A DNA stretch of 64,000 nucleotides, taken from NCBI GenBank assembly GCA_964402565.1, contig CAYOCJ010000001.1, positions 352,079 through 416,078 on the forward strand, given 5' to 3'. Of the stretch, positions 1-64,000 are shown piece after piece. The number at the start of each line of letters is the position of its first letter. The first letter of the stretch is position 1. The stretch is from an uncultured Gammaproteobacteria bacterium (GTDB lineage Bacteria > Patescibacteriota > Patescibacteriia > UBA1558 > 2-01-FULL-52-15). The position numbers were made by a program, and so were the translations under genes. The notes beneath the pieces are model-generated. The model did no database searches and was not told where the DNA came from. It was given only the letters and a program-made list of their open reading frames with translations.

Positions 1-133
1 GTACTATACGCTTGGTTTTTTATTTCTTTGGTCCATAGTTACCATCGGCATTATCGACGGCAAGCGCTGGTATCGCCACTGGAATATCTGGCTGAACGTA
101 CTACTATACCTTGTTTCTTCCTTTTTCTTTGTA

Positions 134-670
134 TTGATCATGACCTCATCAGAGCTGCGCCAGCTGTATATCATGCTGGGCGGCGTTGTCGCCGGCGTCC
201 TCGTGTATATGCTTCTGCGATATGCCAAGATTACCAATTTGTTTGAAGCCAAGAATTATCTGCTGGTCATTAGTTTTATACATATCATTACGTTCTGGCA
301 GGTAAGCGCTTTGGTATATTTTATGATGGTGCTTTTCGACGCCAAATTAATGCCTGGCGCTTTTTTGATAGCAGTATTGACCTACGTGCTCGGGCGCGGT
401 AGTATCTTCGATCACGGGCTGAAGAAGAGCTCCGGATGGCTGGTATTAGGAGTATTGGTGCTCACCACGACAGAGTTGAGCTTGTTGCTATCGCTCTTGC
501 CAGTGCACTACTATACGCTTGCGACTCTGCTCACGGTTTGGTTCTTTTTTGTTGTAGAAATGGTCATCGCAGGACAGGAAGTGTCGAGCCGAAAACGTTT
601 GTTTAGAAGCTATACAACTTTTTCATTGATCGTCATGGCGTTGCTTCTTCTTACGGCAACATGGCAATAA
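134..670 (+). CDS. hypothetical polytopic membrane protein
   Basis: ORF track. The sequence is strongly hydrophobic with several predicted TM helices. No catalytic motif was recognised. The true start may lie upstream of the window edge frame. Confidence 0.4.
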   Translation: MIMTSSELRQLYIMLGGVVAGVLVYMLLRYAKITNLFEAKNYLLVISFIHIITFWQVSALVYFMMVLFDAKLMPGAFLIAVLTYVLGRGSIFDHGLKKSSGWLVLGVLVLTTTELSLLLSLLPVHYYTLATLLTVWFFFVVEMVIAGQEVSSRKRLFRSYTTFSLIVMALLLLTATWQ

Positions 671-750
671 TCAACCTTTTTATGGATCAAACATCGTCAG
701 ACATGCAAAAACATTTTGAACGGCCGACGAGCCACAGCCAGGAATTTCCC

Positions 751-1809
751 ATGGTGAAACGTATCATTTTTCTGGTGCTTGTTGTTGCCATTGGCGTTAC
801 CACCGGAGCTCTGGGTTTCATTATCGCAAGCTCTCAATTGCCAATTGCATCGTATATCCCATACCCGTCGAATCTGAACTTCAACCAGCTGCAGCCGCAG
901 ACGACCGGCCGCGTGATTGCCGATGCCGCGGCCGTGGCTAAAGCACAGACTGTAACCATCATTCGATCCCGTATACGGACCAATGATGTATATGATCAAC
1001 AGATCGATCCAGCTGAGATCCTGGGCTCAGGTGTTGCCGCAACATCAGATGGCTGGGTCATGACAATGATACCAGCGGGACAGCTTACGAAAGTTTCGGT
1101 CATAGCGCGCGGCACCATATACGATGCTCAGCGCATATCAACTGACCCGATCACCGGCGTTTCATTCCTCAAGACTGATGTCCGTTTTTTTAACCCGGTG
1201 AATATCAGTGCCGGTGTGAGCGTGGGGGATTCGCTTGTACAAGATGGCGCATCAAATAATGCAGCAGAAAAAACTTCAGTTGCACGAGTTCTTGAGAACG
1301 CATATGCACCGGTGCATGCGAAACTCGACTATATTCGTTCGAGTGATTCGCTCAGCGAATATGTTTTGCTCGAATCGCTATCAGTGCCTTTGCAGGGGCA
1401 GGCATTCTTCACCAGCGATGGACGATTTGCCGGTTTTTCACAGGTAAAAAATAATGAATTGCTTTTGATCCCGGGCGGCATCATCAAACTTGCCTTGGAA
1501 CAGTCACTTCACCAGGAAGTTTCGCGTGATCTCGGGATTTCATACATGGTAACGTACCCAGCTGCTCAGGATGAGGATGCAGAAAGTATCATAGTATTTC
1601 ATCCAACTCGTAGCCCGATAAAACCAGGATCATTGGCAGCTAATGCGGGAATGAAAAAAGGAGATAGTATTCGATCTATAGGAGGCGACACAGTATCAAA
1701 GGTCGCTTCATTTGACTACCTGTGGAAAAAACACCAGCAGGATAGCGGAGGAGTTCAGTTGGTTATCGTTCGCAATGGGGTTGAAGGTCCATTATCAATT
1801 ACTTGGTAA
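751..1809 (+). CDS. membrane-anchored HtrA/DegP-like PDZ-domain protein (possibly catalytically degenerate)
   Basis: ORF 661..1809. The likely ATG is at 751 (MVKRIIFLVL, a TM anchor). Trypsin-fold blocks are present: ILGSGVAATSDGWV, DPITGVSFLKTD, SVGDSLV and FTSDGRF. A C-terminal PDZ-like block is GMKKGDSIRSIGGDTV. The canonical His of the TNnHV block is not evident. Confidence 0.5.
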   Translation: MVKRIIFLVLVVAIGVTTGALGFIIASSQLPIASYIPYPSNLNFNQLQPQTTGRVIADAAAVAKAQTVTIIRSRIRTNDVYDQQIDPAEILGSGVAATSDGWVMTMIPAGQLTKVSVIARGTIYDAQRISTDPITGVSFLKTDVRFFNPVNISAGVSVGDSLVQDGASNNAAEKTSVARVLENAYAPVHAKLDYIRSSDSLSEYVLLESLSVPLQGQAFFTSDGRFAGFSQVKNNELLLIPGGIIKLALEQSLHQEVSRDLGISYMVTYPAAQDEDAESIIVFHPTRSPIKPGSLAANAGMKKGDSIRSIGGDTVSKVASFDYLWKKHQQDSGGVQLVIVRNGVEGPLSITW

Positions 1810-2086
1810 TTGGATCATCTATTGAAGGCGGCCGAGGGCTGAATTTAGGCGCCTGAATTTGCCACTTATCCACAAACTGGCCAATACCGTCTTTTTCGAG
1901 TTTTGCTGCACGACGTTTGTTTTTTTGCGACCATGCGACAAGGCTTTCGAAATGGATCTTGTAACGGTTATTAACCACAATATATCGTAAGTCCTGAGAT
2001 TTGATAGCATCTCGGATCGTTTTGGTAGATACCCCGAAAAGTCGAGCTGCCTCAGAAACTGATACTCTTATTATGTTTTCACTCAT
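1799..2086 (-). CDS. HTH_17 / excisionase-family helix-turn-helix DNA-binding protein
   Basis: 95-aa ORF. An N-terminal HTH (VSEAARLFGVSTKTIRDAIK) is followed by a basic C-terminal tail. The gene is convergent with the upstream gene and overlaps it by 11 nt. A TATACT box lies 13 nt upstream of its ATG on the minus strand. Confidence 0.6.
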   Translation of the reverse strand: MSENIIRVSVSEAARLFGVSTKTIRDAIKSQDLRYIVVNNRYKIHFESLVAWSQKNKRRAAKLEKDGIGQFVDKWQIQAPKFSPRPPSIDDPITK

Positions 2087-2245
2087 GTTAATATTCTACA
2101 CTAGTATAGAGTTATTTTCAATTGTATTATTTGAAAGTGTATATTGGTGTAGAACCTTTATTGTTTTAAATAAATGCATCCTGACCGTTCAGGAAGTATA
2201 TATATTATCAGCTGTGTCTCAAATAACAGCTAAGTACTAAAATAC

Positions 2246-2274
2246 TTTACATTTAGCATCCTATTCTGTATAAT
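2246..2274 (+). promoter_or_regulatory. near-consensus sigma70-type promoter (TTTACA-17nt-TATAAT) directed toward the ECF sigma gene
   Basis: Read directly from sequence: TTTACA at 2246-2251, a 17-nt spacer, then TATAAT at 2269-2274. Confidence 0.5.
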
Positions 2275-2291
2275 ATCCCAACTGTTTAGAT

Positions 2292-2320
2292 AAACTTGTT
2301 TCGTGTGAAACGTCTTGTTT
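2292..2320 (+). promoter_or_regulatory. candidate ECF-type/autoregulatory promoter element (AAACTTGTT TCGTGTGAAAC GTCTTG)
   Basis: The 9-mer AAACTTGTT is followed by GTGTGAAAC. The same 9-mer plus GTGAGTGAAAT recurs at 4309-4335. AACTT resembles the -35 (GGAACTT) of RpoE-like ECF promoters. Confidence 0.3.
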
Positions 2321-2364
2321 CATAGAATAATGACAATTTGCTGAAAATATAGCTAATATTAGAG

Positions 2365-2385
2365 CCTAAGTACTTAGGTCTTTTT
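2365..2385 (+). promoter_or_regulatory. perfect 14-bp palindrome CCTAAGTACTTAGG followed by a TCTTTTT tract (leader attenuator/terminator-like or palindromic operator)
   Basis: Seen in sequence between the sigma70-like promoter and the sigma gene start. The stem is 5-7 bp and the T-run is on the + strand only. Confidence 0.35.
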
Positions 2386-2430
2386 CTATATTAGAGGTGT
2401 AACATTAGGCAGAAAATCGCGACTTACTAT

Positions 2431-2988
2431 ATGAAGGGCATTAAGGATACATTGAAAGAGAAGATTGCGCTTCTGCGTTTACGGCAGGGCGACACTGAAG
2501 CATTCGGCTTCATATACGATTCATATATTGAAAAGATATATCGATATATTTACTTTCGAGTCTCGGATACTGGGCTAGCACACGATATCTCACAGGAAGT
2601 ATTTATCCAGACATGGGAATATATCGTCAGCCAGAATACGATCGATAGTTTACAATCATTTCTGTACCGCGTTGCCTACCATAAGATTGTAGACCACTAT
2701 CGATCAAAAGAACGGCAAGCAGTATTGATCGATGACATCGCGGAGGATATCAAGGCACCGGAAACAGTGAGCAAGGAAATCGATCTGGTTTTTTTAAGAA
2801 AGAACATTGCCAAGCTGAAACAAGAGTATCAGGACGTATTGCTTCTCAGGCACGTTGAAGGACTTTCGATAGCTGAGATAGCAGACATTATAGAGAAAGA
2901 ATCAACGAATGTGCGCGTGCTGCTGCATCGAGCAACGGCAGCGCTGAAAGAGGCGTACGACAGTCCGCAGACCAACAATAAGCATTGA
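2431..2988 (+). CDS. RNA polymerase sigma-70 family ECF sigma factor
   Basis: 185 aa. Region 2 reads FIYDSYIEKIYRYIYFRV and region 4 reads LLLRHVEGLSIAEIADII..VRVLLHRATAALK, which is an HTH. The size is typical of ECF sigmas. Confidence 0.85.
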   Translation: MKGIKDTLKEKIALLRLRQGDTEAFGFIYDSYIEKIYRYIYFRVSDTGLAHDISQEVFIQTWEYIVSQNTIDSLQSFLYRVAYHKIVDHYRSKERQAVLIDDIAEDIKAPETVSKEIDLVFLRKNIAKLKQEYQDVLLLRHVEGLSIAEIADIIEKESTNVRVLLHRATAALKEAYDSPQTNNKH

Positions 2989-2989
2989 A

Positions 2990-4288
2990 ATGAATTTTAA
3001 TCAACACATCTCGAAGTTAAAGAAACTGCCAGAAGTTAATCTGGATAAGCAAAGCATTCTTTTGGGGAAGCATCAGTTGCTTGCTGAAATTAATAATCGC
3101 CAGGATTCCCGCGCTGGCGCTATTTTGACTTGGGCTGAGGCGTTCCGTTTTATGTGGCTTCGGATGCTGCGCAAGATCGTTCCGGCTGAGCGCGTTGTCA
3201 TTGCAGGTCTATTGGTCATTACACTTACGGTATCTTCGACCTATATGGCGCAAGCTGCAGTTCCTGGAGATATTCTCTGGCCACTGAAGCTGACCTATGA
3301 GAAAGCAGAGATCGCCTTAGCGACGGACGCAGCCTCAGAAGGGCGCATCCATATCCGGCATGCTGATAATCGCTTGAAAGAATTGACCGTCATAGCTGCC
3401 CGGCCGAATACCCCTGAGAAGAGCAAGAATATTTCTCAGCTGGTCCGGCGTTTAGAGAAAGATATTACTGCAGCAGACCAAAGTCTAAAGCTTACTAAGG
3501 AAGAAAAGAAAGACAGCGAGCCGCAGGTGATCATGGCTCTCGCACAGGATCTCAGCGACACCGCGTTGCAAGCGGCGACTGCTTTGAACGAAAATCATGA
3601 TCTCTTGGGAACAGATGCAGGGCAAGGATCAGAGCAAGGGCTTGCCGGGAGCGATGTCCTTGCAACAAGCACTGATGCGGCCGTGAGCACCGGAAGCCAG
3701 AATTCGTCCACGGTCCCGACCTCAACGGCGCTGTTAGACTCGACTGAGAATGAGAACGCAACTGCTGCAACCGAAGCAGCAAAAGTAGTTGCCGAAGTGC
3801 AGGCGGTCAATATTGAAGTTTCATACACGGCTCTGAGCGCTATGATCGAAGTGATCGAAGCTCCTGGGTCTGTCGTCAACCGTACCGAAGTTAATCGTCT
3901 CATGCAGCAGAAAGTCACCGGGCTTGCCAGCCGTCTGCCGGCATTGCAGGAGAAAATAGCGTTAGTTGACGACGATTATCTTCTGCATCGTAATGAGTTG
4001 AAATCACTATTGAAAAAAACGACTGAAGCATTAGGACTGGCAGGCGATTTGATCAAGCTCGATAACCTCAGCGGCTCATTTAAACAGACGCAGGATGCGA
4101 AAGATATGATGAGCAGCATGGATGAGCTGCTTGATGAGGTTGCAAGCGGCAATGGTTTTAATAAGCCAAAACCGAAAGTCGAACCACCAGCATTGCTCAA
4201 ACCAACGCCAGTAGGCCAGGTAAAGATCCAGAGCGTTGATGATCCAAATCAAGATGCAGCAGTGATAGATCCGGTCGTTACTGAATAG
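2990..4288 (+). CDS. DUF5667-like membrane protein, putative anti-sigma factor partner
   Basis: Its start is 1 nt after the sigma stop. A single TM helix (VVIAGLLVITLTV) is followed by PGDILWPLKLTYEKAEIAL, which is DUF5667-like, and a long coiled-coil-like extracytoplasmic region rich in A/E/K/T. Confidence 0.55.
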   Translation: MNFNQHISKLKKLPEVNLDKQSILLGKHQLLAEINNRQDSRAGAILTWAEAFRFMWLRMLRKIVPAERVVIAGLLVITLTVSSTYMAQAAVPGDILWPLKLTYEKAEIALATDAASEGRIHIRHADNRLKELTVIAARPNTPEKSKNISQLVRRLEKDITAADQSLKLTKEEKKDSEPQVIMALAQDLSDTALQAATALNENHDLLGTDAGQGSEQGLAGSDVLATSTDAAVSTGSQNSSTVPTSTALLDSTENENATAATEAAKVVAEVQAVNIEVSYTALSAMIEVIEAPGSVVNRTEVNRLMQQKVTGLASRLPALQEKIALVDDDYLLHRNELKSLLKKTTEALGLAGDLIKLDNLSGSFKQTQDAKDMMSSMDELLDEVASGNGFNKPKPKVEPPALLKPTPVGQVKIQSVDDPNQDAAVIDPVVTE

Positions 4289-4308
4289 CGTTATTTTCGT
4301 TTGTTAGA

Positions 4309-4335
4309 AAACTTGTTCTTTGTGAGTGAAATTAA
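4309..4335 (+). promoter_or_regulatory. second copy of AAACTTGTT..GTGAGTGAAAT motif (candidate ECF-dependent promoter of the surface-protein gene)
   Basis: AAACTTGTT is at 4309-4317, followed by CTTTGTGAGTGAAAT. It lies 20 nt after the anti-sigma-like stop codon. Confidence 0.3.
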
Positions 4336-4771
4336 TCAGCAGGTAAACGGGCACACCCATGCTTGCCGCAGTACTAGTTAAGGACGCGAAGCGCTGAAAT
4401 TCGCTTCGGCGATTTGCGCCCTTAACTAAATGTACTTTTAGACCCACGGTCTGAAGGAGCGTTTGGAAACGCTTATGCGCGCGTACATAAGGGGAACGTT
4501 TACTTTCCTTTGCACAGTGTACACTGGCAAAGGGTCTAACTCGCGTTCATTGCGAAACTATCGTCCAGAACGCTGAAGTGTCGCTCCATTAGGTTGTGTC
4601 CCCGACATTACGTCGGGGGTGTCAGCAAGGTCGACTCCGTAACAACGGAGGGCCGCAATACTAATGAACCTCTGCATACAAGCAGAGCCACGCTGTGCCT
4701 ATCGGCATAGGGCGGAGGGTGTACTTTAGTGGGATCGTAGGCGCAATCGAACGACTAAGAAAAAGAACTAA
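4336..4771 (+). ncRNA. long ORF-free, hairpin-dense region: candidate structured 5' leader or novel cis-regulatory/non-coding RNA preceding the giant surface-protein gene
   Basis: No ORF of at least 60 aa in any frame across about 480 nt. At least 8 clean hairpins are visible. Examples are AGUUAAGG..CCUUAACU enclosing GCGAAGCG..CGCUUCG, CCCCGAC-AUUA-CGUCGGGG, CUCCGUAACAACGGAG, CUCUGCAUACAAGCAGAG, GCCUAUCGGCAUAGGG, AGCGUUUGGAAACGCU and CAGUGUACACUG. Confidence 0.4.
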
Positions 4772-7700
4772 ATGAATCTACTCAAGAAAGTTTCATTGAG
4801 CGCATTGATGTTCGTAACAGTGTTCAGCATTGGCGGTTTTGGCTCTGTCAAAATGGCTCATGCAGCGACTCTCATGGCGGGTGATCTCGTCAAGGGACCG
4901 AATTCGGACGCTGTCTACTACATTGACGGCACGATGAAGCACGTATTCCCTGACAAGGGAACGTACATGACGTGGTACAGCAATTTCGATGCAGTGAAAA
5001 AAGTAACTGTAGCGGACTTGGACATGTACTCAACTGGTTCTGCAGTAGCATACCGCCCAGGTACCTATCTGGTGAAAACACCGGACAGTGCTTTCGTGTA
5101 TGCAGTCGAACCAGGCGGCAAGTTGCGCAAGATCCCATCTGAGAGCGTAGCAATGGCTCTCTATGGCTCTAGCTGGGCAAAATGGATCCGGGATATTCAT
5201 CCTCTGACCATGAGCACCACCTATGCCGTGACTTCCAATGATATGACCGCTGCCGCTCCTTCAGTCGGCACGGTCTTACAGAAGACTGGTGATTCAACCA
5301 TCTACTACTTTGATGGTACGAATATCCGTCCGTTTGCATCCTCAGCAGCATTTGATGCGAATAACCTGAACTGGGACTACGTGGTCAAGGTTTCATCCTT
5401 GGGCACCTGGACCGTCGGTTCTTCAATCACTGGCGCTGAGACCTTTGCAACGATTTCAGGTGTTGGTACAAGCGTCGTCACCGGTCCTGCCGGTAATTTG
5501 ACGGTAGCTTTGTCACCAAACACTCCAGCTGCGAATGGTATTCTCCTTGGTGGCGCTGCACGCGTTCCAATGACGACCGTTCGTTTGACCGCCGGCAGCA
5601 CCCCGGTGATCATCGATTCTTTGACGATCGAGCGAAAGGGTGTTGCAAGTGATTCTGAATTCGCAAGCTTTGATTTGCTCGATGGTAACACCATGTTGCC
5701 GTTGAATGATTCAAGCAAGTCTTTGAACTCGAATCACCAGGCTGTGTTCAATGATGACATCACCGTTCCTGCGAATGCATCGTGGGATGTGATCGTCTCA
5801 GCAAACATGGCTGCTGATCTTTCTGCTGTCGCTGGCGAATACCCAGTGATCTCAGTTGCAGGTATGGTCTTGAAGAACAATTCAACCATGTCAGGCACTT
5901 TGCCGATCATGGGTAATGTCTTCTTGTCGAACGGTACTATTACCGTCGGTACCGCAACTATTGCTTCAGGTTCAAACAACCCATCAGCAGTAACCAAGCA
6001 GGTTGGTCAGAAAGATTACATCGTTACGTCCATCAAGGTTACCAATAATTCGAGTGCTACTGGTCAGAACATGACTTTGAAGTCTGTGACCTTCACGAAC
6101 AATGGTTCTACGTCACCAACTGACGTTGCAAACCTGCGCTTGGTGAACTCGAATACGGGTGTTACCTTGGGAACTATGGCAACGGTAACTGGCGACAAGG
6201 TCAGCTTCACGAATTTGAACCTTCCAATCTTGAAGGGTAACAATGTGAACCTCGATCTTAAGCTTGATATCGTTGGCGGTTCTGGTCGTACTATCGATTA
6301 TGATGTCCAGAAGCAGGGAGATGTCGTCGTCTTCGACGAACTCCGTGGCTACAACGTCTTACCGACCTATCCAAATTCTTCAGAGCCATACTTCAACGCA
6401 GCAGCAGCTACGGTGGATAATGGCCATCTCCGCATTGAGTCTGTAGCAGTTGCTACTCAGACCATTCAGGAGAACAAGAACGGCGTTTTGATCGGTAAGT
6501 TCAAGTTCGTCGTCGAAGGTGAGCCGATCAACATTACTCGCCTTCCGATCAAGACTATCTTGAACACTTCAACGGCTGGTGCGAATATCACTGATATTAC
6601 CAACATCACCTTGAAGGATCCGGCTGGAATGGCTGTTGTTTCAGGACAGGATCCGACTTCAAATGGTTGGAGTGCAAACTCGAACTCAGATCAGGTCGGT
6701 ACTGCAACGACAACTGACACCTTCACTGCTCCTATCGGTGAAACCGTGTATTCTGTCTACGCAGACTTGTCTAGCGACTTCAGTGCGAACGACACGATCC
6801 AGACTCAGATCAACCCGGCAATGGTAATTGCAAAGGGTGATACGACTGGCGATACCTTGACGAACTCAACCGACATCACTCCGACTGTTGACGTAACTGG
6901 TTCAACCATGACCGTCAAATCAGTCGACTTGAATGTTTCTGTTTCTTCTTCACCAGCTGCTCAGACCTTGGTCGCGGGCGCTTCTGAAGTCGAAGTCGCA
7001 GACATCGTTCTCGACGCAGCAACTTCAGGCTCTGATGTTCGTGTGACTCAGTTCAAGATCCCGGTCAAGACGACTGCCCCGGTATTCCCGGACATCGTCA
7101 CGAGCTTCAAGATCTATGTTGGCGGAGTGCAAGTTCCAGTTGATTCAACTTCAACTTCGTACTCAACCGCAGGCTCAACCGCAGGCGGCAACGCTACCAC
7201 CACTTTGACCATCGCAACTGGCAATCTCACTATTCCAGCACTTCAGTCCAAGACCGTAGTGATCAAGGCGAATATTGGAACTGGTGCGACCAGCGGCTCA
7301 TTCAAAGTCGGTTCACAGGTTGATTCGATCACCGCAATTGACTCTGAAGGCCAGACCTTCACCCCAGATTACACACCAAATGACGGTCAATCGATGACCT
7401 TGTCAGGCGGCGGTATCTTGAACATCTCGAATGCAACTGATCCTCGCGCAGGCATGGTTGTCGGTAACACAACGACTGTTGTCGGCCAGTTCACCGCTCA
7501 GGCGAAGAACGACACGATCAAGTTGAATTCATTCGGATTCACGATCCAGGCACCTGATCAGGGTCGCCAGGGCACAACTATCGCAGACCAGTTGAATGGT
7601 CTCGAAGTTTGGGAACTGGGCGGCGGATCAGCCTTGGGCACCGCTTTGGTGACAGGAAATAACGCAACCGTTACTCCTTCATCACCGATTAGCTTGTCCA

Positions 7701-8530
7701 TCAACTCGTCGAAGACCTACGTGGTCAAGGCGAACTGGAAGCTTATTGACCACTTGACCTCACCAGCAGTATCTGGCGGCGGTCTCAAGGTCAATATGAC
7801 CAACGTTGATACGACAGGTCAGGCAGCTGGTTCTTCAACGGTAACGTTGAACGGAAACGGCACAGCCTTCAATACTCAGAGCTCGTTCTTGTCGACTCCG
7901 ACCGTAACGTTGGATTCTGCATCGAACACGATCTCGGGTTCTGGTGTCTTTGATCTCTTCAAGTTCCACATCACGCCAAGCGCAGGCGGTCCAGTCGGTA
8001 TTGCCAAGCTCAGCTTCGGCATCACGACTTCGACGGTCAGCGTTGCGGGTGGCGGATTCCAGCTCTATCAGTCTGATTCATCAGGCTCACAGGGTAACTT
8101 GATCTCAGGTAATACTGACTTCAAGTCTATCTTCGCTGGAACTGCTGGTTCAAAGTCACTTGTTGCTGAAGCTCGTATGGATAACTCCGATACGAACAGC
8201 TACAACACGACTGACTCTGGTGAGAACTTCTACTTCTCTGGTACGAAGTACTTCACCTTGCGCGGTACGATCTCAGGTCACACTGGATCCAGTACTGACA
8301 GCGAAAGCGTCGCAACGGTCCTTGCTGGTGATGCAGCATATGCCAGCTCGAGCCTTGTGAACTATGCAGCAGTCGACGGAACAGACACTGGATTGGATGA
8401 CTTCATCTGGTCCGATCTGAACTTTGACCTTAACTCAACAACTGCTACGCAGAACTTGGGTTGGTTCAATGGATTCCGTGTACCGGGCTTGGATAACAAC
8501 TCAACGACTGCAGAAACGATCAGTGGTTAA
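4772..8530 (+). CDS. giant secreted Thr/Ser/Gly/Asn-rich cell-surface protein (S-layer/adhesin-like) with N-terminal tandem repeats
   Basis: 1252 aa. The signal peptide is MNLLKKVSLSALMFVTVFSIGGFGSVKMAHA. Repeated units include VYYIDGTMKHVFP, VYAVEPGGKLRKIPS and IYYFDGTNIRPFAS. No Cys is apparent. Numerous NxS/T sequons are present, and the long beta-rich T/S/G stretches are typical of Ig-like surface arrays. Confidence 0.7.
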   Translation: MNLLKKVSLSALMFVTVFSIGGFGSVKMAHAATLMAGDLVKGPNSDAVYYIDGTMKHVFPDKGTYMTWYSNFDAVKKVTVADLDMYSTGSAVAYRPGTYLVKTPDSAFVYAVEPGGKLRKIPSESVAMALYGSSWAKWIRDIHPLTMSTTYAVTSNDMTAAAPSVGTVLQKTGDSTIYYFDGTNIRPFASSAAFDANNLNWDYVVKVSSLGTWTVGSSITGAETFATISGVGTSVVTGPAGNLTVALSPNTPAANGILLGGAARVPMTTVRLTAGSTPVIIDSLTIERKGVASDSEFASFDLLDGNTMLPLNDSSKSLNSNHQAVFNDDITVPANASWDVIVSANMAADLSAVAGEYPVISVAGMVLKNNSTMSGTLPIMGNVFLSNGTITVGTATIASGSNNPSAVTKQVGQKDYIVTSIKVTNNSSATGQNMTLKSVTFTNNGSTSPTDVANLRLVNSNTGVTLGTMATVTGDKVSFTNLNLPILKGNNVNLDLKLDIVGGSGRTIDYDVQKQGDVVVFDELRGYNVLPTYPNSSEPYFNAAAATVDNGHLRIESVAVATQTIQENKNGVLIGKFKFVVEGEPINITRLPIKTILNTSTAGANITDITNITLKDPAGMAVVSGQDPTSNGWSANSNSDQVGTATTTDTFTAPIGETVYSVYADLSSDFSANDTIQTQINPAMVIAKGDTTGDTLTNSTDITPTVDVTGSTMTVKSVDLNVSVSSSPAAQTLVAGASEVEVADIVLDAATSGSDVRVTQFKIPVKTTAPVFPDIVTSFKIYVGGVQVPVDSTSTSYSTAGSTAGGNATTTLTIATGNLTIPALQSKTVVIKANIGTGATSGSFKVGSQVDSITAIDSEGQTFTPDYTPNDGQSMTLSGGGILNISNATDPRAGMVVGNTTTVVGQFTAQAKNDTIKLNSFGFTIQAPDQGRQGTTIADQLNGLEVWELGGGSALGTALVTGNNATVTPSSPISLSINSSKTYVVKANWKLIDHLTSPAVSGGGLKVNMTNVDTTGQAAGSSTVTLNGNGTAFNTQSSFLSTPTVTLDSASNTISGSGVFDLFKFHITPSAGGPVGIAKLSFGITTSTVSVAGGGFQLYQSDSSGSQGNLISGNTDFKSIFAGTAGSKSLVAEARMDNSDTNSYNTTDSGENFYFSGTKYFTLRGTISGHTGSSTDSESVATVLAGDAAYASSSLVNYAAVDGTDTGLDDFIWSDLNFDLNSTTATQNLGWFNGFRVPGLDNNSTTAETISG

Positions 8531-8574
8531 TCCACGTTCGGGTCTGACAGTGTAGTTGTATCTACGTAACAGCA

Positions 8575-8612
8575 TCCCTCCCTCGTTTATTCGGGGGAGG
8601 GACTGTTATTTG
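8575..8612 (+). terminator. rho-independent terminator of the surface-protein gene
   Basis: The stem is TCCCTCCC (8575-8582) paired with GGGAGGGA (8595-8602), the loop is TCGTTTATTCGG, and a CTGTTATTTG U-rich tail follows. Confidence 0.6.
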
Positions 8613-8685
8613 TGTGAAATATTATGAGATGGAGGAGTGTAGACAGTGATGCCGGAATACTGTACAGTATATCCACATTTGGCCT

Positions 8686-9477
8686 ATGAAAACGTATCGG
8701 AAGGTATTGTTGATCGTCATTCTCCTATTACTCGCAGCCGCAGCTGCGCGTTTTTGGTATTCGCGGCAGGGTTCGTCTCCAGCACAAAAAACCGATCAGC
8801 AAGCGCATATTACTGAAGTTGTCAAACAAATGCAGACATTGGAATTCAAAAAAACTGATATCCCCAACGATCAGAAAAAGCTAATTACTGATGGATTTGC
8901 AAGCGAGGTCAAAAAACTTATTAGTGCAGCAAAACTCCTTGATACAAACCGGGATGCGGCTTATGCGAATTTATTCTGGCCATTAAATGATATCGGCGCA
9001 TTCAACCGCCAGACAGGTGACTATGGGAAAGCCGAGCTTGCATTTCAGACAGCGCATGAGCTCGTGCCATCTGCCTATGTGCCATTAGGCAATTTGGGTG
9101 ACCTGTACTCAGATGCAGCCTCGCCGTTGCTCAATGATACCAAGGCAGCAGAGAGCTATGAGCAGGCCCTGGCAGCAATCGGCGCTGACCAAAAAGGGGC
9201 AGATGCCGGGATCTATGACACGTACCTGGAAACGTACTATAATGATCTGTATGTGATCTATCGATTCCGTTTTAATGATCCTGCAAAAGCTGAGAAGTTT
9301 TTGATCGATGGCGTAAAGAAATTCCCCAAAGTTTTGAATATCCTTGCTTATCTTGCTCTGTACTACCGCGATACCAATCAGATCGACAAAGCGATCTCGC
9401 GGTACCATGAATTACTGGTCAAAGATCCGAAGAGCATCGCAGCGCAAGAAGCTTTGCAGCAATTAGAAGCTAAGTAA
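8686..9477 (+). CDS. membrane-anchored TPR-like helical-repeat protein
   Basis: An N-terminal TM anchor (VLLIVILLLLAAAAA) is followed by helical-repeat, TPR-like sequence. It is 7 nt upstream of the O-antigen-ligase/TPR gene. Confidence 0.45.
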   Translation: MKTYRKVLLIVILLLLAAAAARFWYSRQGSSPAQKTDQQAHITEVVKQMQTLEFKKTDIPNDQKKLITDGFASEVKKLISAAKLLDTNRDAAYANLFWPLNDIGAFNRQTGDYGKAELAFQTAHELVPSAYVPLGNLGDLYSDAASPLLNDTKAAESYEQALAAIGADQKGADAGIYDTYLETYYNDLYVIYRFRFNDPAKAEKFLIDGVKKFPKVLNILAYLALYYRDTNQIDKAISRYHELLVKDPKSIAAQEALQQLEAK

Positions 9478-9484
9478 CATCACC

Positions 9485-11971
9485 ATGAGATCAATGAATA
9501 GTTTCCTGAAACAGCCGATCAATACCTGGATCATCCGAGTGATCAGTTTTTTGGCGATTGTCTTGACGCTTGTTCCGATGGTGACTTTTTCTAATATCTA
9601 TTTCCCCTATATTGTACCGCGCAACGATTTTTTCAGGATCGTCGTCGCGCTCATGTTCGTACTCTATACGGTTTTAGTGATGCGCGACCGTAGCTATTTG
9701 CCGAAACGCGGATTGCCGCTGTATCTGCTTCTCGGGTTCCTTGCGTCAATGACGCTGTCGAGCCTTTTCGGCTCGGAGCCCTTGTATAGTTTCACGAGCA
9801 ATTTCGAGCGCATGGACGGGCTGGTGACGGTATATACGCTGGCGCTATTTTTCATCGTGGTGATCAGTGTATTCAAGTCCAGGGATCAGATTGAGCGTAT
9901 TTTGTGGGCCAGCCTGTTCGTAGCGTATATGACTGCGGTCATCGGCATCAGCCAGATCGTCGGCGTCAACTTACTCCAAAGTTCGTCAGGAGGAGAGCGT
10001 ATTACCGCGACTTTAGGCAATGCAACGTATCTGTCAGCGTACTTGCTGATCCACCTCTTTATAGCTTGTTATGCATTTATCCGTTCTCCGCGCGGCATTT
10101 TGACAAAGATGTTCATGTGGTTTTCTTTATTGCTTGATATCGTTTTGGTAGTGATCCATTTCCGATACGGCAGTCCCGATGGCCATGGAGGCATCTGGAA
10201 TCAGGTTTTTGGCGATCCACTTGTCGCGCTGTCATTCTGCATCATCCAGCTCCTAGCAGTGTTTCCCTTATTCTTCAAGGATAGATTCAGCATGCAGCTT
10301 CGCATCGATAAGTTCATCCCGGCCCTGCTGCTGTGCATGTTCGTACTTTTGATGATCAATACGCAGACTCGCGGTGCCATTATCGGTTTAGCCTTTGGCG
10401 CATTCGCGGTTCTTGTCGGTGGTTTCGCGAGCAAGCAATTTTCGAGGACAGCGCGTCTGGTCTGCGCAGGTTTTTTGCTTGCAGGCATTATCGGCGTCGG
10501 CGGCATTTTTATTTTTAAAGACAGCGCACTGATAAAATCCACTCCGGTTTTCCAAAAAATCAGCTCTATTTCATTTACTGATGCTACGACCCGTTCGCGT
10601 TTGGCGACATGGCATTCAGCGATCGAAGGCTTTGCAGAACGACCTGTCTTTGGATGGGGAGTGGAGAATTTCCAGGAACTTTTCAATAAACATTTTCCGA
10701 CCGAGATCTATACTGACGAAGGTACGCCGCTTTGGTTCGACAGGCCGCATAATTTGCTTTTGCAGTATCTTGCAGAAGGCGGAGTCATAGGCATCGGCCT
10801 CTATCTCGCATTTCTCATAACCTTGATCATTGCTTCGTTCAAAAAGCTTCCGCGCAAGGAGGCGCTCTTCCTGCTCGGATTCATTGTTGCGTATATCGGG
10901 CAGAATGTATTCGTTTTCGACAGCATTAATAGTTATTTGCCGTTGTATATCGTGCTTGCCTTCAGCTATGCGTCGATCTATGTTTATTCCGCCCAAGCGG
11001 TTGATGCCGAGAAAAAAGCTCTCGTGCCCAGGGTCGGAGGTGCTGCAGTGGTCATTGTCGTGGGCGCGGTCCTTTGGATGGGTTTGTGGTATACCGTTTT
11101 TTGGCCGTTGTCGGTCAATAAGGAATTTGTATCATATTATTTTGCGCAGACAAGCTCACAGACGCCAGGATATAAACCTGAGATCACGAAGAAAGTCTTT
11201 GACCTTATCGATCACAGCCCCTATCTAGGCCGAGCTGAGTTGTTGGGTGTGTATTCTGAATTTGCGGTGAGCCGCTTCCGAGATGATAATCCAAACGGTG
11301 ACGATATGAAATTTCTGGCCTCAGGACTCGAGGAGCGGTTCGATCGGGAGCGCGCACAGGGTTATACGAAAGATGCCCGTTTCAATATGTTTGAGCTGAA
11401 CTTGCTCCTGAACGCAGGGCAATTTGATCCGATATTTTACGAAAAGGCCCTCGCGCTCAGCAATGAAAGTATTCCATTAAGCCCTGATCGTCCGCAATTC
11501 TATTATATTCGCGGCAGGGTCTATATGAACATGAAGCAATATGATAAAGGTATTGCTGATTTCAAGCATGCGGTTGAGCTTGCACCGTTGATCCCTGAAG
11601 CGCATTCGAATTTGTTCGCGGCCTATGCGACCATGGGCGATAAGGATCATGCGCGTACTGAGCTCATGGAATTAAGCAAATTGATGCCATTTGATGCAAA
11701 AGCGATCGCGCATGCGACGAGCGTCTATGTAGCAGCGGGTCTCTATGATGAGGCAGTCAATCTATTGCAGGAAGCAATAGTAGAATTCCCGAGCGAGGAA
11801 GCGCAGTTCCATGTCGGTCTAGCGCAGGTATATGCCGCATCAGGTGATGCAAAGACGGCCAGAAAAGAAATGGAAACAGCGGTAAAACTTGATCCAAGTA
11901 TCGCTCAGTATACCGAAGACTTCTATAAAAAGCTGGACGCAGGCGAGCTTACGCGGAAGAAGGCTCAGTAG
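9485..11971 (+). CDS. O-antigen ligase/polymerase-like (Wzy_C) polytopic membrane protein fused to C-terminal TPR repeats
   Basis: 828 aa. More than 10 TM helices and a Wzy_C signature (WFDRPHNLLLQYLAEGGVIGIGLYLAFL). C-terminal TPR units are present, for example YYIRGRVYMNMKQYDKGIADFKHAVELAP. Confidence 0.7.
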   Translation: MRSMNSFLKQPINTWIIRVISFLAIVLTLVPMVTFSNIYFPYIVPRNDFFRIVVALMFVLYTVLVMRDRSYLPKRGLPLYLLLGFLASMTLSSLFGSEPLYSFTSNFERMDGLVTVYTLALFFIVVISVFKSRDQIERILWASLFVAYMTAVIGISQIVGVNLLQSSSGGERITATLGNATYLSAYLLIHLFIACYAFIRSPRGILTKMFMWFSLLLDIVLVVIHFRYGSPDGHGGIWNQVFGDPLVALSFCIIQLLAVFPLFFKDRFSMQLRIDKFIPALLLCMFVLLMINTQTRGAIIGLAFGAFAVLVGGFASKQFSRTARLVCAGFLLAGIIGVGGIFIFKDSALIKSTPVFQKISSISFTDATTRSRLATWHSAIEGFAERPVFGWGVENFQELFNKHFPTEIYTDEGTPLWFDRPHNLLLQYLAEGGVIGIGLYLAFLITLIIASFKKLPRKEALFLLGFIVAYIGQNVFVFDSINSYLPLYIVLAFSYASIYVYSAQAVDAEKKALVPRVGGAAVVIVVGAVLWMGLWYTVFWPLSVNKEFVSYYFAQTSSQTPGYKPEITKKVFDLIDHSPYLGRAELLGVYSEFAVSRFRDDNPNGDDMKFLASGLEERFDRERAQGYTKDARFNMFELNLLLNAGQFDPIFYEKALALSNESIPLSPDRPQFYYIRGRVYMNMKQYDKGIADFKHAVELAPLIPEAHSNLFAAYATMGDKDHARTELMELSKLMPFDAKAIAHATSVYVAAGLYDEAVNLLQEAIVEFPSEEAQFHVGLAQVYAASGDAKTARKEMETAVKLDPSIAQYTEDFYKKLDAGELTRKKAQ

Positions 11972-13136
11972 TTTTGTAAAAACGCAAGTACAATTCTTCA
12001 GTTTTCTGAAGCATCTTGTCGAGAGTGAATTCTTCTCGCACCTTTTTTTGTAATGCATGCGACATAGATGCACGGAGTTTCGGGTCATCGTAGAAGGCCG
12101 CAAGCGCTAATGCAATGTCCTGTGCATTGCCCGGCTCTACCAAAAGTCCAAAAACCTGATGTTCAATGATCTCAGGGATGCCGCCGACTCTGCTGGCGAT
12201 GACCGGGACTCCTGCAAGGCCCGCTTCCAAAATCGCTAAAGGAAGTCCTTCCTTCAGCGACGGCAGAATACTTATATCAAATGCCTTCAACAGGCGTGAG
12301 GCATTGGGTACTGCACCATGGAATTGAACTGAATCTAAAATGCCTAAATTAGTGGCTTGTGTTTCAAGGTCTTTGCGCAGAGGGCCATCACCAAGGATCG
12401 AGAATTTCATTTTTTTATCACGCGGCAGTAATTGTATAGCATCCAGCAGTGCTGATAGACCTTTTGTAGGGTAGAGAGCTGCAATAGTACCAACGACAAA
12501 ACTGTCTTCTGGAATGTGTAATTGTGCACGAGCTTCTGATCGTGTGAGAAGCTCTTGTTTCGTATTAATGCCGTTGTGAATGACAACCATCCGCGCATCA
12601 GGAGCGATCTTATGTTGTATACCTTGTTGTTTATCATAGTCTGAGACGCATATCAGCGCGCCTTTCCAGCCCGCTGAGACTTTCTCAATGATGCGGTACA
12701 CCTGTTTTTTGAGAGCGGGGAGCGGTTCATTAAAAACAAAACCGTGTACGGTATAGATAACACGGATAACTTTATTTAACGGGTCGAAGCGATAGAGCCA
12801 AGCGGCGCATGCGCCGATCGCGCCTGCCATGGAGCTGTTGATATGAATAAAATCTGGTTGTTCGTTTTTGAGAAGTTTTCTGATTTCGAGTGTCGCCTCC
12901 CAGGCTTTCACCAGAGAGATGTCACGGATTAAACTATGAATGATGATCGGTTCGATACCGAGCGCACGAGCCTCAGCGAAAAATTGTGCGTCCTGATTTT
13001 TTTCTTCGCCGACCGCGATCAGAACTTGATTATGTTGCGAAAAAAAACGTGCGAGTTCGAGCAGATATTTTTGGGCACCACCATATTTGCTCTGGGTTAT
13101 GAGTAAAATGATTTTTTTCTTGTCAAGTCGGTCCAT
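11949..13136 (-). CDS. GT4-family glycosyltransferase
   Basis: GT-B C-terminal motif LKEGLPLAILEAGLAGVPVIASRVGGIPEII. The 3' end overlaps the convergent upstream gene by 23 nt. Confidence 0.8.
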   Translation of the reverse strand: MDRLDKKKIILLITQSKYGGAQKYLLELARFFSQHNQVLIAVGEEKNQDAQFFAEARALGIEPIIIHSLIRDISLVKAWEATLEIRKLLKNEQPDFIHINSSMAGAIGACAAWLYRFDPLNKVIRVIYTVHGFVFNEPLPALKKQVYRIIEKVSAGWKGALICVSDYDKQQGIQHKIAPDARMVVIHNGINTKQELLTRSEARAQLHIPEDSFVVGTIAALYPTKGLSALLDAIQLLPRDKKMKFSILGDGPLRKDLETQATNLGILDSVQFHGAVPNASRLLKAFDISILPSLKEGLPLAILEAGLAGVPVIASRVGGIPEIIEHQVFGLLVEPGNAQDIALALAAFYDDPKLRASMSHALQKKVREEFTLDKMLQKTEELYLRFYKTTEPSSA

Positions 13137-13231
13137 TTCTGTTGCATTATTGGCATTCTATGTTAAGATTCTACAGTAGTATCAGCAAAAAAACAAGAAA
13201 AATGGCAGAACGAGTAGGCGATGCTAAAGTA

Positions 13232-14392
13232 ATGAACGAAAGCAAACTGCGGGTATTGATGATAAGTCTTGACCCTGGCTTGCTGCATGCGAATGCAGGC
13301 ACCGGCGATACCCTGGAGCGCCATGCGATCTATGCTTCGCGGGTTGCGAGTTTAGATATTATCGTGCTCGGAGGAGCGTCTGACAGCAGCCTTGAGCACG
13401 GAACTCTGACCATACATAGCACCGGAGCAAAAGGCATTTCTTCTGTATTCCGGGGTTTATCGCATGCGCGGCATTTGATCGAGCGAAAGAAGATCAACTT
13501 GATCGTCACGCAAGATCCGCATGCAACCGGCTGGATAGGCGTAAAGCTGAAGAAAGAGTTTCACATTCCGCTGCTCGTTGATGTGCACGGAGACTTCTGG
13601 AATAACCAGGCCTGGCTGAGAGAATCATGGAAGAATTTTCTATTAGCTGCCAAGCAGCAAAGCATCATCCACGCGGCTGATCGTATTCGCGTCGTATCAT
13701 ATGGCATTGAAGAAAAACTATTGAAGTTAGGCATTGCTGCGGATAAAGTTGCAGTCATCAATACGCCGATCAATACGGCCATTTTTCAGGAGCTTGACGC
13801 GCATCAACAAGTTTTTTTAGAGGAGTTGCGATTTAAATACCAGGGTAAGCACGTCATCGTGTTTTGCGGACGGCTCGTGGCGGCAAAAAATTTGAGCTTC
13901 CTGATCGATGTAGTCTCTGATCTTAAAAAGCGGCGCAGTGATTGGATCTTGCTGATCATAGGCACCGGAGAACTACAGCAGGAACTCGAAAAACAGATCA
14001 AGAAACATCGCTTGTCATCGCATATTCAGCTTGTCGGTCCAAAACCTCCGCTTGAGCTTGCCGCGTACTATCATCTTGCGCTGCTCATGGTGTTGCCTTC
14101 GACGAATGAAAGCTTTGGCAAGGTCATCATCGAGGCTGGCGTATCCTCGATACCGACTTTATCCAGTGATACGACGGGTGCGCGCCACATCATTAAGGAT
14201 GGCAGGACTGGATTTCTGGTGCCCGTGAATGACCGAAACGCATTCCTCGAGGTGCTCTCAGAAATGCTCGAGTTCCCCGATCAAACGAAGCAGTTGGGCG
14301 AATGGGCGCGCGAGCTGTATGTACAACAGTACGCACGAGAAGCGACGATTGATCGCATCATTGAATTGTGGAGGAAAACAAGCGGTCTATGA
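13232..14392 (+). CDS. GT4-family glycosyltransferase
   Basis: The ORF is called from a TTG at 13142. Plausible ATG starts are 13202 and 13232. Motif ESFGKVIIEAGVSSIPTLSSDTTGARHIIKDGRTGFLV. Divergent from the GT4 at 11949..13136. Confidence 0.7.
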   Translation: MNESKLRVLMISLDPGLLHANAGTGDTLERHAIYASRVASLDIIVLGGASDSSLEHGTLTIHSTGAKGISSVFRGLSHARHLIERKKINLIVTQDPHATGWIGVKLKKEFHIPLLVDVHGDFWNNQAWLRESWKNFLLAAKQQSIIHAADRIRVVSYGIEEKLLKLGIAADKVAVINTPINTAIFQELDAHQQVFLEELRFKYQGKHVIVFCGRLVAAKNLSFLIDVVSDLKKRRSDWILLIIGTGELQQELEKQIKKHRLSSHIQLVGPKPPLELAAYYHLALLMVLPSTNESFGKVIIEAGVSSIPTLSSDTTGARHIIKDGRTGFLVPVNDRNAFLEVLSEMLEFPDQTKQLGEWARELYVQQYAREATIDRIIELWRKTSGL

Positions 14393-15426
14393 AATTACTC
14401 ATGATCACGCGGAAGGTGGATCGAAATGATTCCCTGGCAGGGTTTACCTATACATGGGTGAAGGCTTTTGCTGAGCTTGTTGCCGAGCTTCATGTGATAT
14501 GCCTGGAAAAAGGGGATACAACAGGCTTGCCTGAGAACTGCAACATTTACTCTCTGGGCAAGGAGCTAAAGAAAGATCGCTGGTCAGAGTTCGTTTTGTT
14601 CCATAGGTATGCCAAGCGCATCGTCCCGAATGTGGACGCTATCTTTTCTCATCAAAACCCTGAGTATGGTATTTTGATCGCTCCATGGGCAAAAGCATAC
14701 AAAAAAAAGCTCATTGCGTGGTATACACATCGGGCCGTTACCTGGCGCTTGCGGCTAATGACTGCGCTCTGCACTACGGTCGTAACGGCATCAAAAGAAA
14801 GCTTTCGGCTGCCAACAAAAAAGTTGAAAGTCCTCTCGCATGGCATTGATACTGATCATTTCGTATCTGTACCGCAGAGTAGCTCTACTGCAAAAAGGCT
14901 GCTCTCTGTCAGCAGGCTGTCGCCTTCGAAGCATATAGAGATGATGATAAGCCTTCTTCCTGCATTGTCTGAGCATATGAAGGAAAAAATACAATTACGC
15001 ATTGTCGCGACGCCTGCACGGCCGGGTGACCATGCATATGCAGAAAAACTGCGAAAACAGGTTTCGGATATGAAGCTAGAACAATATGTCCAATTCATCA
15101 CTTCAGTCCCGTATACTGACTTGCCGCAGGAATACGCACAGGCAGATCTTTTTTTGAATTTTTCGGATACCGGGAGTCTTGATAAAGCGGTCCTTGAAGC
15201 GCTGTCATGCGGCATTCCTGTGCTCACGACAAATATTGCTTTTAAGGAAATATGCGAGCAACTCGATCCGCGGATGTTCACTGAAAACAGCGCTGAGCAG
15301 ATAGGCGCTCATGCCAAGGATTTATTGGTGAATCATTCGGTCCGACCTGAACTGCTCAGGCAGTACGTAATTGACGAGCATAGCCTTCATCATTTGATCA
15401 AAAAGATATTGGCGCTCTATGTCTGA
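14389..15426 (+). CDS. GT4-family glycosyltransferase
   Basis: The ATG at 14389 overlaps the upstream stop (ATGA). Motif LEALSCGIPVLTTNIAFKEI. Confidence 0.65.
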   Translation: MKLLMITRKVDRNDSLAGFTYTWVKAFAELVAELHVICLEKGDTTGLPENCNIYSLGKELKKDRWSEFVLFHRYAKRIVPNVDAIFSHQNPEYGILIAPWAKAYKKKLIAWYTHRAVTWRLRLMTALCTTVVTASKESFRLPTKKLKVLSHGIDTDHFVSVPQSSSTAKRLLSVSRLSPSKHIEMMISLLPALSEHMKEKIQLRIVATPARPGDHAYAEKLRKQVSDMKLEQYVQFITSVPYTDLPQEYAQADLFLNFSDTGSLDKAVLEALSCGIPVLTTNIAFKEICEQLDPRMFTENSAEQIGAHAKDLLVNHSVRPELLRQYVIDEHSLHHLIKKILALYV

Positions 15427-16105
15427 TATCGTAAAACAGTATTATGAAACAACCGGGGAGCGGTATCGCATGAGTTCTACGCGGCGAGACCGGGTTTTTA
15501 GCTTGCTTGGTCAGGCCATCAATTCGTATGATGCTCAGACGCCGATCTCCGTCCTTGACATCGGCATTGGGAGCGGCGAGATCGCATCCTATTGCCGCGA
15601 ACATTTTTCAGATAGGAACATATCAGTAACTGGCATTGATATTTCAGAGCGCTTGCTTGCACAGCATGCGCATTTGTATGCAGAGACAAAAGCGGTCAAT
15701 GTCGATGCAGATCAATGGACGGATCAATTCAAACAGCAGTTTCATATAGTTATTGCCTCGGAATTGGTTGAACACTTGTTCAGGCCGGATGCTTTTTTTA
15801 AGTCCTTGCCCACCGTTATAGCGCCGCATGGGTATGTACTGCTTTCAACTCCGAATATGCTTCTCTGGTCGCAACGTATCAAATTTTTGCTGGGGCGCCA
15901 TGCATGGAGCGATGGCGGCGTTTTCGAATGGGGCCATATCCATCTTTTTTCATGGAAGTTTTTATGCGATCAGCTTGAAAAGAATGGATTCGCCATTCAC
16001 TCAACCAAACACGTATTGCATCCAAATGCGCTGAACGCATGGCAGCATATATTGCCGCCGGGCCTCTTCGCATTTCAATTTGTCCTGCTAGCTCAAAAGA
16101 AATGA
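15419..16105 (+). CDS. class I SAM-dependent methyltransferase
   Basis: SAM-binding motif I, VLDIGIGSGEIASY. There is an 8-nt overlap with the upstream gene. Confidence 0.7.
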   Translation: MSDIVKQYYETTGERYRMSSTRRDRVFSLLGQAINSYDAQTPISVLDIGIGSGEIASYCREHFSDRNISVTGIDISERLLAQHAHLYAETKAVNVDADQWTDQFKQQFHIVIASELVEHLFRPDAFFKSLPTVIAPHGYVLLSTPNMLLWSQRIKFLLGRHAWSDGGVFEWGHIHLFSWKFLCDQLEKNGFAIHSTKHVLHPNALNAWQHILPPGLFAFQFVLLAQKK

Positions 16106-17112
16106 AGCGAGTCATTTTTTTTGGCACGTATAATGGAGACTATCCGCGCAACCGTCTCTTGCTGAAGTGGACTGCCGAGGCCGCTGCGGTTGTAGAAGTC
16201 AATGAACGGGGCAGAGGAGTCGATAAGTATTTTCGCTTAGCGCGCTCTCTGATGAAATTAAAAAATTACGACGCAGTCGTCATCGGCTTCCCAGGGCATC
16301 TCGCATGCATCATTGCGCGGCTGGTGAGCCGCAAGCCGGTCATTTTTGACGCATTTATTTCGATGTATGACACCTATGTCTTTGACCGTGCAACTGTGAA
16401 GCCTGGTTCATTCGGCGCATGGTATTATTGGTGCATTGATTGGTTAGCATTTCATGCTGCCACGATGGTGGTTATCGATACGAACGAGCATGCGAAGTAT
16501 TTGGAAAACGAGTTCGGCATACCATCTGAACGGATCACAGTGGTACCTGTCGTGACCGACGTCGGCTTGTTCAAACCAGCACCAAAGGCAGCAACTGAAC
16601 AAAAGGTTATTTGGTGGCATGGTAAATTTTCTCGCTTGCATAATGTAAACTATATTATGGATGTTGCTACGCTCATGCGCGATGAAAAAAATATCAGCTT
16701 TCATTTTCTCGGGAGTGGCGGCGACGCGAAATCGATACGTTCGATCATCGAGTCTCGTCATTTGCAAAACGTGATTCTGTTCCCCCCGGTTCCCTATGAA
16801 CAATTGGCAAACAGCATTGTAACTGGCGATATATGCCTCGGTGTCTTTGGATCAAGCGACAAGGTCGACCGGGTCGTACCAAATAAGATCTTTGAGTATC
16901 TCAGCTGCGGCAAGCCGGTAGTGACGCGCAATTCGCATGCGGTACAGCGAATGTGTGCCGGCATGCCCATACGCTTCGTCGATGCACAACCGAAAGAGTG
17001 CCGAGATGCAATTCTTGAGCTGCTGCGCGTTCCTGTCGACCCAGAGAAAACACACAAAAAAGTTGAAGAATGGTATCAGAAAGCACAACAAACTTGGAAA
17101 CAATTGGTATGA
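16102..17112 (+). CDS. GT-B-fold glycosyltransferase (GT4-like)
   Basis: The ATG at 16102 overlaps the upstream stop (ATGA) and begins MKRVIFFGTYNGDYPRNRLL. The C-terminal half is Rossmann-like: VIWWHGKFSRLHNVNYIMD..VVPNKIFEYLSCGKPVV. Confidence 0.55.
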   Translation: MKRVIFFGTYNGDYPRNRLLLKWTAEAAAVVEVNERGRGVDKYFRLARSLMKLKNYDAVVIGFPGHLACIIARLVSRKPVIFDAFISMYDTYVFDRATVKPGSFGAWYYWCIDWLAFHAATMVVIDTNEHAKYLENEFGIPSERITVVPVVTDVGLFKPAPKAATEQKVIWWHGKFSRLHNVNYIMDVATLMRDEKNISFHFLGSGGDAKSIRSIIESRHLQNVILFPPVPYEQLANSIVTGDICLGVFGSSDKVDRVVPNKIFEYLSCGKPVVTRNSHAVQRMCAGMPIRFVDAQPKECRDAILELLRVPVDPEKTHKKVEEWYQKAQQTWKQLV

Positions 17113-18767
17113 AATTTATAGCTACAGTTAAACTGCTTTTCCAGCGGCAGAAGTTTCTGGTAATGCTCTGCCTTGTTTCATTTGTTATGGTTTTGATCGG
17201 CATCAACTATGGATTGCCATTGCATTTGATTGGCGATGAAGAGTCGCTCATCGGCGGCACGCTCAGCATGGCGCTGCATCACTCGTTCATACCCTCGTTA
17301 CACCCTGAATATTTTGACCTGCTCTATTATCCGGTGTTGCTGCCCTATAGTATTTTGGCAGCTTCTCTGCCGTTCGTTGCATGGCAATTAGCCCTCCATG
17401 GAGGTTCGCTTGCCATGACGCAGAATTATTTGATGTGGCATCTTTCTGGGTTATGGATTTCCGCCCGCTTGATCAGTGCCGTATGTTTTTGTGGGCTCAT
17501 AGCCGTTACCTATGCACTTGCAGCCTTGCTGTATAACAAGCGTACGGCAGTATTTGCCTCGCTGCTCGTCGCATCAAGTTTTTTTGGCGTCAATCTCAGT
17601 CATTGGATGCGGCATTGGTCGGCAACCACGCTCAGCGTCTATGTCACGTTATACGTTATACTTCGCTATATGCAACGGCGTGATGTGCCTGCTTGGCTCC
17701 CTGGCGTTGTCGGCGTCATCGGCATGGGTATTGCGTATGTTGTTGCATTCGGCTATGCGGTCGGCGCGTGCATCGTCATTGTGCAGAGGAAATTACTCGG
17801 AAAGGATTTCGTTCAATTCATTGTTCGCAACGTACTTATTTTCGTTATCGGTACCGCTGCGATCGTCAGTCTGTATTATCAGGATTTTATTCATCAATTT
17901 TATTCAGAAGATGGCACGATAACTGCTGTAAAGTCTTTTGCCGACGGTGTAGTGTCGATGAATCTTAGTTTCCTAAGTTTAATTTTGCATGAACCTATTT
18001 TGGTCCTGCTCTTCGTTTTTGGCCTTGTCCTGGCCAAAGCATACAGGAAAAGAGCGTTATTCATTTTGGGCACCTGCTTTCTCTATATGTTCTGTCTGTA
18101 TCTTTTTTACCATACGGCGCCGCGGTACATGTATTTTTGCGTCCCTGCACTTGCCTTAGTAGGAGGATCAGGATGTGATTGGCTTATCGAACATTTCTCA
18201 CATCGTGGCAAAATGTTTGTCTATGCATGCCTGTGCATTGCATTTGCAATTGTCATACGCTTTGACTGGCTTTTGTTGCATACGGATACGCGCCTGCTGG
18301 CGCTTCATTGGATGCGCACCCATGCAAGCGAGTCCATGGTCATTTCTTCGCCAAATATCAATGCCGCGCGCACGCATGAGAGTTTGCTTCGCGAACAGGA
18401 TATCGCTACGATCAATGCGGTGGAACGATCGCTGCTCGCGCATCCTGATGAAGCCGGGTCAACAGTGCTTATGGATTATACCAATCTCCATTTTTGGAAA
18501 AGCGAATCGCTTGATGATCTGAATGATTACCTGGAAAAAGTTCATCCGAGGTATGCGATACTGCAATACTGGGAAGCAGGAGATTTTGGCAATCAGGAAC
18601 ACAGTCTGCGAGCTGGCAGCACCATGGTCGCCCGGTTTACACAATCTTCGAGCGAGACGGCGCTCGATATCGCCGGGGATTTTTATGCGCCTAATTGGGT
18701 ATTCTTTACCATGCAGCGCTTGGGGCCTACGGTCGAAATATACGAATTGCAGTATCCGTCAAAGTAG
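17109..18767 (+). CDS. GT-C-fold membrane glycosyltransferase (ArnT/PMT, GT39/GT83-like)
   Basis: The start overlaps the upstream stop (ATGA). The protein is polytopic. A DE motif sits in the first extracytoplasmic loop (HLIGDEESLIGGTL). A C-terminal soluble domain is present. Confidence 0.55.
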   Translation: MKFIATVKLLFQRQKFLVMLCLVSFVMVLIGINYGLPLHLIGDEESLIGGTLSMALHHSFIPSLHPEYFDLLYYPVLLPYSILAASLPFVAWQLALHGGSLAMTQNYLMWHLSGLWISARLISAVCFCGLIAVTYALAALLYNKRTAVFASLLVASSFFGVNLSHWMRHWSATTLSVYVTLYVILRYMQRRDVPAWLPGVVGVIGMGIAYVVAFGYAVGACIVIVQRKLLGKDFVQFIVRNVLIFVIGTAAIVSLYYQDFIHQFYSEDGTITAVKSFADGVVSMNLSFLSLILHEPILVLLFVFGLVLAKAYRKRALFILGTCFLYMFCLYLFYHTAPRYMYFCVPALALVGGSGCDWLIEHFSHRGKMFVYACLCIAFAIVIRFDWLLLHTDTRLLALHWMRTHASESMVISSPNINAARTHESLLREQDIATINAVERSLLAHPDEAGSTVLMDYTNLHFWKSESLDDLNDYLEKVHPRYAILQYWEAGDFGNQEHSLRAGSTMVARFTQSSSETALDIAGDFYAPNWVFFTMQRLGPTVEIYELQYPSK

Positions 18768-18836
18768 ACTTTGTCTAGACACCTGAACCCGATTTTGCTA
18801 GTATCAGCGAAGTTGATACAGTTTATTTTTTGACTC

Positions 18837-19961
18837 ATGAACGCATCGTTGCTCTACATTACGAACTATCGAATGCCGACTGAAAAGGCTCATGGCTTGC
18901 AAGTGGCGCGCATGTGCGATGCATTCGCCGAAGCGGGCGCATCACTTGAGCTCGTTGTTCCAAAAAGGCCATTCATCAAAGAGTCAGTGCGGGCATACTA
19001 TGGCCTTCGCCATGAATTTCCGGTGACCTATTTGCCGGTATGGGATCTGACAGGAAAAATTCCATTCATTGGTTTTTTCATCCAGAGCCTGACATTCGCT
19101 TTTGCAGCATTGCAGTATGTCCGAATGAAGAAATATAACGGACCGATCATAACACGCGATCAGTTCACTGCATTTGTATTTTCTTTGGCCGGCCGCAATG
19201 CTTTTTTTTATGAAGCGCATACGCTTCCGAAGCGCGGTTCTTTTTTTTATCGCAGCATCTTTAAAAAAGCCACGCGCATCATCGTCATTAGCGACGGATT
19301 GCGAGATGCGCTTGTGCAGCAAGGTGTTCCCTCCGATAAGATAGTTGTGGAACGCGATGCGTATGAACCTTCGCTTTTTTTGAAAACGGGAGCATCAAGC
19401 GAGATCCGCCAGCGCCTTGGAGTAGAGGAGCATAAAGCATTGATCATGTATATCGGGTCGCTCATGCGCTGGAAAGGCGTCTATACGTTACTTGATGCTG
19501 CGGATATGCTGCCGAGCACCTACCATGTAGTTATCATCGGTGGTCCGCAAAAAGATTTTGAAGCTCTTGAACAGTATTTTCATGAGCATCACATACGCAA
19601 TGTTAGTTTAAAAAAACAGACTCCGCACAGCGAAATTGCGCTCTATGTACGCGCGGCAGATATTCTGGTGCTGCCGAATAGCGCTGTGGATGATATTTCG
19701 CGACTCTATACATCACCCTTAAAGCTATTTGATTACCTCGCCAGTGCGCGGCCCATTGTTGCAAGCGATGTACCTTCATTGCATGAAATTGGCGACCAAT
19801 TCAGCGGCATTTCGTATTTCAAGCCTGATGATGCCGGCGAACTTGCTCGGGTCATTACTTCAGCGGACTATCGCCAACATTATAAGCGGGACATGCGTGC
19901 ATATACCTGGGACGCTCGGGCAAGCCGCATTTTGAAGCTTATAGCAGATGCATCAGCATAG
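18837..19961 (+). CDS. GT4-family glycosyltransferase
   Basis: GT-B architecture. Motif LKLFDYLASARPIVASDVPSLHEIG. Confidence 0.65.
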   Translation: MNASLLYITNYRMPTEKAHGLQVARMCDAFAEAGASLELVVPKRPFIKESVRAYYGLRHEFPVTYLPVWDLTGKIPFIGFFIQSLTFAFAALQYVRMKKYNGPIITRDQFTAFVFSLAGRNAFFYEAHTLPKRGSFFYRSIFKKATRIIVISDGLRDALVQQGVPSDKIVVERDAYEPSLFLKTGASSEIRQRLGVEEHKALIMYIGSLMRWKGVYTLLDAADMLPSTYHVVIIGGPQKDFEALEQYFHEHHIRNVSLKKQTPHSEIALYVRAADILVLPNSAVDDISRLYTSPLKLFDYLASARPIVASDVPSLHEIGDQFSGISYFKPDDAGELARVITSADYRQHYKRDMRAYTWDARASRILKLIADASA

Positions 19962-19994
19962 ACAAAATCAGGCCATTTTGTTAGTATACTTCGT

Positions 19995-20969
19995 ATGTTA
20001 ACGACACAAGAACCGCTCAACAAAGAGAAATTTCAACTCATTTCAATCGTTGTACCGATCTATAATGAGGAAGAGAGCATTCATTTGCTCTATGACAAGA
20101 TACGGGAGCAAAACGCTTTTGATTGGGAAATCATTATGGTCAACGATGGGTCAACTGATGCCAGCGCTGATCGTCTGCGTGAGCTGGCAGAGAAAGATGC
20201 TCGTGTAAAAGTCATTAATTTACGAAGAAATTACGGACAAACGGCTGCTATGGCTGCCGGTTTTAATTTCGCTCACGGCGATGTGGTGGTTCCGCTGGAT
20301 GCTGATCTGCAAAATGATCCGAGCGACATCCCTCAGCTGCTCTCAGTTCTAGCCGAGGGGTACGACGTAGTATCTGGCTGGAGAAAGGAGCGATGGCAGG
20401 ATAAGCGCTTGTCTCGAAAGCTTCCGTCCTTGCTCGCGAATATTCTTATTTCGCGCATTACGGGGACCACATTGCACGATTATGGCTGCACCCTGAAAGC
20501 GTACCGCCGAACTGTTTTGAACGACGTGAAGCTCTATGGAGAAATGCATCGCTATATTCCGGCTTTCGCCGCATGGCAAGGAGCCCGTGTTACAGAAATA
20601 CCAGTTCACTACCATAAACGTCGCTTCGGCAAGACAAAATATGGCATGAGCCGTATTTTTCGCGTGATCTTAGATCTGGTAACGGTTAAATTTTTGATCG
20701 GCTATTCGACAAAACCAATGCATTTTTTCGGCAAGTTCGGCGTCTGGAGCCTGATCGTATCAGCGGTGGCCGGCGGATTAGCCATCGACTGGAAGATTTA
20801 CTACGGCACGAGCCTCATTTCTACGCCATTGCCATTGTTTGCAGCGCTTTTCTTCATTGTAGGTGTGCAGTTGATCTTAATGGGCCTGGTGGCAGAAATG
20901 ATGACGCGGAATTACTACGAAACATCCGGCAGGCCTATTTATAACGTGAAGGATACATTGAACATGTAA
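19995..20969 (+). CDS. GT2 polyprenyl-phosphate sugar synthase (GtrB/ArnC/DPM1-like) with C-terminal TM helices
   Basis: Motifs ISIVVPIYNEEESI, VNDGSTDAS and DADLQNDPSDIP. The C-terminus has 2-3 TM helices. Confidence 0.8.
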   Translation: MLTTQEPLNKEKFQLISIVVPIYNEEESIHLLYDKIREQNAFDWEIIMVNDGSTDASADRLRELAEKDARVKVINLRRNYGQTAAMAAGFNFAHGDVVVPLDADLQNDPSDIPQLLSVLAEGYDVVSGWRKERWQDKRLSRKLPSLLANILISRITGTTLHDYGCTLKAYRRTVLNDVKLYGEMHRYIPAFAAWQGARVTEIPVHYHKRRFGKTKYGMSRIFRVILDLVTVKFLIGYSTKPMHFFGKFGVWSLIVSAVAGGLAIDWKIYYGTSLISTPLPLFAALFFIVGVQLILMGLVAEMMTRNYYETSGRPIYNVKDTLNM

Positions 20970-20979
20970 CTCTTCCTGG

Positions 20980-21013
20980 TCGTTCGCCTGATCTAGTTCG
21001 AACGATTTTTTAT
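20980..21013 (+). terminator. rho-independent terminator
   Basis: The stem is TCGTTCG (20980-20986) paired with CGAACGA (20999-21005). A TTTTTTATT tract follows. Confidence 0.55.
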
Positions 21014-21040
21014 TAAGCAAAGAAATTTAATAGACATCAC

Positions 21041-21904
21041 ATGGCAGATGCGCAAGAACTCTCGATGCGACCGGCTCTGAAATGGAAATGTCTTTCATGT
21101 TCCGGCGCTTTGCACGCAGAGAACGGCGCTTTACGATGCGCGTCGTGCGGGACCGTATACGCTTACAAGAACGGCCAGTATTTTTTTTTGAAGACCACTG
21201 TTAACGATAATCGGTTCGAGGTCAGACTGCGCAATTTCTATAAACGTTTTCCGCGGCTGTATTATTTCGTCGCAACTTTTTTTGGACCAGCGCTCTTTAC
21301 CGGAATGACAGCAAGGCGTTTTTTGAAAAAGTACTATCACGACGGAATGACCGTATTGAATCTTGGGTCAGGGCCCAAGATCCTTGGCGACTCGATCATA
21401 AATATAGATATGTTTCCGTACCATGGCGTGACCATAGTGTCTGATGTGTGTACTGTACCTCTCGCAGACGGTACCGCTGACCTCATTCTGTGTGATGAGC
21501 TCGTAGAGCACGTTGAAAGCGTCGACAAACTGTTTGCCGAAGTGAAGCGTCTGCTGAAACCGGGCGGACATGTGTACTTTTCTATACCATTTTTGTATCC
21601 TTTCCATTCGTCGCCGGTTGATTTCTCTCGGTGGACATTATCAGGCTTCAAACAAAAACTTTCTGCGGTTGGGCTCTCTGATGTTGAGAAAGGCGTTTTG
21701 GCCGGACCCTTTTCTGCGTTAAGCGCCTATGCCTGTTATGTCTTTGCGCTGATGTTCTCATTTAACAGCGAGCGCCTGTTCTGGTTGCTCATGAATATAA
21801 GTATTTTCATTTTTTTTCCGATCAAATTTCTTGATCTCATCGCACATCGATTGCGATTAGCAAGCCATGTTGCATCGGTTCTCTATTATGTCGCTAAAAA
21901 ATAA
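21041..21904 (+). CDS. SAM-dependent methyltransferase with N-terminal zinc ribbon
   Basis: The zinc ribbon is CLSCSG..17..CASCG. The class I methyltransferase motif is VLNLGSGPK..D. Confidence 0.6.
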   Translation: MADAQELSMRPALKWKCLSCSGALHAENGALRCASCGTVYAYKNGQYFFLKTTVNDNRFEVRLRNFYKRFPRLYYFVATFFGPALFTGMTARRFLKKYYHDGMTVLNLGSGPKILGDSIINIDMFPYHGVTIVSDVCTVPLADGTADLILCDELVEHVESVDKLFAEVKRLLKPGGHVYFSIPFLYPFHSSPVDFSRWTLSGFKQKLSAVGLSDVEKGVLAGPFSALSAYACYVFALMFSFNSERLFWLLMNISIFIFFPIKFLDLIAHRLRLASHVASVLYYVAKK

Positions 21905-21911
21905 CAACGCT

Positions 21912-22685
21912 ATGCCTACCATGCACGATCGTTTTGGTTTCGAATGGGAAAAATACAATAGTATTAAACCCGAATATCGCGAGCAATATCGTGAACAGTT
22001 TCTGAATTGGACGCATCCGTTGCAGCCGGATTTTTATACAGGGAAGCGCATCCTCGATGCAGGGTGCGGCATGGGGCGGAACAGCTACTGGTGCCTGGAA
22101 TGGGGCGCTGCGTCTCTTGTCGGCTGCGACCATGATCTGAGATCGGTCGAGGCAGCTCGAGAAACATTGAAGAAATTTTCGAATGTCGAATTATCTCAGC
22201 TTGATCTCGAAGACCTGCCGTGGCAGAACGAGTTTGATTTTATATTCTCCATTGGCGTAGTGCATCATACGAAGCATCCTGACATAGTCATGAAAGAGCT
22301 CTATGAAGCGCTGAAGCCCGGTGGCGAGGTATTGCTATGGGTATACTCGAGCGTCGGGTACGAAGGCGTTTTGAAGATATTGAACCCGATCAGAAAATAC
22401 ATCACGAGTCATATGAACCTGCGCCTCTTGCATGTGGTGACCTATCTCTGCAGTATACCGCTGTACGCATGGATACATCTGTTCCCGGTCAAAAAGCCGT
22501 ACTTCCAGCAAATGAAAACATTCTCATTTTCGCACATGCACAGCATTCTATTCGACCAATTGCTTCCCGAGATAGCGCGGTATTATTCGAAAGATGAAGC
22601 CGCAGATCTCGTATCGCAATTTAAGGACGCTGAAGTATATGCTCCGCCCAATGCTACCGGCTGGATAGTTCGGGCAAAAAAATAA
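21912..22685 (+). CDS. class I SAM-dependent methyltransferase
   Basis: The ORF is called from 21867. The ATG at 21912 follows the upstream stop. Motif ILDAGCGMGRNSYW. Confidence 0.65.
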   Translation: MPTMHDRFGFEWEKYNSIKPEYREQYREQFLNWTHPLQPDFYTGKRILDAGCGMGRNSYWCLEWGAASLVGCDHDLRSVEAARETLKKFSNVELSQLDLEDLPWQNEFDFIFSIGVVHHTKHPDIVMKELYEALKPGGEVLLWVYSSVGYEGVLKILNPIRKYITSHMNLRLLHVVTYLCSIPLYAWIHLFPVKKPYFQQMKTFSFSHMHSILFDQLLPEIARYYSKDEAADLVSQFKDAEVYAPPNATGWIVRAKK

Positions 22686-22702
22686 CATCGTTTAAGGTTC
22701 GC

Positions 22703-24508
22703 ATGCAGATCACTCATTACCCCCGACAATTACTGCATCGTTTTTGGATACCCGCATGCGTCGCGGTATTGGTCGCTTGTCTCTACGGCATGCCCTACAT
22801 CGTTTCCATTGTGCAGCTGGGTTCACGTTATCACGGCATACCGATGATGGTGACCGGTGATGAAGAGACCTATGTGGCCAGGATGCATGATATTCTTGAT
22901 GGCCATCCCATGTTAGGTTCGCCAGTTTTCTTTGAGTACAAAGACCAGATCCCGCTTTTGCCGCCGACAGGGGAGTGGCTCTATATACTGCCGAGTCTCG
23001 TATTCGGAGCGAATCTCATCGATGTGGTCATAGCGAGCAAATTTATAGTACCTGCGCTGCTTGCGCTAGCGGTATATGTTTGTGCTCTAAGTTTTTTTGA
23101 AGAACGCAATCGTAATGTGAGGGTGATCGCTGGTGCTATTTCTCTAGCTGTGCTGTGCGGGTATGATGTTGTCGATTTCAGGCAGGTAGTCGGCTTGCTG
23201 CGCGGGTCTGTAACGCCGAGTGCTTTTCTTATCTGGTCCAGACTGGTGAACCCCATCACCGGTGCGATCGCATTATTCGTTTACCTTGCGTCACTGAATC
23301 GTATACTCAAAGGCTCTCAGTCTTGGCGTCCCATGACGGTGGGCGCTATCGCTTTGGCTTTCATGTTCGCGTCTTATTTTTTCAGCTGGGCATATGCCCT
23401 TACGATCACCCTGTGCGTATCGATATTGCTTGCTGTCACTCGGCGATTGAAACTCATGAAGCGGCTGCTAGCGCTTGCGGGCGCTGGTATTTTGCTCGCA
23501 GCGCCGTATTGGTATATGCTTGCGCGGTTATTCAGCCAGCCCTCATATATGCATGGAGAGGGTTTATCAGCTCTGTTCCATACGCATCAACCAGTCATCA
23601 ATAAATTTGTGCTGCTGATGCTCATTGTTTTTTGTGCAGCGTTGTTTCTGTGGCGGCGGTATGAAAAGTCCGACGTGCTCCGCGATAATGCAGTACTGAT
23701 GATGGCTGCATGCGTTCTTGCAAGTTGTATCGTATTTATGCAACAGATCGTCACCGGTGTTGCCATTTGGCCTTTTCATTTTGTGCAATACACCATACCG
23801 GTTCTGATCATGATTTTGTATCTCATCATCTATCGATCATTGCGCTTTGCAGGTTTTGCATGGATACGCACGATCGGAAAAGCTGCGCTGTTCTATATAC
23901 TCCCGTTATGCGCGCTTCTCTATGCGATAACGTTGCAATCGCGGGTCTATGCATTCTGGGTGCCGACGGTTATTGATCAGCAGCGCTATGCTGCAGTGTT
24001 TCAATGGCTTGATGAGCATACCGACCATGATTGCGTTGTGCTGACTCGTGAGGGCGCGGATGACAATTTAAATGCGCTTGTACCAGGTTTTACGCATTGT
24101 AATGTCTATACGTCAAATTATCGCTTCTTGCATGCGCCCAATATACAGGAGCGCTTTGAGCATAACTATTTTACGCAATTGCGTTTGCATGGCATTACTC
24201 CGGCGACGGCGCCACTGTATATCCGCGACCACGAACGTGAAGCGCGAAGCTACCTGGGCGATACGCTGCAAGAATATTTTGGGGAACAAAAATTTTCTGA
24301 TGTGCCTCTTTCTGATTTCAAGTCAAAGATCGGGGAGCTGAGCATTTTGTATAAAAAATTCTATGAACAAGACTTTCGCACTGAACTTGAGAAATATCGA
24401 ATTGACGTGCTGATATCTACAACGCCTCTTGCATCGGATGTGATCGGATCGATACAGGGCCTGCACAGCGAAGGTGAACTTAATGGCGTTTCAGTGTATA
24501 CTCTATAG
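22703..24508 (+). CDS. polytopic GT-C-like membrane protein (ArnT/PMT-like DE motif)
   Basis: 601 aa with more than 10 TM helices. The first-loop motif VTGDEETYVARMHDILDGH resembles the one in the GT-C at 17109. Confidence 0.45.
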   Translation: MQITHYPRQLLHRFWIPACVAVLVACLYGMPYIVSIVQLGSRYHGIPMMVTGDEETYVARMHDILDGHPMLGSPVFFEYKDQIPLLPPTGEWLYILPSLVFGANLIDVVIASKFIVPALLALAVYVCALSFFEERNRNVRVIAGAISLAVLCGYDVVDFRQVVGLLRGSVTPSAFLIWSRLVNPITGAIALFVYLASLNRILKGSQSWRPMTVGAIALAFMFASYFFSWAYALTITLCVSILLAVTRRLKLMKRLLALAGAGILLAAPYWYMLARLFSQPSYMHGEGLSALFHTHQPVINKFVLLMLIVFCAALFLWRRYEKSDVLRDNAVLMMAACVLASCIVFMQQIVTGVAIWPFHFVQYTIPVLIMILYLIIYRSLRFAGFAWIRTIGKAALFYILPLCALLYAITLQSRVYAFWVPTVIDQQRYAAVFQWLDEHTDHDCVVLTREGADDNLNALVPGFTHCNVYTSNYRFLHAPNIQERFEHNYFTQLRLHGITPATAPLYIRDHEREARSYLGDTLQEYFGEQKFSDVPLSDFKSKIGELSILYKKFYEQDFRTELEKYRIDVLISTTPLASDVIGSIQGLHSEGELNGVSVYTL

Positions 24509-24518
24509 TATTGTCCGT

Positions 24519-25250
24519 ATGGATAAACAATACGAATCAATATATCATTCAGCAGAAGATACTAATTGGTGGTTCAAGGCTCGGCAAGATTTTGTATATC
24601 GTTTTTTAAAGTTGCACGCATACGCTCCGGATACCCGGATATTAGATATTGGTTGCGGCGGAGGAGGGCTCTTGAGCTATTTACAGCAGCGGGGATTTTC
24701 GAAATTATCAGGCATCGATCTGTCGCCTGAGGCGATCGCGTTCTGCAAGTCGCGCAATCTATCATCGGTTACGCTCGACGATGCGCAATACGCACAGACC
24801 CTCGCTGAGGGCAGTTTCGATGTTATTATTGCTTCTGATGTTCTTGAGCATCTTCAGCACGCATCAGAAGCAATGCAGCGATGGAAAGACCTCCTTGCGC
24901 CCGGTGGCGTCATCATCCTTTTTGTGCCTGCCTATCAGGCGCTCTGGAGCGAGCGCGATGTGTTGAATAAACATATCATGCGGTATACGCAGCGGCAGGT
25001 ACTCGCTATGGTGGAAACATTGCATTTGCAGACGCTCACGCGCAGCTACTGGAATTTTTTTATGTTCGCTCCTTATGCGCTTTTGCTCAAAATAAAGAAG
25101 CATACGAAGAATAAGATCGTCACCATTCGCAACAAAGAAACCATCGTCAATAAAATTTTGAAAGCGATATTGAAGATCGAAAATAGTATGATACTGAAAG
25201 GCGCGCACTTGCCATTTGGTGTCAGTTTCCTGGGCATATTTAAAAAATGA
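24519..25250 (+). CDS. class I SAM-dependent methyltransferase
   Basis: The ORF is called from a GTG at 24474. The ATG at 24519 is 10 nt after the upstream stop. Motif ILDIGCGGGGLLSYL. Confidence 0.65.
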   Translation: MDKQYESIYHSAEDTNWWFKARQDFVYRFLKLHAYAPDTRILDIGCGGGGLLSYLQQRGFSKLSGIDLSPEAIAFCKSRNLSSVTLDDAQYAQTLAEGSFDVIIASDVLEHLQHASEAMQRWKDLLAPGGVIILFVPAYQALWSERDVLNKHIMRYTQRQVLAMVETLHLQTLTRSYWNFFMFAPYALLLKIKKHTKNKIVTIRNKETIVNKILKAILKIENSMILKGAHLPFGVSFLGIFKK

Positions 25251-25256
25251 CCGATC

Positions 25257-27662
25257 ATGAACAGCAACACTGACCATCCATCAGCATTGAACGGGTGGCG
25301 AGCAAAAGTTATTTTTATATTGCCCATCCTGGCGCTATTGATCATTTTTCGAGATGTGCTCTTTGCCGGCCGTATTTTTTCAGACGGCGATTCTTTTTTG
25401 TATTTTTATCCGCTATTCAAGATCATTGCATCTTCGAAATCTCTGGTCACGCCTTCTATACTCTCAGGTTTTCCGCTCTATACATCGGTCAATGCTTCAT
25501 GGTTTTATCCGGTATATAGTTTCCTGTTTCGTTTTTTTGACCTGTATAACGGCTATCATTACCTGACGCTGCTTAATTTTATTCTTGCATATGTCGGCAC
25601 CTACTGGTATACCCGATCGTTAAAAGTATCGCATGCCGGAAGCAGCATAGCAGGAGCGGTATTCATCTTTTCAGGACAATTGATGATGTGGGGTTCGGTC
25701 ATTGTAAATACGAACTATTATTGGATCCTGCCTTTCGTTCTGTACGGCATTGAGCATGCAAAAAAAGGAGGCTATTATTCGTCGTATCTTCTGTTGTCTG
25801 CACTGTTGCTAGGCACCGGATGGCTGTCGAGCCACACGCAATTCATCGTGTATATTCACGCTTTTGTTTTTTGCTACTATCTGAGATTTTGCATCGTTCC
25901 GGTCCGCAAAGATGCGGCCAGAGCGATGTACCGAACCGTCCTCATGTTGATCATGTTCGGCATATCGGCAGCCATAGGATATGTGCAGATACACTCGATC
26001 TTGTCGTTTACAAGCCAAACAGCGCGTGCCGGAGGCGTTGCATTGTCAGAGGCGTTTGCCGGCAGCTATCTGCCGCAGGACTTGCTGCAATACATTATTC
26101 CGTTCTGGCGTTTGCCTTTTTTTCCCGCTGCTGCGCCGAATCTGTATATTGGCATTATTCCGTTCATCTTGCTGGTATACGCGCTCTGGAACAATAAGCA
26201 AAATAGCACTGTACGTTTTTTTGCTTTCACGTTTTTTGTTTCTCTAGTAACAGGATTCTATTATTCGCCGGTTGCTCTTTTGATACACTACTTGCCTTTT
26301 GCACATGCATTCCGCGAATTGAGCAGACTTATGCTCATCGGGGATTTCGCTGCGGCAATGCTTGCGGCTTTTGCATTTGATCGACTTGCGATGAGCACTT
26401 CTGATGAACGTTTTCTGAAACTGCTCCTGATCTTTAAAAAGGTATTGCTTTGGGTTGGAGCGCCTCTCGTTTTCATTGCAACAGTATCCCGCCTTTTTTT
26501 CACAGTTATGATTGAACAGGTACTGCAGGGCTTGTTTTTTAAATTTAAATATGCGAATACCGCTCACTTAGCTCCGGAGCATTATCAGGCATTGATTCGA
26601 CAATATACGAAGAGTGCTTTGGATATTTTTTCACTGACGAATCCGCAGACCATCGTATCGATCATATTCATAGTGCTCTTGTTCGTAGCATGTCGGCAGC
26701 GGGCGCGCGTACATCAAAGTGGCTGGGCATTGCTCATAATGCTGCTGATCGTTTGCAATACCACATGCACCTATGCTGGTTTCTATACAACAGTGCCGCG
26801 CGCACTCGCCGAATCAGAGCCAGCCTCAATAGCCGCTATCAGTGATGACCGAAGCAATGATCAGCCCTTTCGAATATTCTCATTATTTACCGGTGTCGCA
26901 GAATATGACCGTTTCGCAGTGAATTGCAGTAATGACTCAGCGGAAGATAGGCTTGCTTTTGAACAGGCGCTTGCGGTGCCGAATATCAATATTCAATACG
27001 AGCTCGAGTCTGCAGACGGATATGAAAACTTCATGCCAAAACGGATAGCTGAGCTCCTGGCATATGTCGGATCTGAGCGCGCGACCGCAGGAGAATTGCT
27101 TTCTTCAAAAAAAATTCCGGTCGAAGAACGTATTCAGGAGTTTACCCGCAGAACGGATGTGCTGCGTCTCATGAATGTGCAGTATGTATTGTCGCCGTAC
27201 CAGATCAATGATCCCGGCCTCTTTGAAATATATCATGGGGATTTACCGGGATGCGGCGGCACCGACTACGTTTACAAGCTCTTGAATGCAATGCCGAGAT
27301 ATTTCTTTACGGATAAAGCCGAACAGCTGAAATCAAGTTCGGATGATATCGACGCCCTTGCTCATGAGCTCGGCCAGGCAATGCATAATCACTCGATCGT
27401 ACTTGAAACAGCTGCGGTGCATTCTGCGGAAGAGGGCACTGCGTTGATCGCTGAATTGCAGCCAGAAACAAGCGGCGATAAAATTACGTTTACGGTGAAC
27501 GAACCAAAGAGCGGATACGTTTTTGTCGGCAATGCATGGCTGCCCGGCTGGCACGCGAGCGTCGACAGCAAGCCGGTAACGATCGAACGTGCAGATTATA
27601 TGTATATGGCTGTTCCAGTTGAGGCGGGCTCTCACCGCATTGAATTTTTCTATGAACGATAA
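25257..27662 (+). CDS. YfhO-family polytopic membrane protein (GT-C-like; candidate extracytoplasmic glycan transferase)
   Basis: 801 aa. The N-terminal region is multi-TM. The YfhO-like C-terminus reads VGNAWLPGWHASVDSKPVTIERADYMYMAVPVEAGSHRIEFFYE. Confidence 0.55.
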   Translation: MNSNTDHPSALNGWRAKVIFILPILALLIIFRDVLFAGRIFSDGDSFLYFYPLFKIIASSKSLVTPSILSGFPLYTSVNASWFYPVYSFLFRFFDLYNGYHYLTLLNFILAYVGTYWYTRSLKVSHAGSSIAGAVFIFSGQLMMWGSVIVNTNYYWILPFVLYGIEHAKKGGYYSSYLLLSALLLGTGWLSSHTQFIVYIHAFVFCYYLRFCIVPVRKDAARAMYRTVLMLIMFGISAAIGYVQIHSILSFTSQTARAGGVALSEAFAGSYLPQDLLQYIIPFWRLPFFPAAAPNLYIGIIPFILLVYALWNNKQNSTVRFFAFTFFVSLVTGFYYSPVALLIHYLPFAHAFRELSRLMLIGDFAAAMLAAFAFDRLAMSTSDERFLKLLLIFKKVLLWVGAPLVFIATVSRLFFTVMIEQVLQGLFFKFKYANTAHLAPEHYQALIRQYTKSALDIFSLTNPQTIVSIIFIVLLFVACRQRARVHQSGWALLIMLLIVCNTTCTYAGFYTTVPRALAESEPASIAAISDDRSNDQPFRIFSLFTGVAEYDRFAVNCSNDSAEDRLAFEQALAVPNINIQYELESADGYENFMPKRIAELLAYVGSERATAGELLSSKKIPVEERIQEFTRRTDVLRLMNVQYVLSPYQINDPGLFEIYHGDLPGCGGTDYVYKLLNAMPRYFFTDKAEQLKSSSDDIDALAHELGQAMHNHSIVLETAAVHSAEEGTALIAELQPETSGDKITFTVNEPKSGYVFVGNAWLPGWHASVDSKPVTIERADYMYMAVPVEAGSHRIEFFYER

Positions 27663-28566
27663 CGCTCACATGCAAAGCGAAATGCAGCTACACAAATCGT
27701 CCGTTTGCCCGCTCTGCCAGCGTGATCACGTGATGCCTTTGTTTAACAAAAATGGCTACCAGATAGTTCGATGCACTGACTGCGATTATACCTTCATCGA
27801 TCCTAGGCCAAGTGAAGCTGCTATGAAGGCATACTATGATTCGCATATGTATACGCGCGGGAATAAATATGTCTATACGAAAGAGGGGAGTGCGTTGACC
27901 TATGGCGAGCAAATAAATGACGAGCGAAAGCTGGCGTATATACGGAAATTTATATCCAGCGGCGCATTGCTCGATATCGGTGCGGCATTTGGATTTTTTG
28001 TCCACCAGGCCGCCCGGTTTTTTGATGCTCAAGGAGTCGAGCCATCGCACGAATCGGTCCTGAAAGCGCATGAGCTTGATATTCCTGTCCGCGAAGGAAC
28101 GGTCGATGCTATCCCCGAATCAGAACAGTATGATTGCATTGTGACGTGGGATGTGATCGAGCACGTATTTGATCCTCGAGACTTTGTACGAAAGATATCG
28201 AAACGCTTGAAATCGGATGGCTATTTATTTATCTCAACGGGCGACGCCTCTGGGATCGTTCCGCGGTTGTCGCTGAAGCACTGGGCTTTGATGACGCCGC
28301 CGGATCATCTGCAGTTTTTTTCAAAGACGACAATTTCATCGCTGCTTGAACAAGAGGGTTTCAAAGTCCTTGATATTCGGCATAGCGGGAAGTCCATGAC
28401 ATTAGAATGGTTTTTGTTCAAACTGTCAGATACATTTACGATCGCGCCCTTGCGTTTTTTGGCCCAGATTGTTAAAAAGTCAGGATTGAAGAGATTCCGC
28501 GTCTACGTGAATACCTTCGATATTATGACTGTTTGCGCGCAAAAGGTGCGTGATATACAATACTAA
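27652..28566 (+). CDS. SAM-dependent methyltransferase with N-terminal zinc-binding domain (sugar C/O-methyltransferase-like)
   Basis: The ORF is called from 27589. Starts are available at 27652 and 27670. The zinc ribbon is CPLCQ..17..CTDCDY. Methyltransferase motif LLDIGAAFGFF. Confidence 0.6.
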   Translation: MNDNAHMQSEMQLHKSSVCPLCQRDHVMPLFNKNGYQIVRCTDCDYTFIDPRPSEAAMKAYYDSHMYTRGNKYVYTKEGSALTYGEQINDERKLAYIRKFISSGALLDIGAAFGFFVHQAARFFDAQGVEPSHESVLKAHELDIPVREGTVDAIPESEQYDCIVTWDVIEHVFDPRDFVRKISKRLKSDGYLFISTGDASGIVPRLSLKHWALMTPPDHLQFFSKTTISSLLEQEGFKVLDIRHSGKSMTLEWFLFKLSDTFTIAPLRFLAQIVKKSGLKRFRVYVNTFDIMTVCAQKVRDIQY

Positions 28567-29432
28567 TGAGTTATTCTATGCCGATATCTTTCAGCATCAT
28601 CATCCCGTGTTTTAATGAAGCACCAAATATCGAGAAAACATTGCACGATCTCTTAGCGCATCTAAAAACGATCAGCATTGCACATGAAGTTATTGTAGTG
28701 AATGACGGGTCAACTGATGCATCCGCAGAGATCCTGAAAAAATTTCCGGTTCACGTCGTGCAGCACGCGATCAACAGAGGATATGGCGCTTCGTTGAAAA
28801 CAGGATCACTGGCCGCACAGTATGACTGGCTGCTTTTTTATGATGCAGACGGCCAGCATAAACCAGAGCATATTGATGACCTGCTCCGAGAAGCTGACAA
28901 CCATGATATGGTTGTCGGTGCCCGTGAAGGGTATCAGGGTCCGATGGTGAGACAGCCCGGAAAAAAGATCGTTAAATTGATCGCGCAATATTTGAGCGAT
29001 GCGCGCATCCCTGATCTGAACTCGGGTTTTCGTCTCGTGCGCAAAAGCATTTTTAATGAATTCATCAATCTGTATCCTGATGGTTTTTCATTGAGCACGA
29101 CCATTACGATCGCGCTACTCAAAAATCATTATCGCGTTTCATATGTGCCTATTCGCATCAACAAGCGATTGGGAAAGAGTACCGTAAAATGGAGCGATAT
29201 GCTGGGACAATTGGTGCTGATCAGCCGCTTGATCGTTCTATTTTCTCCGCTGCGTCTCTTTATTACCATCGCCGGTATCCTGTTTGCGTTCGGTTTCATT
29301 TCGCTGATCAATGACATCCTTGCCTTTAACCTGAACGAGTCGACTTATTTTCTGATCACTACATCACTGATCATTTTCTCATTCGGTTTGCTCGCTGATC
29401 AGCTTTCTGAAATTCGAAAACGTTTACGATGA
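28566..29432 (+). CDS. GT2 polyprenyl-phosphate sugar synthase (GtrB-like) with C-terminal TM helices
   Basis: TAATG overlap with the upstream gene. Motifs FSIIIPCFNEAPNI, VNDGSTDAS and YDADGQHKPEHIDDL. TM helices follow residue 220. Confidence 0.8.
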   Translation: MSYSMPISFSIIIPCFNEAPNIEKTLHDLLAHLKTISIAHEVIVVNDGSTDASAEILKKFPVHVVQHAINRGYGASLKTGSLAAQYDWLLFYDADGQHKPEHIDDLLREADNHDMVVGAREGYQGPMVRQPGKKIVKLIAQYLSDARIPDLNSGFRLVRKSIFNEFINLYPDGFSLSTTITIALLKNHYRVSYVPIRINKRLGKSTVKWSDMLGQLVLISRLIVLFSPLRLFITIAGILFAFGFISLINDILAFNLNESTYFLITTSLIIFSFGLLADQLSEIRKRLR

Positions 29433-31486
29433 ATACCTTGCGCACCACTATCCGCGATGCCCGAGGAGATAGCAGCGATTATATTTTGGTAGCGACATGG
29501 GTGATGTGCGCAGTCGGCATTGTAGCCTTGCTCGGAGGTTTTTTTTGGTTTTGGCTTATCATTCCACTCGCTGTTTGTTGTGCAGGCGTCGGCGTGTATG
29601 GGTTCGTCAATAAGCGGATCATCATGCCGAAAGGTTTTGTACAAATCATGGCAGTAATGCTATTTTTTTTGTTTGGCGTCATGCTTCTGCGGGGGTTCTA
29701 TACCGGCGATGGCCCGGCATACTGGCTGCCGTTTGCACGCAGTATGGTAGAGAACCACAGGATCATTCCGTTTATACAAACACAGGACGCGGCTACCGGT
29801 AGAGAACCGTTATTGCCCATTTTTTTGAGCATTGGAATATTTTTTTCTCAATCTGAGTGGGCATATGGCTGGGTACCGCTGCTTTTTACACTGGGAACTT
29901 TGCTGTATATAGTACGCTGGCTGCGCGATTCAGATATTGAGCCAGTATATCAGCGATGGGCCGTCGCTATTTTTTTATCAGCGCCATTGATCGCGTTCTG
30001 GAGCTGGAATATCCTTGAAGAGGCCCCGGTGCTTTTTGCATTCACTGCATTTTTTTTCTACGCGGACCGGTATCGCAAGTCGCTCTCTGATATTGATTTT
30101 ATTTTTCTAACGACCGCGCTTGGCATAGCATTATTGACCAGGTATATTGCTCTTGTTCTGCTGCTGCCGTATGGGTTGCTTTGGCTGCAGTCCCAAAAAA
30201 AAGTACACAAGCTCCTATTTTTTGGTATAGCGTGCCTTCCATTTTTGATGTGGATCACTAAGAATTGCCTGGTTTACCATTCGCCATTTTTCCCGTTATT
30301 TTCATCGCTCTTTGGCGGCCCCTATGCTGCGTATCAGGCTCACTCGCACTTTCTGGGTTCACTCTCAATGAGCCTGGTTGATAAAATATATTTCGTCATT
30401 CGACAGCTCGCATTTGAGCTGCCCATCGTTTGCATAGGCTTCTGGGCACTGATACGCGAAAAGCGATATGCATACGCAGCCGTCGTCGCGATCATTCTTC
30501 TGGCATTAACATCGCTATTTTTTACACAGACGTCTGCAACTCGTTATTTCTACCCATTCGCTGGCTTGCTTGTTGTATATGGTTTTCGCTATCTTGTGTC
30601 CGAAAAAAACCAAAATACACTGTTGTTTTTTCTTCTCATCTTGTGTGCTTCTTTATTGAGTGTCGATGTAACGCAGTCGTCTAGCCATTTCATAGGAAGC
30701 ATTGAGCATCTATTTCATGTTGCAGTACCACTGCTTAATTTCATATCACGATATGCGTGGATTTTTGCGCTGTGTATCCCTGCGGTCATGCTCGTGGTCA
30801 AGATGCCCGTAGATCGAATACGCAGCAGTATTTTTGTGTTGCTGGCGCTGCACATAGTTCATCTACGTTTCATTGAGAACAAAAGCTGGATCGCGACATG
30901 GCCATGGATCATCTTGTGCATGATCTTGATCATGGCACTCGCATCAAAAAAACTATCAGTTGTAGTTTCGCGGACCATGACAGCTCTTGTGCTTATCGCC
31001 ATCCTCACGGATACGTGGGGCCTCGCTATCGTCTATGCCATGCAAAACCATGATCTGAGCTTCAACTCGGTTTCGCGGATCTATTCAGCGCAGGACATCA
31101 TCGGGCGCGAGATCGATCGCCGCGAGAAAGGAGCAAAGGATTTTTATCTCCTCACCGAAGCTCCGGGGTATTATGCATGGGACCTCCATTACCATGTCGT
31201 GACGTTCAGATCCTTCAATTTTAATTATATTACGAAACTGCACCTCGAGAACGCGCATTCGGCAGCTGAAGTCCGTGATGCGCTCCAGACAGGAACTATC
31301 AAATACCTTATTTACGAGGGCGACGAAAATGTGCCGGCATATGAACAGTTTGACACCGGGTATATAAATGCGCACAATACCATCTATCAAGTAGCTCGAG
31401 ATAATCCAGCAATTTTCCCGTCCGTATTCAACGTAACGGACCCTGAAAACGGCATTCAAGCAGTGGTCTATCAGGTCTATGAGTAA
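29429..31486 (+). CDS. large polytopic membrane protein, GT-C-like candidate acceptor-side partner of the adjacent GtrB-like enzyme
   Basis: ATGA overlap with the GT2 gene. 685 aa, more than 12 TM helices and a C-terminal soluble domain. No specific family motif was recognised. Confidence 0.4.
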   Translation: MNTLRTTIRDARGDSSDYILVATWVMCAVGIVALLGGFFWFWLIIPLAVCCAGVGVYGFVNKRIIMPKGFVQIMAVMLFFLFGVMLLRGFYTGDGPAYWLPFARSMVENHRIIPFIQTQDAATGREPLLPIFLSIGIFFSQSEWAYGWVPLLFTLGTLLYIVRWLRDSDIEPVYQRWAVAIFLSAPLIAFWSWNILEEAPVLFAFTAFFFYADRYRKSLSDIDFIFLTTALGIALLTRYIALVLLLPYGLLWLQSQKKVHKLLFFGIACLPFLMWITKNCLVYHSPFFPLFSSLFGGPYAAYQAHSHFLGSLSMSLVDKIYFVIRQLAFELPIVCIGFWALIREKRYAYAAVVAIILLALTSLFFTQTSATRYFYPFAGLLVVYGFRYLVSEKNQNTLLFFLLILCASLLSVDVTQSSSHFIGSIEHLFHVAVPLLNFISRYAWIFALCIPAVMLVVKMPVDRIRSSIFVLLALHIVHLRFIENKSWIATWPWIILCMILIMALASKKLSVVVSRTMTALVLIAILTDTWGLAIVYAMQNHDLSFNSVSRIYSAQDIIGREIDRREKGAKDFYLLTEAPGYYAWDLHYHVVTFRSFNFNYITKLHLENAHSAAEVRDALQTGTIKYLIYEGDENVPAYEQFDTGYINAHNTIYQVARDNPAIFPSVFNVTDPENGIQAVVYQVYE

Positions 31487-31492
31487 TACTTA

Positions 31493-32839
31493 ATGTCTGA
31501 CGTTATTCAAAAATATAAAGAGCGGGCGCTTAGTAGTCTTTTCATAAAGGACGTTGCATTGCTGCAAGCAAGTACACTCGCGATCACAGCGCTTTCAGTA
31601 GCATCGTCGGTCATTTTGGCCCGCATGCTGGGGCCTGAACAATATGGCACCTATGCGATCATCTTTTCTTTTACCGCATTGCTCGCGAGTTTTGCTGATT
31701 GGAGCGGCGCCAACTATGTCGTCACCACCTTTCTGTCGAGAGCGTACGTGGAGAAGAACAGAGCGCAGATCGAATCCATCATCGGGTATGTCGTTAAAAT
31801 GTTCTTGTTCGTTTTTCTGCCGCTGACCGTGCTTGCCATTTTGGTAGCGCCGCAACTGTCCACGCGTTTCTATCACAGCTCCTATATAGGCGTCATGACG
31901 CGATTGCTTTTGTTTGAGAATATACTCGGAGCTGTTTTTGGCATTTTTAAGGTATTGCTCGAGGCCAGCAGAAAAATAAAGAAATTAACGATACTTGAGG
32001 TCACTGAAAAATTATTTTTCATCATCATTCCGATCCTCTTTGTCATTTTCCATTTCGGCGTGACCGGTTATGTGTGGGGCGTGATCATCGCCTCAACGTG
32101 CATGGTCGCGATCGGCTACTATCTGTACCGGGTATTAACCCGCCGAGATCCGTTGTTTCCACCTATGAGAAAGGTGCTCGCGAATGCTACTGAAAAAAAT
32201 TCGCGCGAGTATGTTCTGTTCGGATTCAATGCTTCTCTGGATAAGACACTTTCGAATATCAGTGCTACATTACCGATAGCTTTTTTGGCAGCAGTAGCCT
32301 CGCGGTCAGAGGTTGGCTTTTATAAATTAGCTCTCAGTTATATATCGTTATCGACCCTGCTTTTGAAACCGGCGGCTCGCTTGTTAAATTCACAGCTGCC
32401 GAAATCCTTATCGTTCGGCATCGGTAATTTAAAGAGAGATTTCTATAGAGCTACGTATTTTTCAGCAGGATTCGCGATCATCGCCGTGGTGCCGTTCATT
32501 CTTTTGGCAAAGCCGCTGGTTTATATTTTTTATGGAGAACGGTTCGCTCCGGTGGTTGCGCTGGTTCCGGCACTTATGATCTTCGCAGTCATTTCAGCCG
32601 TTTCAACAGGCATCGGAGCGCTGTTCCGAACGATACAGAAGGTGCGCGTTGCGGTCATTATAAATATTTTGAATTTTTGTATCGCAATGCCTATTAGTTA
32701 TGTTATTATCATGCAGTACGGGGTGTGGGGGATGGTATGGTCAAGCATAGGAGACTCGCTTGTCATTGCCATAGTCTGTCATATATACTTTAGAAATTAT
32801 TTTTCATTCATGGCCAAGAATACTGCGCAGGCGAATTAG
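31493..32839 (+). CDS. Wzx-type oligosaccharide flippase (MOP superfamily polysaccharide biosynthesis protein)
   Basis: 448 aa with about 14 TM helices. Size and topology are typical of Wzx/PST. Confidence 0.6.
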   Translation: MSDVIQKYKERALSSLFIKDVALLQASTLAITALSVASSVILARMLGPEQYGTYAIIFSFTALLASFADWSGANYVVTTFLSRAYVEKNRAQIESIIGYVVKMFLFVFLPLTVLAILVAPQLSTRFYHSSYIGVMTRLLLFENILGAVFGIFKVLLEASRKIKKLTILEVTEKLFFIIIPILFVIFHFGVTGYVWGVIIASTCMVAIGYYLYRVLTRRDPLFPPMRKVLANATEKNSREYVLFGFNASLDKTLSNISATLPIAFLAAVASRSEVGFYKLALSYISLSTLLLKPAARLLNSQLPKSLSFGIGNLKRDFYRATYFSAGFAIIAVVPFILLAKPLVYIFYGERFAPVVALVPALMIFAVISAVSTGIGALFRTIQKVRVAVIINILNFCIAMPISYVIIMQYGVWGMVWSSIGDSLVIAIVCHIYFRNYFSFMAKNTAQAN

Positions 32840-32848
32840 CTGATCTCT

Positions 32849-33460
32849 ATGCACACTACCCGAGATGTAATCAATCATTGTAAACAGTATTTTTCCGGAG
32901 CCCTTCTTGATGTGGGCGCCGGCAATGCCAAATACCGCGGGCTTATTCAACCCTCAGTGTCAGCATATACCACCTGTGATATGTTTCCTGGGAAGAATAT
33001 TGATGTTGTTTGTGATGTCGATCATTTAACTTTTGCGGACGGAGCATTTGATACTGTTATTTCGACGCAGGTATTGGAACATGTGCCGCATCCATGGCGC
33101 ATGATTGCCGAAGTGAGTCGCGTTTTGAAACCAGGCGGCATCTGTATGGTGTCAGCGCCTTTTTTGGTTCCCTATCATGCAGATCCGCATGATTATTTCA
33201 GATATACGCCCGAAGGCCTGCGCTCGCTCATGGAAGATAATGGTTTTGAAGTAGTAGAATGCGCATCCTATGGAAAGATCGGCGTGGTCCTTTCAGAGTT
33301 GACCAGGTTTACTTTTTTTTCGCCTTATGAACGAAACGAAAGCCGCTTTGCTCGCGTGAGCACCAGGGGGATACAGGCGATCGGTCGCGGTATTGATACA
33401 CTTTTTAAAACGAAGCACATATACGCCAATGTATATTGCGTAGCGCGTAAAAAGCACTAG
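32849..33460 (+). CDS. class I SAM-dependent methyltransferase (Methyltransf_11-like)
   Basis: Motif LLDVGAGNAKY. Confidence 0.65.
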   Translation: MHTTRDVINHCKQYFSGALLDVGAGNAKYRGLIQPSVSAYTTCDMFPGKNIDVVCDVDHLTFADGAFDTVISTQVLEHVPHPWRMIAEVSRVLKPGGICMVSAPFLVPYHADPHDYFRYTPEGLRSLMEDNGFEVVECASYGKIGVVLSELTRFTFFSPYERNESRFARVSTRGIQAIGRGIDTLFKTKHIYANVYCVARKKH

Positions 33461-33463
33461 ACG

Positions 33464-34669
33464 ATGAGGATCTTGTATCTCAGCGATGATTTTCCTCCCT
33501 CTGTAGTAGGCGGAGCAGGCAAGGTGGCGGAATCGCTTGCACTCGGCATGGTGAAGGCAGGACACACCGTTGCAGTTATTTGTCGCGTGGGTGAACAAGC
33601 AGAGGAGCGATCAGAAATGTATAAAGGCATGATGGTGCATTACGTGTATTCATCGTATCATGTCCGCTGGCGCCACTATCGGTCGCTCTATAATTCGCAG
33701 ACCGTAGGCAAGGTTGATGGGATCATGGCCGGTTTCAAGCCGGACATTGTACATGCGCATAATGTTCATTTTTATCTCTCGTATGCGTGCCTTGAGCGTG
33801 CACGCAAGTATACGCGCCGTATTTTTCTGACCGTGCATGATGTCATGCTATTCCACTACGGCAAGCTCCTCGGCGGTCATGGTGAAACTTCGCCGTGGAA
33901 ACAAATGAACATGGCAGGTCTGCGCTATAATCCATTGCGAAATAGGATCATACGGAAGTATCTGCGGTCAGTAACGACTATTTTTGCAGTAAGCGACGCA
34001 TTGCGTGATGTCTTGCGAGAACATGGCTTCAAGAATGTGGTGACCATCCACAATGGTATCAATACGGACGAATGGAAAGAAGACCGTCAGCAGATTGAAA
34101 TATTCAAAAAGAAATTTAATATCCTGTCGAAGAAGGTCATCTTGTTCGCCGGGCGCATCACCGGTATGAAGGGCGGCAATGTACTCGTGAACGCGTTGCC
34201 TGCGATCGTTCAGAACGTACCTGACGCGGTTCTGGTGATAGCAGGAAAAAATGACGATTATGCATCTGCACTGTTTGCTCAAATTGAGAAGCTTCATTTG
34301 GGCGATCATATGAAGATTACCGGATGGCTATCTGGCAATGAGCTTGTAGCAGCGTATCATAGCGCAACGGTCGTCACGGTACCGTCGCAGTATCTGGATC
34401 CGTTCCCGACGGTGAATTTAGAGGCAATGGCATGCGCTAAACCAGTTATATGCACGAATAAAGGCGGATCTCCTGAAGCAGTGGTGCACGGAACGACGGG
34501 AATCGTATTTGACGCGACGAATTACGAGGAGCTTGCCCGCGACATAGCGGATCTATTGACCGATGATGTTCGGGCGCGGCAGATGGGCGCAGAAGGTTTG
34601 AGGCGCGTTCGTGAAGTTTTTTCAATTGAAGCACAAGTGAAATCAGTGCTCGAGCACTATACGCAGTGA
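33464..34669 (+). CDS. GT4-family glycosyltransferase
   Basis: Motif NLEAMACAKPVICTNKGGSPEAVVHGTTGIVFD. Confidence 0.8.
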   Translation: MRILYLSDDFPPSVVGGAGKVAESLALGMVKAGHTVAVICRVGEQAEERSEMYKGMMVHYVYSSYHVRWRHYRSLYNSQTVGKVDGIMAGFKPDIVHAHNVHFYLSYACLERARKYTRRIFLTVHDVMLFHYGKLLGGHGETSPWKQMNMAGLRYNPLRNRIIRKYLRSVTTIFAVSDALRDVLREHGFKNVVTIHNGINTDEWKEDRQQIEIFKKKFNILSKKVILFAGRITGMKGGNVLVNALPAIVQNVPDAVLVIAGKNDDYASALFAQIEKLHLGDHMKITGWLSGNELVAAYHSATVVTVPSQYLDPFPTVNLEAMACAKPVICTNKGGSPEAVVHGTTGIVFDATNYEELARDIADLLTDDVRARQMGAEGLRRVREVFSIEAQVKSVLEHYTQ

Positions 34670-34734
34670 TCGAGCGAGCCGTTCTTGCGTAATATAAGCA
34701 TACTGATACAATGCACCAGTAAATATTTGCTTAT

Positions 34735-36765
34735 ATGTGCGGAATTATTGGCGTTATTGCAAAACAGGGAGCCTCGTCGAAATACCCACTCCAGTCTTTG
34801 GTGCGGGAATTATTATTACTGTCTGAATCGCGCGGTAAGGAAGCATCAGGGATCGCGATCGCTAGTAGCGATGCGATACAGGTATTCAATGCGCCGCAGC
34901 CAGCATCGATTCTTTTGAAGCAACATACCTATACCGAAGCGATACAACGTGCAAATGATATGAATACTGATCCATTCGTGTGCATCGGCCATGCTCGTCT
35001 TGTTACCAATGGCACCATGGAGCATCCATACAATAACCAGCCTATTATCAAGGACGGTATTGTCGGCATTCACAATGGCATTATCGTGAACGACCGAGAT
35101 TTGTGGGAGCGTCATCCGGATCTCAAGCGTGCATATGAAGTTGATACTGAAGTTGCACTCAGTATATTAAGAAGCTATCTTCGATCAGGCTTGAGCATTG
35201 ATAACTCTCTGCAGAAGTTATATGGGTCACTGCGAGGCACTGCCTCAATGGCGCTACTGTTCGATGATCGATCGGAACTGGTCTTAGCGACGAATAATGG
35301 CTCGCTCTATATGTGCAGCAATGCTGATACGTCTGTTTTTTTCTTTGCATCCGAGCTGCATATCGCAGAAAAAATTATTGAAAAATTTGGCGTAGGTATC
35401 GGGATGGCACAATTCGATATTATTCACGTGAAAGCCAATGAGGCATACACCATTGATCCGGACACCCTTCAGGTGCGGAATATTCAGCTTGCAGCAGGAA
35501 ATCATACTGACGAGCATTCTGTTAGTATAACTGCAATTAAAAAGCGCAGCATAGTTCGATTGAATCCGAGTACGCGTGTCGACCTAGCAAGCACTGGGTT
35601 GCCGGAAGCTCATTCAGTGGAGCGAGAGCGGCAGCTGCATACTTCATTCGGTTCTTTGTATGAGCGGGCATCAGCCCGTATTCATTCACTTCGCCGCTGT
35701 ACTCGCTGCGTCTTGCCTGAAACAATGCCTTTCATTCATTTTGATCCTGAGGGGGTTTGCAATTATTGCAAGAATTATGCTCAGATCACCTATCAAGGCG
35801 CAGATGTTCTGAAGAAAAAATTGAATGATCTGGCGTCAGCAGGACCTTCGCGATTCGTGGTGTGTCTGAGCGGCGGACGCGATTCAAGCTATGGATTGCA
35901 TTATTTCAAGAAAATACTGGGTCTTGATGTGGTCGCCTATTCCTATGACTGGGGCATGGTCACTGACCTTGCCCGCCGTAATCAAGCGCGCATGTGCGGA
36001 AACTTGGGCGTTGAGCATATTTTGGTTTCAGCGGACATAAAAAAGAAACGGAACAATATTCGCCTGAATGTCCTGGCATGGCTTCAAAAACCTGATCTGG
36101 GAACGATACCGCTGTTCATGGCCGGGGATAAGCAGTATTTTTACTATGCGAATGAGGTAGCAAAACAAACGCATGCGCAGCGCATAGTAATGTCAGAAAA
36201 TGCTCTTGAGCGAACGCACTTTAAGCATGGTTTTTGCAATATTTCCCATTCGCATTCAGACAAATCGCCATACGCCATGAGTTTTAGCGATAAAACGCGC
36301 CTCGCATGGTATTATGCCCGTCAATTCGCGACAAACAGAGCTTTTTTGAACCGTTCGTTGTTAGACACTATTGATGGGTATCGGTCATACTATTTTATCC
36401 CACATGACTACCTGTATTTGTTCGATTATATTCCGTGGGTCGAAGAAGAGATCAATACTACCTTGATCAAGGATTATGATTGGGAAATAGCAGAAGATAC
36501 CAAGAGTACCTGGAGAATAGGGGACGGGACTGCGCCTTTCTATAACTATATCTACTATTTGCTCGCAGGTTTTACTGAAAATGACACCTTCCGCAGCAAT
36601 CAGATCAGACAAGGCATACTTGATCGCGCTACGGCCCTTGAACTGGTACGACGCGATAATCAGCCGCGCTATGCGTCCATTGATTGGTATTGCAAGACGA
36701 TCTCGATTGATACTGAGACAACGCTGAAAGCCATACACGCTATGCAGCGTCTCTATGAATCATAA
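34735..36765 (+). CDS. glutamine amidotransferase: Ntn (class II) glutaminase domain fused to zinc-ribbon PP-loop N-acetyl-sugar amidotransferase (WbuX/PseA-like)
   Basis: The N-terminus is MCGIIG, giving the Cys2 nucleophile. A central zinc ribbon is CTRC..17..CNYC. The PP-loop is VCLSGGRDSSYGL. Downstream WbuX-like blocks include DWGMVTDLARRNQ. Confidence 0.6.
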   Translation: MCGIIGVIAKQGASSKYPLQSLVRELLLLSESRGKEASGIAIASSDAIQVFNAPQPASILLKQHTYTEAIQRANDMNTDPFVCIGHARLVTNGTMEHPYNNQPIIKDGIVGIHNGIIVNDRDLWERHPDLKRAYEVDTEVALSILRSYLRSGLSIDNSLQKLYGSLRGTASMALLFDDRSELVLATNNGSLYMCSNADTSVFFFASELHIAEKIIEKFGVGIGMAQFDIIHVKANEAYTIDPDTLQVRNIQLAAGNHTDEHSVSITAIKKRSIVRLNPSTRVDLASTGLPEAHSVERERQLHTSFGSLYERASARIHSLRRCTRCVLPETMPFIHFDPEGVCNYCKNYAQITYQGADVLKKKLNDLASAGPSRFVVCLSGGRDSSYGLHYFKKILGLDVVAYSYDWGMVTDLARRNQARMCGNLGVEHILVSADIKKKRNNIRLNVLAWLQKPDLGTIPLFMAGDKQYFYYANEVAKQTHAQRIVMSENALERTHFKHGFCNISHSHSDKSPYAMSFSDKTRLAWYYARQFATNRAFLNRSLLDTIDGYRSYYFIPHDYLYLFDYIPWVEEEINTTLIKDYDWEIAEDTKSTWRIGDGTAPFYNYIYYLLAGFTENDTFRSNQIRQGILDRATALELVRRDNQPRYASIDWYCKTISIDTETTLKAIHAMQRLYES

Positions 36766-37891
36766 GCCTATGCGCATCTGCTTTATTACTGAAAGCATTA
36801 CAGCAAAAAATGGATGGGGAGTGTATGCACGCGATTTGATTGGCGCGGTTCGCGCTCAAGGCATTGAGTGCACGGTACTTACCAGTCATTCGCATATACA
36901 CAGCGGCGATCCAGCTCCTTTTGAAAAGCGTTTATTGGGTTCGCCGAAATCCCCTTTCAAGACATTGCAGAATGCACGACGCATTAAATCCATTATACAG
37001 GCGAACGATTGCGTGCATATTCTCCAGGAACCATACCTAGCGCATATCTATCCGCTGAAAGGCAAGGTGCCTGTGGTCATGACAGCTCACGGCACATCAG
37101 CAGTCGAGCCGCTCGATAAAGGAAAACTCCGCTCATTGCGCCGGTCATTGTATCCGAAACTTGATGCGCTGATCTGCGTGAGCAACTTTACCAAGCAGGA
37201 AGTATTGAAACGCATTCCGAATACTTCAGTTGCCGTAATACCAAACGGCATCAATCTGAAGCACTTTAACATGGCAGCAAAATCTCACAGCGCAGGTGAT
37301 AGCTTTTCCGGAAAGAGACTGATCCTGAGCGTAGGAACTTTAAAGTCCCGAAAGGGTTATCATATAGCGATAGAAGCTATAGCTCGTCTGCGTGATCAGT
37401 TTTCAAATATAGCGTACTGCATTGTCGGTAGCACTGAAAATAAGACCTATACACAGACATTGAAAGATCTCATCCGCAAACTCCAAATTGAAAATGTGGT
37501 GATCATCAAGGGTGAAAGTTCAGACGATGAGCTCGCGGGCTTATATGCAGCTGCGGATGTTTTTGTCCTTACCAGCATTAATACAGCTGCAGGCGCTTTT
37601 GAGGGTTTTGGCCTGGTGTATCTTGAAGCAGGATTGCATGGACTGCCGGTCATAGGCACTCGCGGCAATGGTTCTGAAGAAGCAATTCAGGAAGGGAGAA
37701 CGGGGCTACTCGTACCGCAGAATGACATAGAAGCAACAGCAGCAGCTATAGGAAAGCTATTGGCTGACCGCGCCAAAGCAAAAGCAATGGGCGCTCAAGG
37801 CAAAGCCTATGCACAGTCACAAAGCTGGAATGCGATAGCGCCTCAGTATATTCAGGTCTATCGCAAGGCTATGAAGCAGGAAGGTTCTTGA
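36755..37891 (+). CDS. GT4-family glycosyltransferase
   Basis: Motif FEGFGLVYLEAGLHGLPVIGTRGNGSEEAI. 11-nt overlap with the upstream gene. Confidence 0.8.
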   Translation: MNHKPMRICFITESITAKNGWGVYARDLIGAVRAQGIECTVLTSHSHIHSGDPAPFEKRLLGSPKSPFKTLQNARRIKSIIQANDCVHILQEPYLAHIYPLKGKVPVVMTAHGTSAVEPLDKGKLRSLRRSLYPKLDALICVSNFTKQEVLKRIPNTSVAVIPNGINLKHFNMAAKSHSAGDSFSGKRLILSVGTLKSRKGYHIAIEAIARLRDQFSNIAYCIVGSTENKTYTQTLKDLIRKLQIENVVIIKGESSDDELAGLYAAADVFVLTSINTAAGAFEGFGLVYLEAGLHGLPVIGTRGNGSEEAIQEGRTGLLVPQNDIEATAAAIGKLLADRAKAKAMGAQGKAYAQSQSWNAIAPQYIQVYRKAMKQEGS

Positions 37892-38600
37892 TGATAGCGC
37901 GCCATTTGCTGCTATCGAGAGAAACATCGCGAGGAAGGACCGTGGGAATATCGTGAATCGACATTTTCCCCACGTTAGGCGTTTGAGCTGAAGCCAGGTC
38001 AAAGGTCGTTTTTCGTTCACCGCCGATATGCAGCACGCCGAATACAGACTTCAGGAGTGCAATCTGCAGCAGCTGGGGAGCGCGCGTGGATGCATAGTCG
38101 GCCGTTGTCCACTGATCGATGAACGCTTTGGGATAGGGCCAGGGCCCGTCTTTTTTAAATGAGGTTCTCAGAATTAAGGTATTCGGATACTGGCGAACTG
38201 CCATTTCTCCCAAAAGTTTGGTTAAGGCATAGTAATTAACCGGATTTGGCACATCCGTTTCTCTGTAATTCCCTTTTGTGCCGTCGAATACATAGTCAGT
38301 CGAGATGTATACGAATTTTTTTCCCTTGAATGATCGCAATACGTTTTCAGTTCCCTCCACATTCACCCGGTAGCAAAGATCTTTGCTCGTCTCGGCGCCG
38401 GCAACATCAGTTATCGCCGCGCAGTGTATGAGAAGATCGTACGTCTTGGCCTGAAAAAAGCGTTCGACAGCAGCTTTGTCCGTGATATCAAGATCGTTTT
38501 TGTCGATGCCGGTACTGTCGATCAGCGACATCAGAAGCGAACCTAAGGTACCGCGTGCACCAGTAATAAGTATCCGCTGATTCGGTGCAAAGGGTTTCAT
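37869..38600 (-). CDS. rmlD: dTDP-4-dehydrorhamnose reductase-like short-chain NAD(P) oxidoreductase (RmlD family)
   Basis: Motifs ILITGARGTLG, YISTDYVFDG and YALTK (YxxxK). The protein is short at 243 aa. It is convergent with the GT4 gene and overlaps it by 23 nt. Confidence 0.6.
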   Translation of the reverse strand: MKPFAPNQRILITGARGTLGSLLMSLIDSTGIDKNDLDITDKAAVERFFQAKTYDLLIHCAAITDVAGAETSKDLCYRVNVEGTENVLRSFKGKKFVYISTDYVFDGTKGNYRETDVPNPVNYYALTKLLGEMAVRQYPNTLILRTSFKKDGPWPYPKAFIDQWTTADYASTRAPQLLQIALLKSVFGVLHIGGERKTTFDLASAQTPNVGKMSIHDIPTVLPRDVSLDSSKWRAIIKNLPAS

Positions 38601-38603
38601 GTA

Positions 38604-40007
38604 TTATTGCCCCAGCGTTGCGTTGAGAACCGTATTGATAGTCTTCAGGATAATAGATATATCCAGCGTAAAGGTTCGGTTCTTTATGTAGAAAAGATCA
38701 TACTGCAATTTCGTCATAGCATCATCGATAGAGTCGCCATATTTGAAATTGATCTGTGCCCAGCCTGATAAACCGGGTTTTACCAAAAGACGCTCCTTAT
38801 AAAACGGTATCTTTTCGGAGAGGAGCGCGACGAATTCCGGGCGTTCAGGACGAGGTCCGACAAAGCTCATATCGCCTTTCAAAATATTGATGAATTGCGG
38901 AATTTCATCAAGGCGCGTTTTGCGTAAAAATTTTCCAAGCTTGGTTATACGCGGATCGTTCTTTGCGGCCCATTGCGGGCCATTCTGCTCGGCATCGAGA
39001 ACCATGGTGCGGAATTTCATTGCCATGAATCCTTTACCGCCCTTGCCGGTTCTCGTTTGCTTGAAGAGCAGAGGTCCTGGCGAGGTTAGTTTGATCCCCA
39101 GTATGATGAACGGAACCAGCGGTAATGAGAGAATGCCGAACAGCATGCCGGCGGTGATATCCTGGACGCGCTTATTCAGTTCATAGAAATGCTTATTGCC
39201 GCTCAGTAAGTTTTCTAAGAACCAATCTTTTTCCAAAGATGCAACGGGGACTTTTCCTGTTATCTTTTCATAAAAGTCGGGGAAAGTGTAATACGAAATG
39301 CCAATGCTTAACGTTTCAAATAGGTAGCGTGAAATTATCGCACTGTGCTGCGGCGAAGGGACAGTAACCACGGTCTGTATCTTGTTTTTTTTGATGGTGT
39401 TTACGAGATCTGCAAGATCCTTCGCATGCGGAATATGTTGCAGCGTCTGAGGGAGCGGGTTTTGATCAATATTAACGATGAGACTGAGTTTATAGCCGAA
39501 TTGCGGCGACCGTTCGATAGCTTCAGCGAGTTGTATCGCTTCGCTATTGATGCCGATGAGCATCAGCTTATTGGACAATGCTTTGCTGCTGGTCAGGCTA
39601 TAGAACAATTTTCTCCACAAGAGGAACAGAATCGCAAATATGATCACCAGAATGATGAGCACGCCGATCGGCTTCAGCGTCGTCAGCGTCAGCGGCACGA
39701 TGTAAAAAAAGGCAAAGCCGACTATGGTATTGATGATGAGATTTTGGACTAAATAGCCGTAAAATTTAAAATCGTTCTTCACCAATTGCACGGTATAGAG
39801 ATTATTGATGAAAAAAACAATGATCCAGATGATGAATAGGAGTGAGAAAGGTAGCAGGTGATCAAGCCACAGCTGGTAGGAGATACTGCCTCTATATCTG
39901 AATACCAAGGTCAAAAAAAGCGACGTATATAGCAATGCAATATCGCCTATGAGAAGTATTATTTTTTTCAAACGAATGACAGACATGCTAAGTAAACCTG
40001 AAAACAA
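38604..40007 (-). CDS. polyprenyl-phosphate sugar phosphotransferase (WbaP/bacterial sugar transferase family), initiating enzyme
   Basis: N-terminal TM helices. The C-terminal bacterial-sugar-transferase domain reads ..RLLVKPGLSGWAQINFKYGDSIDDAMTKLQYDLFYIKNRTFTLDISIILKTI. Confidence 0.8.
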   Translation of the reverse strand: MFSGLLSMSVIRLKKIILLIGDIALLYTSLFLTLVFRYRGSISYQLWLDHLLPFSLLFIIWIIVFFINNLYTVQLVKNDFKFYGYLVQNLIINTIVGFAFFYIVPLTLTTLKPIGVLIILVIIFAILFLLWRKLFYSLTSSKALSNKLMLIGINSEAIQLAEAIERSPQFGYKLSLIVNIDQNPLPQTLQHIPHAKDLADLVNTIKKNKIQTVVTVPSPQHSAIISRYLFETLSIGISYYTFPDFYEKITGKVPVASLEKDWFLENLLSGNKHFYELNKRVQDITAGMLFGILSLPLVPFIILGIKLTSPGPLLFKQTRTGKGGKGFMAMKFRTMVLDAEQNGPQWAAKNDPRITKLGKFLRKTRLDEIPQFINILKGDMSFVGPRPERPEFVALLSEKIPFYKERLLVKPGLSGWAQINFKYGDSIDDAMTKLQYDLFYIKNRTFTLDISIILKTINTVLNATLGQ

Positions 40008-40041
40008 GCATACTGATTTTATTCGCTTTCGTCAATAATTC

Positions 40042-40070
40042 TTCATATTTTTTAAAAAAGCCAGTATACT
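40042..40070 (+). promoter_or_regulatory. candidate promoter (TTCATA-17nt-TATACT) with near-leaderless start of the downstream gene
   Basis: TATACT is at 40065-40070. The ATG at 40077 is only 6 nt downstream. No Shine-Dalgarno sequence is present. Confidence 0.35.
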
Positions 40071-40076
40071 TGTCCA

Positions 40077-42164
40077 ATGAAACTTCTCAGGATTTACTTG
40101 AAAACATTTGCGTATGCCGGTGCATTCGTTCCTCTTGTATATTGCGTAGGTTTTACATCGCCCTATATTTTCGCGCAAACAAGCTTGATCTACTTGATAG
40201 CCTGCGCGACGGTTGTGCCTGTGTTCGTGCTCTGGTATGCAGATGCGAATGCAAGGCCGCATGTAGACCGCTGGACGATCATTCCCTTGATCTACTTGTG
40301 CACGATGATCCTCAGCGCTTGTTTCGGTGTGAATCCAGCAAAGAGCTTTATCGGCGTATGGGAGCGCTTTGGGGGTGTTTTGGATTGGACAGTAGTCTTC
40401 TGGTATGGCATTCTTCTGATCTCAATTTTTAAGACCAAAGCCGAATGGTATGCATTTCTTCGTACCGTGAGCATAGTTGCTGCAGCAGAAACTATGTATG
40501 CGCTGCTGCAGCTGTCGCCTTGGCATATCGTCTATGCAAGCGGTACGCGGTTATTCGGCACTATCGGTAATCCGGCATTTCTCGCCGGCTATTTGCTGCT
40601 GGCGATGGGTATTACCTTTGTCATGCGTCTGCAAGCAGGCACGCGCATCCGTTTTGTCTATGATCTATGCATTATCGCCCAATGTTTGGTGCTGATGCTC
40701 ACACAAACACGTGCAGCTTTGATCGGGCCTCTGGTCGGACTCGCGGGTTATGCAGTTATAGCATCAAAGGGCCAAAGAAATGCCTTGCGTTCAGCGCTAC
40801 GTACATTCGGTATTTTTTTTATCATCATTGGTATCGCCATCGGAAGCATCATTTCTCTAAAAAAAATAGATATCACCCATGTGACTCAATCGGTCCTGCA
40901 TGGAGATACGTCTCAGACACGAGCAGCCATCTGGGAGGCGGCATTGCAGGGGTTTAGCGACCGGCCGTTACTCGGCGCCGGAGAGAATAACTTTATCATC
41001 GTTTTCCAGCGGCATTTTGATCCTCGTATCTATCTGGGACAAGAAGATAGCGCATGGTCAGATCATGCGCATAATGAATTTCTTGACCGTTTGGCCCTGG
41101 GAGGAGCATTGGGGCTCATTGCATATCTGTTGATGCTATTGGTTTTGCCTTTCAAGCTCGTACGAAGATCTGATGTGAACGATGCCGATGGTGTAGCTCG
41201 GGCAAGTATGGTGCCATGGATACTGGCGTATGCGACCTACCTTTTTTTCTTTTTTCATTCAATCGCTGACTCAATGCTGTGGGTCATAGCAATTGCATTC
41301 CTGATCTCTACGCGTTCGAGTATGGTGCCTGCTGCAGCATCTGCAGAAAAAAAAGTCGCACCTACGAGCATGGCTCTGGCGAGTTTCGTTTCTGTCATGC
41401 TCGTTACTTGGTATGTACTGGTGCCGATGCGAACGAATATCTTGGTCCGGCAGGGCATGCAGGCACAGAGCATCGAGCAGGCCATGCCTTTGTATATGCG
41501 GGCATGGAACGGAGATGTGCGGGGGCGGCCGCATATGCTCATGGATCTATTTGATCGCGTACAATTCAGAGATGAGGACCCGCGGTATGCAGCGCTGCAT
41601 ATTTTGCAATTACAGCATTTTGCTGAAGCAGTTGCGGAGCAGTATCCGTTCGAGCTTCAATATCAGAGCCCGCTCATTTTTGCCTATCGGCATCGCACAG
41701 ATGATCCGGCGTATCTGTGGCATGCCATCGGCCTTGCCGGCCTTGGCATTGAGCTGAGTCCCGACCATCCTGAGCCGTATATGACCCGGGGTGTCACTGA
41801 GCTTGATGCAGCAGCGGCAGCGCAGGATGCAAAACTAAAAGCTTCTTACTTCGACCAAGCCAAAACTGATTTTTCTGCAGCGCATCGTTTAGCGCCGCAA
41901 TCTGCTGACACGTCAATTCTATTCTTAGGCACCGATGACGTTTCAAATACAGAGCCTCATGTACAGCTGAAAAAGTATATACATGACAATGCCCAGCGCA
42001 TTAAGTTCAATGACTGGGTATTAGCAATTCAACTAGGCATATATTATCGCGACAGAGATCTGATGACATTTTTGGGAAATGAACTTGATGTGTTCGATTC
42101 GTATGATGTTGCACGCTTCAAAGTGCTTCGTGACTACCTGGAACGGGAAAAGGCAATGCTCTGA
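40077..42164 (+). CDS. O-antigen ligase/polymerase-like (Wzy_C) polytopic membrane protein with C-terminal helical-repeat domain
   Basis: Wzy_C motif AWSDHAHNEFLDRLALGGALGLIAYLLMLL. Same architecture as 9485..11971. Confidence 0.65.
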   Translation: MKLLRIYLKTFAYAGAFVPLVYCVGFTSPYIFAQTSLIYLIACATVVPVFVLWYADANARPHVDRWTIIPLIYLCTMILSACFGVNPAKSFIGVWERFGGVLDWTVVFWYGILLISIFKTKAEWYAFLRTVSIVAAAETMYALLQLSPWHIVYASGTRLFGTIGNPAFLAGYLLLAMGITFVMRLQAGTRIRFVYDLCIIAQCLVLMLTQTRAALIGPLVGLAGYAVIASKGQRNALRSALRTFGIFFIIIGIAIGSIISLKKIDITHVTQSVLHGDTSQTRAAIWEAALQGFSDRPLLGAGENNFIIVFQRHFDPRIYLGQEDSAWSDHAHNEFLDRLALGGALGLIAYLLMLLVLPFKLVRRSDVNDADGVARASMVPWILAYATYLFFFFHSIADSMLWVIAIAFLISTRSSMVPAAASAEKKVAPTSMALASFVSVMLVTWYVLVPMRTNILVRQGMQAQSIEQAMPLYMRAWNGDVRGRPHMLMDLFDRVQFRDEDPRYAALHILQLQHFAEAVAEQYPFELQYQSPLIFAYRHRTDDPAYLWHAIGLAGLGIELSPDHPEPYMTRGVTELDAAAAAQDAKLKASYFDQAKTDFSAAHRLAPQSADTSILFLGTDDVSNTEPHVQLKKYIHDNAQRIKFNDWVLAIQLGIYYRDRDLMTFLGNELDVFDSYDVARFKVLRDYLEREKAML

Positions 42165-42165
42165 G

Positions 42166-42194
42166 TTGCTTTGTAAGATATTTTTTTGTATACT
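42166..42194 (+). promoter_or_regulatory. sigma70-like promoter TTGCTT-17nt-TATACT
   Basis: TTGCTT at 42166-42171, a 17-nt spacer, then TATACT at 42189-42194. It precedes the ATG at 42216. Confidence 0.45.
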
Positions 42195-42215
42195 ATCTGC
42201 ACTATACAGACTGAC

Positions 42216-44261
42216 ATGATACGTACTTTAGCCAAGAAAATTAGTTTTCTAACGCTTGCGGGCGTTCTTTTTATTGTCCAGGCATTTCCTGTGCATGCGA
42301 GCACGCCGAATGACCCTGATTTTACCAAGCAGTCCTATTTGTGGCGCGTGAAAGCGCCCGCAGCATGGGACTTGGTTCAAAAATATGCGCAGAAACGCGA
42401 CATTGTTATTGCAGTCCTCGATACCGGAGTTGCGATCGATCATCCGGACTTGAAGAACAATATTTGGGTCAATAAAGGCGAGATCCCAGGCGATGGCATC
42501 GATAATGATAATAATTCATATATTGATGACGTGAATGGATGGGATTTTTTGACGTCTACTCCTGACCCGCGGCCAAAGCTGACCGACAACTATGCGTTCG
42601 ACGCCGTCAATCATGGTACGGTCGTTGCCGGGGTCATTGCAGCTGAGGCAAACAATAATCTCGGCATAGCCGGAGCAGCCTATAATGTTAAGATCATGCC
42701 ATTGCGCGTCCTGGACAGTGAAGGTTCCGGCAATACCTTGCTTCTTGCTCAGGCCGTAGACTATGCAGTTGAGAACGGAGCGAATGTGATCAACTTAAGC
42801 TTAGTCGGCGAGGTGAATGATCCGCAGCTCTCCGCGAGTATCGATGCAGCATATCGGGCAGGCGTTGCCGTTGTTGCGGCATCAGGAAATCAGGAGCATG
42901 CAGGCGTGAATTTGAATCAATCGCCGCGATACCCCGTATGCGAAACTGATGCCCTTAATAGGGTTCTGGGAGTCGCTGCCGTTGATGAAAATGATACCCT
43001 GGCAGATTTTTCAAATTATGGTTCGCAATGCATCGATGTGTCAGCTCCCGGAACAGACTTTTACAGCACATCAGTACATTTCGATCAGGACCCAGCGTTT
43101 AGCAATTATTATAGCGGAGGATGGAGCGGCACCTCAGTCGCAGCTCCTCTCGTATCTTCGGCGATCGCGTTGATAGAGGAAGTTGCCCCGAATATCAGTT
43201 TGTCTGAAGTGTATAAATTGATCCTGAACAATGCATCGAGCTTGAATGCATCGAACGGGCATCCTGCTGATCTAGGGCATGGCATGCTTGATATGTCAGC
43301 GGCGCTGGAGCATGCGATCGAGCGTTCGAGGAGTAATCCGGTCGTGATCGTCATGTCACAGGGCAGAGGATTTGAACCGCGGATAAGCATCCGGGATAAA
43401 AATGGGATTATCACCTCTGAATTCATGGCTTACGCGAAGTCATTTAGAGGAGGAGTAAATGCTACGGTCGGTAATGTCAGCGGAGATTCACAGCCCGAGA
43501 TCATTACGGCACCTGCTTCTTCGGGTGGTCCGCATGTGCGCGTTTTTGATACCAAAGGCCAGCTCAAGTCGCAGTTCATGGCGTATAGCAGCAAATTTAA
43601 CGGAGGCTTAAGCATAGCTACCGGAGATATTGACGGTGACGGTGTCGACGAGATCATTACCGCGCCTTTGCAAGGAGTTAAGAATGGTCCTGAAGTGCAT
43701 GTCTTCAATGCGCGAGGTGATTTGCTCTATACCTTTTACGCCTATGCAAAGAATTTCAGAGGAGGAGTGAAGCTTGCGCTCGGCGATGTGGATGGCGACG
43801 GCATTGATGAGATCATCACAGCACCCGCATCAGCCGGCGGGCCGCATGTGCGGATCTTTTCGCGCTCAGGGCAATTGAAAGGGCAGTTCATGGCCTTTAA
43901 TCAGAATTATAGGGGAGGATTGAGCTTAGGTGTGGGAGACGTTGACGGCGACGGTCATCAGGATATCGTCGCGGTGCAGGAGACTGATGATGATGTACAG
44001 GTGCATATATTTAACGGGCAAGGAACCGAAAAGAACCGGTTCCCGGTATACCCTGAAGTCACCAGCCTGGAACAGCCATCAGACCTCATTGTCGGCGACT
44101 ATACCGGTGATGGCCAGGCGGACATTTTGACCTATGGACTCTCTGCCGGCTCAGGCCTTAAATTATTCGATTACTATGGCCGTGTGATCGATACCATCAA
44201 TGTCAGCGGTACCGCACCTGATCAAAGCGCTATAAAGTATAGCTTTGCACTCTTACACTAA
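42216..44261 (+). CDS. secreted subtilisin-like (S8) serine protease fused to FG-GAP/beta-propeller repeats
   Basis: The ORF is called from a TTG at 42186. The ATG at 42216 gives a signal peptide MIRTLAKKISFLTLAGVLFIVQAFPVHA. The catalytic triad is Asp in VAVLDTGV, His in HGTVVAG and Ser in GTSVAAPLV. Four or more FRGG..GDVDGDGxDEIITAP..GGPHVRxF repeats follow. Confidence 0.8.
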   Translation: MIRTLAKKISFLTLAGVLFIVQAFPVHASTPNDPDFTKQSYLWRVKAPAAWDLVQKYAQKRDIVIAVLDTGVAIDHPDLKNNIWVNKGEIPGDGIDNDNNSYIDDVNGWDFLTSTPDPRPKLTDNYAFDAVNHGTVVAGVIAAEANNNLGIAGAAYNVKIMPLRVLDSEGSGNTLLLAQAVDYAVENGANVINLSLVGEVNDPQLSASIDAAYRAGVAVVAASGNQEHAGVNLNQSPRYPVCETDALNRVLGVAAVDENDTLADFSNYGSQCIDVSAPGTDFYSTSVHFDQDPAFSNYYSGGWSGTSVAAPLVSSAIALIEEVAPNISLSEVYKLILNNASSLNASNGHPADLGHGMLDMSAALEHAIERSRSNPVVIVMSQGRGFEPRISIRDKNGIITSEFMAYAKSFRGGVNATVGNVSGDSQPEIITAPASSGGPHVRVFDTKGQLKSQFMAYSSKFNGGLSIATGDIDGDGVDEIITAPLQGVKNGPEVHVFNARGDLLYTFYAYAKNFRGGVKLALGDVDGDGIDEIITAPASAGGPHVRIFSRSGQLKGQFMAFNQNYRGGLSLGVGDVDGDGHQDIVAVQETDDDVQVHIFNGQGTEKNRFPVYPEVTSLEQPSDLIVGDYTGDGQADILTYGLSAGSGLKLFDYYGRVIDTINVSGTAPDQSAIKYSFALLH

Positions 44262-44265
44262 TGCT

Positions 44266-44667
44266 ATGAAAGGTGTAATGGATTCAGTACATGTGCGCCA
44301 GTTCATCAAGTTCGGCATCGTAGGCCTTGGCAATACGGTCATTGATTTCGGCGGTTTCGCGATCGGAACCCGTTTTTTTCATTGGCATTATATATTAGCA
44401 AATATATTCTCATGGTTCTGCGCTGTTTTTTTTAGTTTCGCGATGAATAAATATTGGACTTTTCGAGCCGTGCAGCAGGGAGCTCTGCTGCAACAGTATG
44501 TTAAATTTTTTATCGTAAGCCTGGTGTCCCTCGGTATTTCGCTTGCCCTCCTCAAAGTATTTATCGACCTCTGGCATGTGCAGGACCTTGTTTCCAAATT
44601 ATTGACCATAGGCGTCGTAGTTTTTTGGAATTTTTTCATGAATAAATTCTGGACCTTTTCTTCTTAA
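44266..44667 (+). CDS. GtrA-family small membrane protein (polyprenyl-phosphate-sugar flippase component)
   Basis: Four TM helices. Motifs FIKFGIVGLGNTVIDF and MNKYWTF occur twice, as expected for GtrA. The ORF is called from a TTG at 44245. Confidence 0.7.
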   Translation: MKGVMDSVHVRQFIKFGIVGLGNTVIDFGGFAIGTRFFHWHYILANIFSWFCAVFFSFAMNKYWTFRAVQQGALLQQYVKFFIVSLVSLGISLALLKVFIDLWHVQDLVSKLLTIGVVVFWNFFMNKFWTFSS

Positions 44668-44677
44668 CAGAATTGCG

Positions 44678-45376
44678 ATGGAGATCAGCGTCGTCATCCC
44701 GGCTTTCAATGAAGCGTCTTCTATAGCTGAAACGCTGGCAGAAGTCCTGTCATACCTGAAGTCGCATTTCAAATCATATGAGCTGATCGTCGTGAATGAC
44801 GGGTCAACTGACAAAACTGTCGATATTGTTTCCGCCATTCCCGGTGTGACGCTCCTGCAGTATGGCGCGAATCGCGGGAAGGGTTATGCGGTTAAATCCG
44901 GCATCCTCGCGGCACAGGGCGATGCCATTTTGTTTATGGATGCTGACAATTCTACCAGGATCAGCGAGCTCGACCATTGCATGCAGGAGCTGAAAAATGT
45001 TGACATCGTGATCGGCTCTCGCGCTCTGACCGAGTCGCAGGTCCAGGTGAGCCAGAATCCCATCAAAAAACTGTTCGGAAGAATAGGCAATAAGCTCATA
45101 CAAGGTGTACTCGGCGTGCCTTTTCATGATACGCAATGCGGCTATAAACTTTTCAGAAAAAATGTTCAGCCCGTATTCAAGCAGCAGACGATCGATCGAT
45201 GGGGGTTTGATTTCGAGATCTTGTACCTTGCACACCGGCAGGGCTTCCGCATCCATGAGTCGCCGGTGCATTGGGTGAATAATTTCGACTCGAAAGTCTC
45301 GATGTTTTCATATCCGCGCACCTTATTTGAGCTTCTGACCATTCGTATGAGGCACCTGTTTCCAAAGAAGCAGTAA
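44678..45376 (+). CDS. GT2 polyprenyl-phosphate sugar synthase, soluble DPM1-like form
   Basis: Motifs ISVVIPAFNEASSI, VNDGSTDKT and MDADNSTRISELDHC. No C-terminal TM helix. Confidence 0.75.
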   Translation: MEISVVIPAFNEASSIAETLAEVLSYLKSHFKSYELIVVNDGSTDKTVDIVSAIPGVTLLQYGANRGKGYAVKSGILAAQGDAILFMDADNSTRISELDHCMQELKNVDIVIGSRALTESQVQVSQNPIKKLFGRIGNKLIQGVLGVPFHDTQCGYKLFRKNVQPVFKQQTIDRWGFDFEILYLAHRQGFRIHESPVHWVNNFDSKVSMFSYPRTLFELLTIRMRHLFPKKQ

Positions 45377-45396
45377 TGCGATACTATTAAGTTGCT

Positions 45397-46431
45397 ATGA
45401 CGGTCGTCTTGCCAAATCAAAAGAAAAACATTCTCGTCCTCGGGGGAGCAGGCTTTATCGGCTCGCATTTGTGCGAGCATTTGCTGCATAAAGGGGATAA
45501 TATCATTTGCCTCGATAATTTCAGTACGTCAGATGTCGAGAATATCAAAATGATGCTGGAATTCCCGAACTTTGAATTTATCCGGCATGACATTACGCAG
45601 GAGATCGATTTTGCAAAAGAGCCAGGCCTGCGCAAATTCAAGGTGCATATCAACGGCATCCAGGAGATCTACAATCTAGCATGTCCGACCTCTGCGGCAG
45701 ATTACACGACCATGCCTATAGAGACAGCGCTTGCAAATTCTCAGGGCACCAAGGTATCGCTTGATCTGGCAGAAAAGTATAAGGCTAAGTACTTGCTTAC
45801 CTCGTCCTCCGCAGTGTATGGGCGCGGACCAGAGGATAACAATATCATTGATGAAAATTATTTAGGGAAAGTTAATTTTATCGGGCCGCGCGCCTGTTAT
45901 AATGAAGGCAAGCGGTTCAGTGAAACATTAGTCACTACCTATCGTGACCACTATAAGCTTGATGCGAAGATAGCCCGGATCTTTACCACCTACGGACCCA
46001 GAATGATGAAGAATAGCGGACGCTTTATTCCTGATATGATCAATACCGCACTCGGCAATCATGATATCGTTATTGCCGGCGATGCAAGCACTGGTTCGTC
46101 TCTCTGCTATGTGAAAGACATGGTAGAAGGCATCGTCTCGCTGATGCATTCTGATATTTCGCAGCCGGTTAATTTTGGCAATGATAATTTTCTTTTGTAC
46201 AAAGACGTCGCTGATAAGATCAAAGTGATCTTAGGCTCAACTTCGCAAGTCACTTTCGCAGCAGCGTTGCCCTATACGCACCAGCAGGCGGTGCCTGACA
46301 TAACTTTAGCCAAGGAAAAATTGAATTGGTTTCCGCTGGTCAATATTGACGAAGGATTAAAGCAAACTATTGCGTACGCCAGATCGAACTATATCGAAAG
46401 ACCGGATATACGGCAGTACGGGAGGCGATAG
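45397..46431 (+). CDS. NAD-dependent sugar-nucleotide epimerase/dehydratase, UDP-glucuronate decarboxylase (UXS)-like
   Basis: Motifs ILVLGGAGFIGSHLCEHLL and CLDNFSTS. The catalytic YNEGKR is the YxxxK of UXS-type SDRs. Confidence 0.55.
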   Translation: MTVVLPNQKKNILVLGGAGFIGSHLCEHLLHKGDNIICLDNFSTSDVENIKMMLEFPNFEFIRHDITQEIDFAKEPGLRKFKVHINGIQEIYNLACPTSAADYTTMPIETALANSQGTKVSLDLAEKYKAKYLLTSSSAVYGRGPEDNNIIDENYLGKVNFIGPRACYNEGKRFSETLVTTYRDHYKLDAKIARIFTTYGPRMMKNSGRFIPDMINTALGNHDIVIAGDASTGSSLCYVKDMVEGIVSLMHSDISQPVNFGNDNFLLYKDVADKIKVILGSTSQVTFAAALPYTHQQAVPDITLAKEKLNWFPLVNIDEGLKQTIAYARSNYIERPDIRQYGRR

Positions 46432-46445
46432 ATACTCTACTACGT

Positions 46446-47636
46446 ATGCGCATCGTTATCGCCGCTGGCATTTTTCCACCTGATATAGGCGGGCCTGCTA
46501 CCTATGCAGAAGCGTTCGCCGAGTTTTGTGCTACACAGGATATCGGTGTTACGGTTCTGTGCTTCGCCGATACTGCCGGCATTGAGCGGTCTCATGCATA
46601 TGCCATTCATCGCATTGGCCGCACCGGATCGAAGTTTTTTTCCTACGCTCGTTATTTGTTGAAGCTCATATCGCTTTCTCGTTCTGCTGACCTGGTATAT
46701 GCCCAGGGGCCTGTAGCCGGGGGCCTACAGGCGTTTCTAGCTCGTTTTGTAACGGCGAAGAACTATATTGTGAAAGTAACAGGAGATTATGCTTGGGAGC
46801 AAGCCGTAGGGAAGCACGGCCTCGATATAAACATTGACCGCTTTCAACAAGCAGGTATCCAGCTGCCGTTTCGAATTCGATTGATGAGATTCACGCAGCG
46901 TTTGGTTACCGCGCATGCCCGGCGCGTCATCGTTCCGAGCCAGTATCTGCGTTCGCTCGTTCGCGGCTGGGGCGTTTCTCGCGGGCGCATTGAGGTCATG
47001 TATAACGCGGTGCCTGAGCACAAACTCCAACAGCAGTCTGCTCGACAAGCAAAGTTAGCATTGCATATCACCGGATGCGCGGTTATCAGCATTGGCAGGC
47101 TGGTCCCATGGAAAGGATTTCATACATTGATCAAGGCATGGCCTGAAATAGTGAAGAAAGTTCCTGATGCACATTTGTATATTATCGGAAGCGGACCCGA
47201 GCATGGCTCGCTGCAAGCCTTGATCGAAGAAGCCAACCTGTCTCAATGCATAACCTTAACAGGTAAAAAATCCCAAGAGGAATTATCTGATTGGTATCAG
47301 GCTGCCGATCTTTTTGTCTTAAATTCAAGTTATGAAGGTCTTTCACATGTCATACTTGAGGCAATGTCATACCAAGTGCCTTGCGTCGTATCGTCGAACG
47401 GGGGAAATCCAGAGCTGATCCAGCATGAACGAACCGGCTTGCTGTTCCGCTATGATCATAAGTACGAGATCATTGAGACCGTGAATAGATTATTGCTGCA
47501 TCCTGCAGAGGCAGAACGGTATGTCACTGAAGCTACTTCGTGGTTGCAGGGCCACACGCAACAGCATATGCTTGACTCCACGCTTGAGCTTTTCAGAGGC
47601 ATGCAATACCGGGACATTCATAGAAACGATGTATGA
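46446..47636 (+). CDS. GT4-family glycosyltransferase
   Basis: Motif SSYEGLSHVILEAMSYQVPCVVSSNGGNPELIQHERTGLLF. Confidence 0.8.
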   Translation: MRIVIAAGIFPPDIGGPATYAEAFAEFCATQDIGVTVLCFADTAGIERSHAYAIHRIGRTGSKFFSYARYLLKLISLSRSADLVYAQGPVAGGLQAFLARFVTAKNYIVKVTGDYAWEQAVGKHGLDINIDRFQQAGIQLPFRIRLMRFTQRLVTAHARRVIVPSQYLRSLVRGWGVSRGRIEVMYNAVPEHKLQQQSARQAKLALHITGCAVISIGRLVPWKGFHTLIKAWPEIVKKVPDAHLYIIGSGPEHGSLQALIEEANLSQCITLTGKKSQEELSDWYQAADLFVLNSSYEGLSHVILEAMSYQVPCVVSSNGGNPELIQHERTGLLFRYDHKYEIIETVNRLLLHPAEAERYVTEATSWLQGHTQQHMLDSTLELFRGMQYRDIHRNDV

Positions 47637-48292
47637 ATATCTTTGTTGTCATACCTGCATTCAATGAAATAGAGAGAATTGAAAAGACTTTGATCGATCT
47701 TTCGAAAAGCGGTTCGTATCAGATCGTGGTCGTTGATGATGGATCCACTGACGGCACAGCGGCCATTGCTGAGAAGTATGCAGTCGTGCTGCGGCATCCT
47801 ATCAATAGAGGCATGGGAGCAGCACTTGCCACGGGCACTGCATACGCTGTGCAACAGGGAGCAGATATAGTTGTGCATTTTGATGCGGACGGCCAGCATA
47901 GTGCTGCAGATATCCCGCGGATCGTTGCTCCTATCATTGATAAAAAAGCAGAAGTAGTGTTCGGATCGCGGTATCTGGGCAATAGCCATGTGCCATTCTC
48001 GAAAAAATACCTGATACATATGCCGGCGCGTGTGCTCCAGAACGCTCTGACCGGCATTCGGCTGACCGATGTGCATAATGGTTTCAGGGCCATGAGCCGC
48101 GATGCCGCAGGCAAGATCCGGATACAGCAGGATCGGATGGCGCACGCATCAGAAATCGTAGCTGAGGTGCATCGGCTTGGTTTGCCATTCACTGAGGTAC
48201 CTGTTACCATTTCGTATCGAGAGTATGGCCAGGGTTTTGCAGCCGGCATACGCATTTTGAAGGACCTTATTGTCCGCAAACTATTGCCCTAA
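47633..48292 (+). CDS. GT2 polyprenyl-phosphate sugar synthase-like, short soluble form
   Basis: ATGA overlap with the upstream gene. Motifs IFVVIPAFNEIERI, VDDGSTDGT and FDADGQHSAADIPRIV. Confidence 0.7.
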   Translation: MNIFVVIPAFNEIERIEKTLIDLSKSGSYQIVVVDDGSTDGTAAIAEKYAVVLRHPINRGMGAALATGTAYAVQQGADIVVHFDADGQHSAADIPRIVAPIIDKKAEVVFGSRYLGNSHVPFSKKYLIHMPARVLQNALTGIRLTDVHNGFRAMSRDAAGKIRIQQDRMAHASEIVAEVHRLGLPFTEVPVTISYREYGQGFAAGIRILKDLIVRKLLP

Positions 48293-48294
48293 CT

Positions 48295-48654
48295 ATGTGG
48301 ATCCAAATTATCGGCACGGTATTGGCAGGCATTGCTCTGGTGAGGATAGTCCAGAATTATCGCGCACGGAGGTTGTCAGGATCGCTCAGTTTTGTGTGGG
48401 GGTTGATATGGCTTTCAGTAGGTGTAATCTTTTGGTCGCCTGATATTGCAAGCAGATTAGCGCTTAGCGTTGGCATCGGGAGAGGAGCAGATCTCATCAC
48501 CTATAGCGCGATCATAGTTCTGGTGTATTTGGTGTATCGCATCTTTATCCGCATGGAGCGGCTCGAGCATTCACTGACCCAACTAACGCGCGCAATTACA
48601 TTGCATGATGCAAAAGGCAAAGATCATAGTACCAATACTGATTCTGAATTATAA
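48295..48654 (+). CDS. small 3-4 TM membrane protein (DUF2304-like) paired with the upstream GT2
   Basis: 119 aa and hydrophobic. The GT2 plus small-membrane-protein pairing is a recurrent arrangement. Confidence 0.4.
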   Translation: MWIQIIGTVLAGIALVRIVQNYRARRLSGSLSFVWGLIWLSVGVIFWSPDIASRLALSVGIGRGADLITYSAIIVLVYLVYRIFIRMERLEHSLTQLTRAITLHDAKGKDHSTNTDSEL

Positions 48655-49675
48655 CGGGCGGCAATACCTGGATGATTGCATCGGCTCACTTATTGCAGAT
48701 GTGTACGATGATCTCGAGCCTGTTATCTATGTCGTTGATAATCAATCAACGGATGATTCGGCCCAGTACCTGAGAGAGCGTTGGCCGGAGGTATGCATAT
48801 TTTCAGCACCGTCGAATCTTGGTTTTGCAGCAGGAAATAATTTTGGTTGGGCTCAGATACTGAAAGACATTCCTGAAGTCCAGTACCTTTTTCTATTGAA
48901 TCAGGACACTGTTGTTGAGCGGGGCTTCCTGGCGCCCTTGGTACGCGCATTCGAGCGTGATCCGCGTTTAGGATCTGCACAAGCGAAGCTGCTTTTGCAC
49001 CCTGAAACGACAAAGGTGAATTCACTGGGGAATGTCATTCATTTCCTTGGTTTTGGGTATGGCAGCTATGATGGCGTTGCTGAAGCATCGGCACCGAAAC
49101 AAGATCATGCGATCAACTATCCATCCGGCGCGGCGGTCCTGCTGCGAGCCAGCGCCCTGCGTGAAGTCGGTCTTTTTGATGATTTTATGTTCATGTATTT
49201 AGAAGATCTGGACCTTGGCTGGAGATTGTCTTTGGCCGGATGGAAGAATGTGCTGATCGCCTCATCGCGGGTCTACCATAAATATCAATTCAGCAGGAGC
49301 ATGAAGCAATACTATTTTTTTGAGCGGAACCGCCTGTGGATCATCTTGAAGAATTATCATATTGCAACACTGCTCCTGCTTGCGCCGGCATGGTCGATGA
49401 TGGAATTGGGGCAGCTGCTCTTCGCAGCGATCAACGGTGTATTGCCGAAGAAGATCAGCTCGTATACTTATTTTTTTTCAAGGAAACATCTGAACATGCT
49501 GAAAGAAGACCGTAAGCGCACGCAAGCGCTTCGCAAAGTGAAAGACAGGGATATTCTCAGTACATTTTCAGGCGTGATCGATTTTCAACCGTTGCAAAAT
49601 CCCTTGATCACCTATATTGCAAACCCGGTCTTTTCGTTGTACCATCGATTGATTCAGTATTGTATTTTTTGGTAA
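48605..49675 (+). CDS. GT2-family glycosyltransferase (rhamnosyl/WbbL-like, Glyco_tranf_2_3)
   Basis: N-terminal motif IVPILILNYNGRQYLDDCIGSL. A DxD region is present. It overlaps the upstream small ORF by about 50 nt in another frame. Confidence 0.6.
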   Translation: MMQKAKIIVPILILNYNGRQYLDDCIGSLIADVYDDLEPVIYVVDNQSTDDSAQYLRERWPEVCIFSAPSNLGFAAGNNFGWAQILKDIPEVQYLFLLNQDTVVERGFLAPLVRAFERDPRLGSAQAKLLLHPETTKVNSLGNVIHFLGFGYGSYDGVAEASAPKQDHAINYPSGAAVLLRASALREVGLFDDFMFMYLEDLDLGWRLSLAGWKNVLIASSRVYHKYQFSRSMKQYYFFERNRLWIILKNYHIATLLLLAPAWSMMELGQLLFAAINGVLPKKISSYTYFFSRKHLNMLKEDRKRTQALRKVKDRDILSTFSGVIDFQPLQNPLITYIANPVFSLYHRLIQYCIFW

Positions 49676-50820
49676 TGAAAATAGCGCATGTCGTTTCAAC
49701 ATTTCCGCCGTATAAAGCTGGTGTCGGCAATTCTGCGTACCACTTGAGCTGGGAGTTGGCCCAGTTGGGATGTGACGTGACCGTTTTTACGATCGCGACC
49801 AAGGGGCATTATGCCATGGATGCAAGCCTGCCTTTCAAGGTCGTGCGGTTGCGGCCATGGTTTTGGTATGGGAATGCCGGGTTTGTCCCGCAGCTGCTAT
49901 GGCGCCTGCAGGACTTCGATATTATTCACCTGCATTATCCTTTTTTTGGAGGCGCTGAAATGATATATCTGCGCGACATCGTACGGCCGCTCAATATCAT
50001 CCTGCATTACCATATGGATGTTGTCGGTGATGGCGTTATGAAACGTTTATTCTCATTTCACAGCGCCTATGTGCTGCCGCGCATTTTGGACCATGCGAAT
50101 AAGATTATTGTAACTTCGATGGATTATGCACGGCGTTCATTGCTGTATGATCGCATGGCGAAAGAGGAGGACAAGTTCATTGAAATTCCGCTCGGCGTTG
50201 ATCCTGATGTCTTCAAGCCGCGCATCAAACCAAAGGAACTGGTGCAGAAATACAATCTCCATAATAAGAAAGTGCTTTTGTTCGTGGGGGCGCTTGATCG
50301 TGCGCATTATTTCAAGGGCGTCAATTACCTTATCAAGGCCTTTCAGCTGATCTCATCGAACGATGCATATCGTCTTATCATCGTCGGCGGCGGCAATTTG
50401 AAACCGACCTATGAAAGCCTGGCCGTGAATTTCGGTCTTGAGCGCAAGGTGATCTTCACTGATACTGTGCCAGATGATGTCTTGCCGCTGTACTATAATC
50501 TGGCAGACATTTTTATTTTTCCCTCGATCGACAGCTCTGAAGCTTTCGGGATCGTTGCCCTGGAAGCAATGGCGTCAGGGCTGCCCGTGATCGCTTCAGA
50601 TCTGCCAGGCGTTCGGAGTGTTGTGGATAGGGAAGCGACAGGACTTCTGGTAAAACCGAAGGACGTGACCTATTTAGCAAAACAGATGCATTATTTACTT
50701 GAGAACCCGCAAGTGTGCAATAAGCTTGGCAAGCATGCGCGGTCACGGGTCTTGAATCGCTATACCTGGAAAGTGGTCGGCAGGGAGGTATATGATATGT
50801 ATCAGCAGCATCAACTATGA
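49675..50820 (+). CDS. GT4-family glycosyltransferase
   Basis: TAATG overlap with the upstream gene. Motifs MKIAHVVSTFPPYKAGVGN and EAFGIVALEAMASGLPVIASDLPGVRSVV. Confidence 0.8.
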   Translation: MKIAHVVSTFPPYKAGVGNSAYHLSWELAQLGCDVTVFTIATKGHYAMDASLPFKVVRLRPWFWYGNAGFVPQLLWRLQDFDIIHLHYPFFGGAEMIYLRDIVRPLNIILHYHMDVVGDGVMKRLFSFHSAYVLPRILDHANKIIVTSMDYARRSLLYDRMAKEEDKFIEIPLGVDPDVFKPRIKPKELVQKYNLHNKKVLLFVGALDRAHYFKGVNYLIKAFQLISSNDAYRLIIVGGGNLKPTYESLAVNFGLERKVIFTDTVPDDVLPLYYNLADIFIFPSIDSSEAFGIVALEAMASGLPVIASDLPGVRSVVDREATGLLVKPKDVTYLAKQMHYLLENPQVCNKLGKHARSRVLNRYTWKVVGREVYDMYQQHQL

Positions 50821-52016
50821 AGATCTGTATCGTAACTAATCTCTATCCGCCGCTCACGCGTGGCGGCGCTGAGATCATAGCTGAGACGATGGCACAGGGG
50901 CTGCATGCGAAGGGGCATGACGTATTCGTAGTCACCTCTGGGCCATATGCAGGTTTCAAATCGTTGCAGGCACGCTCTGAAAAGCGGCACGGCATCCAGG
51001 TATACTCGTGGTATCCTCTGAATCTTTATCAGTATGCGGACGGTCATACGAAGCCAGTTATCGTACGCTGCATCTGGCATGTCATTGATCTCTTCAATAT
51101 ACATTCGTGGCATCAGTTGAAAAAAATTTTGCGTCGCGAGAAGCCTGATCTCGTGATCACCCATAATCTGATGGGAATCGGTTTTCTTTCGCCAGTGGCC
51201 ATACGGCACATGCACATTCGCCATGTGCATGTGGTGCATGATGTCCAGCTCTATACTCCCTCGGGAATTATTTTACACGGCCAAGAGCATTCCTTCATAC
51301 AAAGTCTCTATACTGCGATCGGATACAGCACAGTGATGCGATGGCTGTTCAAAAAAGTTGAGCTTGTTATTTCGCCCTCACAATTCCTGATAGATTTTTA
51401 TGTACGGCATCGTTTTTTTTCAAACGCAAAAAAAGCGGTAGTCAAGAATCCGATATCATTCCCGGCACAGCAGCTGTATCGTCCGCAGAACGGCAGATTA
51501 CGATTGTTGTATATTGGTAATTTGCAAAAAGCTAAAGGAGCCGTTGACCTAGCCAAAACAGTCGCTCAACTAGACGACCCGAACATTACATTGACGCTTG
51601 TCGGAACTGGAGCAGATACAGACCGTATTCGATCGCTAGTAGAGCGATCAGATGGACGCATTATGCTTGCAGGCCGCGTGCAGCATGATGCATTGCCTGC
51701 GTTTTTCGCCAAGGCTGATGTACTAGTTGCTCCGACGCTTTGCTATGATAATTTCCCTACCGTAGTCGCTGAGTCTTTGCGCCACGGCATCCCTGCCATA
51801 GTTTCTGACCTTGGCGGAGCAAAAGAAATTGTGCGCAATGGACACAATGGCTGGGTCATACCCGTCAATGATTGGGATAGGCTTTTGTCTTTGATCCAGG
51901 AACTGGCGCGTGATCGATCTCAAATAGATGCAGCCGCATCCCAGGCTATCGACTCAGTGAAAGAGCTGACCGTCGATCAGTATAGCGATCAGTTGTTTCG
52001 TTTGCTTCAAAAATAA
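50817..52016 (+). CDS. GT4-family glycosyltransferase
   Basis: ATGA overlap with the upstream gene. Motifs MKICIVTNLYPPLTRGGAE and NFPTVVAESLRHGIPAIVSDLGGAKEIV. Confidence 0.8.
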   Translation: MKICIVTNLYPPLTRGGAEIIAETMAQGLHAKGHDVFVVTSGPYAGFKSLQARSEKRHGIQVYSWYPLNLYQYADGHTKPVIVRCIWHVIDLFNIHSWHQLKKILRREKPDLVITHNLMGIGFLSPVAIRHMHIRHVHVVHDVQLYTPSGIILHGQEHSFIQSLYTAIGYSTVMRWLFKKVELVISPSQFLIDFYVRHRFFSNAKKAVVKNPISFPAQQLYRPQNGRLRLLYIGNLQKAKGAVDLAKTVAQLDDPNITLTLVGTGADTDRIRSLVERSDGRIMLAGRVQHDALPAFFAKADVLVAPTLCYDNFPTVVAESLRHGIPAIVSDLGGAKEIVRNGHNGWVIPVNDWDRLLSLIQELARDRSQIDAAASQAIDSVKELTVDQYSDQLFRLLQK

Positions 52017-54102
52017 AGATATCGACGCGGCCGGTTTTTTCGTCTATGACATGCGTACGCGCGGCGCCTGTTTGCAAAGCTGTTCGAATTTTTTCAGAAG
52101 AATCCCAGTACTCATTGAGGACCACATAGACGGCCTGTACACCGGTGATTGCTCTTGTCTCATCAAGTGCATGCTGAGCCTGATCGTGATCTATGGTCAT
52201 GACCTTGAGGAATTTTTGGTAGAGCGGGCCATTCGTCGGGATTGGATAGTACAAGAGCCCGTTATGATATTGTGCGAAACCGTACGACTGCAGGGCAACC
52301 GCTGATACGGTCTGATCTGCAAGGACTACATACTCATGAGAGCCTGCATCAGCGTGTATCCACTGCACTGCATCATAGTCTGATGCTGAGGCGCTATATC
52401 CTTTATTTTGATCGCGAGTATCGAATCGAGGAAAGGATCCATACCATGACGCTGTTATGCCTAACGAGAGCAGCAGCACAGCGATCAGCATTGTCTGTCG
52501 TCCCATTGTGCTGGCTCGGCTGAATGTCGCAACAATGAAATACAGCGCCAGCGGGGCCAATGTGATCAAACAGAGCATTGCAATTCGCTGGGCAAAAATA
52601 TTTGATTCGATCTCGGTCGAAAAATCAAATTGCATGAAGGTCCGCATTCCTACATAGGCGCACAGCATTGTACCGGACATGATCAAAAATGGGCGCAAGT
52701 TTTTTTTCTGTGCTTTGTCCGCAAGAGCATATCCAGAAAGCGAAATGATGATCCAGAGAAAACCAGCGCTCTGAATGAAAGAATAGAGCAGGTCATCGAT
52801 ATTTGTGAACCGGAAAACAGAAGGCAAGAACGGCTGCCAGAGAGATATGCTTTGATAGAATCCGAAGTGAATAGAGAATTCGCCAGAACGAAGTGCAGCA
52901 ATGACGAGCATGCTTGGCACCATCACTATGCCGGCTGCAACGATCAGCGAAAGGAAAGTCATGCGTACTGTTGACGAAAGGGAGGTGCGTTGATACGCGA
53001 GAAAGAAAAATGCCATGATCGCCAGCGGTATGCCCGTCAGCGGATGCATCGCCGTGGCGGTTATGGCTATGCCTGCGAGCGGCCACCAGGGAAGAACATC
53101 AGTGGCATAGTGCAGGGCTGTAAACATGAAGAGTAGTGCAAGAAGATATGATGCTGCTTGCGGAGTGCTCTGGACCATATACGCATAGGGCAACAGAAGT
53201 ATGCTGAGAGCTGCGATCAATGAGAATTTTTTTTCTCGACCGATATACCGCAGGCCGCTACTGGCGGCTAAGGGCACAAGCACTGCACACAAGATCAAAT
53301 TGAGATACGTATTGGCATTTGCCAGAGGGATATGCACGATGCGCACGAGCCAAACCACGAGGGAATAGTATCCGACATAGTAGAACGGGCGCGGCTGTAT
53401 CGTATTATGAGTCAGCAGCAGCTGCTCAGTGGCATGATGAATGAACGGATCAAAGCCATAACCGAGGGGAAAGATGATAGCCAGTACGCAGAGTGATAGC
53501 GCATAGGCGGGAATTAATCTTTTCCAGCCGGCCCGGTCGCTGTAGATGATCGATGCCATCGATATACAGATCAGCACGCCGTAGATGACGAAGGAGATCG
53601 CCGGCATCAATGACCAGGGGGTTACTGCACTCGACAGCGTTCGCGAACGCATCATGAGAAAAAAGAGCAAACCTGCAAGTATGGTTATGCTGCCGAGACC
53701 CAACGTGGTCGTCGGACTCGGATAACGAAATGAAAATTCGATGCGGTCGGTTTTTTTGAGCACTCGCATATGAGTCAGCACCAGGAGCGGGCTGAGAGCA
53801 GTGATCAGGCCAAAAACGAAAGCATTCAATTCGTAGAAATAAAACAGGGACGTCAGTACGCAGGTGTAGTATCCAAGCATCATGAGCGCGCCCATCAGCC
53901 ATTGCGTTTCAGGATGATTATTGGGGAAATACGCTTTGCCAAGCAGTTTGCTGAAGAACAGGATATAGACCATGGCAACCGGGGCTGCGATAGTGATAGT
54001 TCCCATCTGTAATGACAGAAAAAGAGCGCTGATCAGAACTGCGCTTACTGATAGTTCATGGGGTATGGCAAGGGTTTGAGTGGCGGTGTTGTGCTTCTGC
54101 AT
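51946..54102 (-). CDS. large polytopic membrane protein with C-terminal soluble domain (GT-C-like / polymerase-like, unassigned)
   Basis: 718 aa, more than 12 TM helices and a hydrophilic C-terminal region of about 150 aa. Its 3' end overlaps the convergent GT4 gene by 71 nt. Confidence 0.5.
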   Translation of the reverse strand: MQKHNTATQTLAIPHELSVSAVLISALFLSLQMGTITIAAPVAMVYILFFSKLLGKAYFPNNHPETQWLMGALMMLGYYTCVLTSLFYFYELNAFVFGLITALSPLLVLTHMRVLKKTDRIEFSFRYPSPTTTLGLGSITILAGLLFFLMMRSRTLSSAVTPWSLMPAISFVIYGVLICISMASIIYSDRAGWKRLIPAYALSLCVLAIIFPLGYGFDPFIHHATEQLLLTHNTIQPRPFYYVGYYSLVVWLVRIVHIPLANANTYLNLILCAVLVPLAASSGLRYIGREKKFSLIAALSILLLPYAYMVQSTPQAASYLLALLFMFTALHYATDVLPWWPLAGIAITATAMHPLTGIPLAIMAFFFLAYQRTSLSSTVRMTFLSLIVAAGIVMVPSMLVIAALRSGEFSIHFGFYQSISLWQPFLPSVFRFTNIDDLLYSFIQSAGFLWIIISLSGYALADKAQKKNLRPFLIMSGTMLCAYVGMRTFMQFDFSTEIESNIFAQRIAMLCLITLAPLALYFIVATFSRASTMGRQTMLIAVLLLSLGITASWYGSFPRFDTRDQNKGYSASASDYDAVQWIHADAGSHEYVVLADQTVSAVALQSYGFAQYHNGLLYYPIPTNGPLYQKFLKVMTIDHDQAQHALDETRAITGVQAVYVVLNEYWDSSEKIRTALQTGAARTHVIDEKTGRVDIFIFEANETTDRYTDRRSALSLSR

Positions 54103-54187
54103 AGGTCGTGTACCCTATACTAGCATACCTTTTTTTCGAAAACCATATACATTTTTTGGTATACTATTATATGGAGCACACCGACCT
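54103..54187. promoter_or_regulatory. divergent promoter region between two polytopic membrane-protein genes with two TATACT boxes
   Basis: Sequence ctatactagcatacc.....tggtatactattatatgg. TGgTATACT fits an extended -10 on the + strand. Confidence 0.35.
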
Positions 54188-55786
54188 ATGACTGAGGTTC
54201 GCAGAATTCAAATTCTTAGTATCTACATTGCACTGTTCGTCCTGGTGCAGTCAGTTTTCATCTGGAATGGCGGAACATTCGGCGTCTTTAATTCGCCTGA
54301 TGCGAACGCGAATTATTATTTCTCATTGCAGATTTTCCAGGGCAAACCCCTCGGTATGCAGCTGCCGGATGCGCCGAACGAGGCACGGCAATTTTTATTC
54401 ACTCGAAGCACGCATATCGTAGGTGATACCGTGCTTCCGGTCGGGTTCCTGGGACTGATCATGATCTACGGATCTATCAGCAAGCTGCTATTCATAAACC
54501 TGATTCCATATCTGACTGTTTTTGCTTCAGCGGCCGGAATTTTTTTCTTTTATCATTTAATGAAATATTTTTTTTCATCAGACGCAGCGTTCGCGTCAGC
54601 TCTAGCACTCGGCCTGCATCCCGCATGGTGGTACTACACCAATGACTCATTGCTTCCAAACGTGCTTTTCATGAGCCTTGCTATCATCAGCTTTACGGCT
54701 GTATTGCGCGCCCTCACAAACAATTCAATTCGAATGGCTCTGATTGCAGGCATTGTCAGCGTGCTTGCGATCTGGGTCCGCATGTCTGAAGCGCTTTGGT
54801 TCATACCGCTGCTCATTCTTTTTTCATATATGGTGCCGGAGCATCCGAAAGAAGTACGCCGCACATTTTCAATATACTGGCTGACGGTTCTTGCCGGCGC
54901 GCTATGCGCATGGATGGTGCAACGAGGTTTGACTCAGACTTCACACCTGTTCGGGTATGTCGTACCAGGTGATGCTGCAAAAAATGGGGGAGGCCTGCTT
55001 TCATTGCTCTTCCCGTTTGGTTTTCACCCGCGTCTGATCGCCTTGCACGCCTATCAATATGGTTTACGGATATTTTGGCTGTATACGCTTGCGACGGCAG
55101 TGTCGCTTTGGATATCAGGCCTTGCAGTGTATGTCCGGTCTCGCCTGGCGAAAATATATTTTGCTGCAGCAGCAGTATGTTCGGCAGTCGTATTGATACT
55201 GTACGGATCATGGCAGGTGACTGATGCGCTGTCGCCATGGGCGATCACTATCGGCACTTCATATGTACGATATTTTTTGCCTGTGTATACCTTTGTCTGC
55301 ATACCGTTGATCGCGAATGGGGCCGTTAAGGGATTACAGTATGTTTCAAAAAAATATCGCTTTTCTGTTTTAGTAATGCTCGTCGGCATTGGCATTGTGT
55401 CGCTCTATGCAACGACTATGGCGGGTTTTCCTGAGTCTATCATTGCGAAGGCAGAAACAGTGAAAAGCTATGACACCATTGCCGGCTGGGTTCTCGAGCA
55501 TACATCTGAAGATAGCATCATACTCACGGCTAAAGGCGACAAATATCTCTGGCCAAAGAGGAATGTCATCACTTCATTTTCCACTCAGCAGGGGCTGCAG
55601 GCAGCTTTGATTTTTCAAAAGCAGGGGCATCCGCTGTACTATAGCGGCGTGACATTCGACCAAAAAAAACTTGATGAATTTAATACCAAGCTGCAGGCGG
55701 TTGGTCTGCTACTAGGTCTGCCTCTCTATACCTATGCCGATGTAAGTATTTATCCGATAACACCTCTCCAGCCTCATGCGCCATAG
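54188..55786 (+). CDS. polytopic membrane protein (GT-C-like, unassigned)
   Basis: The ORF is called from 54080. The ATG at 54188 (MTEVRRIQIL) avoids overlap with the divergent gene. More than 10 TM helices and a C-terminal soluble domain. Confidence 0.5.
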   Translation: MTEVRRIQILSIYIALFVLVQSVFIWNGGTFGVFNSPDANANYYFSLQIFQGKPLGMQLPDAPNEARQFLFTRSTHIVGDTVLPVGFLGLIMIYGSISKLLFINLIPYLTVFASAAGIFFFYHLMKYFFSSDAAFASALALGLHPAWWYYTNDSLLPNVLFMSLAIISFTAVLRALTNNSIRMALIAGIVSVLAIWVRMSEALWFIPLLILFSYMVPEHPKEVRRTFSIYWLTVLAGALCAWMVQRGLTQTSHLFGYVVPGDAAKNGGGLLSLLFPFGFHPRLIALHAYQYGLRIFWLYTLATAVSLWISGLAVYVRSRLAKIYFAAAAVCSAVVLILYGSWQVTDALSPWAITIGTSYVRYFLPVYTFVCIPLIANGAVKGLQYVSKKYRFSVLVMLVGIGIVSLYATTMAGFPESIIAKAETVKSYDTIAGWVLEHTSEDSIILTAKGDKYLWPKRNVITSFSTQQGLQAALIFQKQGHPLYYSGVTFDQKKLDEFNTKLQAVGLLLGLPLYTYADVSIYPITPLQPHAP

Positions 55787-56324
55787 TTCATATACATTCG
55801 TCATGCAGGCTGCTCGAGCAAGTATCTATGGCGTCATACCGCTGCTGGTTCTCGCGGCTATGATCATGCAGCTGAATCCAAGCGGAATCAGGAGCTTCCG
55901 GTATTCCGTCGGCAAACCCTCAGCGCTTATTTCTCAATTTTTTCCCGGACAGCGTTTAACCATGCCTCAGGACGGCAAGCAACAGGTGAAGCAGGAACCG
56001 GTATATGTATGGGTCCGTTATCCGCATCGATATGATAGTGCTGAGGTGCATGTAGCTATCGACAATCCTTCTGGGCGTATGTGGAAAGTCGGCATTGCTA
56101 CTGCGAGTACGCCGATGTGGGCATATTCACTGGCAGTACCCGACAGCAATGGGGATGCTGTATTTGAGCTATCAAAAGCATATGTAGACCATGGGCGTTT
56201 GCGTTTCATTATTTCAATTCCGGGTTTAGAAGCTGATAATGACGTTGCTCTCAAAGGTTTCGATATACGGTTGCAGCGCGAGTCGCTCCTACAGACACTG
56301 CAGAGAAGGCTCTTGCAGAAATAA
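55776..56324 (+). CDS. hypothetical signal-anchored extracytoplasmic protein
   Basis: An N-terminal hydrophobic segment (IYGVIPLLVLAAMIM) is followed by a beta-rich soluble region. No motif was recognised. Confidence 0.35.
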   Translation: MRHSSYTFVMQAARASIYGVIPLLVLAAMIMQLNPSGIRSFRYSVGKPSALISQFFPGQRLTMPQDGKQQVKQEPVYVWVRYPHRYDSAEVHVAIDNPSGRMWKVGIATASTPMWAYSLAVPDSNGDAVFELSKAYVDHGRLRFIISIPGLEADNDVALKGFDIRLQRESLLQTLQRRLLQK

Positions 56325-56325
56325 T

Positions 56326-56709
56326 ATGCTATCAATGTCATCAAAAAATAATTTTCGGCATTTGTACACTGACGTGAGCATTGCATTAACCTGTGGCGCT
56401 TTGATCTCGGTTTTGATCGAACTCTTGAATCCCGGTCTCATGAGCAGCATCGTGAACATCAGTGCGCTGTGGGCGCTGGCCGTGGTCATAGATTTCACAG
56501 GTATTTCCTGTTCGTTGTTTTCCGGATCCCTTGACCGGCTGCAACAGCAGTATGTGGAAGTATCGCTTGCTCTGTCTAGTGTATTGTTGCTTCTCTATTT
56601 TTCTTTACAATACAGTGCTCATTTGTTAGGTTTAGGTATAGTTTTCGTTATCTGCGGAGTATGCGCAGTTAATGTTTGGAAATTCTATGATAGAAGGGGT
56701 AACAATTAA
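56326..56709 (+). CDS. small 4-TM membrane protein, hypothetical
   Basis: The ORF is called from 56239. The ATG at 56326 sits directly after the upstream stop. The protein is hydrophobic. Confidence 0.35.
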   Translation: MLSMSSKNNFRHLYTDVSIALTCGALISVLIELLNPGLMSSIVNISALWALAVVIDFTGISCSLFSGSLDRLQQQYVEVSLALSSVLLLLYFSLQYSAHLLGLGIVFVICGVCAVNVWKFYDRRGNN

Positions 56710-57163
56710 ACAACTGAAAGTTCATCAGGATATTCCCGATACGGAGGAAGTCACCAAGCCGGGATTTCTTATGGAAGTGCTGCGCGATGATGAACAATTG
56801 CTCTCACATTTCGGCCAAACGACATTCACAGTTGCCTACCAGGGTACGATCAAAGCATTTCACCGGCATGAACGCCAAGATGATCTCTGGTTCATTGCAA
56901 CAGGCAAAGCGCGCGTAGTGCTGTATGATACCAGGGAAGCATCTGCTACATTCGGCAAAACACAGGTGATTCATGCAGGCGCAGGCGACTATAAATTGAT
57001 CTGCATCCCCGTAGGCGTTGCGCATGGTTATCAGGTGCTGTCAGAAGAACCGGTGCTTCTTTTTTACCACACGACAGCATCATATCATGCACAAAAACCG
57101 GATGAATTCAGGATCCCGTATAATGATCCTGCGATTGCGTTCGATTGGAATAAGCAGGACTAA
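56672..57163 (+). CDS. rmlC: dTDP-4-dehydrorhamnose 3,5-epimerase-like cupin (RmlC family)
   Basis: RmlC blocks FHRHERQ, ATGKARVVLYDTRE, IPVGVAHGYQVLSE and RIPYNDPAIAFDW. An alternative ATG is at 56687. Confidence 0.65.
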   Translation: MFGNSMIEGVTIKQLKVHQDIPDTEEVTKPGFLMEVLRDDEQLLSHFGQTTFTVAYQGTIKAFHRHERQDDLWFIATGKARVVLYDTREASATFGKTQVIHAGAGDYKLICIPVGVAHGYQVLSEEPVLLFYHTTASYHAQKPDEFRIPYNDPAIAFDWNKQD

Positions 57164-57174
57164 CCTATACGTCT

Positions 57175-57603
57175 ATGACTGATTGTATTTTCTGCAAAAT
57201 AATACGCCGCGAAATCCCTGCCCATATTCTGTATGAAGATGAACACTGTATTGTTTTTTTGGACGCCTTTCCTACGACGTCGGGTCATTCGCTGGTTGTG
57301 CCGAAAGTGCACTATGCGCGATTTGATGAAACGCCCCTTGAAGTCGTTGAAAAACTTGTATCCGTCATTCGCAGGCTCGCGCCTGAGATAGCAGCAGCGT
57401 TAAGCGCCGATGGTTTTAATCTTGGCCTGAATAATGGCTCTGCTGCTGGCCAGGTCGTTGAGCATGTACACTGGCATATCATTCCGCGCTCCTTCGACGA
57501 TGGCCTGAAAGCCTGGTCGCCGAAAAAAGGCGGATCAGAAGAACTCACAGCTGTTGCGAAGATGCTTTCAGATAGTTTGCGTAATGTACAGAACCCCGTA
57601 TGA
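57175..57603 (+). CDS. HIT-family (histidine triad) nucleotide hydrolase/transferase
   Basis: HIT motif HVHWHIIPR. Confidence 0.75.
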   Translation: MTDCIFCKIIRREIPAHILYEDEHCIVFLDAFPTTSGHSLVVPKVHYARFDETPLEVVEKLVSVIRRLAPEIAAALSADGFNLGLNNGSAAGQVVEHVHWHIIPRSFDDGLKAWSPKKGGSEELTAVAKMLSDSLRNVQNPV

Positions 57604-58604
57604 AGCTCATCGTTACCGGAGGCGCTGGCTTCATTGGTTCAAATTTTATTTATTATCTTGCAGACAAGTATCCTGGCTATGAGATCGTCACGGTGGATTA
57701 TTTGACGTATGCGGGGAATCGTGCGAATTTGGATGATGTGCCGAAAGGAGCAAAACATACGTTGGTGCGCGCAGACATCGCAAATGTAACTGCCATGCGC
57801 GAGCTGACCAAGGGGGCTGATGCGATCATACACTTTGCCGCGGAAACGCATGTCGATCGTTCGATCGATGACCCTGGTGTTTTTTTGAAAACAAATGTTA
57901 TCGGCACAGAGTCGCTGTTGCGCGCAGCCGTTGCAAATAATGTTCCTCGTTTTCATCATGTCTCTACTGATGAAGTCTACGGACAGCTGTCGGATCAGGG
58001 CGCCTTTAATGAACAAACGCCCTATGCTCCTCGAAGCCCGTATTCTGCCTCGAAGGCCGCATCAGATCATATTGTGCGGGCCTATTTCCACACGTTTGGA
58101 TTGCCGGTAACCGTCAGCCATTGCTCGAACAATTACGGGCCCCGCCAATTTCCGGAAAAATTCATTCCGTTAAGCGTAACGAATCTCATGTCAGGTAAAA
58201 AGATCCCTGTCTATGGCAAAGGCCAGAATATTCGCGACTGGTTATATGTCGATGACCATTCGCGGGCGCTGGATGCTATTCTGCATAAGGGCAAGATAGG
58301 CGAGACGTATTGCATAGGTGGCGGCACCGAGATGAGGAATATCGACATTGCAAAAAAGATACTCGCTGTTTTCGGCAAGGATGAGTCCGACTTAGAGTTC
58401 GTGGAAGACAGAAAAGGTCATGATTATCGGTATGCGATCGACGCTTCGAAGATGCATGCTGAGCTCGGATGGTCGCCGCAGGCGAATTTTGAAACTGCCC
58501 TTGCTGAGACCATTCAATGGTATCGCGATAATGAAACCTGGTGGCGCGATATTGTAAGCGGCGCCTATAAGGATTACAATGCAGAAGTAGAAATTTTTTC
58601 TTGA
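57600..58604 (+). CDS. rmlB: dTDP-glucose 4,6-dehydratase
   Basis: Motifs MKLIVTGGAGFIGSNF, HVSTDEVYG and YSASKAASDH (YxxxK). ATGA overlap with the HIT gene. Confidence 0.8.
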   Translation: MKLIVTGGAGFIGSNFIYYLADKYPGYEIVTVDYLTYAGNRANLDDVPKGAKHTLVRADIANVTAMRELTKGADAIIHFAAETHVDRSIDDPGVFLKTNVIGTESLLRAAVANNVPRFHHVSTDEVYGQLSDQGAFNEQTPYAPRSPYSASKAASDHIVRAYFHTFGLPVTVSHCSNNYGPRQFPEKFIPLSVTNLMSGKKIPVYGKGQNIRDWLYVDDHSRALDAILHKGKIGETYCIGGGTEMRNIDIAKKILAVFGKDESDLEFVEDRKGHDYRYAIDASKMHAELGWSPQANFETALAETIQWYRDNETWWRDIVSGAYKDYNAEVEIFS

Positions 58605-58607
58605 ACT

Positions 58608-59324
58608 ATGCGCGGAATTATTCTAGCGGGCGGGCATGCAACGCGATTGCGACCGCTGACCAAGATCACGAGTAAGCAGCTCCTGCCGGTCTACAATAAA
58701 CCGATGATCTTTTATCCGTTAGAGACGCTCTTGCGCGCCGGTATCAAGGAAGTCCTGATTATTGTAGCGCCAGAATACGCGGGCCATTTTCTGCATTTGC
58801 TCGGTTCAGGCAAAGAATTCGCTTCTGATGTCAAGTTTACCTATGAAATTCAGGAGCAGCCAAGAGGCCTTGCCGATGCATTCATCATCGGAGAGAACTT
58901 TATCGATGATCAGCCGGTTACCATGATCCTCGGAGACAATATTTTTATTGATGACCTGAGTGTAAGCATTGTCGATTTCAAATCGGGAGCCCGCGTATTT
59001 GCACGAGAGGTGCATGATCCTGAGCGATTCGGCGTCGTCGAATTCGACGCGCAGCGAAAGGCAATATCAGTCGAGGAAAAGCCGAAAGCGCCGAAAAGCA
59101 ATTTCGCAATTACCGGATGCTATGTCTACGATTCGCGCGTGGTCAAATTTGCAAAGGAACTCGAACCCTCAGCTCGCGGCGAGATCGAGATCACTGATCT
59201 GAACCGACGGTATTTGGAGCTGAACGAGCTCGATGTCAGGATCATCGAAAAACCATGGTTCGACGCAGGAACCTTTGATTCATTGCTCGAAGCCTCGAAC
59301 TATATCGCTGAGCACAAGGCGTAA
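58608..59324 (+). CDS. rmlA: glucose-1-phosphate thymidylyltransferase-like sugar nucleotidyltransferase (RmlA family, short form)
   Basis: N-terminal motif MRGIILAGGHATRLRPLTKITSKQLLPVYNKPMIFYPLE. At 238 aa it lacks the usual C-terminal extension. Confidence 0.7.
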   Translation: MRGIILAGGHATRLRPLTKITSKQLLPVYNKPMIFYPLETLLRAGIKEVLIIVAPEYAGHFLHLLGSGKEFASDVKFTYEIQEQPRGLADAFIIGENFIDDQPVTMILGDNIFIDDLSVSIVDFKSGARVFAREVHDPERFGVVEFDAQRKAISVEEKPKAPKSNFAITGCYVYDSRVVKFAKELEPSARGEIEITDLNRRYLELNELDVRIIEKPWFDAGTFDSLLEASNYIAEHKA

Positions 59325-59325
59325 C

Positions 59326-60630
59326 TTATTGAATAGTCAGTATCGTATTTTTTGTCGGTTCCATGATAAAGATCTTGGAGCCTTTTTTGTTGAATACCAG
59401 ATGGCTTTCATCTGAAGCATGGATATCGATCGGTATGCTGTTTCTGACATCGCGATCATCAAGTTCGACCAGGGAGAATGAACCTGATTTTTGCACTAAG
59501 AAATAACTGCCGCTCGGATGCCAGGCTATGCTCTGGATCTTTTCAGAGCTGCGGTCGATGAGCTGCGTATTTTTTGTCATATGATTGTAATAGGACACCT
59601 CGAAGTCTGTGGCGAAGAGCAGCCGCTCATTGCGCCATGCAATGTATGTTGCATCAAAATCCTGCACGTCATTCGCCGCAGGATCGACGAGCCAGACCGT
59701 TCCATCGCCTGTGCAGGTGATCAGCCCGTTATTGTTGACGGCAGCGATATGCAATTTTTCTTTGGTTTGGATGGTATATTGCCACAATAAAGTCAATGTA
59801 TCCCGCGCATAGACAATGATATGCGTACCGTCTTTTGCCGCGGTGAGCGTTATCAGATGGGCGCCGTCGAACGAAAAGTCATCAACGGTCGGTAATCGCT
59901 GCTCGGAGGTTCCGGTGAGCAAATTCAGAGTATCGAGCTGCCCGTTACGCACGAGCCACACGATATCGCGATTGAAAGGATCCCAGATTATTTTTGATGC
60001 AGTCAAAGGCCGCTGGCTTACCAGAACGGTCTTTTCTGTATTCACATCGACTTTGTACCACAGGGAACCTTTGGCAAACAGAATAGAATCAGCAGCCGGA
60101 TTTATGGCAAGTATCGTATCAGGCAGCGGATCCGTGGAGATCTGGTAATCGCTTTCACTAATGAGGCTTGTCAGGTGCAATCCTTGTGATGCATCCAGGT
60201 ATGCGTAGGCGTTTTCACTATCAGTCAGAATGAATTGATCGCCGCCCGTGGAGAGCTGCGTACTGAGCTGCTGTTTTTGAAAAAGCACGATGTCGCGGAC
60301 AAAGGTCGTCTCTGCAGGCCCGATCTCCAGTTGCTTCTGCCAAGGCATATAGCCATCGCGAGCGACTTGAATGGTATGCATGCCGGGGAGAATGTTCAGA
60401 ATGCGGTTCGGCGTTTTTTTGCCTGTTTTTTTTCCATCGATCAAAATAGGCGAGCCTGAGGGGAACGATTTGATATACAGGGCGCCGACCTTGGTGATCT
60501 CATGCCGGGCGAAATCGTAGCGGTTCCCTGTAGCGTAAAAAATGAGCGCTGGCGCAATCGTAAAAAAAAGCAAGAAAACGAAGATATAAAGCGCCCTGCG
60601 GAGTCGTAACGTCATCTTGTTTAAATTCAA
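59326..60630 (-). CDS. signal-anchored PEGA-domain protein with beta-propeller-like C-terminal region
   Basis: The PEGA block is YIKSFPSGSPILIDGKKTGKKTPNRILNILPGMHTIQVARDGYMPW. An N-terminal TM anchor is present. Its stop codon lies 1 nt beyond the rmlA stop codon (convergent). Confidence 0.6.
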   Translation of the reverse strand: MNLNKMTLRLRRALYIFVFLLFFTIAPALIFYATGNRYDFARHEITKVGALYIKSFPSGSPILIDGKKTGKKTPNRILNILPGMHTIQVARDGYMPWQKQLEIGPAETTFVRDIVLFQKQQLSTQLSTGGDQFILTDSENAYAYLDASQGLHLTSLISESDYQISTDPLPDTILAINPAADSILFAKGSLWYKVDVNTEKTVLVSQRPLTASKIIWDPFNRDIVWLVRNGQLDTLNLLTGTSEQRLPTVDDFSFDGAHLITLTAAKDGTHIIVYARDTLTLLWQYTIQTKEKLHIAAVNNNGLITCTGDGTVWLVDPAANDVQDFDATYIAWRNERLLFATDFEVSYYNHMTKNTQLIDRSSEKIQSIAWHPSGSYFLVQKSGSFSLVELDDRDVRNSIPIDIHASDESHLVFNKKGSKIFIMEPTKNTILTIQ

Positions 60631-60675
60631 ACGATACTTTACAATAGACCAGTACTAGACCCTACGAATACTACT

Positions 60676-61971
60676 ATGGACACTTTTATTATACAAGGCG
60701 GACGGAAATTATCCGGCACCATCGACATACAGGGTGCAAAAAATTCAGTAGGACCTATCATCGCGGCTACGATTTTGATTACCGGCGATTGCATTATTCA
60801 TAATATACCCCGCATCGGCGATGCAGAGGTTCTCCTGGGTATTTTGGAAAGCATGGGTGCCCGGGTGAAATGGGAAGGTCATGCTACAGCGGTCATCAAC
60901 TGCGATGCTATCGACCCGACGAAGATCGATTATACAGCCGTAAAGCGGATACGATTATCGGTGCTTCTGATCGGCGCTCTGGTACGGCGCTTTGGCAAGG
61001 TGCGGATGTCAGTGCCAGGCGGCTGTAATATCGGCAATCGATCGCTCGATGCTCATTTCGAAGGGTTGAAGTCGCTTGGATATGCGGTGGAACAAAAGGA
61101 CGATTTTTTTCATATCGAACGCGTCAGTGATCCGGAAATGCAAGTGGTCATGACCGAGTTCAGCGTCACGGCGGCCGAGAATATGATCTTGGCCACGATA
61201 CTGGGAAGCCATACGGTTACATTCCATTGCATCGCCGCAGACCCGCAGGTACAGGATTTATGCTGGTTTTTGGAAGCAGCGGGCGCAAAGATCGAAGGCA
61301 TTGGTACTCATACATTGACCATCAAAGGCGTAGAGAAGCTCAATGGCACTGAGTATACGGTCATGCCTGACCCATTAGAATTAGGCACCTTCATTGTGCT
61401 GGCAGCCGCCTTGCATTCAGAGATACGGATTCAGAATGCAGTGCCGGATTTTTTGCATTTAACGATCCGGAAATTCGAAGAGATCGGGGTGGCATTCGAG
61501 TATAGTGATATGCGCAGGTCTCCGAATGGGAAGTATGATATCAAAACCATGATCCCGCATTTAGCACATCGGCCCTTGAAGCCGGTACAGGGCAAGGTGC
61601 ATACCATGCCATATCCTGGTTTTTCGCCGGACATCATTCAGCCATTTGCATTATTGCTCACACAGGCAGCAGGCGTCAGCCTCGTGCATGACTGGATGTA
61701 CGACGGGCGCCTGCGCTATGTACAGGAATTGCAAAAAATGGGAGCAAATATTACGGTGCTTGATCCGCATCGCATTTTGATCGTGGGTCCGACGCCGCTG
61801 TATGGAAAAGAAATTACCAGCTATGATATACGTGCAGGAGCAACGGTCGTCATCGCAGCGCTGTTGGCAGAAGGCCAGTCAGTGATCCAGAATATAGCCC
61901 AGGTCGACAGAGGATATGAACGTCTTGATGAACGTTTGAAATCATTAGGCGCTTCCATTGAGCGCACGTAG
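60676..61971 (+). CDS. murA: UDP-N-acetylglucosamine 1-carboxyvinyltransferase
   Basis: Motifs MDTFIIQGGRKLSGTIDIQGAKNS and GGCNIGNRSLD (active-site Cys). Confidence 0.85.
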   Translation: MDTFIIQGGRKLSGTIDIQGAKNSVGPIIAATILITGDCIIHNIPRIGDAEVLLGILESMGARVKWEGHATAVINCDAIDPTKIDYTAVKRIRLSVLLIGALVRRFGKVRMSVPGGCNIGNRSLDAHFEGLKSLGYAVEQKDDFFHIERVSDPEMQVVMTEFSVTAAENMILATILGSHTVTFHCIAADPQVQDLCWFLEAAGAKIEGIGTHTLTIKGVEKLNGTEYTVMPDPLELGTFIVLAAALHSEIRIQNAVPDFLHLTIRKFEEIGVAFEYSDMRRSPNGKYDIKTMIPHLAHRPLKPVQGKVHTMPYPGFSPDIIQPFALLLTQAAGVSLVHDWMYDGRLRYVQELQKMGANITVLDPHRILIVGPTPLYGKEITSYDIRAGATVVIAALLAEGQSVIQNIAQVDRGYERLDERLKSLGASIERT

Positions 61972-61977
61972 CACACT

Positions 61978-63213
61978 ATGTTCTCGCCACAAAAAATTTC
62001 ACAAACAAAAAAATCGAATCCAGTCTTGCTGTTCTGGGTGGTCATGCTGTTATTCGTGAGTTTTTTTACCGGTTTTGTCGTCGCTATCCGCGTGAGCGGC
62101 GGCCTGCCTGGCGATGCTACCGTTACTGCTCGAAATCTGGGAGACGTTGGATATTTTGATGAAAAACTCTATGCAGAGGTGTGGAGCATTTTGAAAAATA
62201 ATTTCGTTGATAAGAAGAAGATAGATGATAAGAAACTTTTCTACGGAGCCCTGGAAGGCATGGTGAATGCAGTCGGCGACCCCTATACGACATTCTTTAC
62301 GCCCCAGGCAAGCAAGGACCTGAATGAAGAGCTCCAGGGCAGCTTCGAGGGAATTGGCGCAGAGATCGGCATCAAAGATAAGTTTTTGACCGTCATCGCG
62401 CCATTGCCGGGATCGCCTGCTGAAAAGTCCGGCCTGCGTGCGAGCGATGTAATCCTGTCTATCGACGGTGTTTCAGCAAGCACCTTGTCTTTAGATGATG
62501 CGGTTGCGAAGATACGGGGCAAAGCCGGGACCGCTGTGAAGTTATTGGTATTACATCCTGATGCAAAATCACCGGTCGATATTTCTGTGACCCGCGAGAA
62601 AATTGCCATACCTGCGGTCAAACTGGAGATGCAGGATGATATTGCGGTCATACATTTGTATAAATTTAGCGCTGAATCCGAGCATGAATTCATTGCGGCA
62701 TTACGGGAAGCTTCGTCCAAACAATTAAAGGGCCTGATCGTCGATCTGCGCAATGACCCGGGCGGTTTTCTGGATCAAGCAGTTCTGATCGCGAGCGCAT
62801 GGGTAGAGGAGGGAAAGCCGGTAGTCCGCGAGGTGTATCATGATGAACGCGATTCAAAAGAATATGATGCCGAAGCACAGTTCGCAGCTCCAAATGTGCC
62901 GACCGTTCTGCTCGTGAATGAAGGCTCTGCGTCTGCTTCAGAGATTTTGGCTGGCGCACTGCAAGATTATGGTAAAGCAACCTTGGTCGGGGCAAAGACC
63001 TACGGCAAGGGTTCGGTTCAGGATTTGCGCAGTTTGCCGGACGGATCTGAGCTGAAGATAACTATTTCACAATGGCTAACGCCTCGTGGTAGAATAATCA
63101 ACGGCGAAGGCATCACCCCGGACAAAGAAGTGCCCATGAGCCAGGATGACTATGACCAGAAGCGCGACCCGCAGCTTGATGCAGCTAAAGCGATCATCAA
63201 TGCAAAAAAATAA
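61978..63213 (+). CDS. carboxy-terminal processing protease (S41, CtpA-like) with PDZ domain
   Basis: N-terminal TM anchor. PDZ block GLRASDVILSIDG. Catalytic motif GSASASEILAGAL and downstream Lys. Confidence 0.8.
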   Translation: MFSPQKISQTKKSNPVLLFWVVMLLFVSFFTGFVVAIRVSGGLPGDATVTARNLGDVGYFDEKLYAEVWSILKNNFVDKKKIDDKKLFYGALEGMVNAVGDPYTTFFTPQASKDLNEELQGSFEGIGAEIGIKDKFLTVIAPLPGSPAEKSGLRASDVILSIDGVSASTLSLDDAVAKIRGKAGTAVKLLVLHPDAKSPVDISVTREKIAIPAVKLEMQDDIAVIHLYKFSAESEHEFIAALREASSKQLKGLIVDLRNDPGGFLDQAVLIASAWVEEGKPVVREVYHDERDSKEYDAEAQFAAPNVPTVLLVNEGSASASEILAGALQDYGKATLVGAKTYGKGSVQDLRSLPDGSELKITISQWLTPRGRIINGEGITPDKEVPMSQDDYDQKRDPQLDAAKAIINAKK

Positions 63214-63219
63214 GGCTGT

Positions 63220-64000
63220 ATGAAGAATACGAAGTATATTTTTATCACCGGAGGAGTTTGCTCAGGCCTTGGCAAAGGAATAGCGTCAGCATCGATCGGC
63301 GCTATTTTGAAATCCTGCGGATATTCAGTTTTCAGCCTGAAGCTCGATCCGTATCTCAATGTAGATCCGGGCACCATGAGTCCCTATCAGCATGGCGAGG
63401 TCTTTGTGACCAATGACGGTGCTGAAACGGATCTGGACCTTGGCCACTATGAGCGTTTCATCGATACCAATGTCAGCAAGCTTTCAAATCTGACGACGGG
63501 CCAGGTATACCAGGAAGTACTGCGCAATGAGCGTCGAGGTGATTTTCTTGGGAAAACCATCCAGATCATTCCGCATATCACAGAGGCAATAAAGAAGTAT
63601 ATCGATAAGACAGCCCGGCAAAGCAAGGCGGATATTCTATTGATCGAGATCGGAGGCACTGTCGGAGACATTGAAGGCGAGCCGTTTCTTGAAGCCATCA
63701 GAGAGTTCACACAGGAAAAAGGCGAGACGAATGTGTTCTTCGCCCACTTAACGCTATTACCATTTTTAGCTGCATCGCAAGAACTAAAGACCAAACCAAC
63801 GCAAATGTCTTTGGGAGAACTATTCAGGCGCGGCATACGCCCTGATGTCGTCTTGTGTCGGACAGATTATCCGATAGGCATTGGCGAAAGAAAAAAGATT
63901 GCACTCTTTGCATCGATCCCACTGGCCGCAGTCATCCCTGCGCCTACGGTCAAATCTATTTATGAAGTGCCATTGAACCTCGAAAAAGCGAAGATCTCGC
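63220..64000 (+). CDS. pyrG: CTP synthase, N-terminal part (runs off window end)
   Basis: Motifs [31 protein letters not shown] and [25 protein letters not shown]. No stop codon before the window end. Confidence 0.85.

What the first reader, a model, noticed from the sequence alone, without database searches (positions are those of the whole stretch)
19995..31486. Repeated GtrB-like GT2 and polytopic GT-C/YfhO modules interleaved with four methyltransferases
Within 11.5 kb there are two polyprenyl-phosphate sugar synthases with C-terminal TM helices (19995 and 28566) and three large GT-C-type membrane proteins. One of these (22703) has an ArnT/PMT-like DE motif, one (25257) is YfhO-like, and one (29429) is translationally coupled to a GtrB-like gene. 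Between them lie four class I SAM methyltransferases (21041, 21912, 24519, 27652). Two of the four carry N-terminal CxxC..CxxC zinc-binding domains of the kind found on sugar methyltransferases. Together with the rml genes elsewhere in the window, this suggests an extracytoplasmic glycosylation pathway. The target could be lipoteichoic-acid-like polymers, an S-layer or a wall polysaccharide. The sugars would be lipid-linked and methylated, for example O-methyl-rhamnose or O-methyl-hexose. I do not recognise this modular organisation as a described pathway.
Basis: partly seen in the sequence, partly recalled or inferred. Interest (0 to 1): 0.7.

Follow-up and report, generated by a model that had tools for sequence, protein, structure and literature searches.

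The report
Lipid-linked sugar transfer cassettes with methyltransferases
This stretch of an uncultured ultra-small (Patescibacteria/CPR) bacterium holds three copies of a known kind of machinery that adds lipid-carried sugars to a surface glycan outside the cell, with methyltransferase genes built in and one transferase from a family not yet catalogued.

Summary
Window 19995-31486 encodes two ArnC/GtrB-type polyprenyl-phosphate glycosyltransferases (PPGTs), three polytopic GT-C enzymes and four class I SAM methyltransferases (MTs), tightly packed on one strand.

The GtrB-plus-GT-C pairing is the described three-/multi-component transmembrane glycosylation mechanism, so it is not a new pathway. 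The segment lies in a ~45 kb Wzx/Wzy surface-glycan operon of a Patescibacteria genome, with more PPGT-like and GT-C genes outside the coordinates.

Less ordinary points:
- 22703 founds an unmodelled GT-C family seen only in Patescibacteria.
- In 66 related genomes this GT-C has a GT2 upstream in 77% and an MT in 71%, often a membrane-anchored orthologue of 21041.

I infer that the MTs methylate the lipid-linked sugar on the cytoplasmic side before export. This is untested, and sugar and acceptor are unknown. The zinc ribbons are real but are not PF08421, and only half of the 21041 orthologues have one.

Verdict: new variant of a known kind, moderate interest.

The parts
19995..20969 (+). PPGT-1: an ArnC/GtrB-type GT2 polyprenyl-phosphate glycosyltransferase, 324 aa, with a C-terminal membrane anchor
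   Evidence: Pfam Glycos_transf_2 E 1.6e-36. NCBIfam best hits are ArnC at 223.9 bits and PgfS at 167 bits, both below their equivalog cutoffs. PDB ArnC 9bhc E 1.6e-58 and GtrB 5ekp E 1.8e-40, both full length. A C-terminal TM helix was detected. Orthologues at 24-86% identity lie upstream of the 22703-family gene in 44 of 66 loci.
21041..21904 (+). MT-1: a class I SAM methyltransferase, 287 aa, with an N-terminal CxxC..CxxC zinc ribbon and two C-terminal hydrophobic helices (membrane anchored)
   Evidence: Methyltransf_11 E 1e-11. TM helices at residues 219-237 and 246-264. Orthologues sit directly upstream of the 22703-family GT-C in L006 (E 3e-54) and L007 (E 5e-53). This MT type lies within 5 kb upstream in 35 of 66 loci. 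The C-terminal anchor is present in 43 of 48 orthologues and the zinc ribbon in 24 of 48.
21912..22685 (+). MT-2: a soluble class I SAM methyltransferase, 257 aa from ATG 21912 (the ORF opens at 21867)
   Evidence: Methyltransf_25 E 3.2e-19; it also hits Methyltransf_9 (CmoB-like) at 49.9 bits. The gene caller on the source contig starts it at the equivalent of 21912. The order PPGT-MT21912-MT21041-GT-C recurs in many loci.
22703..24508 (+). GT-C-1: a polytopic GT-C-fold glycosyltransferase, 601 aa, and founding member of a family with no Pfam or NCBIfam model
24519..25250 (+). MT-3: a class I SAM methyltransferase, 243 aa, immediately upstream of the YfhO gene
   Evidence: Methyltransf_23 E 6.7e-20. 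The MT-YfhO pair is conserved in the close relatives L002 and L090.
25257..27662 (+). GT-C-2: a YfhO-family GT-C glycosyltransferase, 801 aa, about 10 TM helices plus a C-terminal extracytoplasmic domain
   Evidence: Pfam YfhO at 58.9 bits against a cutoff of 28.5. TM scan.
27652..28566 (+). MT-4: a soluble class I SAM methyltransferase, 304 aa, with an N-terminal CxxC..CxxC zinc ribbon. Its stop overlaps the start of PPGT-2.
   Evidence: Methyltransf_23 E 1.2e-24, with weak hits to the DUF2387/YheV zinc ribbons. TAATG junction. It is absent from the closest relative L002. An MT of this type overlaps the start of a distant 29429-family gene in L093.
28566..29432 (+). PPGT-2: a GT2 polyprenyl-phosphate glycosyltransferase, 288 aa, with two C-terminal TM helices, translationally coupled to GT-C-3
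   Evidence: Glycos_transf_2 E 2.4e-32. PDB ArnC E 1e-18 and DPMS E 1.8e-14. Weak NCBIfam hits to PpgS, AglJ and ArnC. TM helices at 222-240 and 259-277. ATGA overlap with 29429.
29429..31486 (+). GT-C-3: a divergent PMT_2-superfamily GT-C glycosyltransferase, 685 aa, about 12 TM helices
   Evidence: It has no Pfam hit itself. 19 of 27 full-length family members hit PMT_2 (best E 7e-10), as do 31 of 43 more distant profile hits. D94 in 'GFYTGDGxxYWLP' is nearly invariant. The AF2 model built from 4 sequences failed at pLDDT 54.
31493..32839 (+). Wzx/MOP-family flippase, 448 aa. It is a candidate exporter of the repeat unit, the polyprenyl-P-sugars, or both. It lies just outside the stated coordinates.
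   Evidence: Polysacc_synt E 1.6e-18. MOP flippase hit in NCBIfam. It follows the 29429 orthologue in L002 as well.
17070..18767 (+). An additional GT-C candidate (PMT_2), 565 aa, upstream of the finding
   Evidence: PMT_2 at 27.6 bits against a cutoff of 26.1. The order GTC17070-GT4-PPGT19995 is conserved in L034, L053 and L074.
18837..19961 (+). GT4 glycosyltransferase, 374 aa, that often travels with the PPGT-MT-GT-C cassette
   Evidence: Glyco_trans_1_4 E 6.9e-15. An orthologue lies within 8 kb in 28 of 66 loci, typically directly upstream of the PPGT.

Best explanation
The segment is the central part of a ~45 kb, almost unidirectional surface-glycan operon of a Patescibacteria (CPR) bacterium. 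The operon has a WbaP-type initiating phosphoglycosyltransferase, a Wzx flippase, two Wzy_C-family proteins, about twelve GT4 genes, several GT2 genes and the rml genes.

Within the segment lie three cassettes of the known three-/multi-component transmembrane glycosylation type:
1. PPGT 19995, MTs 21041 and 21912, and GT-C 22703.
2. MT 24519 and YfhO 25257, with no PPGT of its own.
3. MT 27652, PPGT 28566 and GT-C 29429.
The Wzx gene follows directly.

Proposed mechanism:
- On the cytoplasmic face, each PPGT loads a nucleotide-activated sugar onto polyprenyl phosphate. In relatives the sugar is probably dTDP-activated.
- The lipid-linked sugar is flipped across the membrane.
- A GT-C enzyme transfers it to an extracytoplasmic acceptor, most likely the polysaccharide made by the rest of the operon.
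- The interleaved methyltransferases need cytoplasmic SAM, so they must act before export. The best conserved one (the 21041 type) is membrane-anchored and travels with the PPGT and GT-C. I therefore infer that it O-methylates the polyprenyl-P-linked sugar, so that a pre-methylated sugar is transferred outside.

What is shown: gene identities, folds, topology, translational coupling and conserved synteny.
What is inferred: the substrate of the MTs, the identity of the sugars, the flippase and the acceptor.

My sub-confidences are about 0.85 that these are lipid-linked-donor extracytoplasmic glycosylation cassettes, and about 0.4 that the MTs act on the polyprenyl-P-monosaccharide rather than on another glycan intermediate.
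For: - PPGT identity: both GT2s match ArnC, GtrB and DPMS structures and have C-terminal TM helices.
- Acidic residues lie in the predicted first extracytoplasmic loop: E54 in 22703 and D94 in 29429. Both are conserved.
- Coupling: ATGA and TAATG overlaps, and intergenic gaps of 72 bp or less.
- Link to lipid-sugar flipping: one 22703-family member carries a fused N-terminal GtrA domain at E 5.7e-16. Another sits in an Arn-like row of GT2, MTs, DegT, an EamA protein and the GT-C. A 29429-family member sits next to an LPG_synthase_TM protein.
- Conserved cassette: in 66 Patescibacteria loci with at least 4 kb upstream, a GT2 lies within 5 kb upstream in 51, an MT in 47, both in 39, and a 21041-type MT in 35.
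- The 21041-type MT keeps its C-terminal anchor in 43 of 48 orthologues.
- An MT is also directly upstream of, or overlapping, distant 29429-family genes.
- RmlA::PPGT fusions occur in L017 and L021, directly upstream of an MT and the GT-C.
- Precedent for auxiliary enzymes that modify the Und-P-linked monosaccharide in three-component systems: the ORF13 epimerase (PMC11127046). ArnD and DprE1/E2 are further examples from my own knowledge.
- General mechanism reviewed in PMC8035078 and PMC5836110.
Against: - No biochemical data exist for any of these proteins.
- No dedicated GtrA-, ArnE/F- or LPG_synthase_TM-type flippase is in the window. Only a Wzx gene is present.
- YfhO 25257 has no adjacent PPGT.
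- The MTs reach no curated family cutoff, so their substrate class is open.
- MT content varies even between close relatives. L002 lacks the 27652 MT and has two extra ones. This fits accessory tailoring but weakens any fixed 'triad'.
- 12-20% of the 66 loci have neither a GT2 nor an MT in the 5 kb upstream of the GT-C (bounds from the counts).
- Known O-methylations of bacterial and archaeal glycans mostly act on lipid-linked oligosaccharides or chain termini, not on Und-P-monosaccharides. Examples from my own knowledge are AglP, WbdD and WsaE.
- The 29429 model failed, so its fold rests on transitive sequence homology.
Confidence: 0.6

Rival explanations
1. The cassettes are ordinary three-component side-chain glycosylation systems that transfer unmethylated sugars. 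The methyltransferases instead tailor the Und-PP-linked repeat unit, or the chain terminus, built by the neighbouring GT4 and GT2 enzymes. Their position between the GT-C genes would then be an accident of operon packing.
For: - Two more MTs (15419, 32849) sit among GT4 genes, not GT-C genes.
- A GT4 (18837 type) is frequently part of the conserved block.
- MT number and type vary between close relatives.
- Known glycan O-methyltransferases act on lipid-linked oligosaccharides or chain ends (own knowledge: AglP, WbdD, WsaE). WbdD is mentioned in PMC11127046.
Against: - The 21041-type MT is found next to the 22703-family GT-C and a PPGT in lineages where the surrounding GT4 content differs.
- MTs overlap the start codons of a second, unrelated GT-C family.
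- Some cassettes are self-contained, with RmlA/RmlB-like genes, a PPGT, an MT and a GT-C, and no PGT, Wzx or Wzy nearby.
Confidence: 0.25
2. The GT-C enzymes are protein O-glycosyltransferases, PMT- or Pgf-like. They would decorate surface proteins such as S-layer proteins, pilins or Ser/Thr-rich regions with single, possibly methylated, sugars, rather than decorating a polysaccharide.
For: - The 29429 family, 17070 and 54080 hit the PMT_2 and PMT models.
- 19995 resembles PgfS, at 167 bits.
- Streptococcal GtrB-type systems glycosylate Ser/Thr-rich protein regions (PMC12041528).
- Glycosylation in CPR bacteria is unexplored, and pilins are predicted to be O-glycosylated (PMC11623550).
Against: - The genes are embedded in a Wzx/Wzy-type polysaccharide operon with a PGT and many GT4 genes.
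- No obvious acceptor protein gene is adjacent.
Confidence: 0.12
3. Some of the large membrane proteins are not sugar transferases from polyprenyl-P-monosaccharides. They would instead be polymerases or ligases, or non-catalytic GT-C-fold proteins, acting on the Und-PP-linked polymer.
For: - 25257 lacks its own PPGT.
- Two members of the 29429 family give weak Wzy_C hits, at E 0.0085.
Against: - Conserved acidic loop residues are present.
- There is translational coupling to a PPGT.
- A GtrA fusion exists.
- Separate Wzy_C-family genes already exist at 9485 and 40077.
Confidence: 0.05

Closest known systems
Three-component / multi-component transmembrane glycosylation systems. Examples: GtrA/GtrB/GtrC of Shigella and Salmonella phages; CsbB/GtcA/YfhO and GtlA/GtlB for LTA; GacI/GacK/GacL for streptococcal rhamnopolysaccharide; the Lactococcus Csd pairs.
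   Same: - A GT2 polyprenyl-phosphate glycosyltransferase with C-terminal TM helices, paired with a polytopic GT-C enzyme.
- Several such pairs in one rhamnose-associated glycan cluster.
- A Wzx-type flippase next to the module, as with GacK.
- One of the GT-C enzymes is a bona fide YfhO-family member.
   Different: - SAM methyltransferases are interleaved. One type is membrane-anchored and syntenic with the GT-C across Patescibacteria. I found no description of this in my literature searches.
- There is no GtrA-type flippase in the window.
- One GT-C (22703) belongs to a family with no sequence model.
- The host is a CPR bacterium with an uncharacterised envelope.
The Arn pathway for lipid A modification with L-Ara4N: ArnB, ArnC, ArnD, ArnE/F and ArnT.
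   Same: - 19995 is most similar to ArnC (PDB E 1.6e-58).
- The logic is the same: load the sugar on Und-P, modify the lipid-linked sugar in the cytoplasm (the ArnD deformylase), flip it, then transfer it by a GT-C enzyme (ArnT).
- A distant 22703-family locus (L004) has the row GT2, MTs, DegT, an EamA protein and the GT-C.
   Different: - There is no lipid A in a monoderm CPR bacterium.
- The tailoring enzyme is a methyltransferase, not a deformylase.
- 19995 scores 224 bits against the ArnC equivalog cutoff of 529, so it is not an ArnC orthologue.
Pentofuranose three-component systems with auxiliary epimerases (Kelly et al. 2024, PMC11127046), and the mycobacterial DPR-to-DPA (DprE1/E2) and AftA/Emb arabinosyltransferase route.
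   Same: - Auxiliary enzymes change the identity of the sugar while it is on the polyprenyl phosphate, before a GT-C transfers it outside the cell.
   Different: - The donor-forming enzyme here is a GT2 PPGT, not a phosphoribosyltransferase.
- The auxiliary enzymes are SAM methyltransferases.
- Sequence identity to AftA is only 12%.
Glycan O-methyltransferases that act on lipid-linked or nascent glycans: Haloferax AglP, E. coli O9a WbdD, Geobacillus WsaE and the Tannerella O-glycan MTs (PMC6120980).
   Same: Class I SAM MTs are encoded inside glycan clusters. They act at the cytoplasmic face before export.
   Different: Those enzymes act on oligo- or polysaccharide intermediates and are not paired with PPGT and GT-C genes. 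The window MTs reach no curated family cutoff, and the 21041 type has its own C-terminal membrane anchor.

Membership tests
Three-/multi-component transmembrane glycosylation system | A GT-A-fold GT2 polyprenyl-phosphate glycosyltransferase with a C-terminal membrane anchor | tested here: met
   19995 and 28566 both hit Glycos_transf_2. They match ArnC, GtrB and DPMS structures over the catalytic and TM parts and have C-terminal TM helices.
Three-/multi-component transmembrane glycosylation system | A polytopic GT-C-fold glycosyltransferase with a conserved acidic residue in the first extracytoplasmic loop | tested here: met
Three-/multi-component transmembrane glycosylation system | A flippase for the polyprenyl-P-sugar (GtrA-, Wzx- or ArnE/F-type) | tested here: inconclusive
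   The Pfam scans of window ORFs of at least 150 aa gave no GtrA, EamA or LPG_synthase_TM hit; ORFs shorter than that were not scanned. Wzx 31493 is adjacent and could serve, as GacK does (PMC8035078). Relatives have a GtrA fusion, an EamA protein or an LPG_synthase_TM protein.
Three-/multi-component transmembrane glycosylation system | Demonstrated transfer of a sugar from polyprenyl-P-sugar to an extracytoplasmic acceptor | not testable with these tools
   This needs biochemistry or genetics.
YfhO family (PF09586), for 25257 | A score above the Pfam gathering threshold | tested here: met
   58.9 bits against 28.5, in two matched stretches. There was no NCBIfam hit.
PMT_2 / PMT (GT39/GT83-like GT-C), for 29429 | A sequence match to PF13231 or PF02366 above threshold | tested here: inconclusive
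   The window protein has no hit at E of 1 or better. 19 of 27 full-length relatives and 31 of 43 distant profile hits match PMT_2. The structure model failed at pLDDT 54.
Any sequence-defined GT-C family (ArnT/PMT, PMT_2, YfhO, DUF2079, STT3 and others), for 22703 | A sequence match to a Pfam or NCBIfam model, or to a solved GT-C chain | tested here: not met
   There was no Pfam or NCBIfam hit for the window protein. None of the 29 homologues hit a GT-C Pfam family at E of 0.1 or better. The profile found no PDB sequence hit. The protein is a GT-C by fold only.
Methyltransf_13 (PF08421) zinc-binding domain of NDP-sugar C-methyltransferases, for 21041 and 27652 | A match to PF08421 | tested here: not met
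   There was no PF08421 hit at E of 0.01 or better. PF08421 is detected in other MTs of related loci (L004, 420 aa; L007, 419 aa), so this domain is recognisable in proteins of related loci (precomputed annotations). The window MTs have generic CxxC..CxxC ribbons.
Class I SAM-dependent methyltransferases, for 21041, 21912, 24519 and 27652 | A Rossmann-like SAM-MT domain above the Pfam thresholds | tested here: met
   Methyltransf_11, _23 and _25 hits with E from 1e-11 to 1e-24. No specific NCBIfam equivalog cutoff is reached.

The most novel reading that the evidence does not exclude
Patescibacteria use a 'four-component' version of extracytoplasmic glycosylation. A membrane-anchored SAM methyltransferase (the 21041 type, sometimes with a second soluble MT) O-methylates the polyprenyl-phosphate-linked monosaccharide made by the PPGT. 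A CPR-specific, previously unrecognised GT-C family (the 22703 type) then transfers the pre-methylated, probably 6-deoxy, sugar onto the cell surface. This would be the first case of methylation at the lipid-linked monosaccharide donor level. It would also give the first functional handle on surface glycan tailoring in CPR bacteria.
Probability: 0.35. Interest if true: 0.7.

Novelty: new variant of a known kind. Interest (0 to 1): 0.55.

Why it matters
CPR/Patescibacteria are a very large, almost uncultured part of bacterial diversity. They live attached to other cells, so their surface glycans are likely central to host recognition and phage defence. Yet their glycosylation is essentially unexplored; PMC11623550 says so for Saccharibacteria.

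The finding offers three things:
- A structurally well-predicted GT-C family that current sequence models miss. This improves annotation of at least 85 CPR species.
- A conserved PPGT, membrane-anchored MT and GT-C cassette. It makes a concrete biochemical prediction: methylated polyprenyl-P-sugar donors. This can be tested by heterologous expression in E. coli or Bacillus.
- Possible new tools for glycoengineering, namely extracytoplasmic addition of O-methyl sugars.

If the methyltransferases merely tailor the repeat unit, the region is an ordinary, if large, glycan cluster.

Tried and rejected
1. AlphaFold model of 29429 from the 4 available homologues. The result was pLDDT 54, which is unusable, so no fold search was run on it.
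2. A word-indexed homologue search with the A2 profile found no additional 29429 relatives. The exhaustive representative search did, but those sequences could not be used for structure prediction.
3. hhalign of the 29429 family against the 22703 family gave only weak, partial similarity: probability 61-80% over the C-terminal TM region. I treat them as separate GT-C families.
4. hhalign of 29429 against 17070 and 54080, and of 51946(-) against both families, showed nothing significant. 51946(-) remains unassigned.
5. PDB sequence searches for 22703, 25257 and 29429 gave no meaningful hits.
6. PDB and NCBIfam searches on the MTs gave only generic class I MT matches (UbiG, CmoB, BioC and similar), all far below the cutoffs. 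No substrate can be inferred.
7. The AFDB50 fold library was unavailable. I therefore could not test by structure whether the 22703 family has relatives outside Patescibacteria.
8. A3 was too divergent for the metagenome scan. A2 gave only 5 loci.
9. I searched for MT::PPGT or MT::GT-C fusion proteins in 80 loci and found none. Only RmlA::PPGT and RmlA::RmlB fusions turned up.
10. Literature searches for a methyltransferase inside a GtrB/GT-C system, and for CPR GT-C enzymes, returned nothing relevant.
11. I considered that the large membrane proteins might be transporters. The fold and family results reject this.

Full report
**1. What is in the sequence**

The stated interval, window 19995-31486, contains nine tightly packed + strand genes. 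Intergenic gaps are 72 bp or less. Two junctions overlap: the stop of the 27652 methyltransferase overlaps the ATG at 28566 as TAATG, and the stop of 28566 overlaps the ATG of 29429 as ATGA.

Pfam assigns the genes as follows:
- 19995 and 28566 hit Glycos_transf_2, at E 1.6e-36 and 2.4e-32.
- 21041, 21867/21912, 24474/24519 and 27589/27652 hit class I SAM-methyltransferase families.
- 25257 hits YfhO at 58.9 bits against a cutoff of 28.5.
- 22703 and 29429 have no hit.

**2. The two GT2 genes are polyprenyl-phosphate glycosyltransferases (PPGTs)**

- 19995 aligns end to end with ArnC structures (9bhc, E 1.6e-58) and with Synechocystis GtrB (5ekp, E 1.8e-40).
- 28566 aligns with ArnC (E 1e-18) and with the archaeal dolichol-phosphate mannose synthase 5mlz (E 1.8e-14).
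- Both carry C-terminal hydrophobic helices.
- Neither reaches an NCBIfam equivalog cutoff; ArnC scores 224 bits against 529. The sugar therefore cannot be named.

**3. The three large membrane proteins are GT-C enzymes**

*22703.* Homologue searching found 34 relatives. None had a Pfam domain on record except P0028 (PF04138, GtrA), and every named one comes from Patescibacteria: Falkowbacteria, Parcubacteria and Yanofskybacteria.
- An AlphaFold model from 29 sequences has pLDDT 90 and pTM 0.91.
- No sequence method sees this relationship. There is no PDB hit with the family profile, and none of the 29 members hits a GT-C Pfam family.
- The loop after TM1 carries D53-E54-E55. E54 is at least 90% conserved and Y57 is invariant. 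This is the position where GT-C enzymes carry their catalytic acidic residue. That last point is established knowledge of the fold and was not tested by superposition here.

*29429.* It has only three word-index homologues, and its model failed at pLDDT 54.
- An exhaustive profile search found 490 relatives.
- 19 of 27 full-length relatives, and 31 of 43 more distant ones, hit PMT_2 or PMT.
- D94 is nearly invariant.
- It is therefore a divergent PMT_2-superfamily GT-C by transitive homology.

**4. The methyltransferases**

All four are class I SAM MTs, but none reaches a specific curated family. The best NCBIfam scores are 42-60 bits against cutoffs of 100-200, and the PDB hits are generic.
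- The CxxC..CxxC motifs in 21041 and 27652 are real. They do not match PF08421, although that domain is annotated on other MTs in related loci.

**5. Wider context**

The window is a CPR genome region dominated by one glycan operon, from about 9.5 to 59 kb. It contains:
- a Wzy_C+TPR protein (9485);
- twelve GT4 genes;
- a further MT (15419);
- a PMT_2 GT-C (17070);
- the segment in question;
- a Wzx flippase (31493);
- another MT (32849);
- a GATase/WbuX-like amidotransferase (34735);
- an RmlD-like gene (37869-);
- an EPS-type phosphoglycosyltransferase (38604-), at 374 bits and above its cutoff;
- a second Wzy_C protein (40077);
- an S8 protease with FG-GAP repeats (42186);
- PPGT-like short GT2 genes (44678, and 47633 = PpgS-like at 154 bits);
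- an unassigned 12-TM protein (51946-);
- another PMT_2 GT-C (54080);
- RmlC, RmlB and RmlA.

So there are up to four PPGT-like genes and five or six GT-C candidates, not two and three.

**6. Comparative evidence**

*Close relatives.* The closest relative (GCA_964422585.1, L002) keeps the same gene order. It has one extra MT before the 22703 orthologue, lacks the 27652 MT, and has an extra MT after the Wzx gene. A third relative (L090) keeps the order MT, GT-C, MT, YfhO, GT2, GT-C.

*Distant 22703-family members.*
- L004 has an Arn-like row: GT2, MT, a C-MT, DegT, an EamA protein, then the GT-C.
- L006 and L007 have a GT2 within 3.1 kb upstream (in L007 directly before the MT) and an orthologue of 21041 directly upstream (E 3e-54 and 5e-53).

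*Scan of 185,579 species genomes.* It returned 85 relatives. Every taxonomically informative title is Patescibacteria; some TPA titles say 'uncultured Gammaproteobacteria', which looks like a labelling artefact. I ran my own ORF and BLASTP analysis on the 66 loci with at least 4 kb of upstream sequence:

| Feature within 5 kb upstream of the GT-C | Loci (of 66) |
|---|---|
| a GT2 | 51 (77%) |
| an MT | 47 (71%) |
| both | 39 (59%) |
| a 21041-type MT | 35 (53%) |
| a 21041-type MT directly adjacent | 22 |

- The commonest order is [GT4]-PPGT-[MT 21912 type]-MT 21041 type-GT-C. RmlA/RmlB-like genes are sometimes inserted.
- The 21041-type MT keeps its C-terminal anchor in 43 of 48 orthologues and the zinc ribbon in only 24 of 48.
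- One family member has GtrA fused to its N-terminus.
- Two loci have RmlA fused to the PPGT.
- In the unrelated 29429 family, distant members also have an MT overlapping their start codon (L091, L093, L095) or an LPG_synthase_TM protein upstream (L088).

**7. Interpretation**

The PPGT plus GT-C logic is the known three-/multi-component transmembrane glycosylation mechanism (PMC8035078, PMC5836110, PMC11127046). Several pairs in one rhamnose-associated cluster are also known; from my own knowledge, the streptococcal Scc and lactococcal Csd systems, see also PMC10821137.

What I could not find described is the systematic association with methyltransferases.
- SAM is cytoplasmic and the GT-C active site is outside the cell, so methylation must precede export.
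- The conserved MT is membrane-anchored and follows the PPGT and GT-C rather than the PGT, Wzx and Wzy genes.
- The most economical model is therefore methylation of the polyprenyl-P-monosaccharide. This is analogous to ArnD, DprE1/E2 and the ORF13 epimerase of Kelly et al., which modify lipid-linked monosaccharides before GT-C transfer (PMC11127046).
- This step is inferred, with a probability of about 0.35-0.4.
- The main rival is that the MTs tailor the Und-PP-linked repeat unit.
- The acceptor, polysaccharide or protein, is open. The PMT-like similarities keep protein O-glycosylation alive as a rival (PMC12041528).

**8. Verdict**

- Novelty: a new variant of a known kind. It combines an unmodelled, CPR-restricted GT-C family with a conserved PPGT, MT and GT-C cassette.
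- Interest is moderate, at about 0.55. It is not surprising in principle to a glycobiologist, but it gives a concrete, testable handle on CPR surface glycans and on a possible new level of sugar tailoring.

Noticed in passing
window 17070-18767 (+), 54080-55786 (+), 51946-54102 (-): There are two further PMT_2-type GT-C candidates, of 565 and 568 aa and just above the Pfam cutoff. There is also a 718-aa, roughly 12-TM protein with a C-terminal soluble domain and no Pfam or NCBIfam hit. It has the general build of a GT-C but could not be assigned by hhalign.
   Followed up: partly
window 44678-45376 and 47633-48292 (+): Two short GT2 proteins (232 and 219 aa) lack TM helices and resemble the polyprenyl-phospho-GalNAc synthase PpgS. 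47633 scores 153.6 bits over its full length, below the cutoff of 370. They may be additional lipid-sugar donor synthases for the extra GT-C genes.
   Followed up: partly
window 9485-11971 and 40077-42164 (+): There are two Wzy_C (O-antigen ligase/polymerase/PglL family) proteins in a monoderm CPR genome. One is fused to C-terminal TPR repeats (828 aa). They could be polymerases or protein O-oligosaccharyltransferases.
   Followed up: no
window 2431-8530 (+): An ECF sigma factor (2431) and a DUF5667 anti-sigma-like protein (2990) are followed by a 1252-aa ORF (4772-8530) with no Pfam hit, directly upstream of the glycan operon.
   Followed up: no
window 42186-44261 (+): A subtilase (Peptidase_S8) with FG-GAP repeats is embedded in the glycan cluster, between a Wzy_C gene and the GT2 genes.
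   Followed up: no
window 34735-36765 (+): A fusion of an N-terminal glutamine amidotransferase domain with a WbuX-like N-acetyl-sugar amidotransferase domain (108 bits). It suggests an amidated or acetamidino sugar in the glycan, as in the Tannerella O-glycan cluster (PMC6120980).
   Followed up: no
L017 2257-3729 (+), L021 3536-4984 (+): Single ORFs of 490 and 482 aa fuse an RmlA-like nucleotidyltransferase to a PPGT-like GT2. They lie directly upstream of an MT and a 22703-family GT-C. This is a Rosetta-stone link between dTDP-sugar synthesis and lipid loading.
   Followed up: partly
P0028 (735 aa; ENA contig of 3.5 kb): A 22703-family member has an N-terminal GtrA_DPMS_TM domain (E 5.7e-16) fused ahead of the GT-C body, which starts at residue 160.
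   Followed up: yes
L010, L014, L023, L045, L047, L057, L058, L066: Several Patescibacteria loci carry two, sometimes three, tandem or nearby paralogues of the 22703-family GT-C, often each with its own PPGT. This suggests repeated cassette duplication.
   Followed up: no
L008, L014, L020, L034, L040, L064, L081, L082, L084 (record titles): Some TPA MAG records that carry this CPR-type cluster are titled 'uncultured Gammaproteobacteria bacterium'. One of them is the closest relative, GCA_964422585.1. Gene content and homologues point to Patescibacteria, so the titles look like placeholder or wrong taxonomy.
   Followed up: no
window 37869-38600 (-): The RmlD-like reductase is short (243 aa; the Pfam match covers only profile positions 2-149 of 287). 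It lies on the opposite strand, next to the PGT and far from rmlCBA at 56.7-59.3 kb.
   Followed up: no
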